Part shown: one piece after another, positions 1 through 43,613 of the stretch
Layout: each line of letters starts with the position of its first letter
How positions within the stretch are numbered: the stretch's first letter is position 1
Assembly (NCBI GenBank): GCA_030646805.1
Contig: JAUSKZ010000034.1
Location: 1-43,613 of the forward strand
DNA: 43,613 nucleotides
DNA from: Candidatus Daviesbacteria bacterium
GTDB taxonomy: Bacteria > Patescibacteriota > Microgenomatia > Daviesbacterales > UBA10151
Direction of reading: 5' to 3'
The notes under the pieces: model-generated
What the model was told of the DNA's origin: nothing
Databases searched by the model: none
The model's input: only the letters and a program-made list of their open reading frames with translations
Position numbers and translations under genes: made by a program

Positions 1-2
1 AA

Positions 3-2090
3 GCTCAAAAAATCGCTGTCAAAAGATTTGAAAGATTAAAAGAAGAAGGATCATCGCAGCTAGCAGAGGTAGCAGCAGTTTTAGCTGAGCAAAAGTTGGC
101 AGCCTTGAGAAGAGAACATATTGAAGTTGAGGGTGCACCTAGAACTTACTCAAGATTTGAGATTATGGCCAATCAAATTATTGACCAGGAAGGGTTAAAT
201 GAACAAAACGAAAGTGTTGAGGCTATTCGAGAAGCCAAGATGGAAAAAGCTCGGGAAGCGGTACTATCAATATTAGTTCGTAAAAGAGGGACAGAGAGAC
301 TTTTGTCTATGATTGAATCCGATGAGTTATTTTGCCGAGCAATTGCCAATAGACAGCGGATGACTAGCGAAGAACTTTTAACCGCTGAAAGTTCGGCCAA
401 ACGCCATGCCTTAAACGGAGTTTTATTTATGAAGCAACTTGTTTTATCTGAAGTTGATCGCCGAGTTTTTAATGGCCAAAAAGTGCTAAACGAAGAAAGA
501 GAACGATTGCTTTCTGGTATGGCTAAAGACCCAATGGTTTTTATTACTGGTTTGTCTGATGAAGAGATTCAGACTATTCGGGCAGGAATTCCTAAACCCT
601 CCAACTCGCGATCAATCTTTGATTTGGCTAAGGAGCGATTAAAATCTAAGTTGGTAGATTCAGCTACTGATGAAGAGTTAATTGGGGTAATGACTCAAAC
701 TGTTGTAGGAGAGTTATTGACGACTCGAAGTTCAATAGCTGTGGACCTAGCTTTGAGAGATTTGGGAATTGATCCAATGAGTGTTTTAACTGATCCGGAA
801 AATTTGACTGAGACGGTTCAGCAAATTATTGACAAATCCCTGCCATATATCAGAATAGACAGTACAGTTGAACTAAATCAGTTAAAGTTAGAGAGAAAAG
901 GTCAGAGGCCAAAGGGTCAAGTCAATCAGCAGACAGTTTTCCGACTTCTGCAAGATGAATTATTGCGACCTAACCCAGACCAGCCTTTAATTGTAGGAAA
1001 GTCAGAGGTGGTTGCTGTTGAGCCGTCTACCAGAGGTGCTCGAAAAGTTATAGGAGTATTGGACAGGCTAGCCGACCTAGGTGTATTGCAACCTCGATCT
1101 CAGGAAGTAACTAGAGCCATAGTCCATAAAGCTAATACGGCAATTTTCGTCGAACTCCCGCTTTCTACCCAAAGAGGGCGCTTTGTCCACACTCGGGTTT
1201 TAGCTGAAGACGCAAAAGGCAAATACGGATGGGGCGATGCGCAAAATATTAAAGAAATAACTCGTTGCCGGGTTTTAACTGGTTTATGTCTTTTTAGCTC
1301 ATCAGCTGTGACAGCTGTAAGCGAGGGCGGGGTAAAATATGCCCTAACCAATCCGTATGTTAATAGAGAAATCGATCAACCAGTAATTAGAATTGATATT
1401 GATCAGCGGATCCAACCTTACGAGGCAGATTCGGTACTGCGTTTATCAGAAATGATCGGGTGTTTAAATCCGGAAAAAGTTTCTTCAGTGGCTCTGGCTG
1501 TTCCGAGAATTGAGTACTGGTTATATGCTATGGATGCTTACGAGAAGGGTTTAATCGATTCTGGTTTAATGCTTGAATGGTTTAATCAAGTTGATCTTCG
1601 GGCTGGAAGAATGATTGATATGGTAACAAAGAGGATTGCCAAGCCTGGTTTAAAAATCAACCAGGTGGACCCTTTGGGCTCTATAGCCTTGAATTTAGTG
1701 CAGGATGTACAAAACGATAAGAGAGGCTTATTGCCTAAACTGGTTGAGCAATTAAAAGAGAAGAGTAGTCTAGTTAGTCAAACTGAGATTGTGAGCTACT
1801 CTGATTTAAGCTACTTAAGCTATGTCTTAGGATACTTAGATCAATTGGACGCTGAAACAGAGATGTTAATTGCTGTGGAGAATCCTGAAGAGACGGGTAT
1901 TTTAAATAGGATTCGAAGCTTGATTGGCCAAGTGGTTTCGGGTAAAACTATTGTTGGGTTGTATCCACATACTAATTTAGTTATGAGTCAAGACCCTGAA
2001 ACTGTTGGCGGTAGGTCATTGTACTTCTTTGATCCAAAAAGTAGACTAAGGACAGCCTTGAGGGAGGTAGTTAGAGCTAATAGGATATGA
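3..2090 (+). CDS. large orphan protein, 5' end probably outside the window
   Basis: Listed ORF is 96..2090 (TTG start). The same frame stays open back to nt 3 (reads AQKIAVKRFERLKEEGSSQLAEVAAVLAEQK upstream of 96), so it is likely 5'-partial. No family motif recognised. Its stop overlaps the next start (ATGA at 2087-2090). Confidence 0.6.
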   Translation, partial: AQKIAVKRFERLKEEGSSQLAEVAAVLAEQKLAALRREHIEVEGAPRTYSRFEIMANQIIDQEGLNEQNESVEAIREAKMEKAREAVLSILVRKRGTERLLSMIESDELFCRAIANRQRMTSEELLTAESSAKRHALNGVLFMKQLVLSEVDRRVFNGQKVLNEERERLLSGMAKDPMVFITGLSDEEIQTIRAGIPKPSNSRSIFDLAKERLKSKLVDSATDEELIGVMTQTVVGELLTTRSSIAVDLALRDLGIDPMSVLTDPENLTETVQQIIDKSLPYIRIDSTVELNQLKLERKGQRPKGQVNQQTVFRLLQDELLRPNPDQPLIVGKSEVVAVEPSTRGARKVIGVLDRLADLGVLQPRSQEVTRAIVHKANTAIFVELPLSTQRGRFVHTRVLAEDAKGKYGWGDAQNIKEITRCRVLTGLCLFSSSAVTAVSEGGVKYALTNPYVNREIDQPVIRIDIDQRIQPYEADSVLRLSEMIGCLNPEKVSSVALAVPRIEYWLYAMDAYEKGLIDSGLMLEWFNQVDLRAGRMIDMVTKRIAKPGLKINQVDPLGSIALNLVQDVQNDKRGLLPKLVEQLKEKSSLVSQTEIVSYSDLSYLSYVLGYLDQLDAETEMLIAVENPEETGILNRIRSLIGQVVSGKTIVGLYPHTNLVMSQDPETVGGRSLYFFDPKSRLRTALREVVRANRI

Positions 2091-3139
2091 AAATAATTAA
2101 CCAACATTTAGCCAAACAGCTAATCAAAGGGGCTTCGATCCTCACTACCGGTGGTGGAGTTCCTCCAGTGGAACAACGGAAGGCCTTAAAAATATTTACC
2201 AATCTCCAGGTGAAATTGGTAAGTTTGGATGAATTACCAGCTGATGGTTACTTGTGTATGGCCGGGGAGCTTGGGCCATCTGAAGTTCCACCTCTGGACA
2301 AAAGAAAAATTATCAATAAAATGATCAAGCTACTTTCGGAGATTAGTGCTAAAAAAATTGTTGGTTTTTATCCACCAGAAATTGGACAAGAAAGTGTCAC
2401 TTTAGAGTCAGCCCATCTTACAGGATTACCGGTTGTTGATCTTGATCCTGTGGGTGGGAGAGCAGTGCCATTTCTTGATCTAAGTGTTTTCAATCTAAGA
2501 AAGATCCCATATTCGCTGACTCCTTTAGTGGTGAGTACAGATAAGGAAGAGTTATTAACTATCAATGGTACTTTGAAGTTAGAGCGGGTGGAGCAGATGG
2601 TCCGAGAGTTAACGAAACTGTCCAGCTCTGGCTTGGTTTTTTTAATTGGGGGGTTAATATCTGTAGAACAATTAAAAAAAGCTAAGATCGAAAATAACTC
2701 CTATAGTTTAGCTCTTCAGCTCGGTACGATTAAAACCATTGAAGAGTTGAAGACACACTTAAAACCACGATTGATAATTGAGGCAGTGGTTCAAAAAATT
2801 ACTAGACTAGATAAGCAGGGTTTTTCTGCTTCAAAGGTGATCGTCTTAGACCGAATAAAAAATAGCTATCAACTAACCATTCTTAATGAGGCTCTTTTTA
2901 TTCATAATCAACAAGGAGATATTATTGCTTCAGTTCCAGAGAGGATTTTGCTGGTTAATCCTCAGACCTTAGGTGGTTTTCCCAGCTCTGAACTGGACAA
3001 AGGACAAGCTGTTATAATATTGGTGGTTAGACCAGATAAGCTTTGGCAAACAGCCAGGGCTAAAAAAATATTTGGAAAGGAGCGTTTTAGTTTTCTTCTA
3101 TCCCCGACGAAGCACGGGGAGAAGATACCCAGGGCGTAA
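2087..3139 (+). CDS. DUF917 family protein (hydantoinase-associated family of unknown function)
   Basis: From memory this matches the DUF917 pattern: GASILTTGGG near the N-terminus, VKLVSLDELPAD, PPEIGQES, and GLPVVDLDPVGGRAVPFLDLSVF (family consensus approx. GlPvvDaDgmGRAfPelqm). ATGA overlap with the upstream gene. Confidence 0.75.
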   Translation: MKIINQHLAKQLIKGASILTTGGGVPPVEQRKALKIFTNLQVKLVSLDELPADGYLCMAGELGPSEVPPLDKRKIINKMIKLLSEISAKKIVGFYPPEIGQESVTLESAHLTGLPVVDLDPVGGRAVPFLDLSVFNLRKIPYSLTPLVVSTDKEELLTINGTLKLERVEQMVRELTKLSSSGLVFLIGGLISVEQLKKAKIENNSYSLALQLGTIKTIEELKTHLKPRLIIEAVVQKITRLDKQGFSASKVIVLDRIKNSYQLTILNEALFIHNQQGDIIASVPERILLVNPQTLGGFPSSELDKGQAVIILVVRPDKLWQTARAKKIFGKERFSFLLSPTKHGEKIPRA

Positions 3140-3154
3140 GCCCGAGGGAGATTC

Positions 3155-4228
3155 ATGATTAATAAACAACGGTTAGTAGAAACTTTTCTTAAGCTTGTTC
3201 AGATTGACAGTCCTTCAGGGGATGAGGAGTTAGTTTCTCAGGAATTAACCAGAAGATTAAAAGTCTTAGGTGGGAAAGTTGAACCTGATAGTTATGGCAA
3301 TATAATCTGTCATTTCAAAGGACAAGGTGAAAGCTTATTACTCAATGCTCATATGGATACTGTGGAGCCGGGCAGAGGGATCAATCCATCTATTAAAAAG
3401 GATCGGATTATCTCAGACGGAAGAACTATTCTTGGTGCTGATCCCAAAGCTGGGGTAGCTATTATTTTGGAAGCCTTAACCTCTCTCAAAGAAGATCAGA
3501 AATCTTCAGTACCTGTGGAAGTAGTGTTTACCCGAGAGGAGGAATCTACCTTAGGTGGAGCGATGAGTTTGGATTATAAAAAGATTCGATCAAAACATGG
3601 GATTATCTTTGATGGCGACGAGGGGGTTCATCGGATCTTTGTCTCGTCACCTTGGTATCTAAGTGTGTTGATTGAGGTAACAGGTCGTGCTTCTCACGCT
3701 GCCGAACCGGAAAAAGGTTTATCAGCTATTGAAATTGGAGCAAAAATTATTGCTCAACTGGAGCTGGGACGGAGTGATTTTGAAACCACTGGCACTGTTG
3801 GTCTGGTGAAAGGTGGAAGTGCCGTCAATGCTGTAGCTGAATTGATGGAGATTAAAGCTGAGTTGCGCAGTAGAGATAAAAAGAAGCTTTTAAAGGAAGC
3901 GAAAAAAGTTGAAAAGGTAGTTTTACAGTTAGCCAAACAATATCCTGAAGCGAAAATTAAACTGAAAATGCAAGAGGAATTTCAGGGTTTTAAGTTGCCA
4001 CCGACTCATCCAGCTATCCAAAGAGCAACGGCTGCTTTGAAGGCTATGTCATTGGAGCCACAACTAATTGATACCAATGGTGGCTCAGATGCCAATATCT
4101 TTCATAAGCACGGTATCGAGGTAGTAGTGGTGGGTACGGGGGCTGCCAATGGTCACACTACTCGAGAATATGTAGTCATTGATCAGATGGTAGAAGCCGC
4201 ACATTTCTGCGAAAAACTGTTACAATAA
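3155..4228 (+). CDS. M20 family metallopeptidase (PepT/ArgE/DapE-like)
   Basis: [12 protein letters not shown]...[13 protein letters not shown] metal-binding motif, [12 protein letters not shown] (catalytic/metal Glu-Glu), and a C-terminal GGSDAN...GHT block. GGGAGA SD-like sequence 5 nt upstream. Confidence 0.8.
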
Positions 4229-4232
4229 AGCC

Positions 4233-5258
4233 ATGAAAAAGAGAATTATGACAGGGGACCGGCCAACCGGTAAGTTGCACTTGGGTCATTATGTAGGATC
4301 GTTAAAAGATCGGGTTGCCCTTCAGGATGAATATGATCAGTTTGTGATGCTTGCTGATGTTCAGGCCTTAACAGATAACTTTGAAAACCCACAAAAAGTT
4401 AGGGATAATATTAAGGAGGTAGCCCTAGATTATTTATCAGTTGGGATTGATCCCACTAAAACCACTATTTATATCCAGTCCCAAATCCCCCAAACAGCTG
4501 AGTTAACAATCTACTTTTTGAATTTAGTCACTTTAGCCAGATTAGAAAGAAACCCTACTGTTAAAGAAGAGATGAAGCAAAAAGGGTTTGGGTCTGAAGT
4601 GCCGGTTGGATTTTTGGCATATCCGATCTCCCAAGCTGCAGATATTTTGATTCTTAAGGCTAATTTAGTGCCGGTAGGAGAAGACCAGAGACCAATGGTT
4701 GAACAAACCCGGGAGATCGCTCGAAAATTTAACTTACTTTATGGTGGAGACCTGCCTGCCGGCAGGCAGGTTTTTCCGGAACCGGAGATTAAAGTTGGCG
4801 CCGTGGCTAGACTAGTGGGAACAGATGGCAACTCAAAGATGAGTAAAAGTCTGGGAAACACTATTAATTTATCTGATTCGGAAGAAGAAGTAGAGAAAAA
4901 AGTTATGGGAATGTACACAGACCCTAAAAGAATTCATCCAACCGATCCTGGAACTGTTGAAGGAAATCCAGTTTTTATCTATCTAGATGCTTTTGGAACG
5001 GACGCAGACCAGGAGCAAGTAAACAAGTTTAAAGAGTCCTATAGGAAAGGCCAAATAGGGGATGTTGAGGTTAAAAAGTACTTAGTGGAAGTTTTGAATA
5101 AATTTCTAGACCCAATCAGAGCTAGACGGGCGGAGTTTGAGAAAAACCCGGAGTTGGTTGAAGAGATTTTAAAAGAAGGCACTAAAAAAGCCAGGGGTGA
5201 GGCAGAAAAAACCATGATAGAGGTTAAAAAAGCTATGAAGCTTAACTACTTTGATTAG
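4233..5258 (+). CDS. trpS: tryptophanyl-tRNA synthetase
   Basis: Class I aaRS signatures GKLHLGHY (HIGH) and KMSKS. Length and overall pattern match TrpRS. Confidence 0.93.
4750..4771. repeat. perfect 22-nt GC-rich palindrome inside trpS
   Basis: ACCTGCCTGCC|GGCAGGCAGGT is its own reverse complement. It encodes DLPAGRQV. Confidence 0.9.
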
Positions 5259-5292
5259 CCCCCCTCTTTTTCTGGTAATCTGAATCTAAAAG

Positions 5293-5301
5293 TGCTAGAA
5301 T
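5293..5301 (+). promoter_or_regulatory. extended -10 element TGcTAGAAT upstream of ftsH
   Basis: TGCTAGAAT, then 9 nt, then the GTG start at 5311. Confidence 0.4.
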
Positions 5302-5310
5302 TTCCCAGTT

Positions 5311-7155
5311 GTGGCACAAGGCACCAAAAAAAAATTAACCCCAAATAAAATCATTGAGACTTTAAAGAGTGTTGGTACTTACGCCTTAATTGGTTTAGTA
5401 GCTCTATTTTTCTTTGTTAATCTTTCCGGCGACCCAACTCCTCAAGATGAAATTCCCCTCTCTCAGCTCATAAACGAGATCAAGCAGGAAAAAATAGCCA
5501 AAGTTATCGTTGATGGGGAAAAGCTGCTTATTTCTTATAAAGAGGAGGATAAAAAAGCTGTCAGCCGTAAAGAAGCGGCTGAATCGATCTTCCAAATCTT
5601 AAAATCTTCCGATGTTGATCCTAAATCTGTCACTATTGAGGTTAAGGATAACTCTTTAACCCAAGCTTTGTATGGAGTTTTGGGCTCAATCTTGCCGCTA
5701 TTACTTTTAGCTGGATTGATGTTTTTTGTGCTTAGGCACGCCAAGGATGCCGGCCAAGGAATCTTTTCTTTTGGTCAATCCAGAGCCAAAATTTTTACCA
5801 AAGACGCACCCCAGATTAAATTTGCTGATGTGGCTGGAGTTGAGGAGGCTAAAAAAGAGCTCTCGGAGATAGTTGAGTTTTTAAAGACTCCCGAGAAATT
5901 TACGGCCCTTGGTGCCAGAACTCCTAAAGGGGTGCTTTTAGTGGGGCCAGCAGGAACTGGAAAAACCCTCTTATCAAGGGCGGTAGCCGGTGAAGCTGGA
6001 GTTCCTTTTTTCTCAATTGCCGGATCTGAGTTTATGGAGATGTTGGTAGGAGTGGGAGCAGCCCGGGTCAGGGATATGTTTGGAACCGCCAAAAAGAGTG
6101 CTCCATCGATCATTTTTATCGATGAGATAGAATCGATCGGCCGGGCTCGAGGGATGGGGGGAATGGGTGGAGGTCATGACGAAAGGGAGCAGACCTTAAA
6201 CCAGATCTTGGTTGAGATGGATGGATTTGCCCCGAATGATCATGTCATAGTTATTGGAGCTACAAATCGCCCAGATATGCTTGATGCGGCTTTGGTCAGG
6301 CCCGGTAGATTTGACCGAAGAGTGACCTTAGGTTTGCCAGATTTAAATGAAAGAAAAGCCATTATTTCAATTCATATGAAGGGGAAGCCGATAACCCCAG
6401 ATGTCGATTTGGAGAAGCTGGCGAGAAGAACTGTGGGTTTTTCTGGGGCCGATATCGCCAACATGTTAAATGAAGCAGCCATTTTGGCAGCCCGAGAGGA
6501 TAAAAAAGCTATTGATCCCAAAGACTTTGAGGAGGCGGCGACCAAAGTAAAGATGGGTCCCCAAAGAAAACGGATGTCAACCGATGAAGACCGGAAACTG
6601 GCGGCCTATCATGAAGCTGGCCACGCCGTCGTGGGGCATTTCCTAAAAAATGTTGATCCTTTGCACCGGGTAACAATTGTGGCTCGGGCTGAGTCTGGGG
6701 GGCATACCCAATTTACCCCTCTTCAGGACAGATCTAATGAGTCAAAGTCCAGGCTAATGGATCAGATAACTATGGCCTTGGGAGCTCAGGCTGCAGAGAA
6801 GATGTTTTTAGATGATATCTCAACCGGGGCAGCTGCAGACTTGAGTGTCGCCACCCGAATCGCTCGAGCGATGGTGACTGAGTATGGAATGTCGGACTTG
6901 GGTCCAATTGCGGTCGGTCCGCGCAGCATCTTTGGTTCCTGGATGAGAATGGGGGAGGGAGAAGATCAAGTTTCAGAACAACTTCAAAGTAAGATCGATC
7001 TGGAGATTAAAAAAATCCTGGATTTAGGCTATAAGAAAGCCAGTGAGATCCTCAAAATTCATAAAAAAGAGCTTCAGGCAGTCACTAAGGCACTTCTGGA
7101 AACAGAAACCTTGGAGTCTGAAGAGTTTGAAAAAATTGTCGGCAAGAAAAAATAA
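5311..7155 (+). CDS. ftsH: ATP-dependent zinc metalloprotease FtsH
   Basis: N-terminal TM segments, AAA+ Walker A GPAGTGKT, Walker [12 protein letters not shown] region, and zinc motif HEAGHA. GTG start. Confidence 0.95.
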
Positions 7156-7212
7156 GTCCTCAACGTACTGATTTAAGATCTTAAGTTTGCTACAATTCAC
7201 CAAAGTCATAAT

Positions 7213-9423
7213 ATGAAGAAGTTAGTTTTAATTGACGGAAATGCTCTTTTGCACCGGGCCTATCACGCCACCCCGCTTTTTACTACCTCAAAAGGAGAGC
7301 TTATCAACGCCGCCTTTGGCTTTTCCAGTATGCTACTTAAAGTCTTGGAGGACCTTTTGCCGGACTATATCGCGGTAGCTTGGGATTTACGGGCGCCGAC
7401 CTTTCGCCATAGCCAATTTGCAAACTACAAGGCTCATAGGATTCCGATGGCCGATGGGTTAGCTTCCCAATACGATAGGGTCCATCAAATTGTTAAATCT
7501 TTTAACATCCCTGAATTTAAATTACCCGGCTTTGAAGCTGATGATTTAGTTGGGACTTTGGCTAAACAAGCAGTTAGGAAAGATAAATCTTTAGAGGTAG
7601 TTATTGTTACTGGTGATCGGGATATTATGCAGTTGATCGAAGATCGGATTAAGGTTTTGATGCCAAAAAAGACCATCACAGATGTTGGGCTCTATGGTAC
7701 AGAGGAGTTTACGGCCAAATACGGTTTTTTACCAATAAATATGGTGGATTATAAAGGTTTGGCGGGAGATCAATCAGACAATATTCCGGGAGTCAAAGGG
7801 ATCGGGGAGGTAACGGCCACTAAATTAATTCAAAAATACGCCACAGTTGAGAACGTCTATAAACACTTGGATGAACTTCCCGAAAGGACAAAAGTCTTAT
7901 TGGAGGCAGACTCAGAAAACGCTTTGATGAGTAAGAAGTTAGCTACCATTGAAACCGAGATTCCCATTAAATTGGATTTAAGCAAGTGCGCAGTTCATGA
8001 CTTTAAAAAAGAGCAGGTAATTAAACTTTTTACTGAGCTAGAATTTAAAAGTCTAATGCCAAGGATTCCGGGAGTAAAGGGGGTAGGAGGTAAAGAGTCT
8101 AAATCTCGAGCGCCGAATCCCAAACCTTCAGGGGTTACTGTTAATCTAGATCTTCAAGTAGAACCAATTTTAAAGAAGATGTCTGAGACGGGAATTTATA
8201 TTGATTGCCAGTTTCTGGAACAGTTTGGGACTGGTTTAAAAGGTAGATTAGTTAAACTAGAACAGCAGATATACTCAACTATCGGACATGAGTTCAATAT
8301 TAACAGTCCAAAGCAGCTGCAAGATATTCTGTTTGATGAGCTGGGATTACCAGTAATTAAAAAAACTAAAACTGGGCGTTCCACCGACGAAGAAACTCTA
8401 CAACAACTTCGAGATGCTCATCCCGCGATTCCTTTACTTTTGGAGTATCGCCAACTTTTTAAAATTGTTTCAACCTATATTGATGCATTGCCGAAGTCAG
8501 TAGGTATTGATGGCCGGATTCATTCAACCTTTAATGTAGAGGGAGCGGCAACCGGGCGACTTTCATCTAAGGATCCAAACCTTCAGAATATCCCGATCAA
8601 AGGTGGTTTAGGATCGGAGATGAGGAAGGCTTTTGTGGCACCCCAAGGTAAAGTTTTACTGGGAGCTGACTACTCTCAAGTTGAACTGCGGATCCTGGCT
8701 CATTTAGCTGATGATCCGGGACTTAAAAAAGCCTTCCAAGAGGGGATAGATATCCACGCCTTAACTGCCTCCAAGATATTTAGAGTATCAGTAGGTGAGG
8801 TCACTCGGGAGCAAAGGACAGTTGGTAAAACCATGAACTTTGCCACTTTGTATGGCCAGGGGCCACACGCGCTGTCTCGGCAACTTGGGGTAGATTATAA
8901 AACAGCTCAAAGTTATATCGCTGAATATTTTGCCCAGTTTTCGAACGTCCGCGATTGGATGTCCAAAATTGTAGAGGAGGCCCGGAAAAGTGGCTACTCT
9001 GAAACTATCTGGGGCAGACGAAGATACTTGCCTGAGTTAAACGCTCCCAATAAGATGCTCCAAGCCTTTGGGGAGAGGGCAGCGGTCAATCATCCTATAC
9101 AAGGTTCGAGCGCTGATATGATTAAAAAAGCGATGGTGGAAATTGATAAGGAGTTAGAGATTACTTCGTTGCTACTCGAAGGCCATTTGGCCTTCTCCTC
9201 TCGCAATGACGTCGTTGCGAACAAAGTGAAGCAATCTCAGTCTTGCCAGCTCATACTCCAAATTCACGATGAGCTTTTATTTGAATGTGATCCTGATAGT
9301 GTAACTGAGGTTGGAAAGATGGTTAAAGAGAAGATGGAGGATGCTCTAAAACTTTCTGTTCCTGTGGTAGTTGAAGTAAAATCTGGCCCAAACTGGGGCG
9401 AGATGAGTCCCTTAGAGATTTAA
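7213..9423 (+). CDS. polA: DNA polymerase I without a 3'-5' exonuclease domain
   Basis: 5' nuclease motifs (LIDGNALLHRAYHA, GDRDIMQL, DNIPGVKGIGEVTA). Family A motifs RLSSKDPNLQNIP, DYSQVELRILAHL, RTVGKTMNFATLYG, QIHDELLFE. Only 736 aa. Confidence 0.95.
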   Translation: MKKLVLIDGNALLHRAYHATPLFTTSKGELINAAFGFSSMLLKVLEDLLPDYIAVAWDLRAPTFRHSQFANYKAHRIPMADGLASQYDRVHQIVKSFNIPEFKLPGFEADDLVGTLAKQAVRKDKSLEVVIVTGDRDIMQLIEDRIKVLMPKKTITDVGLYGTEEFTAKYGFLPINMVDYKGLAGDQSDNIPGVKGIGEVTATKLIQKYATVENVYKHLDELPERTKVLLEADSENALMSKKLATIETEIPIKLDLSKCAVHDFKKEQVIKLFTELEFKSLMPRIPGVKGVGGKESKSRAPNPKPSGVTVNLDLQVEPILKKMSETGIYIDCQFLEQFGTGLKGRLVKLEQQIYSTIGHEFNINSPKQLQDILFDELGLPVIKKTKTGRSTDEETLQQLRDAHPAIPLLLEYRQLFKIVSTYIDALPKSVGIDGRIHSTFNVEGAATGRLSSKDPNLQNIPIKGGLGSEMRKAFVAPQGKVLLGADYSQVELRILAHLADDPGLKKAFQEGIDIHALTASKIFRVSVGEVTREQRTVGKTMNFATLYGQGPHALSRQLGVDYKTAQSYIAEYFAQFSNVRDWMSKIVEEARKSGYSETIWGRRRYLPELNAPNKMLQAFGERAAVNHPIQGSSADMIKKAMVEIDKELEITSLLLEGHLAFSSRNDVVANKVKQSQSCQLILQIHDELLFECDPDSVTEVGKMVKEKMEDALKLSVPVVVEVKSGPNWGEMSPLEI
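9164..9220. repeat. cluster of three short hairpins/palindromes inside polA
   Basis: CTTCG-N8-CGAAG (9164-9181), GGCC-ATTT-GGCC (9181-9192), TCGCAATGACGTCGTTGCGA (9201-9220, a 20-nt palindrome with one T/G mismatched position). Confidence 0.8.
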
Positions 9424-9483
9424 ACGAGAGAAGCAGTGGGAGCGCCATTTACTAACGACCTTTTAATTACGAACTAAAGAAGT

Positions 9484-9512
9484 TTGACTTACTAATCCTA
9501 TAGTGGTAGAAT
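9484..9512 (+). promoter_or_regulatory. sigma70-like promoter TTGACT-N17-(TGg)TAGAAT
   Basis: -35 at 9484-9489, -10 at 9507-9512 with a TG at 9504-9505. ATG at 9522, 9 nt after the -10. Confidence 0.6.
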
Positions 9513-9521
9513 CAGCGTGAT

Positions 9522-9887
9522 ATGTTTCAAATAGATCAGAGGAGCACGTCAAATGAGGGAATGGCCTTTTCTACAGGGGTTTTGTTGGGAGCTTTGCTTG
9601 GTGGTGTTGCTATAGCTACTCTCTCGAGTCGGACTGAACCAGTCTCACATCTGCTTTTACGTAGGACAGGCATGAGTGTTGCAAACGAAGGCCATAACCT
9701 TTTAGAATTAAGAGGCGGCAATAGACTCCAATATTTCGGTTCTCCAGATGAAGCCCAAGCAGAGGCAAGAAGGTTCACTGCTCAATGTGAAGCTGAGGTT
9801 ACAGTATTAGATCATAAACAGGAGAGAACTTTAGTTAGAGTGAATCAAGAGAGTTGTGTAATTAATCCCTCCCCAGAAAGAAGATAA
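9522..9887 (+). CDS. small hypothetical protein with one predicted TM helix
   Basis: ORF preceded by a near-consensus promoter. Hydrophobic stretch FSTGVLLGALLGGVAIATL. No family recognised. Confidence 0.5.
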   Translation: MFQIDQRSTSNEGMAFSTGVLLGALLGGVAIATLSSRTEPVSHLLLRRTGMSVANEGHNLLELRGGNRLQYFGSPDEAQAEARRFTAQCEAEVTVLDHKQERTLVRVNQESCVINPSPERR

Positions 9888-9894
9888 GATTATC

Positions 9895-10845
9895 TTAAAT
9901 TATTAGCTTTTTAACCTCTCTTGTTTCTATTTGATATTTTGTAAAGCCTGATTTTTCCAAAAGATAAAAGATTAATAAAATAAGAGGAGATAGGATCAGG
10001 GAGAGGATGGAGACAACAGATTTTAAGCTGAAGAAAAATAATAATCCGATAGTTGGAGCAACGTAGGCAGTATAGGGTTTAACAATTGATTCCAGTTGAG
10101 ATTTTAATAATCTAGTATAAAGAGGTTCTTGGGTATTAGGCTTGTCTGCAACCCCTTTAACATCTTTGTTGATGAGTGAATCTAGGATTCCAGGGTCCAG
10201 TCCATATTGTTTTAAAGCTTCGGGATTTTGTTTTAGTAAATTAAGCTGTTCCGCAGTGATCTGGGTAAAGGATGCCTCTTTTGGAGAAGTTGTTGATTGA
10301 TCGTCTTCAAACGAAGGCAACTTTGGGGTAAATGATTTTAAATAAGAATTAATTAAACTATCAGGAAGAGCAAAACCGTTTTGTTTAATTTGCTGATCTA
10401 GAGCTAGATAAACTCCCAAAGAGATGACTAAAGCCAAAAGGGTGGAGAGGGTTTTAACAGAGGGAGATAAAAGGACGGTTGGTTGAAAATTAAGGTAAGT
10501 TGTTAAAGTCCGCTTCAGTAAAAAATAAATTAAGATTATCGCTAAAAATAAACCCAAGGTAAGATAAAAAGCTAGCGGTGTAGAGATTAAAAGTAGGGGA
10601 ACTAAAGATAAAACCCCAGCCCCTCCTAAAACATAAACCCAACTATCTTGAAAGCTTAAAAATATGACTACCAGTAATGAAGAGAGAAGCAAGAATCCTG
10701 AAGTCAGGACTATTTTTAGTAAAATATTTCCATCAATTGATAGGATTAAATAAGGATCCAAATAAAAAGCTCGACTCTGCCAAAAAAGCAGCAGTAAAAG
10801 ATAAAACGAGGGAATAATAAAAATTAACTTTTTAATATATTGCAC
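9895..10845 (-). CDS. polytopic membrane protein, hypothetical
   Basis: 316-aa ORF with multiple hydrophobic helices flanking a soluble central segment. GTG start. No family recognised. Confidence 0.6.
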   Translation of the reverse strand: MQYIKKLIFIIPSFYLLLLLFWQSRAFYLDPYLILSIDGNILLKIVLTSGFLLLSSLLVVIFLSFQDSWVYVLGGAGVLSLVPLLLISTPLAFYLTLGLFLAIILIYFLLKRTLTTYLNFQPTVLLSPSVKTLSTLLALVISLGVYLALDQQIKQNGFALPDSLINSYLKSFTPKLPSFEDDQSTTSPKEASFTQITAEQLNLLKQNPEALKQYGLDPGILDSLINKDVKGVADKPNTQEPLYTRLLKSQLESIVKPYTAYVAPTIGLLFFFSLKSVVSILSLILSPLILLIFYLLEKSGFTKYQIETREVKKLII

Positions 10846-10873
10846 TGCAAAATATCATAACATTTTAAGTAAA

Positions 10874-10882
10874 TGTTAAAAT
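10874..10882 (+). promoter_or_regulatory. extended -10 TGtTAAAAT upstream of the SpoU methyltransferase gene
   Basis: Followed by 9 nt, then ATG at 10892. Confidence 0.4.
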
Positions 10883-10891
10883 ACAACTTAA

Positions 10892-11410
10892 ATGAAAAGA
10901 TTTGCCGAAGTTAGTCGTGCCGAAAGAATAAAAAAAATTCTCTCCCAAAGAAGAGTAGATCTTGTCTTGGTTTTGGAAAATTTAGCTGAGGACCAGAACA
11001 TCTCGGCGATTTTGCGGACTGCTGAAGGGTTTGGGGTTGGCAGAATTTTTATTATCTATCCGGAAGGTAAGAAACCAAGATTATCTAATAATATCTCCTC
11101 CGGAGCCATTAAGTGGTTAGAGATAAAGTTTTATACTTCAACAGAGGTGTGCCTTGAGGAGTTAAAAAAAGAAGGGTTTAAGATATATGCTACCTATGTT
11201 AATCCAGAGGCTAAAAGTTTATGGAAGACAAAATTTCCCGGCAAGGTGGCCTTGGTAGTTGGTAATGAGGCCCAAGGAATCTCAGAAGAGGTGATAAAAT
11301 TTGCCGATAAAACAATTTATTTGCCGATGATGGGGATGACGGAAAGTTTTAACGTCTCGGTAGCTGCCGCGATTTTTTTATATGAGGTAGTCAGGCAAAA
11401 AGAAGGTTAG
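10892..11410 (+). CDS. SpoU/TrmH family RNA 2'-O-methyltransferase
   Basis: SPOUT motifs: NISAILRTAEGFGV, VVGNEAQGIS, IPMMGMTESFNVSVAAAIFLYE. Confidence 0.85.
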   Translation: MKRFAEVSRAERIKKILSQRRVDLVLVLENLAEDQNISAILRTAEGFGVGRIFIIYPEGKKPRLSNNISSGAIKWLEIKFYTSTEVCLEELKKEGFKIYATYVNPEAKSLWKTKFPGKVALVVGNEAQGISEEVIKFADKTIYLPMMGMTESFNVSVAAAIFLYEVVRQKEG

Positions 11411-11452
11411 CGATGAATTCTTTTGTTTTCTAGGTTACAATAAGATCAAGTC

Positions 11453-12619
11453 TTGACGTTCTCGCAGACTCGAACAATTATGTCAATTATGTCAGTGAAA
11501 ACAGTTTTACAACCGAAAGTTGCGATTGTCCACGATTACTTAAGAGAATATGGGGGAGCAGAGAGAGTTTTGGAAGCTCTTCATGAGATCTATCCTGAGG
11601 CACCAATATATACAGCCTATTTAAATTTGGAGGGACTTGGATTGCACCGAGAAAGAATTAAAGATTGGAATATTAAGACCTCGTGGCTTCAGAACTTGCC
11701 TTTGGCAAATTATTTAATCTCTCCACTTAGAATCCTCGCGCCGATGATCTTTGAAGGCTTTGATTTAAAAGAATATGACCTGGTGATCTCTTCTTGTAAT
11801 ACCTACTTTTCTAAAGCGGTTATTACTAAGCCAAATTCCTTACATATTAGTTATATCCATACCCCTCCGCGGTATTTATACGGCTATGCCACTTCATTTA
11901 ACTACAAAAAAAATCCCTTGACTCGGATATTAGGTGAGATCGCCAATCATTTTTTAAGGCTCTATGACTTTGAAGTCTCAGAGCGCCCGGATGTTTTAGT
12001 GGCTAATTCAAAAAATGTGGCCTCCCGGATTCAAAAGTTTTATCGCCGAGATTCGGTGGTGATTTATCCGCCGGTCGATATTGAAAAGTTTAAAAAAGCC
12101 CAAACGGCAGCCCGAGGGGATTATTTTTTATCGGTGGGTCGTTTAGTCCGAGGTAAGGGGGTGGATATTATCGTTAGAGCTTGTTCGGAGTTGGGGGTAC
12201 CCTTAAAAGTGGTGGGGAGTGGGCCGGAGCTTGCAGTATTAAGAAGATTGGCTGGCAGGAGCGTTGAGTTTATAGGGTCAGTTGCTGATACCGATCTGCC
12301 GTCCTTTTACGCCAACGCTCAGGCGACAATTGTGGCCTCAGTTGATGAGGATTTTGGGATAGTTCCTGTTGAATCAATGGCCTCTGGTACTCCGGTGATA
12401 GCTTTTGCCGGTGGAGGGTTTTTAGAAACAGTAATCAGTGGCAAAACCGGAGAGTTTTTTAAGGAGGCAACTGCTGAGTCTTTAATCCGGGTGCTCGAAA
12501 ATTTTGAAGGGTCGAGATACGAATCCGAAGACTGTCAAAAGCAAGCTGAAAAATTCTCTGAGGATATTTTTAAAAGGCAGATTTTGAAATTAGTTGCAGA
12601 TCACTTAAAGATTAATTAG
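11453..12619 (+). CDS. GT4 (group 1) glycosyltransferase
   Basis: VAIVHDYLREYGGAERV N-terminus and the E-x7-E region EDFGIVPVESMASGTPVIA. True start may be an internal ATG (11480). Confidence 0.85.
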   Translation: MTFSQTRTIMSIMSVKTVLQPKVAIVHDYLREYGGAERVLEALHEIYPEAPIYTAYLNLEGLGLHRERIKDWNIKTSWLQNLPLANYLISPLRILAPMIFEGFDLKEYDLVISSCNTYFSKAVITKPNSLHISYIHTPPRYLYGYATSFNYKKNPLTRILGEIANHFLRLYDFEVSERPDVLVANSKNVASRIQKFYRRDSVVIYPPVDIEKFKKAQTAARGDYFLSVGRLVRGKGVDIIVRACSELGVPLKVVGSGPELAVLRRLAGRSVEFIGSVADTDLPSFYANAQATIVASVDEDFGIVPVESMASGTPVIAFAGGGFLETVISGKTGEFFKEATAESLIRVLENFEGSRYESEDCQKQAEKFSEDIFKRQILKLVADHLKIN

Positions 12620-12634
12620 AATACTTAAATAAAG

Positions 12635-12904
12635 ATGCGTGAGTTTCATAATTCTAATGGAATAGTTCCGTCTCCAGAAGATATGGTGATTTTGGAAGCT
12701 TCTCGCTTGGCTGAAGGAAAAACCAGAGGAGTGGGTGGTAAGCCAAATCCAATTTCAGAGGCAGAATCTCGCCGGGCCTTTCCGGATATATATGATGATT
12801 TAGAGTCAAGAGCTCCTTTTTATCCTGAATGGATGTATGCCTTAGGTAATCGCTGGACTACTTTAAAAGGTCGGGTCAGTAAAATATTTAATCCTAGGCA
12901 GTAA
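12635..12904 (+). CDS. hypothetical protein
   Basis: 89-aa ORF in a tight gene string. No motif recognised. Confidence 0.45.
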   Translation: MREFHNSNGIVPSPEDMVILEASRLAEGKTRGVGGKPNPISEAESRRAFPDIYDDLESRAPFYPEWMYALGNRWTTLKGRVSKIFNPRQ

Positions 12905-12921
12905 ATAATCCGTCCTCTGTT

Positions 12922-13770
12922 ATGCCAGAACTTCCTGAGGTTGAAACAATTAAATTAGGGTTACAAGGCCAAGTGGTAGGTCAAACTATCAAAAAAATTG
13001 AGGTTTTAACCCCTAAATCTTTTCAGGGTGATCCTCGGAACGTTAATGGCCAGAAGATTAGTAATGTTTTTAGAAGAGCCAAGATGTTAGGCGTTGAGCT
13101 GGGGAACAGTTGGATCGTTTTGTTCCATCTTAAGATGACTGGTCAAATTATATTAGTAAGTAATAGGGCAAGATTTGTCGGTGGACACCCGACCAGCGAT
13201 ATTCAAGGAGAGATGCCAAATAACTCAACCAGAGTAATTTTTGAGTTAGATAACGGATCAAAGATTTATTTTAATGATCAGAGAAAATTTGGCTGGGTAA
13301 AAGCTATCAGCTCAAAGCTAATAGCTAATAGCTTTAATAGTTTGGGGCCTGAACCGCTAGAAGAAACTTTTACCCTGGATGTTTTTAAATCGCAACTTCA
13401 AAAGAGAAAAAATACTCCAGTGAAAGTGGTAATTATGGATCAAACAGTCGTGGCTGGAGTTGGGAACATTTATGCTTGCGAGGCCTTGTTTATGGCCAAT
13501 ATTTTACCTACCAGACGGATCAAGGACTTAACTCCAAAAGAGGTCAGTAAGTTGCATCAAGCCATCGTTGACGTTTTAACTTTAGGGATCAAGCACGGCG
13601 GATCAAGTAGGAGCCATTATGTGAACTCAGAGGGCAAAAAGGGTCACTTTTTAGACTTTGCTTTTGTTTATAACCGATCCGGAGAGAGTTGTCGAACCTG
13701 TCAGGAGGTTATTAATAAAACAGTAGTTGGAGGCAGGGGAACATTCTTTTGTAGGTTTTGCCAACGGTAG
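12922..13770 (+). CDS. mutM: formamidopyrimidine-DNA glycosylase
   Basis: Catalytic N-terminus MPELPEVE, H2TH region, and a C-terminal C4 zinc finger CRTC...CRFC. Confidence 0.9.
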   Translation: MPELPEVETIKLGLQGQVVGQTIKKIEVLTPKSFQGDPRNVNGQKISNVFRRAKMLGVELGNSWIVLFHLKMTGQIILVSNRARFVGGHPTSDIQGEMPNNSTRVIFELDNGSKIYFNDQRKFGWVKAISSKLIANSFNSLGPEPLEETFTLDVFKSQLQKRKNTPVKVVIMDQTVVAGVGNIYACEALFMANILPTRRIKDLTPKEVSKLHQAIVDVLTLGIKHGGSSRSHYVNSEGKKGHFLDFAFVYNRSGESCRTCQEVINKTVVGGRGTFFCRFCQR

Positions 13771-13811
13771 CCTCAAGCTATTTCAGGTGATATACTTCAC
13801 TAATCGGTTAT

Positions 13812-15206
13812 ATGAGTGACAACCCCACCTATTCCTCTGTCCTTTCCAACCGAGGCTTTCGGTTTTTATGGTTTAACCAGATTTTGGTTCAACTAGCCTA
13901 CAACACCCTAAACTTTGCCCTGATCTTGTGGGTTTTTAAGCTGACCGATACTAATTTAGCTTTATCGGCCTTAATGTTGGCTATTTTTATCCCCAACGTC
14001 CTTTTTGGAATGTTTGCTGGAGTCTTTGTTGATATCTTTGATCGCCGGAAAATAATTATTTTAATAGATCTATTTTTAATTATCGCCTTTGTTATATTTC
14101 TATTTGTTAAACACTCATTTCCTTTGATTCTACTCAATACCTTTTTGGTAAACTCTCTAGCAACTTTTTTCATGCCGTCTGAGAGCTCGTCGATCCCAAT
14201 GTTAATCCCTAAAAAGCTGCTCTTTTTAGCCAATTCACTCTTCTCTTTAACTTTATATGGATCGTTTATGCTAGGTTTTACAATCGGCGGGCCGGTTCTT
14301 AATAACTGGGGGATCAACGCTTTATTTATGATGGGAATATTGATGATGATATTGGCCTTATTTACTGCCACCCGTTTGCCAAAGATAAAATCTGAAAGAC
14401 GGGATGAGAAGTATCAAAACCTATTATCTTTTGATGGGGTGGGGAGGTTGGCAAAACTGGTGACCGAGGAGTCTCGGGAAGCCTTAATGTTTATTAAGGG
14501 AAAGCTGACAATCTCTGTATCAATCGGCCTTTTATCGGTAGTCCAGGGAATAGTTGGAATTTTAGCAGTCATGCTCCCCTCATACCTCGAAAGAATTTTA
14601 AAAATCCACGCTACGGATTCCTCTTATTTTGTGATGTTGCCCCTGGGGTTAGGGATGGTCTCAGGAGCCTTTTTGATGGGACGCGTGTTTCACCGTATAC
14701 CTCGGCGGTCTTTGGTCATTCCGGCGGTTATCGGAGTTGGGATACTGTTTATCTTGGTGGGGACAGTTCCAACTATTGCTGATTATTTAAAATCTTCAGA
14801 GTTAACCCAAAATATCTCCCGACCCCGTTATTTTTTCCGGGCTCCTTCCCTGGTCTCATTTTTTGCATTGGGAGCTTTTATTTTAGGACTTTTAACTGTC
14901 TCAATTATTATCCCTTGTCAGACAGTTTTACAAGAGAGTGCCAATCAAAAAAACCGAGGAAAGATCTTTGCCGTTTTATCGGTTTTTATGACCGCCTTTT
15001 CGGCCATTCCGGTTCTTTTATCGGGGTTTTTATCTGATCTCTTTGGAGTAACCCCAATATTTTTGGGGTTAGGAGTATTAATTTTAGCCGGTGGTCTCTT
15101 GGCCCTTCGCCCGAATTTATTTTTTCCTCAAGCATATCTGCCAATCAAATTAAAAGAGTTTTTGGGACTCGGCCACTGGCAGGAGAATTTTAATACCAAA
15201 GGTTGA
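13812..15206 (+). CDS. MFS transporter
   Basis: About 12 hydrophobic helices with a central loop. N-terminal FRFLWFNQILVQLAYN is typical of MFS_3-like exporters. Confidence 0.8.
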   Translation: MSDNPTYSSVLSNRGFRFLWFNQILVQLAYNTLNFALILWVFKLTDTNLALSALMLAIFIPNVLFGMFAGVFVDIFDRRKIIILIDLFLIIAFVIFLFVKHSFPLILLNTFLVNSLATFFMPSESSSIPMLIPKKLLFLANSLFSLTLYGSFMLGFTIGGPVLNNWGINALFMMGILMMILALFTATRLPKIKSERRDEKYQNLLSFDGVGRLAKLVTEESREALMFIKGKLTISVSIGLLSVVQGIVGILAVMLPSYLERILKIHATDSSYFVMLPLGLGMVSGAFLMGRVFHRIPRRSLVIPAVIGVGILFILVGTVPTIADYLKSSELTQNISRPRYFFRAPSLVSFFALGAFILGLLTVSIIIPCQTVLQESANQKNRGKIFAVLSVFMTAFSAIPVLLSGFLSDLFGVTPIFLGLGVLILAGGLLALRPNLFFPQAYLPIKLKEFLGLGHWQENFNTKG

Positions 15207-15231
15207 TTAATCGCCTCGCTTTAGATACGAT
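15203..15231 (+). promoter_or_regulatory. TTGATT-N17-TACGAT promoter for recF
   Basis: The -35 overlaps the MFS stop codon. The -10 ends 6 nt before ATG 15238. Confidence 0.5.
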
Positions 15232-15237
15232 CGCCCC

Positions 15238-16353
15238 ATGTTTTTGCAAACTTTAAATTTAAGCAATTTTCGAAATTTTAGTAAAGCTCAGGTGGAGTTT
15301 GAGGAACTAACTCTCTTTATTGGAGACAACGCTCAAGGCAAATCAAATATCTTAGAGGCAATCTATTTTTTAGCCACCACTAAATCTTATAAAGCCGATA
15401 AAGATTCCAATCTAATCTCCTCTCAGCAAGAAGTTTGCCGGGTTGAGGGAGAGTTAAAAGAGAATAGTATGGATCTGACTCAGCTTGAGATAGTCATGCA
15501 GGCCGCAGGTACTGGAAGTATTGTAAATACTGGAGGTACTGGAAACGTTGACGAGCCGAGTTTTTTAAAGAGGGTAAAAGTTAATGGAGTTTCAAAAAGA
15601 GTCGTCGATTATATTGGTAATTTAGTGGTGATATTTTTCTCCCCGGAAGATATGAACTTAATAATAGGTTCACCCTCAACGAGGCGTTGGCACATTGACC
15701 TAACTTTAGCCCAGGTGGACAGGGTTTATAAAAAAGCTATCTCAGTTTATAGTGAAGCCATAACTTCCCGTAACCGGGTTTTAAAAAGGATCAGGGAAGA
15801 GGTTGCCAGAGCCGGTGAACTTGAATATTGGACCAAGCAGATTTTGGAAAATGGGTTAATTATCCAACAAAAAAGGACTGAATTTTTTAATAACTTAAAC
15901 CTCCAAATCCCTAAATTAGGTTTGGAGGCTGGATTTTTAAAAGATTTAACTTTGATTTATAAGGAGAGCTTAATTAGCCAGGAACGCTTAGAGACTTACC
16001 AGAGCCGGGAGATCGCCGCCGCCACTACTTTAATTGGGCCTCACAGGGACGATTTTGCGATGTTTGCAGGGGAAAGAAACCTATTTTTATTTGGTTCCAG
16101 GGGCGAGATCAGGACGGCCATCTTAGATTTAAAATTGGCTGAGCTGGAATATGTCAGTCAAATAAAGGGTTCCCGGGCTGTTTTACTGTTGGATGATATC
16201 TTTTCGGAGCTTGACGAAAAACACCGGGAGTATGTTGTTTCCTTGGTCTCCGGCCAGCAAACTATCATTACTGCTATAGAAAAAGGTGAGGTTCCGCAGT
16301 CGTTACTTAAAAAAGCTAAGATAATTACTGTGAGTCTCGGAGAGTTAGTCTGA
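15238..16353 (+). CDS. recF: DNA replication/repair protein RecF
   Basis: LSNFRNF...GDNAQGKSNILEAI (Walker A), signature region GSRGE, Walker B LLLDDIFSELD. Confidence 0.9.
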   Translation: MFLQTLNLSNFRNFSKAQVEFEELTLFIGDNAQGKSNILEAIYFLATTKSYKADKDSNLISSQQEVCRVEGELKENSMDLTQLEIVMQAAGTGSIVNTGGTGNVDEPSFLKRVKVNGVSKRVVDYIGNLVVIFFSPEDMNLIIGSPSTRRWHIDLTLAQVDRVYKKAISVYSEAITSRNRVLKRIREEVARAGELEYWTKQILENGLIIQQKRTEFFNNLNLQIPKLGLEAGFLKDLTLIYKESLISQERLETYQSREIAAATTLIGPHRDDFAMFAGERNLFLFGSRGEIRTAILDLKLAELEYVSQIKGSRAVLLLDDIFSELDEKHREYVVSLVSGQQTIITAIEKGEVPQSLLKKAKIITVSLGELV

Positions 16354-16632
16354 CTGGTGTCGGTGCAGTTTGGCAGCCAATTTTGACAGTTGATAGATCA
16401 CAAGAACCACCAATATTGTCAATAAGATTGCATAAAAAAACCTAAAGATCACTCCCGAGGAAACCGGGAAAAACTTTTCAATATACTCTTTGACAAAGCT
16501 TTGGATCGCTTCGTTCCAAGCTAACGCTGCCACAAGTCCAAAGCCGGAGGTCGCCAGGTTTAACATCTGGGAGACGAGCTCTTCCTTAAAAGATTTTTCT
16601 TTTTGAACCTTTGATTTTTTGGAAATAGCCAT
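16345..16632 (-). CDS. small two-TM membrane protein, hypothetical
   Basis: ORF 16345..16635. I prefer the ATG at 16632 because TAGAAT lies 6 nt upstream. Two hydrophobic segments. Its 3' end overlaps the recF 3' end by 9 nt. Confidence 0.6.
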   Translation of the reverse strand: MAISKKSKVQKEKSFKEELVSQMLNLATSGFGLVAALAWNEAIQSFVKEYIEKFFPVSSGVIFRFFYAILLTILVVLVIYQLSKLAAKLHRHQSD

Positions 16633-16638
16633 CAAATC

Positions 16639-16667
16639 ATTCTAAATTATCTCCTATGTGATCTCAA
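16639..16667 (-). promoter_or_regulatory. TTGAGA-N17-TAGAAT promoter for the small membrane protein gene
   Basis: Read on the minus strand. The -10 ends 6 nt before ATG 16632. Confidence 0.55.
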
Positions 16668-16701
16668 GAGGTATTTAGATGAGGTAATTTTGCGGTAATT
16701 A

Positions 16702-16710
16702 TGCAATAAT
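16702..16710 (+). promoter_or_regulatory. extended -10 TGcAATAAT, candidate dedA promoter
   Basis: Would start transcription near 16717, just before the first hairpin unit. Confidence 0.35.
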
Positions 16711-16719
16711 TCTCCAAGA

Positions 16720-16843
16720 GAGAATTATTGGGCGGTGAAACCGACCTACCTTTCTAAAAAGATTAGTAATTGTCGGGCAGCCTTAGCTGACCTACCTCTG
16801 TAAAAGGAACGAGAATCATCGGGCGGTGAAACCGACCTACCTT
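16720..16843 (+). promoter_or_regulatory. three tandem hairpin units (candidate structured 5' leader of dedA or iteron-like sites)
   Basis: Units at 16730-16751, 16775-16797 and 16821-16842, each GGG-[4-bp stem/loop]-ACCTACCT. The outer 33-mers (16720-16752, 16811-16843) differ at 2 positions. Confidence 0.5.
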
Positions 16844-16857
16844 GTAGCAGTAAACAT

Positions 16858-17559
16858 ATGAACAATTTCAGCCAGTTTATCTTTAAAATTTTAAAAAGTG
16901 ATACTCTGATCCCAATTATTTTAATCATAACCTATCTGATATTTGTTATCGTGGCCCGGGGAACTCTACCTCCTCCAGAGGAACTTCTTAAAACTTTTGC
17001 CAGATTTTATGAGCAGTATGGTTATGAGATTATCTTTGTAAGCGCCCTGCTTGAGAGTTTAATCTTGATAAATTTACTGGTTCCGGGAACAGTTGCCCTC
17101 GGAATGGGAGCAGTTTTTGCAAGTACCGGTCAAGTTGAGCTAACTCTGGTAATTTTAACAGCTTTTGCTGGAGCAATTTTAGGATACGCAATTGATTACC
17201 TACTAGGCTATTTGGGGATAGGGGAGATCTTAGATAAGGTTGGTCAAAGGCAGATTTTGGTTCTGGCTAAGAAACAGTTAAAGGTTTTGGGGACTCGGGG
17301 TTTAATTTTAGGATTTATTAGTCCCAACGTTGGAGCTTACTTATCACTGGCCGCCGGAGCTTTGAAACTAAGCTTAAAAGAGTTTCTCCCGATTGCCTTA
17401 ATTTCCAGTCTAGTTTGGCTAACTCTTTGGGGTTTACTTTTCTACTTTGTGGGTGAGGCAATATTGACCATAGTTATAAAATATTGGCTAGGGGTCTTTG
17501 TTGTAGTTTTTGGGGGCATGATCTTAGTTAAATTTTGGAATAGACAGGAGAGTGACTAA
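16858..17559 (+). CDS. DedA/VTT-domain family membrane protein
   Basis: LLESLILINLLVPGTV and the following glycine-rich TM helices are typical of DedA (SNARE-associated) proteins. Confidence 0.8.
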   Translation: MNNFSQFIFKILKSDTLIPIILIITYLIFVIVARGTLPPPEELLKTFARFYEQYGYEIIFVSALLESLILINLLVPGTVALGMGAVFASTGQVELTLVILTAFAGAILGYAIDYLLGYLGIGEILDKVGQRQILVLAKKQLKVLGTRGLILGFISPNVGAYLSLAAGALKLSLKEFLPIALISSLVWLTLWGLLFYFVGEAILTIVIKYWLGVFVVVFGGMILVKFWNRQESD

Positions 17560-18635
17560 TGTTTGTCCCTAAATATACCATCACCAATAAAACCTTAAAA
17601 AATATTGGGGTGATTGACGCCTCGCGGGAGGTAATTTTAAACGCCCCGTTAATTCCGGCTTGGGAAGCTAAATTTAGAAGAGAGGCCCTGGAGAGAACGG
17701 TTCACCACGGAACTCACCTTGAAGGAAATCAATTATCTTTTGAACAAGCTCAGGAAGTTTTGGATGGCAGGACAGTTACGGCTCGAGAGAGGGATATTCA
17801 AGAGGTAATTAACCTTCGGAACGTCTTAAAGTTTATTGACTCCATCTTCGATAAAATTGGTTCTGGTAAATCCTATATTTTAACCCTGGACACGATTTTT
17901 GAAATTCACCGGATAACCATGGAGAAGCTTTTAGGAGAGGGACAAACTGGCAAAGTTAGAGGGCGCCAGGTAGTAATTAGAAATACTCAAACTGGACAAA
18001 TTACTTATACCCCTCCTCCGGCGGTTGAAGTTCCGTTTTTAATGGAAGATTTGATTAATTGGGTTAACTCTGAATCCTCTTCAGATTTCCATCCAGTAAT
18101 CAAAGCCGCTATCATCCATTATGAGGTTGCCAGAATCCACCCTTTTGTTGATGGAAACGGCCGGGTAGCCCGGGCCTTGGCCACGCTAATCCTATTTTTA
18201 GAAGGCTATGATATTAAAAAGTTCTTTTCACTTGAGGAGTATTTTGACGCTGATCAGATGAATTATTACTTAACTTTACAGGCAATCTCCAATCAATTGG
18301 TTTTAGATAACCACGAGCGGGACTTAACACCTTGGTTGGATTATTTTGTGGAAGGGGTAGCGATTGAGTTAAATAGAATTAAAGAACGGGTCAGGCGAAT
18401 CTCGGTGGATTCCCGGGTTAAAGATAAATTAGGATCACAGCTGACCTTAAATGAGAGGCAGATGATGATTATGGAGTACTTACACCGCAATAAAGAGATG
18501 CGCAATAAAGATTTTAGAAAAATCTTTCCAGATCACTCCGACGATACGGTATTACGGGAGATAAGGTTTTTAAAACAAAAGGGACTGGTTAAAAAAACTG
18601 GTGGGACTAAAAATGCAGTCTATGTTTTACGCTAG
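17559..18635 (+). CDS. Fic family protein with C-terminal winged-helix-like region
   Basis: Canonical Fic motif HPFVDGNGRVARAL. N-terminal THLEGN resembles the cis inhibitory-helix motif. Start overlaps the dedA stop (TAATG). Confidence 0.9.
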   Translation: MFVPKYTITNKTLKNIGVIDASREVILNAPLIPAWEAKFRREALERTVHHGTHLEGNQLSFEQAQEVLDGRTVTARERDIQEVINLRNVLKFIDSIFDKIGSGKSYILTLDTIFEIHRITMEKLLGEGQTGKVRGRQVVIRNTQTGQITYTPPPAVEVPFLMEDLINWVNSESSSDFHPVIKAAIIHYEVARIHPFVDGNGRVARALATLILFLEGYDIKKFFSLEEYFDADQMNYYLTLQAISNQLVLDNHERDLTPWLDYFVEGVAIELNRIKERVRRISVDSRVKDKLGSQLTLNERQMMIMEYLHRNKEMRNKDFRKIFPDHSDDTVLREIRFLKQKGLVKKTGGTKNAVYVLR

Positions 18636-18700
18636 GAAAACTCAAGCTTTGGTACGACAAAGCGAGTGCCGCTTATGTTTTACGCTAGGAAAACTGAAGC
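18621..18700. repeat. 27-nt direct repeat (1 mismatch), 53-nt period
   Basis: TATGTTTTACGCTAGGAAAACTcAAGC at 18621-18647 and TATGTTTTACGCTAGGAAAACTgAAGC at 18674-18700. Confidence 0.9.
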
Positions 18701-19053
18701 AATTTTTTTCTTTGTCTCCAGGCGCCTAAGTTAATTATTGGGGTATCGGTGTATTTATTATCAATGGGCAGCTCGGGATTTTTGGTTGAGTTTTCCAGAA
18801 GTATGGATATCAAGGCTTGCAGGTCTTCTAGTCCTTGGCGGGAGTTGGTGTCCACTTGTTTTGAAAAACGCTCTCTATCTTCTGGGGAAGCGTTGGGGTC
18901 GTTTGCCAACTCACTCATGCCGGGAACCGTCTGAAGGGTTTGGTAGGGTCCTTCGCGGATTGTATAGGCCACTATCTTTATTAGTTCAGCAGGGTCGATT
19001 TTTTTCCATTCAACCGTAGGTGGTGAACCTTTTTCAGCAGTTGTGTCTGACAT
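18685..19053 (-). CDS. hypothetical acidic protein
   Basis: 122-aa ORF with ordinary composition and its own promoter-like element. The + strand ORFs over the same DNA are W/R/C-rich shadows. Confidence 0.55.
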   Translation of the reverse strand: MSDTTAEKGSPPTVEWKKIDPAELIKIVAYTIREGPYQTLQTVPGMSELANDPNASPEDRERFSKQVDTNSRQGLEDLQALISILLENSTKNPELPIDNKYTDTPIINLGAWRQRKKLLQFS

Positions 19054-19059
19054 ATCTGC

Positions 19060-19089
19060 ATTTTACAACCACCATTTGATCTATTACAA
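19060..19089 (-). promoter_or_regulatory. TTGTAA-N18-TAAAAT promoter for the 18685..19053 gene
   Basis: Read on the minus strand. The -10 (19060-19065) ends 6 nt before ATG 19053. Confidence 0.5.
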
Positions 19090-19090
19090 T
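19062..19090 (+). promoter_or_regulatory. TTTACA-N17-TACAAT promoter for the DNA ligase gene
   Basis: The -10 ends 7 nt before ATG 19098. Confidence 0.6.
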
Positions 19091-19097
19091 CCTTAAG

Positions 19098-20861
19098 ATG
19101 AGATTTTCAAAATTAGCTGAATATTTAGAGAAGTTGGAAGCCACCCCCTCCAGGCTATCTTTAATTAATATTTTATCCGAGTTGTTTTTAGTGGTAGAAG
19201 AAAAAGAGATCGCCAAGGTGGTTTATTTGATTTCCGGCCGGGTGGCCCCTTTTTATCTGCCAATCGAGATGGGGATGGCGGAGAAAAATATCGCGGCCTC
19301 CATAGCCCGGGCATATGGGGTAGAGCGTGAAGAAGTTTTAAGAAGATATGGTCAGGTAGGGGATTTAGGTAAAGTGGCAGAGGAGTTGAGTTCAAAGTTA
19401 AAAATTCAAAGTTCAAAATTGGAAGTCAGTGATGTATTTAATACTTTGCTGGAGATCGCGAAATCAACCGGAGAGGGAACGGTGGAGAAAAAAGTCTCAG
19501 CTTTATCAGGTTTGCTCATAAAGGTTGATCCAATCTCGGTCAAACATTTAGTTAGGATTCCCCTGGGGACCTCTAGGCTGGGGATTGGAGACCCAACTAT
19601 TTTAGACGGTTTTGCCCAAAGTAAACTCGGGGACCGTAAAAACCGCAAAGTCTTAGAGGGTGCTTACAATAAAACCTCAGATCTAGGATTAATCGGTGAG
19701 ACTTTATGGCGGGAGGGTCAAAAAGGGGTTGAGAAGCTAGATGTTACGGTTGGTAGGCCGATCAGGTCGCAGCTGGCTGAAAGGTTGCCGGACCCTAAAA
19801 CAATCTTGGAAAAATTTGCGGGAGTAGCTCACGTTCAATTTAAATATGACGGCTTTAGAGTCCAAATTCACAAGCAAGGCAAAACAGTCAGGTTGTTTTC
19901 CCGGAATTTAGAGGAGACAACCTTGATGTTTCCGGAGTTAATCGAAGGGACGTTGAATCAGATTAAAGCCAACGAGGTAATTTTAGATTCGGAAGCCCTG
20001 GCTTTTAATCCGGAATCGGAGGAGTTTTTACCCTTTCAAGAAACCACTAAAAGAAGGAGGAAGTATGGGATAGAGGAGATGCAAAAAAAGCTGCCTCTTA
20101 AAGCCTTTGTTTTTGACATTATGTATTTAGATGGTAAGTCCTTAATTAATACACCTCTTAAAACTCGGATGGAGTTGTTAAAGAAGACCATCGCCGGGGA
20201 CGAGATCCTCAAGATCGAAGATCGCAAGGATGTAATCCTTATCCCTCAACCTGGTGAAATTACTGACTCCGTGGAGAGAGTGGACTTGCTGTTTAATGAT
20301 GCTTTATCAAAAGGTTTGGAAGGGTTGATTGTCAAACGGCCGGACTCAGTTTATGAGGCTGGAGCCAGAAACTTTAATTGGGTAAAGCTCAAGAGGCACT
20401 CCTCAGGCGAGCTCCAGGATACTATCGATTGTGTAATTTTGGGATACGTTTTTGGCCGAGGCAAAAGAGCTGATTTTGGTGCCGGAGCTTTATTGGTCGG
20501 TGTTTACGATCAGGAAAAAGATGAATTCGTGACGGTTTCCAAGATTGGGACGGGGTTAACTGATGAAGAGTGGCGGGAGATTCACAAAAGGGCTGATAAA
20601 ATAAAAGTTGATAAAAAACCAGCTCGGGTTAACTCAATTTTGGAGCCCTCTGTTTGGGTTAAGCCTGAGATTGTGATTGAGGTCTTGGCAGATGAGATCA
20701 CCAGGTCCCCAGTTCATACAGCTGGGAAAAGCGAGACTGAGCCTGGCTATGCCTTGCGATTTCCCAGGTTAGTCAGATTTAGAGAAGGGGATAAGCGACC
20801 GGAAGATAGTACTACAGTAGATGAGCTTGTTAAACTATTTGGACAGCAGTTTAAAAAATAA
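19098..20861 (+). CDS. lig: ATP-dependent DNA ligase, three-domain archaeal/eukaryotic Lig1-like
   Basis: Adenylation motif I KYDGFRVQIH, SRNLEE, LDSEALAF, EGLIVK, NWVKLK. An N-terminal ~230-aa DNA-binding-domain-sized region and a C-terminal OB region. 587 aa. Confidence 0.92.
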   Translation: MRFSKLAEYLEKLEATPSRLSLINILSELFLVVEEKEIAKVVYLISGRVAPFYLPIEMGMAEKNIAASIARAYGVEREEVLRRYGQVGDLGKVAEELSSKLKIQSSKLEVSDVFNTLLEIAKSTGEGTVEKKVSALSGLLIKVDPISVKHLVRIPLGTSRLGIGDPTILDGFAQSKLGDRKNRKVLEGAYNKTSDLGLIGETLWREGQKGVEKLDVTVGRPIRSQLAERLPDPKTILEKFAGVAHVQFKYDGFRVQIHKQGKTVRLFSRNLEETTLMFPELIEGTLNQIKANEVILDSEALAFNPESEEFLPFQETTKRRRKYGIEEMQKKLPLKAFVFDIMYLDGKSLINTPLKTRMELLKKTIAGDEILKIEDRKDVILIPQPGEITDSVERVDLLFNDALSKGLEGLIVKRPDSVYEAGARNFNWVKLKRHSSGELQDTIDCVILGYVFGRGKRADFGAGALLVGVYDQEKDEFVTVSKIGTGLTDEEWREIHKRADKIKVDKKPARVNSILEPSVWVKPEIVIEVLADEITRSPVHTAGKSETEPGYALRFPRLVRFREGDKRPEDSTTVDELVKLFGQQFKK

Positions 20862-20865
20862 GAAT

Positions 20866-20894
20866 TTGACAAGGTCTTGTGCTTGGAGTAGACT
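20866..20894 (+). promoter_or_regulatory. TTGACA-N17-TAGACT promoter for the Clp_N gene
   Basis: Consensus -35. The -10 ends 8 nt before ATG 20903. Confidence 0.6.
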
Positions 20895-20902
20895 CACCTC
20901 AA

Positions 20903-21460
20903 ATGTTACGAATAGAAGGTTCAACCATAACAACTGAACTAGGGGTGCTCCAGTCTCTTGGAGCTGTTGTTGCTTTGGAACGCGCCGAGAGAATAGCCAT
21001 AAGGAGAGGTGATCTTACTGTTGCCACTACTCATCTACTAAGGGCTTTGGTGAGTGGGGATTGTGTAGGATTCGATAGATTAAGTTTGTTGGAGAGTTGT
21101 GGAGGGAAAAGAGATGTAGAAATGGTGGGATTACTTTATCTTGTTCATTTTTTACCAGAGATTAGGATTCCTAGATTAGACTTTACTCCAGAACTTTATC
21201 GAACTTTTAAAACTGCTGCTTGTGAGGCAACTCAAAATGAGCTGGGTTATCTATACAGTGATCATCTACTGAGGGCAATTGCTTTAAATACTGGTTGCGA
21301 GGCAAATTCTGTTTTGGCCAAATTAGGGGTTGATAGGGAACGCTTGGCGCAAGCAGCAGCTCCTCCGGAATTAAAATTAAAGTGGGGATATACTTACTCC
21401 CCAAAGAAAGATGTTTTAGATAAGTTCGAACGTGTTTTAACTGGACCTGGAAGTAATTAA
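20903..21460 (+). CDS. stand-alone Clp_N (double Clp repeat) domain protein
   Basis: Two repeats with the Clp N-domain signature (TTHLLRALV and SDHLLRAIAL). I prefer the ATG at 20903 over the listed GTG at 20879, because TTGACA-N17-TAGACT occupies 20866-20894. Confidence 0.6.
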   Translation: MLRIEGSTITTELGVLQSLGAVVALERAERIAIRRGDLTVATTHLLRALVSGDCVGFDRLSLLESCGGKRDVEMVGLLYLVHFLPEIRIPRLDFTPELYRTFKTAACEATQNELGYLYSDHLLRAIALNTGCEANSVLAKLGVDRERLAQAAAPPELKLKWGYTYSPKKDVLDKFERVLTGPGSN

Positions 21461-21565
21461 CTTTCATAGACTTCTTCGGATAAACTGTTTCTAAGTTTAA
21501 ACTCTCACTAATTTGTAACATCTATTTTACTTAAAGTCTTCTATCAGATAATATGATGTTTAAAG

Positions 21566-22150
21566 ATGAAATTAATTATCGGACTTGGTAATCCGGGAGA
21601 AAAATATATCTTCACCCGTCATAACTTAGGCTTTATGGCCTTGGATGAGTATGTTAAAAAACACTCTGGTCCAAAATATGAATGGAAGTTAGAAAAAAAG
21701 TTTAAATCAGAAGTTTTTAAATTGGGGGAGCTACTTTTAGTAAAACCCCAAACTCATATGAACGCCTCCGGGGTAGCTGCTGGCTTACTTAAGAGTTTTT
21801 TCAAAATAAAAGTGGAAGATATTATTGTCATCCACGATGATTTGGATCTGCCTTTAGGCAAGATTAGGCTGCGGGTTGGAGGATCAGGGGGAGGGCATCA
21901 CGGAGTGGAGGACATAATTTTTACTTTAGGTGAAGATAACTTCACCAGAATACGCTTAGGTATTGGTAATATCAAAAGTAAAAGTGGAGAACACAATCAG
22001 ATTAGTTTTGAGGCGGAGAAGTTCGTAGTTGATAATTTTATCTCTAGTGAAAAATCAAAAGTAAAACAGATGTTAAAAAAAACAACCGAAGCCTTGGATT
22101 TAATTTTAGAAAAGGGGATTGAAGTTGCTCAAAATCAATTGAACCAATAA
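21566..22150 (+). CDS. pth: peptidyl-tRNA hydrolase
   Basis: GLGNPGEKYIFTRHNLGF, HMNASG, HDDLDLPLGKIRL. Confidence 0.93.
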   Translation: MKLIIGLGNPGEKYIFTRHNLGFMALDEYVKKHSGPKYEWKLEKKFKSEVFKLGELLLVKPQTHMNASGVAAGLLKSFFKIKVEDIIVIHDDLDLPLGKIRLRVGGSGGGHHGVEDIIFTLGEDNFTRIRLGIGNIKSKSGEHNQISFEAEKFVVDNFISSEKSKVKQMLKKTTEALDLILEKGIEVAQNQLNQ

Positions 22151-22161
22151 TCAGTTGCAAA

Positions 22162-22190
22162 TTGACAAGGGTAGTAAAAGCTAGTATTCT
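22162..22190 (+). promoter_or_regulatory. TTGACA-N17-TATTCT promoter for the DsbA-like gene
   Basis: Consensus -35. The -10 ends 9 nt before ATG 22200. Confidence 0.6.
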
Positions 22191-22199
22191 CAGTTAGTC

Positions 22200-22949
22200 A
22201 TGTCGTCCCAAGAAAAATCTCTCTCTGTCCCGGTAGCTGTGGTCATCGGCAGTTTGGTTATAAGCGCCTCGATCCTTTTATCCGGCGGGATAATTAGTAT
22301 TAAAGGGGTTGGCGGGAAGGCGGACACAACTGCCTCAGCTACCGCCCCGGTTGCTCAACCTCAAGTTGGCTCTGACACTAGAAAATCATCAGATCAAATT
22401 ACCCAAGGACTAAAAAGTTTAGCCGTCAAAGCGGGGGTGCAACAGCTAAAGTTTGACAGCTGTCTGGATTCGGGAGAAAAAGCAACAAAGGTTAAAGCTG
22501 ACTTTGACGAAGGGGCAAGTCTGGGTGTCCAGGGAACTCCGGCGTTTTTTGTTAACGGCAAACCGTTATTTATTGGTGCCTCACCCTTTACTGAATTTAA
22601 AAAAGTTATCGATGATGAAATCGCGGGTCTCACCAAGGCTGAAGATAAAAAAGAGGTTGGAGTTGGGGACTTGCCGATATTGGGCAATGAGAGCGCTAAG
22701 GTGACCTTGATTGAGTTTTCCGATTATGAGTGTCCGTTTTGTTCCAGGTTTCACACCGATGCTTTTAAACAGATTAAGAGTGAGTATATTGATACCGGAA
22801 AAGTTAAGTTCTATTACCGGGATTATCCTTTAGCCCAAATTCACCCCGGCGCCCAAAAAGCGGCTGAGGCAACCAGGTGTGCAGCTGATCAAGGAAAGTT
22901 CTGGGAGTACCACAGTCTAGTTTTTGAAAACCAAACAGCTATTTTCTAA
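22200..22949 (+). CDS. membrane-anchored DsbA-like thiol:disulfide oxidoreductase with permuted segment order
   Basis: N-terminal TM anchor. CPFC active site in TLIEFSDYECPFCSRF near the C-terminal half. The GVQGTPAFFVNGK (cis-Pro loop) segment lies N-terminal to it. Confidence 0.8.
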   Translation: MSSQEKSLSVPVAVVIGSLVISASILLSGGIISIKGVGGKADTTASATAPVAQPQVGSDTRKSSDQITQGLKSLAVKAGVQQLKFDSCLDSGEKATKVKADFDEGASLGVQGTPAFFVNGKPLFIGASPFTEFKKVIDDEIAGLTKAEDKKEVGVGDLPILGNESAKVTLIEFSDYECPFCSRFHTDAFKQIKSEYIDTGKVKFYYRDYPLAQIHPGAQKAAEATRCAADQGKFWEYHSLVFENQTAIF

Positions 22950-25020
22950 CCTTGTAGATTTGGGTTTCCCCACTTTGGAAGACCAGCTCCCCAATTTCCA
23001 GAAACTTTTGAATAAATATTTGCGGAAGTTTTTGTTTTTCCAAACTGCCAACAATGATATATTCGATCTTATATTTATTAATTAGACTCAAGGTTGATTT
23101 TAAATCTTTTGATTCATAGATAGTTTTGATATCGGATCCGCGAGCGTTGACCTCGTCAGGCTTACCCCGCCAAAGCCACTCATGAACTGGCCAGCCAGCT
23201 ACGGTCGGTAAGCCAGTATTTGAAGAGATTCTCTCGTAATCTGTGTAAGAATCTCCTTGGGCTTCTAAGATAATTGGTTGGTTTGAAACGTTTTGGTTTA
23301 ACCAATGGATAGCCTCAAAATCTCCAGGGTGAAGATTCTTTAGATACTCTAAGCCGTCCAATCCTTGAGGATTTTTTAAATTTCCATAATAAGAGCTGAT
23401 GGCAAAATAAGGATAGATGGCGACCAAGATAAATAGGCCATAAATAAAAAGCCAAAAAACTCTAGGGATATTTTTTAGTAAAAAAATTCTGACTAACATA
23501 TAGGCACTGCTGACCCCCAAGATCATAAAAGCCTGATAGCCAAATTTAAAAACGGTATTGGCCCGGTAGTGGGCTGGATAAATGTCTTTAACATAAACCA
23601 TCTCGGGGATTAAAATTAATAGGAATGAGAAAATAGCCGTGATGGTAACAAACAAGTCAGTCCGATTTTTGGGTTCAGTACGGAGCTTTTTTAAAGCCAG
23701 TAGAAAAACTGTAAAAATTGTTAGGGGAAATCCCCACAAAATTCCCAACATCCATAAAGGGGAGCGGGCGCAGTGATTTGACTCAAAAAGGAATGGACCA
23801 ATCTTGCCTATCTCAGTCAAAAATCCAGGTGCACAAATAACCCCTATTCCGGAGCCAAAGGGTTTAAAGTTTAACCAAAAAGGCAGTGAGATCAGGATGG
23901 CAAAAAAGATGACTAGAAAGACTTTGGATAAAGATCCTAGTAATGTCTTCTTAAGTGAGCTCGAGGTTTCCCCAAAGCCCAAAAAGATTAAGAGCGCCAA
24001 AAGATATATCGGACCGTCCAAGATATTGGTCATTAAAAATAGCCCCACTAAAAATCCTAAGATACCCAAATCTAAAAGCTTAACTTTTTGGTGAAAGATT
24101 TTAATCAAAAAGGCCAGGTATAGTAGAACCTGGGGGATATTTAAAACATGGCCGTGTAGATCTGAGACCACAAATGAGTAGATCGGAAACTCGTGAATAG
24201 TTAAGGGGATAAACCGAGTAGCGTTAGGATACCAGTAACCGTTGAAGTTAAACTCGAGCGGTAGTTGCCAAAAAGGCACCGGTAGGTCAGGATTGTAACT
24301 TTGAAAGAAGATATAGATTGGGTGCAGGTTGCCTCCTAAAGCCACCAAAAAAGCACCTAATAGGCCTGCTGCTATCCCAAGCCTCAAGTTAGGTGAAATC
24401 TTCCCAACCAGGTTTAAGCTTAAGCTGAACGAGCCGACAAAAGTTATAGCAAAAAGGGTGGCCACCATCAGGTTATAACCGACAAAGGTTGAAACCCCGG
24501 AAAGTAAGATTAAAACCGCTGTTGAGAGATGTCCAAAATAGTAATAATTTATGGGGTAGGGAGGTAGCCAAAGATCAGTTGGCGGAAAGTAGGAACTCCG
24601 GAGTATTGAGTTAATAAAACCAAAGTCCATGAACTTTTCAAGGCCATGAATTGAAGGCTCAAAGGAGCGGACAAAAGCCCAAGAGGCGAGAGCCACGAAA
24701 AAAAGTATCTCTTCGAATATTATAAGTGATAAGGTTTGGCGGTTTATCTCAATTGGAAAACGGTAAAGGAGAAAAAGGTTCGAGGCAAGCAGTAAAAAAA
24801 CGATCCCAAATATGAGGGTTGGATTAAAGGGCAGAAGTCCTAAGCTAGGGATAAGCCAGGTTAAATAGGAAGTTAAAACCAGTCCGATAATTTTTGAAAA
24901 GATATATCCCCGGTCTGAAAAACTTCTAAATAACCAAAAAGTTAAAGGTAAGACCGTAATTCCAGTTAGGAAAAGGACCCCCCAAAAAGTAAAAAGCGAT
25001 AATATATCTTGGGTAATCAT
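22939..25020 (-). CDS. DUF2298 (chlor_Arch_YYY) large polytopic membrane protein
   Basis: 693 aa, many TM helices, characteristic PINYYYFGH motif, and a C-terminal soluble domain. Confidence 0.7.
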   Translation of the reverse strand: MITQDILSLFTFWGVLFLTGITVLPLTFWLFRSFSDRGYIFSKIIGLVLTSYLTWLIPSLGLLPFNPTLIFGIVFLLLASNLFLLYRFPIEINRQTLSLIIFEEILFFVALASWAFVRSFEPSIHGLEKFMDFGFINSILRSSYFPPTDLWLPPYPINYYYFGHLSTAVLILLSGVSTFVGYNLMVATLFAITFVGSFSLSLNLVGKISPNLRLGIAAGLLGAFLVALGGNLHPIYIFFQSYNPDLPVPFWQLPLEFNFNGYWYPNATRFIPLTIHEFPIYSFVVSDLHGHVLNIPQVLLYLAFLIKIFHQKVKLLDLGILGFLVGLFLMTNILDGPIYLLALLIFLGFGETSSSLKKTLLGSLSKVFLVIFFAILISLPFWLNFKPFGSGIGVICAPGFLTEIGKIGPFLFESNHCARSPLWMLGILWGFPLTIFTVFLLALKKLRTEPKNRTDLFVTITAIFSFLLILIPEMVYVKDIYPAHYRANTVFKFGYQAFMILGVSSAYMLVRIFLLKNIPRVFWLFIYGLFILVAIYPYFAISSYYGNLKNPQGLDGLEYLKNLHPGDFEAIHWLNQNVSNQPIILEAQGDSYTDYERISSNTGLPTVAGWPVHEWLWRGKPDEVNARGSDIKTIYESKDLKSTLSLINKYKIEYIIVGSLEKQKLPQIFIQKFLEIGELVFQSGETQIYKVRK

Positions 25021-25586
25021 TTCTTTAAGTAAAGTCTAATATCCGACACACTTGCCAAGACTGGAATTCCGAATTTGGTCTGGCCCTTAAATTTTGGGTT
25101 GTACCAAAGAAGTTTAGTTTTTATATCTTTGCTCTTTAAGTACTTTAAAAGCCTTAAATCATCATCTAAATAAATATCTAAATTTAACTCTTTGATTTTT
25201 TGTTCTTTAAATTTGTGAGGTTGCAGGTCTTTATTGTTTAAGTAAATTGCAGTAAAGGGAGTAATCAAATCGTATTTCCCCAAAATCTTGAGAGTTAAAT
25301 TTTCTAAAAATTTATAGCGGCTGGAGATTAAATAAAGAGAGTGACCTCCGAGGCTGCTTAAAAACATCGCGTTTGAGGTAATCTTGGGGCGTAAAAAATC
25401 TAGGTGGGACAATCTTCTAATCAATCTCTCCAGACCTGGTTTGGGGATATGGTATGAAAGTTGAGAATTAGTGTTTTTCCGGAATAAGTCTTTTGGACTG
25501 TGTCTATATAACCAATCGATAGTTTGGGTTGGGATAAAAGGGGGATAATCAATAAAGATCTTATCAAGATCAAAGCCAATCCGCAT
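25017..25586 (-). CDS. hypothetical protein, possibly HAD-like
   Basis: N-terminal MRIGFDLDKIF resembles HAD motif I (DxD). LISSR and YLDDD resemble motifs II/IV. Weak assignment. 4-nt overlap with the downstream gene. Confidence 0.4.
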   Translation of the reverse strand: MRIGFDLDKIFIDYPPFIPTQTIDWLYRHSPKDLFRKNTNSQLSYHIPKPGLERLIRRLSHLDFLRPKITSNAMFLSSLGGHSLYLISSRYKFLENLTLKILGKYDLITPFTAIYLNNKDLQPHKFKEQKIKELNLDIYLDDDLRLLKYLKSKDIKTKLLWYNPKFKGQTKFGIPVLASVSDIRLYLKK

Positions 25587-25646
25587 AATTAGGGTTAATC
25601 AAAAGCGTATCGGGTTTGGTTTAAAAAAACAACCATCAGACACTAC

Positions 25647-26699
25647 TTAAAAGGATTGGAAAAAATGTCCCCAATCAGTTTTTAAAAATTCTCCAACTTT
25701 ACCCTTACCAACCAAATTCCACCAATAATAATCACGGTAGAGCTTTTGAATAACAGATCCACGGATAATCGGTGACCGAAGGAGAAGTTTTTCGATCCAG
25801 AAGGGGCTCCTGGACATTAGTCTGATTGACCTGGAAGCAAAATTGTCACGTCTTCGAAAGTGCCAATTAATTTTGGAGATATCAAGTCCTACTACTTTGA
25901 TTTTTTTGGGGCTAGCTTTTCCTAAACCTTGATCCTCGGCCAGACTTAAATAGTCGGTTTTTAAAGGATTAAAGCCCATCATTTTAACAGCGGTAGAATC
26001 TAAAGCGACTGGATCAACACTTCCTAAAATATAATTTTTAATCTCCCAGTCACCAGAAGGTAGGTAAGCCTCCTTGCCAACTATGGTTGCATCCATCACC
26101 GAAAAACTTCCTGGGTGAACCTCTCTTTGAATTACCAAGAGATCAATTAAAATCTGATTTAGAACCCGGAAGTTATAATCTTTTTTAGAATCTAAAATTC
26201 CAAAATAATTTTTAACCGCCCCATTAATAGTTGTTCTTGCGCTCATCCCGAGAGTTGAAAGAGTGATCAGATTTTTCCCGACAATGATTTTTGGTAACTT
26301 AATTTTATTACCTAAAACCGAAAGTTCAGAGCTTATTTTTACGTCGACATATTTCTCCTGTGAAAGATGATGCAATTTAACGCCGTATTTTTTTAAAATA
26401 CTGGACCACTTATTATTAATTGAAATTTTAAGACTTTGACTTGAGCTATCTTCGATAGCAATAATATCTTTAGGTTTTATCCCGTCTGAAATTAAAGTTT
26501 TGATTACCCCTTCAAGTTGCCAAGGTGGGGTAGAGGAAGCAGGATAAAATCTCTCACCAGCTTGGTTGAGTTTTAAAACTATCGGCAGACCCTTTTTTAA
26601 CCCTTTTAAATATTGGGCTTTTTGTAAAAGCTTTTGGTAGTCAGTAATAACTTTTTTAGGACTGGTTGTCGCAATATATACTCTTGACATAAATTTCAA
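25647..26699 (-). CDS. DUF362-like protein
   Basis: LPIVLKLNQAGERFYPASSTPPWQLEGVIKTL resembles the DUF362 core (KpN...T.P.vv.avv). From memory, moderate confidence. Confidence 0.5.
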   Translation of the reverse strand: MKFMSRVYIATTSPKKVITDYQKLLQKAQYLKGLKKGLPIVLKLNQAGERFYPASSTPPWQLEGVIKTLISDGIKPKDIIAIEDSSSQSLKISINNKWSSILKKYGVKLHHLSQEKYVDVKISSELSVLGNKIKLPKIIVGKNLITLSTLGMSARTTINGAVKNYFGILDSKKDYNFRVLNQILIDLLVIQREVHPGSFSVMDATIVGKEAYLPSGDWEIKNYILGSVDPVALDSTAVKMMGFNPLKTDYLSLAEDQGLGKASPKKIKVVGLDISKINWHFRRRDNFASRSIRLMSRSPFWIEKLLLRSPIIRGSVIQKLYRDYYWWNLVGKGKVGEFLKTDWGHFFQSF

Positions 26700-26725
26700 G
26701 CAGTTTATCAGGATTTATTAAAAAA

Positions 26726-28447
26726 TCAAATGGTAGGAGAGGTTATTTTTTTAAAAATGATTACTTTGGGGTGATCATAAACTGTAAAAGATTCATCAGC
26801 GGAAAAGTCATTTATCGGAATATTTAAAATTGGGACTTTGGGAAGACTCGAAAATTCGGCGACTTTAATAAAACCTAAACTGCCATCAAATAGTTTTTGA
26901 TAATACTGGGCAGCTGATTTAGGACATCGGTGAGAAGCTATTTTCCAGGCCTCACAATTCAAAGCGATTCTTTGTAGTGGGACGTAGAGCCGGTGACTTG
27001 CAACAACTAAATAATCGGCAGTTTTTAAGGCGTTATAAACTTGTTTCTCAATAAAAGGATTTTGGAGGTCATAGATCGGTAAATCAATCAGCTTAAAGTT
27101 TTTTGGGCCTGAAAGAGGTAAGCCGTCGTCCCAATGTTCTCGGGCGATGGTTGAATTTGCTGGAACGTTTCGATGAATCCACTCTGAACCTTCGATCCGA
27201 GTATTAGGTTTTGTATAAATTGAGATAAAAGATAAAGGCCAGATTAGTAAAAGAATTGAGAATGTAGAATTGAGAATGTAGAATTTAAAGTGAGAAACCT
27301 TGGTCATATGCAAAACTTTACTAATTGAGATAGCTGCGAATAAACAAAGTAGTGGGTAGATAGGCAGGAGATAGCGCATAAAACCAATGGCAAATCTGCC
27401 AACTACCAAAAAGTAACTAATAAAAAAGATCAAAATTAATAAGGTTCCAAAGTTAATTCTTTTAATATTTATTAAAGTGAGCAGTAGTCCTAAAAACGAA
27501 GCGGTTGAGATAATTGGTCCTAAACCCCAAAAGAAGATATTTTTAAGTTCATAAAAGTAGGGGATTTTACCAACATATTGCAAGGTAAAAGGAAAGGTAA
27601 ATGCATCAGAAGTCATTCTTTGTTGTTCTCCAATTTGCTTGAAAAAGGTCGGGTAATCTATTAAGGAGTAGGGGTTAGTTAAGGCAAATACTCCGAGGGC
27701 AAAAAGCCCAACTAAAATTATTTTAGACAACAAAGAAACGAAAGCGTTTAAGGTTTTTTGGGGGTTACTTAAATGAATTTGGATAAGTGATAACCCCAAT
27801 GGAATAAAAAGTAAAATTGCACTAACCTTGGTGGAGATTGCCAAACCAAAGGTCAATCCTAAAAGGGCGCTATTTTTAAACTGCGGTTTTTCTTTAAAAA
27901 TTACTATCCGGTAGAGGCTCAAAAGTATAAAAAAAGTTAAGGGGGTATCGACAGCCCAAAAATGGGCCAGTTGAATCGGTAAAACAGAAACGGAGTAAAA
28001 GAGTGAGGCGAGCAGTCCAACCGAATTTGAAAAAACTTTTTTACCCAAAAGATAAAGTAGGAGGATGCTTCCCACATCAAATAAGACTGACAGAAAACGC
28101 CCCAGCAAAGTAATTCCGTCATACTCTGACAAGGTTGGATTGAGCAAACTGCCGACCCCTCCAGCTATTTTAAGTAAATAAATTGGCAGACTGCCGTAAG
28201 CAAAGAAGTTTGGATTAAGAGTACTTTGGGGCGTTTGGAGGTTCTCCCATTCCAAGGGTGTCTCGGGAATTTGAATTTTTAGGGCTACCATGACTATCAT
28301 CCGTTCATCGGGGTGAAAATGATTATTCGAATCCCAATTTAAGCCAAAAATCCGGAAAAATAATCCTAAAACTAAAATTCCATAAAGAAATAATTTAGAG
28401 TTGTTGGTTAAAAGACTGAACATAGAAGCTTTCTGAAAGTTTAACAT
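26726..28447 (-). CDS. GT39/PMT_2 (ArnT-like, GT-C) glycosyltransferase, copy B
   Basis: Polytopic N-terminal domain with the first-loop acidic motif NHFHPDERMIVM, plus a C-terminal soluble domain. Paralogous to the upstream gene. Confidence 0.75.
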   Translation of the reverse strand: MLNFQKASMFSLLTNNSKLFLYGILVLGLFFRIFGLNWDSNNHFHPDERMIVMVALKIQIPETPLEWENLQTPQSTLNPNFFAYGSLPIYLLKIAGGVGSLLNPTLSEYDGITLLGRFLSVLFDVGSILLLYLLGKKVFSNSVGLLASLFYSVSVLPIQLAHFWAVDTPLTFFILLSLYRIVIFKEKPQFKNSALLGLTFGLAISTKVSAILLFIPLGLSLIQIHLSNPQKTLNAFVSLLSKIILVGLFALGVFALTNPYSLIDYPTFFKQIGEQQRMTSDAFTFPFTLQYVGKIPYFYELKNIFFWGLGPIISTASFLGLLLTLINIKRINFGTLLILIFFISYFLVVGRFAIGFMRYLLPIYPLLCLFAAISISKVLHMTKVSHFKFYILNSTFSILLLIWPLSFISIYTKPNTRIEGSEWIHRNVPANSTIAREHWDDGLPLSGPKNFKLIDLPIYDLQNPFIEKQVYNALKTADYLVVASHRLYVPLQRIALNCEAWKIASHRCPKSAAQYYQKLFDGSLGFIKVAEFSSLPKVPILNIPINDFSADESFTVYDHPKVIIFKKITSPTI

Positions 28448-30029
28448 TTTTTTGATAGACCCGGATTACCGGGTGATCAAAAACACTCCAGGTTTCTTCG
28501 GCTTGTTCATCTGGAATTTTAATATTTAAAAAAGGGATAGTAGGGTATGAATCAAACTGGGCAACTTTAACAAACCCTAATTTATCTTCAAAAAGATTGT
28601 CATAAAAGTTGGCTGTTTTAGGGTACATCTCCGGTAATCTTTGGTGGTTTGAAAATACCCTTCGGCTTTGAACTATAAAATAATCGGATTTTGCAAGGGC
28701 TAGAGCTACTTTTAAACGGGCGCTTGGATCGGTATCAAGCGAGTAAAAATCAAGGCTAATTTTAGTAAATTGTCCACTAGTTGGAACTTCAACCATATTG
28801 CCTCCTTCTACCAAAACTACAGAATTTTTAGGCAAGTTTAAAAGTAACCAATCTTGGGCCTGGACTCTAACATCAGGCTGAATATAGATTGAGAAAAAGG
28901 CTACAGTCCACAAAAGATGTAAAAAAATTGGGATCAGCAGTAATTTTTTAGGAAAATATTTGACCAAAAAGCAGCTTGAGAATATAGCAAAGAACGGGAA
29001 AGTTGGCGATATAAACCTGGTCCATTTAGCAAACAACAAACTGTTAAATAAAAAGAGCGATAAAAATCCGGAGAGTAAAATTAACAACCCAAGACCACTC
29101 CTTTTAAAACTTTCTTTTAAAAGGAGTAAAAATCCTAATACTCCAAAAGTCAATAAAACTGGGCCCAAAGCATAGGGGAGAATATCGGTTAATTGAAATA
29201 AAATTCCCGAAGTTTGGATAAATTGGCGGGTATAAAAAACTGGGATAACTCCTCTGGCGAGACTTCCTTCATATTGGAGGTTACTTAAAAAAGCTGGAAA
29301 ATCTAAAAAAATAAATGGGGCAACGATAAGAAGTGTTAAAAAAGCAGAAATTAAGAAAATTAAAAAGAATTGGAAGAGTTTTAGTATTTGGTTTTTGTGA
29401 GTTAATATTGCACATACAAGAACTGCTAAGATAAAAACTAGACTGCTGGCCTTGACTCCGAGGGCCAAGCCAAAGGAAATCCCCGAAAAAATTAAACTTA
29501 AAGCTGTGGGTTTAGTGTAGTATTTCAGTAAAAAAAATAGACAGAGCAGAAGGCAAAAAATTAAAGTTGATTCCGGAGTAGCAAAGTGAGCTTGTTGAAC
29601 CGCACCGGGCGTGGTGGCTGTGAGCAAGGCCGCAAGAAGAGACAGTTTAGAGCTTCCAAAATAAGAGGTTATTTTAAAGACTAAAAATATCGAAGCGGTT
29701 GAAAAAAGAGCGGAGTAAAAACGGCCGATGAGAAAAAAGTTAAAAGTTAAAAATTCAAAGTTAAAAATTGAGTTTAGGAGAGAGAGAATCTCTTTAGTAA
29801 AATAGATTAGATAGATAGAGACGGTGCCATATGAGAAGAAGTTGGGGTGCATTTGGGTAGGAAAGGACAATTGGCTTGCCGAGATAACAATATGGTACTC
29901 GTCTGGGTGAGTAAAAAATCCTTGCCCAAAGTCTAGTTTATAAAATCTTAAGAAAGCCCCGATTATCAGGATAATTAAAAGTGCAAAGTTAAAAGTTAAA
30001 AGTTTTGGTTTTGAGTGGTAACTTTGCAT
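28395..30029 (-). CDS. GT39/PMT_2 (ArnT-like, GT-C) glycosyltransferase, copy A
   Basis: FLRFYKLDFGQGFFTHPDEYHIV first-loop motif and many TM helices. The C-terminal region (DYFIVQSRRVF...FDHPVIRVY) parallels copy B (DYLVVASHRLY...YDHPKVIIF). Confidence 0.75.
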   Translation of the reverse strand: MQSYHSKPKLLTFNFALLIILIIGAFLRFYKLDFGQGFFTHPDEYHIVISASQLSFPTQMHPNFFSYGTVSIYLIYFTKEILSLLNSIFNFEFLTFNFFLIGRFYSALFSTASIFLVFKITSYFGSSKLSLLAALLTATTPGAVQQAHFATPESTLIFCLLLCLFFLLKYYTKPTALSLIFSGISFGLALGVKASSLVFILAVLVCAILTHKNQILKLFQFFLIFLISAFLTLLIVAPFIFLDFPAFLSNLQYEGSLARGVIPVFYTRQFIQTSGILFQLTDILPYALGPVLLTFGVLGFLLLLKESFKRSGLGLLILLSGFLSLFLFNSLLFAKWTRFISPTFPFFAIFSSCFLVKYFPKKLLLIPIFLHLLWTVAFFSIYIQPDVRVQAQDWLLLNLPKNSVVLVEGGNMVEVPTSGQFTKISLDFYSLDTDPSARLKVALALAKSDYFIVQSRRVFSNHQRLPEMYPKTANFYDNLFEDKLGFVKVAQFDSYPTIPFLNIKIPDEQAEETWSVFDHPVIRVYQKNVKLSESFYVQSFNQQL

Positions 30030-30049
30030 TTTGAACTTTGAATTTTAAA

Positions 30050-31318
30050 CTAATTCTGGTCTACTAACCTCGCTATCTCTTCTCCCATTTTGACAGCATA
30101 GTTGGTGCCGCGATCCCAAGGATAAACCATGTCCATATTAGCTACATAAACATTCGGTAAAGGCGACTTAAAAGTTGGGATGAGTTTCGAATAATTTGGA
30201 GTAACAACCGGTTGGGCAAAAGGGGCGGCAAACAGTTGATATGAAAGGAGTGATCCGTCGTATGTTGGATTAATTTTTTTTAAATATGGATCAAAAATCT
30301 TAAGTAGCTCTGAACCTTTCATCTTTAAATAAGGGTGGTTAGAAGGTAGGTAATTACCGATATAAAGAATATGTTGATTACCATAATGTTTGGAATCCAT
30401 AAAATTAGTGTGTTCGGCCAAAACGAGGTATGGAAAGTTGGAGTCTGAGATATTTAACCAATAAGTCCCTCCCATAAAAGGTTTATCTAAGATTAGAATT
30501 AAGTTTAAAGCGTGAAGGTGAGGAATTTTGGAGACTCGCTCAATATAGTCTGAAGGTAACCCCCGGGTTATTTTAGTGAATATTGGTGAAGGTAAAGTCG
30601 AGATTGCTTTATCAAAAAGATATTTTTTTCCTTGCGCTTTAATATAAACTTTCCCCGCTTCTTGTCCTAACTCTGCAACTTCCATATTAAGGAAGATCTT
30701 CCCTCCTAAATTTTTAACTTCTTGGGCGACCCTATCAGCGAAGGATTTAAAACCGCCTTCTGGATAGGCCAACGAGGGGGTTCTCTTTTTAATCCTGGCC
30801 CAAAACCAACTTAAGGTAATCTCATTTTTATACTCTCCGAATTTACCGGTAAAAAGTGGCTCCCAGATTTTTTTGGTAATATCTTCTCCCATATATTTTT
30901 TGAGCCACGGTAAGGCATGGATATTTTCAAATTGAGAATAGTTGTTAGTGGATCTTAGGTAAAATAAAACCAAGCCGGCCCGGAGTCTATCTAAAAAAGA
31001 TAGGTAAGGAAATTTTAAGAGAGCGAGAGGTGAATCAAGGGCCAAAACCTCACCGTTTATATAGACGTTTGTTTGTGGCCTTTTGATAATTACTGGGTAA
31101 TTTAGTTCCTGCGCTAGGTTTAAAACCGAGTCGTCGTTTGTAAACCAATGGTGGTAAGCTTTCTCCAGAGTCCAGTCCCAGTTTGGAAGTTTAAATCCTC
31201 CAGCTAAGCCGCCAAAACTATCCTCTTTTTCAAAGATAGTAACCTGATGGCCTTTTTGTAGAAGCCTTAAGGCGGCCGACAGGCCGGTAAAGCCGGCTCC
31301 TAAAATTAAAAGATGCAT
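30050..31318 (-). CDS. FAD/NAD(P)-binding oxidoreductase (amine oxidase/phytoene desaturase-like)
   Basis: Rossmann dinucleotide motif ILGAGFTGLSAALRL...TIFEKEDSFGGLAGG at the N-terminus. 422 aa. Confidence 0.8.
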   Translation of the reverse strand: MHLLILGAGFTGLSAALRLLQKGHQVTIFEKEDSFGGLAGGFKLPNWDWTLEKAYHHWFTNDDSVLNLAQELNYPVIIKRPQTNVYINGEVLALDSPLALLKFPYLSFLDRLRAGLVLFYLRSTNNYSQFENIHALPWLKKYMGEDITKKIWEPLFTGKFGEYKNEITLSWFWARIKKRTPSLAYPEGGFKSFADRVAQEVKNLGGKIFLNMEVAELGQEAGKVYIKAQGKKYLFDKAISTLPSPIFTKITRGLPSDYIERVSKIPHLHALNLILILDKPFMGGTYWLNISDSNFPYLVLAEHTNFMDSKHYGNQHILYIGNYLPSNHPYLKMKGSELLKIFDPYLKKINPTYDGSLLSYQLFAAPFAQPVVTPNYSKLIPTFKSPLPNVYVANMDMVYPWDRGTNYAVKMGEEIARLVDQN

Positions 31319-31319
31319 T

Positions 31320-32216
31320 TTAAATCTCGCTCCAGATGGATTGGTCCCGGGAAAAGATATCTTTTAAGATCACTAAAAACTTTGGCTGATAATTTATAAC
31401 TTCAGCCGGGGGAACGTTTTGTTGGGATCTAGTTTCCCGGTGAAATTTGGGCCGAGCTTCTGTGCCGGTTTTGAGAAAAATTACTGAGCCGTTAATCACG
31501 AGCTGCAGGGAGCTGGTACTGGGTGGGTTACAACTAATGGTTGAAGGATTGCTCGTTAGAACTCCAGTTGAGGTAGAGCAAAATCCGCCGTGGGCAATTA
31601 AAAAGGCATCAACTTGGGTGACGTCTTTATTAATAAAAATTGTCCCTTTGACGATAAAAACTAAGCCCCCCTGATCATGGTTATATTCAAGTTTGTTTCC
31701 TTGAGGGGCAAAGAGTAGATCGCCATCAACAAATATCACCCCAACTTTATCCCCGACAATATCATTAGTAATATCACTAACATTATTATTTTTTTTCAAG
31801 ATGTTTAAGTTTCCGACGATATGATAAAGACTACCATCCGGATGATTCACGTTAATTTTATTACTCGAAGAGAGAACTCCATTTAATGATGTGGTGATGG
31901 TTGTTTTCTGATTACTCTTTGATTGGTCAAAGTAAATAGATAGCATCTCTTCATAAGTAGGTATAGAAAATTGAGGTAACTTAGCAGCTTGGCCAATCAG
32001 GCAAGACCCTAGTTTTCCAGTTATAGGAGTTGGTCCCAGAGAAAAGTTTTCGATACTGTCAGAGTTTCCGACCTCAAGCAGGGCGTTGGAATCAACGATC
32101 ACTAAATTACTGCCTCTGGTTGGACAATTTTGAGCTAAGGTCCTGGATCCTGGAAAAAGATAAAAGGAGAGAATAAGCAAGCCTAAGGATAGGAAGCTAA
32201 ATTTTAGATAGATCAC
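31320..32216 (-). CDS. secreted/anchored hypothetical protein
   Basis: N-terminal hydrophobic signal/anchor (FSFLSLGLLILSFYLF). Beta-rich repeat-like body (GVIFVDGDLLF, GGLVFIVKGTIFI, LVINGSVIF). No family recognised. Confidence 0.55.
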   Translation of the reverse strand: MIYLKFSFLSLGLLILSFYLFPGSRTLAQNCPTRGSNLVIVDSNALLEVGNSDSIENFSLGPTPITGKLGSCLIGQAAKLPQFSIPTYEEMLSIYFDQSKSNQKTTITTSLNGVLSSSNKINVNHPDGSLYHIVGNLNILKKNNNVSDITNDIVGDKVGVIFVDGDLLFAPQGNKLEYNHDQGGLVFIVKGTIFINKDVTQVDAFLIAHGGFCSTSTGVLTSNPSTISCNPPSTSSLQLVINGSVIFLKTGTEARPKFHRETRSQQNVPPAEVINYQPKFLVILKDIFSRDQSIWSEI

Positions 32217-32986
32217 TGTAACTTTAAGCTGGATAGTATTTGATCCATCTCCAAAAGTACGGCAGTGTTAATTTTTTCTTCCAGAATATTTTTATTGGAG
32301 AAGTCTTTGGAGTAATAAGTAATTTTAACTTTGGTTTTCTTTTCAGGACTCTCAAAGCAGTATTTTAAAGCAAAAGGTGCCTCAGTCTCGCTCCCCAGTT
32401 GAGGTAACTCACCTTGAAGGCGGCGGAAATAAATTGGAACAGGATGAGGGTCTTGTTGGGTTGTTCCAATAGATGGTGAGCTACCCTTTTCAATATTACC
32501 CCGGAGCGCTTCTCGGCCTAAAGCTTGAATTTTAGTAAATGTGGTCGGGAAGCCAGTTTTCCAGGTACTGGAGACAGTTCCGGCACAGGAATCGATGCTA
32601 AACTCTTTTTGAACTTCCAGCCAAATCAACCAGTTATTTTCCCGGTTTAATTTTATAAGAGTTGTATCAGCTCCGGTTGAGGTAGTGATGAGTCCGGCTT
32701 CTTCGTGTTTTTCACCCCGCTTTAAAACAACTTCACTAATTTGCCAATTGCCGGGATGGGTAAATGCTAGTCCAAGCTTAGGGTTGGAGTAGGTTTGAGG
32801 TTTACTCAGATCCGGCTTGGAGTCTCCCAACATCGGGGTAATTTTGGAGATTAAGCCAATATTTTTTTGGCTGAGATTTTTAGGAGCAGATAGTTTGCCC
32901 GAGGCAATCAAGGTTACCACGATAATCAAGATAGCCCCTAGAAAGCAAAATATCAACAGAGTTTTTTTAGAAAGAAAACTATTCAT
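32213..32986 (-). CDS. secreted/anchored hypothetical protein
   Basis: N-terminal TM anchor (LLIFCFLGAILIIVVTLIA). 4-nt overlap with the downstream gene. No family recognised. Confidence 0.55.
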   Translation of the reverse strand: MNSFLSKKTLLIFCFLGAILIIVVTLIASGKLSAPKNLSQKNIGLISKITPMLGDSKPDLSKPQTYSNPKLGLAFTHPGNWQISEVVLKRGEKHEEAGLITTSTGADTTLIKLNRENNWLIWLEVQKEFSIDSCAGTVSSTWKTGFPTTFTKIQALGREALRGNIEKGSSPSIGTTQQDPHPVPIYFRRLQGELPQLGSETEAPFALKYCFESPEKKTKVKITYYSKDFSNKNILEEKINTAVLLEMDQILSSLKLQ

Positions 32987-33029
32987 TTTTCTATCGTACT
33001 ACCCTCAAACACCCTCCGCAAGTCTACTC

Positions 33030-34952
33030 TTAACGATTCGTGTAGACATCGCCACCGGTTGTCTTAAGTTTAGGCCGGAGGGTCGGGGTGATAATTAGGC
33101 TACTACAGGTGGCGCTGACGCCGGGAATTGCGACATCAGCACTTAAGTTGATAGTGGCGCCTTTACTCGTAGCTGTATCTTCATCACGGTAGGTATGGGT
33201 CACATTTTGAGCACTGCTGGTAATGCCATCAAAACTCCAAGCATAGTCATAGATGACCTCAGGTCCGCCAACTCCGTTTAAATCTCCGCCGGAAGGTTGT
33301 GAGACCCAGGTCATCGGATCACCCCGAATAATCGGCGAAGGAGTGGGGTAGCAAGAGACTCCGAGAGCAGTATAAACATCTATCCCAGTAGCCCCACCTG
33401 CGCCGGTACAAGTCCCGGTGGCAATTTCTCCGAGGGAGTAAACGCTGACGGTGGCCTGCTTGCAGGATTTTGGGGTGGTGTAGGTAACTTGTTTGGGGTT
33501 ATATAAGGAGCTTGGTTGAGGAGCAGGAGTAATCTCATCCCCGCTCCAGTTAGAGGCATAAGAGCCGCTACCACCTTGGGCGGCGGCGGTCCAGGTAGCA
33601 GTTCCGGTTAATCCAGTAACTGTCGGATCGGGAGTGCCGATACAAGACAAAACTTGGGGAGGATCAAAAACTCTAATTTGATCGACAGGTGGTAACCCTG
33701 GAGGAAATCCTTCCGGAGGAGCCGAAGGAGGATCGGCAATTCCGTCCCCATTACTGTCAAATCTACAAGAAGCAACAGGAGTAGTCACTCCTAGGTTGGT
33801 ATTGGAAACAGTAACGGTTTTTGAACCGGTGGAGTTGTAAGTTGTGATATAAGTATCAGTATTATTGGGTGGGGGGGAGTTGGGATCAGTGTTGGCTCCG
33901 GTAGCCTTGTTCCAATTATAGACATAGCTCCCATTGCCCCCGGTAGCCCAGGCTTTATAAGTAAATTCGGTAAATCCAGTGATTCCGAGGTTTGTCCCTG
34001 AACCCGAGGTATAAGTACATCTAACAGTTGGGGGATCATAGACATCAACTGCTGGACAAACGGTAGTTGAGGTGTCGTTAGCTGAGGTTAGTTGAATCGT
34101 GGCAGTTTTACTTACCGGGGTAGTTGAGCCAACTGTGGGATAAGTAACCGATTTGGTACTCGTGGTGTTGGAAGTTGGGCCTACGGACGAGGAAGTCATA
34201 TTAGTCCCACTCCAAGTGTAGGTATAGCTGCCGTTGCCTCCTGCCGCGGTAGCATTCCAATTTCTGCTGACTCCTGAAAAAACTGGCGCGGTGGGCGGGG
34301 TACAACTAACTACTAACTCTCCGTAGATATTGGTATAACAGGTGGCGGTGGCTGTCTCGTTTGGTGAGGTCCGGCTGGCGGTAACCGTCACTGACTTTGA
34401 TGTGGGATTGGCACTAGAGTAACTTTTAGTATAGGTAGAACCACTCCCAAGACCCCCATCCCAGCTATAAGTTACCCCGGTTTTGGAAGCAGTGGCGGTA
34501 TAGGTGACGTCTTTATTTATGACATAAGGATCAGGACTATCGGAACAGGTGATTGAGAGGGGGAAGGCAAAAGGAAAAGTGGTAGTGGCGGTATTACCAA
34601 CGTTATCGGTGCTGGTGGCGACGATTGTATGGTCGGCGTTATCCGAATTAACGCTTCCGGTGTAGGTAAAATTAGTGGTTGAGTTATGAACTGAGGCTCC
34701 ATCTAGAGTAACGACCAGTTGTTTACAACCTGAATTGGCATCGGTACAGGAGGCAGTTAGGGAAACATAACCACTACTACAAATAGCTCCACTAGCCAAA
34801 GCCAATGCCGAGCCTCCACAGGTAGCGGTGACGTTGGCTTCAGGCGGCGCTAAATCTATATCTATAGTGGCTTCAGCAGAGTTAAGCTTAAATACTATCA
34901 AAAATATAAATACCGGAAGGATGAAAAAAACCAGCTTTCTAGGAATATTCAC
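33030..34952 (-). CDS. Thr/Ser-rich cell-surface protein with tandem PKD/Ig-like modules
   Basis: Signal/anchor FFILPVFIFLIVF. About five Cys-bounded modules carry the recurring signature GG(N/S)GSY.Y.W(S/N): GGNGSYTYTWSG, GGNGSYVYNWNK, GGSGSYASNWSG, plus variants VTYSWDGG and YDYAWSFDG. Confidence 0.7.
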   Translation of the reverse strand: MNIPRKLVFFILPVFIFLIVFKLNSAEATIDIDLAPPEANVTATCGGSALALASGAICSSGYVSLTASCTDANSGCKQLVVTLDGASVHNSTTNFTYTGSVNSDNADHTIVATSTDNVGNTATTTFPFAFPLSITCSDSPDPYVINKDVTYTATASKTGVTYSWDGGLGSGSTYTKSYSSANPTSKSVTVTASRTSPNETATATCYTNIYGELVVSCTPPTAPVFSGVSRNWNATAAGGNGSYTYTWSGTNMTSSSVGPTSNTTSTKSVTYPTVGSTTPVSKTATIQLTSANDTSTTVCPAVDVYDPPTVRCTYTSGSGTNLGITGFTEFTYKAWATGGNGSYVYNWNKATGANTDPNSPPPNNTDTYITTYNSTGSKTVTVSNTNLGVTTPVASCRFDSNGDGIADPPSAPPEGFPPGLPPVDQIRVFDPPQVLSCIGTPDPTVTGLTGTATWTAAAQGGSGSYASNWSGDEITPAPQPSSLYNPKQVTYTTPKSCKQATVSVYSLGEIATGTCTGAGGATGIDVYTALGVSCYPTPSPIIRGDPMTWVSQPSGGDLNGVGGPEVIYDYAWSFDGITSSAQNVTHTYRDEDTATSKGATINLSADVAIPGVSATCSSLIITPTLRPKLKTTGGDVYTNR

Positions 34953-35015
34953 TGCATCTTCTATTAAAAGCTTTTATGAGTACTTCAGTCAAGTTTAAAA
35001 GTGCGCATCACTTCT

Positions 35016-36497
35016 TTATACTTCATTAATTTTCTCTAGAAATTCCGGATACCAAACATCAAATTTATTTTCTGGTAAAATTAATGCTTTGTCTGGCTGA
35101 AGTTCTTTAATAAACTCTTCAGTGTGACTAACTATTAGTATCGTACCTTTATACTCCTTAAGCACTTCAAGAATGATCCGCTGAGACATAACATCAAGGT
35201 AAGTTGTAGGTTCGTCAAGTATCAGGAGATTGTAATCATGAAGTAATAATTTTGCCATGGATAGACGAGTTTTTTCGCCTCCAGATAATGAACCTATTGT
35301 TTGAAAGACCTTTTCCCCGGGGAAAAGAAATTTCGCGAGCATTGATCGAACCATATTTTCTGGCAAGTTAAACTCCTCTCGAGTTGCTTCAATTAAGGTT
35401 TTATTTAAATCAAATGTCTCAAGTTCTTGAGAGTAATATCCTAGTTTAAGATTATTATCTCTTTGAATTTCACCAGAGTCGGGAGTAATTAAACCCACTA
35501 GTATCTTGATCAAGGTGCTTTTACCAGCTCCATTTGGTCCAATTAAGGCTATCCGTTCGCCACGTACTATTGAAAAGTTAATATTACTCAGTACTTCCTT
35601 CTCGCCATAAGATTTGCCAAGGTTAGTAACCCTAATTGGTAACTCTCCTACCCAAGAAGGGGTAGGTAAGTTTATTTTTATTTTTTTAACCTCTTGCGGC
35701 AGATCTGGTAAATTAATTTTTACTCTCTCTATTCTTCGTTGAAGCATAACTCTTTGCCTAACTCCTTTCTCGGATCTGTTTTTTCTCAAAATTTTCAGGC
35801 TTTCTTCCATCCTCTTAATATGTTTTTGCTCAACAACGATATGACGAGTTAGTAAAGCGTCTTTCTCCGCCTTAAGTTTAAGATATTTACTGTAGTTCAC
35901 TTTATATTCTTCAATTTTTCTATACTGAGTATTGATAGCTAATACTTTGTCAATATAACGGTCTAAAAGACTTATGTCATGTGAGATCAAAATTAGAGTC
36001 TTGGGATAAGAACTTAATAGATTCATTACCCACTTTTTTCCTTTTACATCAAGAAAATTTGTTGGTTCATCTAAAAGAAGTATGTCGGGTTCAACCAAAA
36101 GCGCTCTTGCCAAAGCCAACTTGGTTTTTTGTCCACCACTTAGGATCTTCGGCGAGGAGGTTAGATCGAGGTAGGAAAGTTCTAATCCCTCAAGCATTTT
36201 CCTAAGTTCGTAATCTCCTTTGGTATTATTTACATCTAAGTATTCCCTCACAGTTGCGCTCGCGTCCAATACTGGATCGTTTTTTACTTCTTGTGGAACT
36301 AATTCAATATTGCCAGTAATCTCAATCCTTCCTGCATTAGGCGTTTCTTTTCCAGTAAGTAAATTTAAAAGGGTGGTTTTACCAGATCCGTTAGGGCCAA
36401 CCAACCCAACTTTTTGGTTTTTCTCCACAGAAAAGACTACTTCGTTAAAAATAAGATTAGATCCGTGAGAAAATGATAGATTTTTAGCATTAATCAT
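35016..36497 (-). CDS. ABC-F family ATPase (two NBDs, no TM domain)
   Basis: Two Walker A motifs (GPNGSGKTT, GPNGAGKST), two signatures (LSGGQKT, LSGGEKT), two Walker B motifs (LLLDEPTN, LILDEPTT), and a basic helical interdomain linker. Confidence 0.9.
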   Translation of the reverse strand: MINAKNLSFSHGSNLIFNEVVFSVEKNQKVGLVGPNGSGKTTLLNLLTGKETPNAGRIEITGNIELVPQEVKNDPVLDASATVREYLDVNNTKGDYELRKMLEGLELSYLDLTSSPKILSGGQKTKLALARALLVEPDILLLDEPTNFLDVKGKKWVMNLLSSYPKTLILISHDISLLDRYIDKVLAINTQYRKIEEYKVNYSKYLKLKAEKDALLTRHIVVEQKHIKRMEESLKILRKNRSEKGVRQRVMLQRRIERVKINLPDLPQEVKKIKINLPTPSWVGELPIRVTNLGKSYGEKEVLSNINFSIVRGERIALIGPNGAGKSTLIKILVGLITPDSGEIQRDNNLKLGYYSQELETFDLNKTLIEATREEFNLPENMVRSMLAKFLFPGEKVFQTIGSLSGGEKTRLSMAKLLLHDYNLLILDEPTTYLDVMSQRIILEVLKEYKGTILIVSHTEEFIKELQPDKALILPENKFDVWYPEFLEKINEV

Positions 36498-36503
36498 TCA
36501 CGT

Positions 36504-36532
36504 ATTATCTATTTTTTAAGATAGGAGATCAA
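36504..36532 (-). promoter_or_regulatory. TTGATC-N17-GATAAT promoter for the ABC-F gene
   Basis: Read on the minus strand. The -10 ends 6 nt before ATG 36497. Confidence 0.5.
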
Positions 36533-36680
36533 ATAGTGTCTAGTCTCCGATGCATCTAGAATGGTTTAAGTTAAAATCAAAGATACATGCGCACTTTGGT
36601 GACGCGAGCAGTACTTCGCTTCGCCCAACCAGCGCTATTAGTTGATAACTCTAGGTTTTTTTGTAGTATACTCTCAAATT

Positions 36681-36776
36681 ATGCTGAAGAAATCCCAAGA
36701 AAAACTAGTTTTTGTTACTAGGAACTTAAATAAGGTTGATGATGCTCAAAAATTAATGCCGAGGAACACTTGTTAA
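36681..36776 (+). pseudogene. possible 31-aa remnant of a HAM1/RdgB-type NTP pyrophosphatase N-terminus
   Basis: MLKKSQEKLVFVTRNLNKVDDAQKLM resembles the family N-terminus (k-i-v-f-a-T-G-N-x-x-K-x-x-E). It terminates where the convergent aminotransferase gene ends. Weak. Confidence 0.25.
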
Positions 36777-38053
36777 ATGGCCTCCTGAATACTTTTATTT
36801 AACATTGATATTGCTTCCTCGAATTCATCGACGCTCATAAAAAAACTTGGAGATAATTTAATGTAATCACCTTTAATGCCAGCTGTTTGAATTATAAGAT
36901 GATTATCAAAAGCTTTTTCTCTAACTTTTTGAGCCAAGCCCTTATTTTTTTGAGGGTCTTGGTTATCATAACCAAGTTTGAATCTTAAAGCCATCCCATT
37001 TCCATCAATACTACTTACTACTGGAAAATGGCCTAATTTATTTAGAATATGAAGCATTATATCTCCATTTGATTTGACAGTTTTCTCTAAACTTATTTTT
37101 TGAGCATATTCCAATGTTCGATTAGCAATATATATACCAAATAAATTGCCGGAGAATGTAGAGTCAAATCCTGGCGCGGATAAATCTATTGACTCAAAAA
37201 AATTTTGAGTAGCGATTAGCGCACCTAAAGGGTAATATCCCCCAGCTAAAGATTTGCCCACTAAAACTATGTCCGGTTGTAATTGTGACTGTGTATGATT
37301 GTAGAAAGTTCCAGTTCTATATACAGCGGTTTGAATCTCATCACAAATTGAGACAACCCTATACCTATTTATTAGAGATATTAAATCTTTTAAGAACCCA
37401 TCTGGAGGTGAGATAAAACCAGCTGCTCCCTGTATAGGTTCAAATATGACAGCTGCAGTATCTTCTTGGTGTGACCTTAGATAATCATCTAGGGATGATA
37501 ATGCAGAACTTGCATCAAGTTTAGATTGGGTTGACTTGCGATCAGGGAAAGGAAAAGATATAGACTCTCCTGGTAATGGTTTAAATTGTTTTTTATTAAC
37601 AAAATGTTCATCAGTAGATAGCATAGCTCCAAAACTATATCCATGAAAGCCACCTTTAAAGGAAATAATTCCTGATTTTTTTGTATGTGCACGAGCTAAT
37701 TTAACTGCCGCATCGACTGTTTTAGAACCGCCAATTGGATAGTAGACAAGCCTATTAGGGCCAGGCTCTAAATAAGTAATAAGCTGACGATCTAAGTGGT
37801 CTCTAGAAGTAGAAGTAAACGCAACGACGTTATCATATAACGATGCTGCCTCAATAACAAAATTCTGAATATTTGGATTCGCGTGTCCAAAGTTTGCAGA
37901 ACTATACCCCATTATCAAATCAATGTAAGGCTTACTATCATCTTCGAACCAAACCTTATGTCCACTTGCTAAAGCTACCCTTTTGTGAGGGTCATAGTTG
38001 GCTGTTTCCTCAATAGGATTATGCGTAAGTTCCGTCTCTGGCCTTTTAAGCAT
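36773..38053 (-). CDS. class III PLP-dependent aminotransferase
   Basis: GGSKTVDAAVKLAR, FHGYSFGA, ICDEIQTAVYRTG, and the Schiff-base lysine context VLVGKSLAGGYYPLGA. Confidence 0.9.
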   Translation of the reverse strand: MLKRPETELTHNPIEETANYDPHKRVALASGHKVWFEDDSKPYIDLIMGYSSANFGHANPNIQNFVIEAASLYDNVVAFTSTSRDHLDRQLITYLEPGPNRLVYYPIGGSKTVDAAVKLARAHTKKSGIISFKGGFHGYSFGAMLSTDEHFVNKKQFKPLPGESISFPFPDRKSTQSKLDASSALSSLDDYLRSHQEDTAAVIFEPIQGAAGFISPPDGFLKDLISLINRYRVVSICDEIQTAVYRTGTFYNHTQSQLQPDIVLVGKSLAGGYYPLGALIATQNFFESIDLSAPGFDSTFSGNLFGIYIANRTLEYAQKISLEKTVKSNGDIMLHILNKLGHFPVVSSIDGNGMALRFKLGYDNQDPQKNKGLAQKVREKAFDNHLIIQTAGIKGDYIKLSPSFFMSVDEFEEAISMLNKSIQEAI

Positions 38054-38141
38054 AGCTTTAGTTACTTACAAATATCGTATAGTATAGCACTCAGATAATC
38101 ATATCTAGATTTGTAAAATTAAAGTTAGTTACATTTTTGTC

Positions 38142-38147
38142 TATAAT
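38142..38147 (+). promoter_or_regulatory. TATAAT -10 box for the ATP-grasp operon
   Basis: Consensus hexamer 7 nt before ATG 38155. No good -35 seen. Confidence 0.45.
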
Positions 38148-38154
38148 CTCAACA

Positions 38155-39159
38155 ATGGAAATTTTAATTCTTTTTAATATTGCTAAAGAGCTCAAAAAAG
38201 GCAAGCCATCTGATTTGGACTGTGAACAAGAGATAGGTATAATTGTTCCCCTTGTAAGTGAAATACTCAGGGGTAAAGGTTATCAAGTTAGCACCTTAGA
38301 AACGACCTATGATCTATGGGAGGATTTAAAACTATATAAAAAGAGAACAGACTTAGTATTAAATCTGGCAGAAGGGTTTGGAGGCACCAATGCAAATGAA
38401 CCACTAGTTCCGGCAATGCTAGAAGCTCTAGAGATCCCTTTTACAGGCGCCTCTTCTCGCAACATGCACTTTACTATGGATAAAGAGAAAACAAAATTAG
38501 TTCTCGCAAGTCACGGAGTTCCTGTGGCACCCCATCAGTTAGTTAGAAGTGATAAAGAGGTGATAAGAGATGATCTAAGATTTCCTTTGATTGTTAAGCC
38601 CGTAAGAGAGGAGGCAAGTGTTGGAGTTTATGCAGATAATGTTGTTTCATCTCAGGAGGACTTAGATAGGAAGGTTAGGGAAAGTTTGAGTTTATATAGT
38701 CAACCTGCATTAGTCGAGAAATTTATTACAGGAAGAGAGATCTCTGTAGGTATAGTTGGTAATGTTCCTAGTCTGCATATATTTCCTCCCTTAGAGTTTT
38801 TATTTATAGGTGCAAAATCGCCTCTAGAGAAAATAAGATCTTACGAATATAAGTGGGGAGGTAAAAAAGAACAGATGGTAAAAGCAGAATTACCTGAGAT
38901 ACTTGTTAATCAACTCAAAAGATACACAGAGATAGCATTCAGGGAAACTGATTGTAGAGACTATGCAAGGATGGATTTTAGACTAGATAAGAATGATAAT
39001 CCCTACTTATTAGAAGTGAACTACAATCCGGGAATAGGTCCTAATACTCATGGTTTAAATAATACCTTAACAAGGATGGCTAGTTTTGAAGGTTTTGGGT
39101 TTGAGGATTTTATTGAATCAATAGTCCAATCTGCTGCCAGAAGATATGGCTTACTCTGA
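38155..39159 (+). CDS. D-Ala-D-Ala ligase-like ATP-grasp ligase
   Basis: LEALEIPFTGASS, FPLIVKPVREEASVGV, EKFITGREISVGIVGN, ARMDFRLDKNDNPYLLEVNYNPGI. I prefer the ATG at 38155 because TATAAT (38142-38147) overlaps the listed TTG at 38137. Confidence 0.85.
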   Translation: MEILILFNIAKELKKGKPSDLDCEQEIGIIVPLVSEILRGKGYQVSTLETTYDLWEDLKLYKKRTDLVLNLAEGFGGTNANEPLVPAMLEALEIPFTGASSRNMHFTMDKEKTKLVLASHGVPVAPHQLVRSDKEVIRDDLRFPLIVKPVREEASVGVYADNVVSSQEDLDRKVRESLSLYSQPALVEKFITGREISVGIVGNVPSLHIFPPLEFLFIGAKSPLEKIRSYEYKWGGKKEQMVKAELPEILVNQLKRYTEIAFRETDCRDYARMDFRLDKNDNPYLLEVNYNPGIGPNTHGLNNTLTRMASFEGFGFEDFIESIVQSAARRYGLL

Positions 39160-40486
39160 AAGATACAAGACGCTTATTGTGGCTAATACTGCTGAAGCTT
39201 TTTCAGGGCCGATAAGCTGTATTGCCAATACCAAACAGCGGGAAGATAGAATCCGAATAGAGAATATTTTATCTCAAAGAGCTATATTCTGGGAGGAAGA
39301 CAATAAAGTAGTCATCACTCCTCAATCAATACCGCAAGGGTTATTTGAGTATAATCGAAGAGTTCTAGGGTTAAAGAACACTCTTAATATCTCTCCTGAA
39401 TATCAAAGTCATAGCTTAAGCCAAAACATCCTCAATGACAAAGTATTGTTAAGAAATCTTAGTGATCTAATCCGTTCAAATCCAGGCATTCGGGTTACAG
39501 CGTATGCTTATACCAGAGAACTGAGAGATTTAATTAACTATTTAAGGAAACAAGAACTTGAATTCATTACTACTGAAGAACCGCAAAGTAATCTAGATTT
39601 AGTTTTGTATTTAGACTCTAAGTCTGGATTTAGATCTGTGCTGACTAATTTAGAAGGGGTAATGTTGCCTGAAGGATCAATATGTCAGGATGAGGAATCA
39701 ACAATTAAAAAAGCTGAGAAGTTTTTAAGAGACGGTAAATCATGCGTAATTAAGGCAAATACGGGAGAATCCGGCTGGGGTTTATTAATACTTAAGAAAG
39801 ACGATCCTTTGGTCGAAAAAGATGTCAAAGGCTTAGCTCGATCAGAGTTTAGGAATGATGGTATTTGGAACAGTAGACCATTCGTAGTGGAAGAATATAT
39901 TGATATTGATACAGCTATAGGTGGTGGCTCACCATCAACAGAACTGTTTATTTCTGATACTAATATAAAATTCGGGTATCATTGCGGTCAACTTTTTGGA
40001 AAAGAAGGCGAATTTAGTGGAATAATTATGGGTAAAGATGTCCTAGACAAATACATTACAAAAGAGATGACGAAGATGTCTCTGCTAATTGCAAAAAAAT
40101 ATCAGCAACTTGGTTATAGAGGATTTTTTGATATTGACTTTGCAGTTTCGAGAAGTGGTTTAATTTATGTACTCGAAACAAATACAAGAAGAACAGGTGG
40201 TACTCATATTTTTGATCTAGCCAAAAGAATTTTACAAGATAAATGGAAAGATTATACGATCTTGTCAAATGATTCATTTCGGTACGGAAAAGAAAAATCT
40301 CAGCCTGAGTTTATACTTCGACACATGGAGCCTTTTCTGTATTCTTTAGATAAAAGAGAAGGGGGCGTCGTCGTTACTCTTGTAGATAATATAGAACCGA
40401 TTATGGGTTATGCTATTCTAGCAAGATCCCAATCTGAGGCCGAAACAATCCAAAATGCTTTATTCGACTCATTTCCCCTCAAATAG
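39146..40486 (+). CDS. second ATP-grasp superfamily ligase with long N-terminal (pre-ATP-grasp-like) region
   Basis: CVIKANTGESGWGLLIL (ATP-grasp Lys strand), FVVEEYIDID, GFFDIDFAVSRSGLIYVLETNTRRTGGTH (E-x-N metal/ATP motif). 14-nt overlap with the upstream ligase gene. Confidence 0.7.
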   Translation: MAYSERYKTLIVANTAEAFSGPISCIANTKQREDRIRIENILSQRAIFWEEDNKVVITPQSIPQGLFEYNRRVLGLKNTLNISPEYQSHSLSQNILNDKVLLRNLSDLIRSNPGIRVTAYAYTRELRDLINYLRKQELEFITTEEPQSNLDLVLYLDSKSGFRSVLTNLEGVMLPEGSICQDEESTIKKAEKFLRDGKSCVIKANTGESGWGLLILKKDDPLVEKDVKGLARSEFRNDGIWNSRPFVVEEYIDIDTAIGGGSPSTELFISDTNIKFGYHCGQLFGKEGEFSGIIMGKDVLDKYITKEMTKMSLLIAKKYQQLGYRGFFDIDFAVSRSGLIYVLETNTRRTGGTHIFDLAKRILQDKWKDYTILSNDSFRYGKEKSQPEFILRHMEPFLYSLDKREGGVVVTLVDNIEPIMGYAILARSQSEAETIQNALFDSFPLK

Positions 40487-40526
40487 TATAATACTTGAGA
40501 TAATTTAAAATTTTGGAATTTTAAAA

Positions 40527-41039
40527 ATGGATAATAAAATTATGTTAGATATAAAACCTTTTCAGGAGACCCTTCATACAGGATATTGTGGTCCTGCCAG
40601 CCTCAAAATAGCCCTTTCTTATTATAATGTTGAAAAAGAGGAGAAAGAGTTAGCTGAGCTTTGCAATGTTTCAAAGGAGTTGGGTACAAATGATAAATCA
40701 TTAAAAAAGGCTGCAGAGGAGTTAGGGTTTAAAGTAGAGATCCAAAACTTTTGCGAATATAGTGACCTTGAAAGATGGCTTAGAAAAGGTGTGCCAGTAA
40801 TAGTTGATTGGTTTACCAGAGGCAGATCAGACTATAGTGATTCTGAGGTGGCTGATGGTCATTACTCGGTTGTTATAGGAATTGATGAAAAAAATATCTA
40901 TTTACAGGATCCTGAAATAGGGAGAACGCGAGCCATAAATAGAAAAGATTTTATGAGAGTCTGGTTCGATTTTGCTGGTGAGTGTATTGAATCCTGGAAT
41001 AAAATGATTATTAGACAGCTGATTGCTATTTATAAGTAA
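40527..41039 (+). CDS. stand-alone peptidase C39-like (papain-fold) cysteine peptidase
   Basis: Catalytic Cys context HTGYCGPASLKIALSYY. His context DGHYSVVIGID followed by YLQDP. 170 aa, with no ABC transporter fusion. Confidence 0.75.
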   Translation: MDNKIMLDIKPFQETLHTGYCGPASLKIALSYYNVEKEEKELAELCNVSKELGTNDKSLKKAAEELGFKVEIQNFCEYSDLERWLRKGVPVIVDWFTRGRSDYSDSEVADGHYSVVIGIDEKNIYLQDPEIGRTRAINRKDFMRVWFDFAGECIESWNKMIIRQLIAIYK

Positions 41040-41059
41040 GGAGGTTAAGCGCTGTCTTT

Positions 41060-42004
41060 ATGAATGAAAAAGTCACCCCTTATCTAAGGGATCTTGCTTT
41101 AAATAATCCTGCAATACAGCTTCAGTTTCATAGAAGCCCAGAAGAAGACGCGCTAAAAAGGTTTCAACTTGAGGACCCTTTAGAAGAGGATAAAAATGAG
41201 GTTGTAAAAGGATTAGTCCATAAGTATTCAAATAGAGCGTTAATAAAAGTCTCCCTTCGTTGTGCAGCCCATTGTCGATTTTGTACCCGCTACAGACAGA
41301 TAGGTTCAGCAGAGGGCGATTTAGAAGAGACAGATATTGATAATATGGCCACTTATCTTTCAAGTAACCCACAAATAGATGATGTCATCTTGTCAGGCGG
41401 AGATCCTTTGTATGCTCCAAAAACAACAATCAATATTCTTAAAAAGATAAGAGATATAAGTTCAATTAAAGTTTTTAGAGTTGGGACTAGATTACCGGTA
41501 CACAATCCTAGCTCCTTTGAATCCCCGCTTTTAAAAAGGACGGTTAATTTAATCGATGAGATTGGAGAAAAAAAACCTTTCTTTATGCTTATTAATTTTC
41601 AACATCCGAATGAACTTACAGAAGAAACTTTAAAAGTTGTTAGATCTCTTAGACGAAGAAATATAACTTTACTTTCTCAAACGGTATTTCTAAAAGGAGT
41701 AAACAATTCTGTAGATAATTTGATGGAACTTTTCCAAGGACTATATCATAACGGAGTAATCCCTTATTATATTTTCCGATGTGATTATGTAAAAGGAGTT
41801 GAACGTTTTGTATGTGACATCAAAGAGGAGCAAGAAATTATGACGCTATTGAGGAGTAGATTAAGTGGTATCGCCTGTCCAACATATGTGGTAGATGTTC
41901 CAGGACATGGTAAAATTCCCGTACCTTTAAGTTATTGGGATAACGTTGATCTAAGCCATTGCAGAGATTTTAAAGGGCAAGAAATTCCTTTAGATTACAG
42001 TTAG
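41060..42004 (+). CDS. KamA/EpmB family radical-SAM amino acid 2,3-aminomutase
   Basis: CAAHCRFCTRY (CxxxCxxC), LSGGDPL, and the PLP-lysine context VVDVPGHGKIPVP. AAGGAGGT SD at 41039-41046. Confidence 0.9.
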   Translation: MNEKVTPYLRDLALNNPAIQLQFHRSPEEDALKRFQLEDPLEEDKNEVVKGLVHKYSNRALIKVSLRCAAHCRFCTRYRQIGSAEGDLEETDIDNMATYLSSNPQIDDVILSGGDPLYAPKTTINILKKIRDISSIKVFRVGTRLPVHNPSSFESPLLKRTVNLIDEIGEKKPFFMLINFQHPNELTEETLKVVRSLRRRNITLLSQTVFLKGVNNSVDNLMELFQGLYHNGVIPYYIFRCDYVKGVERFVCDIKEEQEIMTLLRSRLSGIACPTYVVDVPGHGKIPVPLSYWDNVDLSHCRDFKGQEIPLDYS

Positions 42005-42144
42005 ACTACAGTTTTTAACAATAGAAAGAATAATCGTTACTCATGGTCTAAACCCTAAAAAATCGCTGTATCATATAGAGGGATTGCCGGATGCTAATGT
42101 TTATAGACAGGTTATAGCTCAGAATAGTATTGGAAGATGATTTT

Positions 42145-42903
42145 ATGAAACTTAGTTTAAAAGGTAATTATGCAGGTAACCCAATAAGGATTAGCATAAG
42201 AAAGTCTCGCAGAAAGACCAATAATGTGGCGTTGTTTATCCATGGCTCTTATGGGCTAAGCGGTGATAAAGGCTCGAAGTCACTAATGTTAGGCAAGCAA
42301 ATCTTGCACGAAGGTTTAGCTCATGTAGCATACTACTCATCATCAAGAGACTGGAATACTTATTTTAAAAAAGAAGACGATGCTTTTTCAAGAGCTTTTT
42401 CTCATAAAACTTTTTATGAAGAATTGGATGACTTATCGGATACTCTGAAATTTTTGATAGCAAATTCTGAATCCTTATTTAGCGCTCAAGAAGACAGATT
42501 CAAAATATATGTAATTGCCAATTCTCTAGGAGGGACTTTGATTAGTATGTTAGCTTCTAAATTTTCACATATTGAAAAAATGGCCCTATGTGGCTCTGGT
42601 TTGGCAGTCCGAGAGGAAGCCCAAAAGAAACCCATCATGTCAACATTTCCTGGCAAAAAAGATATTCTAAAAGAAACGGTCAAATATACTAAAAGTGTTT
42701 TTTTACTACAAGGAAGTAGGGATAGTATTGTTCCGCAAATATTTCAGGATGAGTTATTAGATGGTTTTAAAAACGCAAAAACTAAGAAGAAAGTGGTTGA
42801 AGGTGCTAACCATAATTTCTCGAATATTCACGGTGAAAACAAGGACTTAGCATACAATATCTACTGTAATTCAATACTAGACTATTTAAAGAGTCATGAT
42901 TAA
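42145..42903 (+). CDS. alpha/beta hydrolase fold serine hydrolase
   Basis: Nucleophile elbow VIANSLGG, acid QGSRDSIVP, and His GANHNF in the canonical Ser-Asp-His order. ATG at 42145 preferred over the listed TTG at 42130. Confidence 0.75.
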   Translation: MKLSLKGNYAGNPIRISIRKSRRKTNNVALFIHGSYGLSGDKGSKSLMLGKQILHEGLAHVAYYSSSRDWNTYFKKEDDAFSRAFSHKTFYEELDDLSDTLKFLIANSESLFSAQEDRFKIYVIANSLGGTLISMLASKFSHIEKMALCGSGLAVREEAQKKPIMSTFPGKKDILKETVKYTKSVFLLQGSRDSIVPQIFQDELLDGFKNAKTKKKVVEGANHNFSNIHGENKDLAYNIYCNSILDYLKSHD

Positions 42904-42964
42904 AGTGCTCAGAATCAGTCTGTACTTTCTCTACTAGATTTCGTTTAACAGGATTAAGAAAAAT

Positions 42965-42994
42965 TTGACAAGAGGGAGGCTAAAATTATATAAT
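42965..42994 (+). promoter_or_regulatory. consensus TTGACA-N18-TATAAT promoter
   Basis: Both hexamers are perfect. ATG 43016 lies 21 nt downstream. Confidence 0.65.
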
Positions 42995-43015
42995 ACCCAG
43001 ACAACTATAGGTTAA

Positions 43016-43613
43016 ATGTTGCCAGATATGAATGAAAATCTAAAGCCGACACCTGAATCTGAAATTACCATCCAACAACCAATACGCCTGCCCTCACACC
43101 CTTTAGTTTCCCGGCTTAAAAACGCTGCCAGAACTGCCATATTTGTTTTAGGTAGTGTCGGTGCGGCTGTCCTGGGAGCAAATAGTCTGGATAACTCGGC
43201 TTTGGGTCAGGTTAGAGTTTCTAAAGTTTCGGCCTCAGAGAAGGGGACACCTAAACCACAACTCACTTCTACTCCAACTAGGTCAGAAGAAGTGAGAGTA
43301 GCCGAAGTCCCACCTCAAGAAAAACTTTTTACAGATTCTTTGGGCAGATCAAGAAGGTGGGTAGTAGAGCAGCTTTCTAGTGGTATAGCTCCTAATAATC
43401 CCAGTGCTCAAAGGGCCACTATTAATGATCATATTGACGGAACCCTAACAAACTTTATTCAACCTCAAGAGACTTTATATAGACGTTCAGACAATAGTAT
43501 ACCAGGAACCCTAGCTTTGGCGGGTATGGATGCTAAGGTTGATGACAACCGGGGATATATGCTCATCTATGCAAGCTTGCAAACAGATGGTAATAACTAC
43601 GACCCGCATTTTG
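43016..43613 (+). CDS. membrane-anchored hypothetical protein, 3'-partial (runs off window)
   Basis: Not in the ORF track because it has no stop. I read an open frame from ATG 43016 to the window end (MLPDMNENLKPTPESE...AARTAIFVLGSVGAAVLGA...). Consensus promoter upstream. Confidence 0.55.
   Translation, partial: MLPDMNENLKPTPESEITIQQPIRLPSHPLVSRLKNAARTAIFVLGSVGAAVLGANSLDNSALGQVRVSKVSASEKGTPKPQLTSTPTRSEEVRVAEVPPQEKLFTDSLGRSRRWVVEQLSSGIAPNNPSAQRATINDHIDGTLTNFIQPQETLYRRSDNSIPGTLALAGMDAKVDDNRGYMLIYASLQTDGNNYDPHF

Follow-up and report, generated by a model that had tools for sequence, protein, structure and literature searches.

A mobile cassette of paired ATP-grasp ligases in Candidatus Daviesbacteria, possibly for the assembly of a short cationic peptide

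Introduction

Two overlapping ATP-grasp ligase genes on a contig of Candidatus Daviesbacteria bacterium (JAUSKZ010000034.1) lie beside genes for a peptidase, a KamA-type aminomutase, a PLP enzyme, and a hydrolase, which raises the questions of whether these genes form a functional system and what such a system would make. The window, as the term is used here, is the whole stretch of DNA analyzed, 43,613 nucleotides long. The original prediction was of a six-gene system that makes a beta-amino acid and ligates it into a peptide or onto an acceptor. The reading tentatively preferred here, with a probability judged slightly short of even, is that the window carries one version of a mobile cassette for the NRPS-independent assembly of a short cationic peptide.

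Gene Layout of the Locus

All six predicted open reading frames hold in coordinates and domain assignment when checked against the ORFs and the Pfam and NCBIfam profiles. The features are:

36773-38053, minus strand: class-III-fold PLP enzyme (aminotransferase or racemase/epimerase), 426 aa; Aminotran_3 7.7e-66
38054-38154, no strand: divergent intergenic region of 101 bp that separates the PLP enzyme from the ligase operon, with presumed promoters; sequence read
38155-39159, plus strand: Ddl-like ATP-grasp ligase of a non-Ddl paralogue family, 334 aa; Dala_Dala_lig_C 1.6e-27
38605, no strand: approximate recombination breakpoint within the Ddl-like gene; identity drop relative to the closest relative, L100
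39146-40486, plus strand: AG2, a PGM1/BesA-like ATP-grasp amide (peptide) ligase, 446 aa; ATPgrasp_ST 4.8e-8, PreAtp-grasp 2.1e-5
40527-41039, plus strand: stand-alone cytosolic C39-like (papain-fold) Cys peptidase, 170 aa; Peptidase_C39 9.6e-15, C39_2 5.1e-13
41060-42004, plus strand: short KamA-family radical-SAM/PLP 2,3-aminomutase, 314 aa; Radical_SAM and KamA-family models
42145-42903, plus strand: alpha/beta hydrolase, 252 aa, a neighbor probably outside the system; weak Pfam matches

The Ddl-like gene starts at an ATG (38155) common to its homologues, and the longest ORF begins at a TTG (38137). Its 14-nt overlap with AG2 was read correctly, and L009 and L100 have the same −14 spacing. 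A search of the divergent intergenic region for consensus promoters gave 30 sites versus 23.8 ± 5.6 expected, which is not above background, and an Rfam search of the 101-bp region returned no matching family. None of the six proteins has a hydrophobic N-terminus or a transmembrane segment, and on sequence all six appear cytosolic.

A Conserved Core with Optional Supply Genes

The adjacency of the ligases is not fortuitous. Among 29 loci with an AG2 orthologue, drawn from several phyla, gene order is kept and the cassette genes are closely packed or overlapping: the Ddl-like gene adjoins AG2 in 28, 24 have the C39-like gene, and 12 have KamA in one operon with the ligases. The recurring arrangement upholds the view of a functional module, with boundaries redrawn: the two ligases are the invariant core, the C39-like peptidase joins them in CPR bacteria, KamA and the PLP enzyme are accessories that not every locus has, and the hydrolase falls outside. 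No description of the cassette was found in the literature searched, so that the combination, as had been suspected, appears undescribed.

The optional neighbors appear from their sequences to supply non-proteinogenic diamino acids, namely, beta-lysine (the KamA clade), L-Dap (SbnA/SbnB), and L-Dab (a DABA transaminase). In sister clusters, profile searches score SbnA at 399.7 (cutoff 349.95), SbnB at 305.7, slightly below its cutoff of 326.9, and the DABA-transaminase family model at 418 (cutoff 401.6). The window carries the KamA type together with the class-III PLP enzyme, which is nearest, among solved structures, to racemases. The predicted beta-amino-acid theme is thus kept in part, as the wider family points to diamino acids (beta-Lys, Dap, and Dab) rather than to beta-amino acids as such. 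In a sample centered on C39, the accessory genes track the ligases and not the peptidase (Fisher p = 2e-5 for SbnB and 1e-4 for the aminotransferase); KamA occurs in 3 of 6 triads of Ddl-like gene, AG2, and C39, versus 0 of 28 non-triads (p = 0.003). About 11 of the 29 loci hold the triad without any supply gene, so the substrates there would be common amino acids or made elsewhere in the genome. AG2-like paralogues also form arrays of two to four genes, some with distant Ddl-like genes, an arrangement typical of stepwise peptide assembly.

In and near the 29 clusters, there is no conserved small or precursor ORF, and intergenic gaps are below about 170 bp. No conserved ORF for a carrier protein and no PP-binding domain were found among any neighbors examined, no exporter, regulator, or riboswitch (Rfam) is conserved across the 29 loci, and none of the loci examined has a linked mur, fem, or dcw gene.

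Mobility and Distribution

The cassette is a horizontally exchanged, mobile, and mosaic accessory element, and a recombination breakpoint falls within the Ddl-like gene. Compared with L100, the window is 95-100% identical at the nucleotide level over 36806-38604; identity falls to 73-82% past 38604, and then to 47-75% (mostly 53-69%) over AG2 and C39; the sequences flanking the cassette are unrelated on either side. AG2 is only 52% identical to its L100 counterpart, and the genes flanking AG2 are 87-96% identical. Many uncultured bacteria have related cassettes, and so does one cultured bacterium from a distant phylum, Thioflavicoccus mobilis, in which a conjugative plasmid bears the same six genes (Dat, SbnA, SbnB, Ddl-like, AG2, and KamA) at 30-42% identity. 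One triad is on a contig of only 4 kb assigned to a Nanoarchaeota MAG; at that length, the binning is weak.

The Ddl-like Ligase

Public sources label this family “D-alanine--D-alanine ligase”, yet every Ddl NCBIfam model scores under its cutoff (best 151.4 versus 243). In the alignment, the family keeps equivalents of the Ddl catalytic residues K144, K215, R255, D257, E270, and N272, whereas residues of the acceptor (D-Ala2) site are replaced: Y216 by an invariant Trp and the S281 region by an invariant longer loop, NPGIGPNTHGLNNT. By its sequence, the gene is not a housekeeping ddl. Family members are 54-72% identical across CPR lineages, and the identities of about 65-70% seen for the Ddl-like and C39 proteins are unusually high for secondary-metabolite enzymes, a point against the preferred reading of peptide assembly.

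A catalytic core kept beside an altered acceptor site is the same type of change as in VanA-type ligases, and the mobility of the cassette resembles that of van clusters. A cell-wall-remodeling role can be framed accordingly: an unusual diamino acid, possibly of D configuration, would come from the supply enzymes, the Ddl-like ligase would build an alternative dipeptide, AG2 would extend a peptidoglycan precursor by an amino acid or dipeptide that serves in the stem peptide or cross-bridge, and the C39-like (iso)peptidase would take off the normal or modified peptide. Diamino acids are classic position-3 and bridge residues of peptidoglycan. This reading carries some weight but is unlikely, given the lack of linked mur, fem, and dcw genes in the loci examined, the apparently cytosolic proteins with neither a flippase nor a transpeptidase partner, and characterized AG2 relatives that are secondary-metabolite ligases, not cell-wall enzymes. 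Nanoarchaeota have no murein, so the weakly binned 4-kb contig also speaks against it.

AG2, a Member of the PGM1/8YND/BesA Group

The predicted structure of AG2 places the full-length protein within the PGM1/8YND/BesA group of amide ligases. The family profile matches 8YND (9.4e-18), PGM1 (3.3e-12), and BesA (4.2e-9); the AlphaFold2 model (pLDDT 92.6) retrieves 8YND (1e-26), PGM1 (TM 0.79), and BesA (2e-23) in Foldseek, with the next tier at 5e-17 or weaker. Its 32 invariant residues include K203, E249, D329, D331, E344, N346, and R348-T353, and its long N-terminal part is a pre-ATP-grasp N-domain.

Within this group, PGM1 acts on ribosomal peptides, joining a non-proteinogenic acid to their N-terminus (PMC8939145), which lends some support to peptide or protein tagging. 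AG2 would then take the dipeptide of the Ddl-like enzyme, or a beta-lysyl unit, and couple it to a ribosomal product encoded elsewhere, at its N-terminus or on a side chain, and the C39-like peptidase would cleave a leader to expose the acceptor or remove the tag. The Ddl-like protein has a weak TTL-family match (8.1e-5) that fits this scheme. BesA, which is as close to AG2 as PGM1 is, acts on free amino acids, and the clusters have neither a conserved small ORF nor a transporter, conserved or fused; tagging is rather unlikely.

The KamA-Type Aminomutase

The CxxxCxxC motif (C68xxxC72xxC75) and the PLP-lysine equivalent are intact, as predicted. The protein scores below the cutoff of every family model (AblA 216.7 bits, AblA_like_2 215.9, TIGR00238 196.8, Glu 191.3, EpmB 185.9, and Arg 178.7) and matches 2A5H at 6.9e-51. 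In a neighbor-joining tree, it falls in its own clade, apart from EpmB, AblA, BlsG, and AblA_like_2. The clade keeps equivalents of C125/C129/C132, R134, D293, D330, and K337, among them the lysine-binding D293 and D330; EpmB has Glu at the D330 equivalent. Its separate clade, its sub-cutoff EpmB score, and this difference rule out EpmB as the identity of the aminomutase. Separate placement and lysine-type pocket residues make it a sound inference that a beta-amino acid feeds the ATP-grasp ligases, as had been proposed, and the enzyme is predicted to be lysine-type and most likely beta-lysine-forming.

These features bear on the most ordinary account of the locus, in which the Ddl-like gene encodes the D-Ala-D-Ala ligase of the genome, the aminomutase is an EpmB that acts on EF-P, and adjacency has no functional meaning. 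The public family name agrees with it, and an efp gene does lie about 6.5 kb from one cluster (L005). Against it stand the sub-cutoff Ddl and EpmB scores, the replaced D-Ala2-site residues, the EpmB comparison above, and the gene order kept over 29 loci. In addition, positions 1-36497 hold no ORF of at least 100 aa with an EF-P or EpmA/class-II lysyl-tRNA-synthetase-like Pfam match, and the copy with the family signatures in T. mobilis, a free-living proteobacterium, is extra and plasmid-borne. The ordinary account is highly improbable.

The PLP Enzyme and the Hydrolase

The divergent minus-strand gene does encode a class-III PLP fold with a PLP-lysine motif (GKSLAGG); the predicted aminotransferase activity is less certain, as the nearest solved structures are amino-acid racemases of this fold. 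The closest is the broad-specificity racemase 9WRF (5e-48), with PuuE behind (6.5e-41), and no NCBIfam equivalog cutoff is reached. The racemase likeness recalls VanT and counts toward cell-wall remodeling. The L100 copy, likewise divergent from the ligases, shares 96% identity with it. The DABA-transaminase-type gene located after C39 in other clusters shares only 26-27% identity with the window's enzyme, which is of a different subfamily.

The hydrolase does not hold as the fifth gene of the operon and is probably outside the conserved system. It starts 140 bp after the end of KamA (or 125 bp, counted to an alternative TTG start), and tblastn finds no homologue in the 100 loci compared, including L100, nor in 82 C39-centered loci. 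It has a nucleophile elbow (A-N-S-L-G, Ser127), a weak Pfam match (Hydrolase_4, 27.3 bits versus a cutoff of 27), no NCBIfam match, and PDB matches of 2e-3 or weaker. As no terminator-like site separates it from KamA, co-transcription is possible.

The C39-like Peptidase

The assignment as a stand-alone Cys/His peptidase is sound: Q13, C21, H112, and D128 are present and invariant in the family, and the protein has no hydrophobic N-terminus. In Foldseek, its AlphaFold2 model (pLDDT 85) best matches the pseudomurein endoisopeptidase PeiR (2.6e-8, TM 0.69), then staphopain and the PCAT1/ComA peptidase domains, and, more distantly, CtaG. The family is one undifferentiated orthologous group, large in CPR and mostly away from ligases, which only 6 of 34 adequately flanked members adjoin in the C39-centered sample. 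Stand-alone copies adjoin NUDIX, LD-carboxypeptidase, S51 peptidase, CYTH, and HAD genes, and one sits directly after an ABC-2 transporter operon. No C39-like gene lies within the 17.8 kb examined around the T. mobilis cluster. The enzyme may therefore serve some general function that has nothing to do with the product, and the dedicated role in maturation, trimming, or turnover that had been predicted is uncertain.

The isopeptidase match and the LD-carboxypeptidase neighbors are in keeping with cell-wall remodeling. C39 enzymes are typically leader peptidases, which, with the copy after the transporter operon, would suit tagging, whereas the recurrent neighbors elsewhere are small-molecule hydrolases and not precursor peptides. 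The same largely ligase-independent distribution and “housekeeping” neighbors are compatible with peptide salvage, in which a host-dependent bacterium would use the peptidase to degrade peptides that it imports or recycles, for instance isopeptides from murein, and the two ligases would re-ligate the scarce diamino acids released into a usable or storable form. The organisms are presumed to be auxotrophic symbionts from the taxonomy of homologues and general knowledge of CPR biology. Salvage is nonetheless decidedly unlikely: dedicated Dap, Dab, and beta-Lys biosynthetic genes beside the ligases point to de novo supply, the plasmid version dispenses with C39, and a patchy, mobile distribution is atypical of core salvage functions.

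Proposed Pathway and Comparison with Known Systems

Cytosolic proteins together with the lack of a conserved precursor or carrier ORF and of PP-binding domains favor a free-substrate setting. In the preferred reading of NRPS-independent peptide assembly, the KamA-type enzyme would convert L-lysine to beta-lysine, as its pocket residues suggest, and the divergent PLP enzyme might supply or epimerize a second amino substrate. The Ddl-like ligase, with catalytic residues intact and an acceptor site unlike that of Ddl, would activate one carboxylate as an acyl phosphate and join two amino acids. AG2, whose fold and family are established and whose substrates are conjectural, would form a second amide bond, either lengthening the dipeptide or linking it to a further amine. 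The most likely product would be a short cationic peptide in the cytosol that is rich in diamino or beta-amino acids and may have isopeptide bonds through side-chain amines. Sister clusters would swap or add supply, with L-2,3-diaminopropionate from SbnA/SbnB and L-2,4-diaminobutyrate from the DABA transaminase. The C39-like peptidase, whose nearest characterized relative is an endoisopeptidase, would hydrolyze, or possibly transfer, such amide bonds in trimming, turnover, or release.

Known systems offer parallels for both the product and the enzymes. The monomers of known natural cationic isopeptide polymers include beta-Lys, Dab, and Dap (PMC10522769), and in the biosynthesis of closthioamide and butirosin an ATP-grasp enzyme is paired with a papain-fold enzyme in amide assembly (PMC7183216).

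Composition and conservation of the cassette

The sequences indicate that the cluster encodes two ATP-grasp amide ligases of different lineages, with intact catalytic residues and translational coupling, together with a KamA-type enzyme that carries a lysine-type pocket and a papain-fold cysteine peptidase, both likewise intact. The six open reading frames of the original prediction have the right coordinates, and every domain called in them is backed by profile searches.

Genes of the cluster in the window, with best profile matches
36773-38053 (-): PLP enzyme, 426 aa; Aminotran_3, 7.7e-66
38155-39159 (+): Ddl-like ATP-grasp ligase, 334 aa; Dala_Dala_lig_C, 1.6e-27
39146-40486 (+): second ATP-grasp ligase (AG2), 446 aa; ATPgrasp_ST, 4.8e-8; PreAtp-grasp, 2.1e-5
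40527-41039 (+): C39-like cysteine peptidase, 170 aa; Peptidase_C39, 9.6e-15
41060-42004 (+): KamA-like radical-SAM aminomutase, 314 aa; Radical_SAM and all KamA-family models
42145-42903 (+): alpha/beta hydrolase, 252 aa; weak alpha/beta-hydrolase matches only

The aminomutase (C68xxxC72xxC75), the peptidase (C21 and H112), the hydrolase (nucleophile elbow A-N-S-L-G), and the PLP enzyme (GKSLAGG) also have the motifs named previously, and the 14-nt overlap of the Ddl-like and AG2 genes is real. None of the six proteins reaches an NCBIfam equivalog cutoff, and none is, judging by sequence, an ordinary member of a named enzyme family. Hydrophobic N-termini and transmembrane-like segments are absent from all six, and all cassette proteins appear to be cytosolic.

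AG2 served as the starting point for gathering homologues and their contigs. Orthologues were defined by scores above 295 bits and at least 36% identity, which gave 29 non-redundant loci including the window. The expectation that the neighborhood would recur in other genomes is borne out, with the pairing of a Ddl-like gene and AG2 found in 28 of the 29. The unit proposed originally thus stands as a conserved neighborhood and changes in composition: the ligases are constant, the supply genes are optional, and the hydrolase is confined to the window. By gene, the 29 loci contain AG2 (29), the Ddl-like ligase (28), the C39-like peptidase (24, with most absences at contig ends), the KamA-like aminomutase (12), a PALP enzyme (10), an ornithine-cyclodeaminase-family enzyme (10), a class-III aminotransferase (9), and the hydrolase (the window alone). 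Gaps between cluster genes are shorter than about 170 bp, overlaps of 4-14 nt are frequent, and the order varies, being AG2-C39-Ddl in loci L010 and L020. Patescibacteria/CPR MAGs supply the great majority of the closest homologues of the cluster proteins, which makes a CPR origin of the window probable.

No conserved transporter or exporter exists across the 29 loci, no PP-binding/PCP domain is found among the called neighbor genes, and an Rfam scan at gathering thresholds of the window and six loci returned tRNAs only, with no riboswitch. ORF clustering in and around the 29 clusters found no conserved 20-90-aa ORF, apart from those of two near-identical contigs, and a cis-encoded precursor or carrier peptide was rejected. 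A graspetide or other RiPP ATP-grasp system was likewise rejected because there is no conserved small ORF and the ligases are of the Ddl and PGM1 types, not the microviridin/RimK type. An anti-phage defense system was rejected as well: the six proteins have no match among PADLOC models at E <= 0.01, no AG2 relatives were found in IMG/VR, and the C39-like genes of phages are only distant.

The two ligases

Alignment of the Ddl-like family to true Ddl starts at about residue 80, the N-terminal 80 residues being unalignable. K144, K215, R255, D257, E270, and N272 (DdlB numbering) are kept when the family profile is compared with structures 4ZQI and 8EVX, and they are invariant in the family alignment. 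The D-Ala2 site is altered: Tyr216 is replaced by an invariant Trp within a YKW motif, and where Ddl has its acceptor-carboxylate region (Ser281-Leu282), the family carries an invariant loop, NPGIGPNTHGLNNT, that is 5 residues longer. Identity across CPR superphyla is 54-72%. Model scores contradict an assignment as genuine Ddl, with the TIGR01205 and PRK01372 cutoffs missed (151.4 vs 243 and 137.8 vs 245.65); the orthologue in L003, a locus with a full cluster, obtains 131.1 and 128.9 bits on the same models. Mur or dcw genes never adjoin the Ddl-like gene in the loci examined.

Public names for the family are "D-alanine--D-alanine ligase" or none. Of the several hundred or more Ddl-like genes, many bear the former name, which is probably wrong and could mislead conclusions on how CPR genomes provide for cell-wall synthesis. 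Ddl-like homologues on rhizobial plasmids were set aside owing to their different context; the NGR234 copy adjoins a CapA-family gene.

Strong matches between the AG2 family profile and solved structures are limited to three: 8YND (Streptomyces "ATP-grasp peptide ligase"; 9e-18), PGM1 (3e-12), and BesA (4e-9). The AG2 model (pLDDT 92.6) superposes on these three over its full length in Foldseek (TM 0.73-0.79, E 1e-26 to 1e-23), and the next structural tier comprises LdmS, PurK, and biotin carboxylases at 5e-17 or weaker. The PreAtp-grasp match (PF18604) lies at 25.5 bits vs a gathering threshold of 27.5 (E = 2.1e-5), and several homologues have a precomputed match. An exhaustive profile search of 1.84 billion proteins yielded 353 family representatives at E <= 1e-30.

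More distant AG2 paralogues form arrays of two to four members; distant Ddl-like genes accompany some of these arrays, and one lies in a BGC-like locus. Their contexts were rejected as a functional clue, being mostly housekeeping synteny (NUDIX, T4SS-coupling-like ATPase, TsaD). Three arrays of three or four AG2-like paralogues each do look like NRPS-independent peptide gene clusters: one in L007 (6611-13305) with an AMP-binding enzyme, a HemN-like radical-SAM enzyme, and DegT-type aminotransferases, and those in L057 and L059 (about 1.8-9.4 kb) beside a distant Ddl-like gene.

The aminomutase and the supply genes

In a neighbor-joining tree with EpmB, AblA, CsLAM, BlsG, an AblA_like_2 protein, and others, drawn without bootstrap support values, the cluster-linked aminomutases form their own clade; a second aminomutase clade is present in L016 and L023. 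Equivalents of R134, D293, D330, and K337 are conserved in all cluster copies, and position 330 is Thr in BlsG and Glu in EpmB. The window enzyme scores 196.8 against the 199.2 cutoff of family model TIGR00238, which the L003 copy exceeds (205.1), and the cutoffs of the AblA, EpmB, BlsG, and Glu equivalogs are missed widely. From the conserved residues, lysine is the most likely substrate. The enzyme is not EpmB: it falls in a separate clade, scores 185.9 against an EpmB cutoff of 369.3, and is linked to the ligases in 12 loci. No EF-P or EpmA-like Pfam match is found among window ORFs of at least 100 aa upstream of the cluster. An ordinary explanation, with the genes being a ddl and an epmB, has the public name on its side and the model scores of both proteins against it, and is very improbable.

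A KamA-family gene in L098 (Sinorhizobium medicae plasmid NZ_CP104150.1, 1-1384) is annotated "lysine 2,3-aminomutase" and has D293 replaced by Arg and D330 by Ser. It lies directly 3' of a biotin-carboxylase-like ATP-grasp gene, and KamA-family genes of this type occur on dozens of rhizobial plasmids; this may be another aminomutase-plus-ATP-grasp system acting on a different substrate.

The remaining optional genes are absent from the window in the case of SbnA/SbnB, which belong to sister clusters. In L003, the PALP enzyme scores above the SbnA model (TIGR03945; 399.7 vs 349.95), the cyclodeaminase-like enzyme slightly under the SbnB model (TIGR03944; 305.7, cutoff 326.9), and the aminotransferase above the diaminobutyrate-transaminase family model (418 vs 401.6). 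These scores point to the optional genes as three diamino-acid supply routes, which would provide L-2,3-diaminopropionate (Dap), L-2,4-diaminobutyrate (Dab), and, via KamA, beta-lysine. The routes occur in any combination, and about 11 of the 29 loci have none. They track the ligases and not the C39-like gene (Fisher p = 0.003 for KamA, 2e-5 for SbnB, and 1e-4 for the aminotransferase). The dabABC pathway to Dap/Dab known from the literature was considered and set aside, its enzymes being unrelated to those of the cassette.

The C39-like peptidase

The stand-alone peptidase matches PF03412 with 55 bits (cutoff 22), and Q13, C21, H112, and D128 are invariant in its family. Its model (pLDDT 85) is closest to the pseudomurein endoisopeptidase PeiR (2.6e-8, TM 0.69), followed by staphopain, the PCAT1/ComA peptidase domains, and, more distantly, the papain-like ligase CtaG (7e-5); a weak BtrH_N Pfam match is also present (8.1e-5).

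The family numbers 2,439 clusters, far more than the ligase families, and the best 120 of these 2,439 share 62% identity or more with the window protein. In a sample taken from the C39 side (80 metagenome loci and two genomes), the gene adjoins Ddl-like and AG2 genes in 6 of 34 adequately flanked copies. Recurrent neighbors of copies outside the triad of Ddl-like, AG2, and C39-like genes are NUDIX (21 loci), LD-carboxypeptidase S66 (6), CYTH (6), S51 peptidase (5), HAD, and pyrophosphatase genes, and a single such copy lies behind an ABC-2 operon. In the tree, triad copies are scattered among non-triad ones, identity averages 0.65 both within and between the classes, and no alignment column separates them. 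This makes the C39-like protein a highly conserved, general cytosolic enzyme of CPR bacteria, one that the ligase cassette in most cases takes along or adjoins.

Several related observations concern this family. Loci with C39-like and hydrolase neighbors, including L107, L109, L115, L117, L150, L152, and L156, may represent a small "hydrolase island" of C39 with NUDIX, CYTH, S66, S51, HAD, and pyrophosphatase genes. In L119, the C39-like gene is followed by a DABA-type transaminase, and the ligases are absent. Stand-alone C39-like genes (34-43% identical) also reside in large phage genomes among IMG/VR contigs L185-L196, several of which exceed 300 kb.

The PLP enzyme and the hydrolase

The PLP enzyme of the window shares only 26-27% identity with the DABA-type transaminases in other clusters. 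Among solved structures it is nearest to class-III-fold amino-acid racemases (9WRF, 5e-48), followed by PuuE (6.5e-41). Its counterpart in the closest relative, L100, is 96% identical and has the same divergent position. The enzyme is linked to the cluster, and its reaction is ambiguous.

The hydrolase had been counted as a cassette member and should be dropped: tblastn found no match in 100 loci and 82 C39-centered loci, and the gene is missing from L100. A promoter/terminator scan did not rise above background and gives no verdict on co-transcription of the hydrolase gene. Just 3' of this gene (42965-42994, +) lies a perfect sigma-70 consensus (TTGACA, 18 nt, TATAAT; 12/12), ahead of an ORF that starts at 43028 and runs off the window end, so a new transcription unit probably begins after the hydrolase gene.

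Mobility and occurrence outside CPR bacteria

Protein identity between the window and L100 is 96% for the PLP enzyme, 87% for the Ddl-like ligase, 52% for AG2, and 73% for C39. Nucleotide identity is 95-100% over 36806-38604 and then drops abruptly to below 82% inside the Ddl-like gene, at ~38605 in the window and ~2455 in L100; the flanks are unrelated on both sides. Position ~38605 is a recent recombination junction within coding sequence. The AG2 and Ddl-like trees are mutually congruent and discordant with taxonomy. All SbnA/B-bearing clusters fall into one clade, and the window lies in the other, where KamA is the sole recurrent accessory. One triad, on a 4-kb contig binned as Nanoarchaeota, adjoins a DDE transposase, and tRNA genes flank three clusters.

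Relatives of the cassette are also found in the cultured purple sulfur bacterium Thioflavicoccus mobilis 8321, on the conjugative plasmid pTHIMO01 (L101, NC_019941.1). One strand carries a DABA transaminase, sbnA (RefSeq annotation), an SbnB-like gene, and a Ddl-like gene (42% identical, with the family signatures, including the same Trp and loop features). The other carries a KamA-family gene and an AG2 homologue (31% identical), beside IS66 elements:

L101 11165-12520 (-): AG2 homologue, 451 aa; missing from the plasmid's distributed gene table

This AG2 homologue sits between the KamA-family gene and an unannotated stretch, at about 5308-6663 of NC_019941.1; the listed cluster genes are THIMO_RS17635, RS19430, RS19425, RS19420, and RS17625. 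No C39 gene is found in the 17.8 kb of the locus. With this locus, the set of two ligases plus supply genes is seen to be a functional unit outside CPR as well, and there is indirect evidence that the plasmid Ddl-like gene, in a free-living host, is an extra paralogue and not the housekeeping ddl. It also makes the question directly testable in a cultured organism. A Fic-family gene adjoins the plasmid cluster, and the window has one too (17559-18635, +), which is probably coincidence.

Other genes in the window

The other window genes are housekeeping in nature: a class-I Trp/Tyr-type tRNA synthetase, FtsH, PolA, Fpg, RecF, an ATP-dependent DNA ligase, Pth, and PMT_2 glycosyltransferases. The Fic-domain gene and the three-domain ATP-dependent DNA ligase (19098-20861, +) lie among them. 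Upstream of the tRNA synthetase, an S-Me-THD-like (hydantoinase-related) protein is immediately followed by an M20/M28-type peptidase (2087-4228, +), and the two may serve together in amino-acid salvage. A 640-aa Thr/Ser/Pro/Gly-rich repetitive protein (33030-34952, -) has an N-terminal signal-/TM-like segment and no Pfam match, and is probably secreted or surface-exposed. GC around it is clearly higher (0.47-0.51 vs 0.34-0.43 elsewhere), and it was possibly acquired from elsewhere.

Proposed function

In the reading that we favor, the KamA-like enzyme would make beta-lysine, the Ddl-like ligase would couple two amino acids, and AG2 would form a second amide. The product would be a short cationic diamino/beta-amino-acid peptide, possibly isopeptide-linked, and the C39-like enzyme would cleave or transfer bonds of the product type. 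That these steps yield a short cationic peptide is held tentatively, at a little below an even chance. Such a compound could serve episymbionts as a polyamine surrogate, as an effector directed at the host, or as a means of modifying the envelope.

Two other readings assign the enzymes differently. Peptide salvage, with the C39-like peptidase breaking peptides down and the ligases re-using the diamino acids set free, is improbable. Reversible tagging, in which the ligases would build a beta-lysyl/diamino-acid dipeptide and attach it to a protein encoded elsewhere in the genome or to an envelope polymer, and the widely conserved C39-like enzyme would act as the de-tagging (iso)peptidase, is a long shot. 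If true, host-dependent CPR bacteria would possess a prokaryotic analogue of the cycles of tubulin tyrosination/detyrosination or of ubiquitin-like tagging.

Comparison with known systems

The Ddl-like protein shares the Dala_Dala_lig_C domain and the catalytic K, R, D, E, and N with Ddl and VanA/VanC-type ligases, yet it falls below every Ddl and Van model cutoff. Van-like peptidoglycan remodeling would be suggested by the shared plan, in which a mobile element unites an altered-acceptor ligase with a peptidase and an enzyme that supplies substrate. In contrast to van clusters, the Ddl-like gene is never linked to mur, VanH, or VanX and is always paired with a second, PGM1-like ligase, and this explanation is considered unlikely.

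AG2 has the full-length fold, including the pre-ATP-grasp N-domain, of PGM1 (pheganomycin), 8YND, and BesA (gamma-Glu-propargylglycine ligase). These ligases, and by prediction AG2, form ADP and an amide bond between a non-proteinogenic acid and the amine of an amino acid or peptide. However, sequence identity is only 16-20%, the cassette has neither pheganomycin or Bes pathway partners nor a precursor peptide gene, AG2 is paired with a Ddl-like ligase, and the hosts are for the most part CPR bacteria and not Streptomyces. That a peptide or protein encoded elsewhere is tagged in the manner of PGM1 is considered unlikely. CPR graspetide loci (Makarova et al., PMC8939145) have partner genes unlike those of the cassette.

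The KamA-like enzyme has the CxxxCxxC motif, the PLP lysine, R134, and the two Asp residues to which the epsilon-ammonium of lysine binds in the KamA/AblA family. The cassette clade differs in being short (312-337 aa), with most of the C-terminal domain missing, and in lacking linkage to ablB, epmA/efp, or bls genes. BlsG provides a beta-amino acid that is used for amide formation in blasticidin S biosynthesis, and by analogy the beta-amino acid of the cassette would feed amide formation. The C39-like enzyme shares with C39 leader peptidases the Pfam domain, the Gln/Cys/His/Asp residues, and the fold of the PCAT1/ComA peptidase domains, but it is a stand-alone protein of 170 aa with no conserved transporter or small precursor ORF nearby.

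Glutathionylspermidine synthetase/amidase and the glutathione-phytochelatin synthase pair combine ATP-dependent ligases that make a peptide or amide with a papain-like cysteine enzyme that hydrolyzes or transpeptidates the same bond. The cassette may follow a similar architectural logic; no sequence relationship to Gsp, GshA, or phytochelatin synthase is detectable, and the analogy is one of function only.

Closthioamide and butirosin biosynthesis pairs an ATP-grasp enzyme (CtaD/BtrJ) with a papain-fold transacylase (CtaG/BtrH) to form beta-/gamma-amino-acid amides, with a carrier protein in 95% of surveyed CtaD-homologue loci (PMC7183216). The cassette resembles these systems in joining ATP-grasp and papain-fold cysteine enzymes, and CtaG and BtrH_N are among the matches of C39, whereas it has no PCP and its C39 is nearer to the hydrolytic PeiR and C39 domains than to CtaG.

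Cationic homo-poly-amino acids, including epsilon-poly-Lys, epsilon-poly-beta-Lys, gamma-poly-Dab, beta-poly-Dap, and delta-poly-Orn, have isopeptide bonds via side-chain amines and are made by membrane-bound, NRPS-like Pls with adenylation, carrier, and transmembrane domains; a lysine 2,3-aminomutase adjoining the synthetase marks the beta-Lys polymer (PMC10522769). Their monomers include the beta-Lys, Dab, and Dap implied by the accessory genes, whereas the cassette has two soluble ATP-grasp ligases and no sign of polymerization.

Leaving aside the 2009 amidoligase survey from the Aravind laboratory (Iyer et al.), full-text searches of the literature found no published description of this gene combination. 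Each enzyme type is known, and aminomutase-fed ATP-grasp peptide assembly has precedents. What has not been described is the conserved architecture of a Ddl-like and a PGM1-like ligase, a C39-like peptidase, and interchangeable beta-Lys/Dap/Dab supply genes, or its mobility and concentration in CPR bacteria. These bacteria are thought to have almost no biosynthetic capacity, and a horizontally traded cassette with two peptide-bond ligases and up to three diamino-acid routes is unexpected in them. A cationic (iso)peptide product, if true, would mean that ATP-grasp enzymes can reach, independently of NRPS, a chemistry that until now only NRPS-like polylysine-type synthetases were known to perform.
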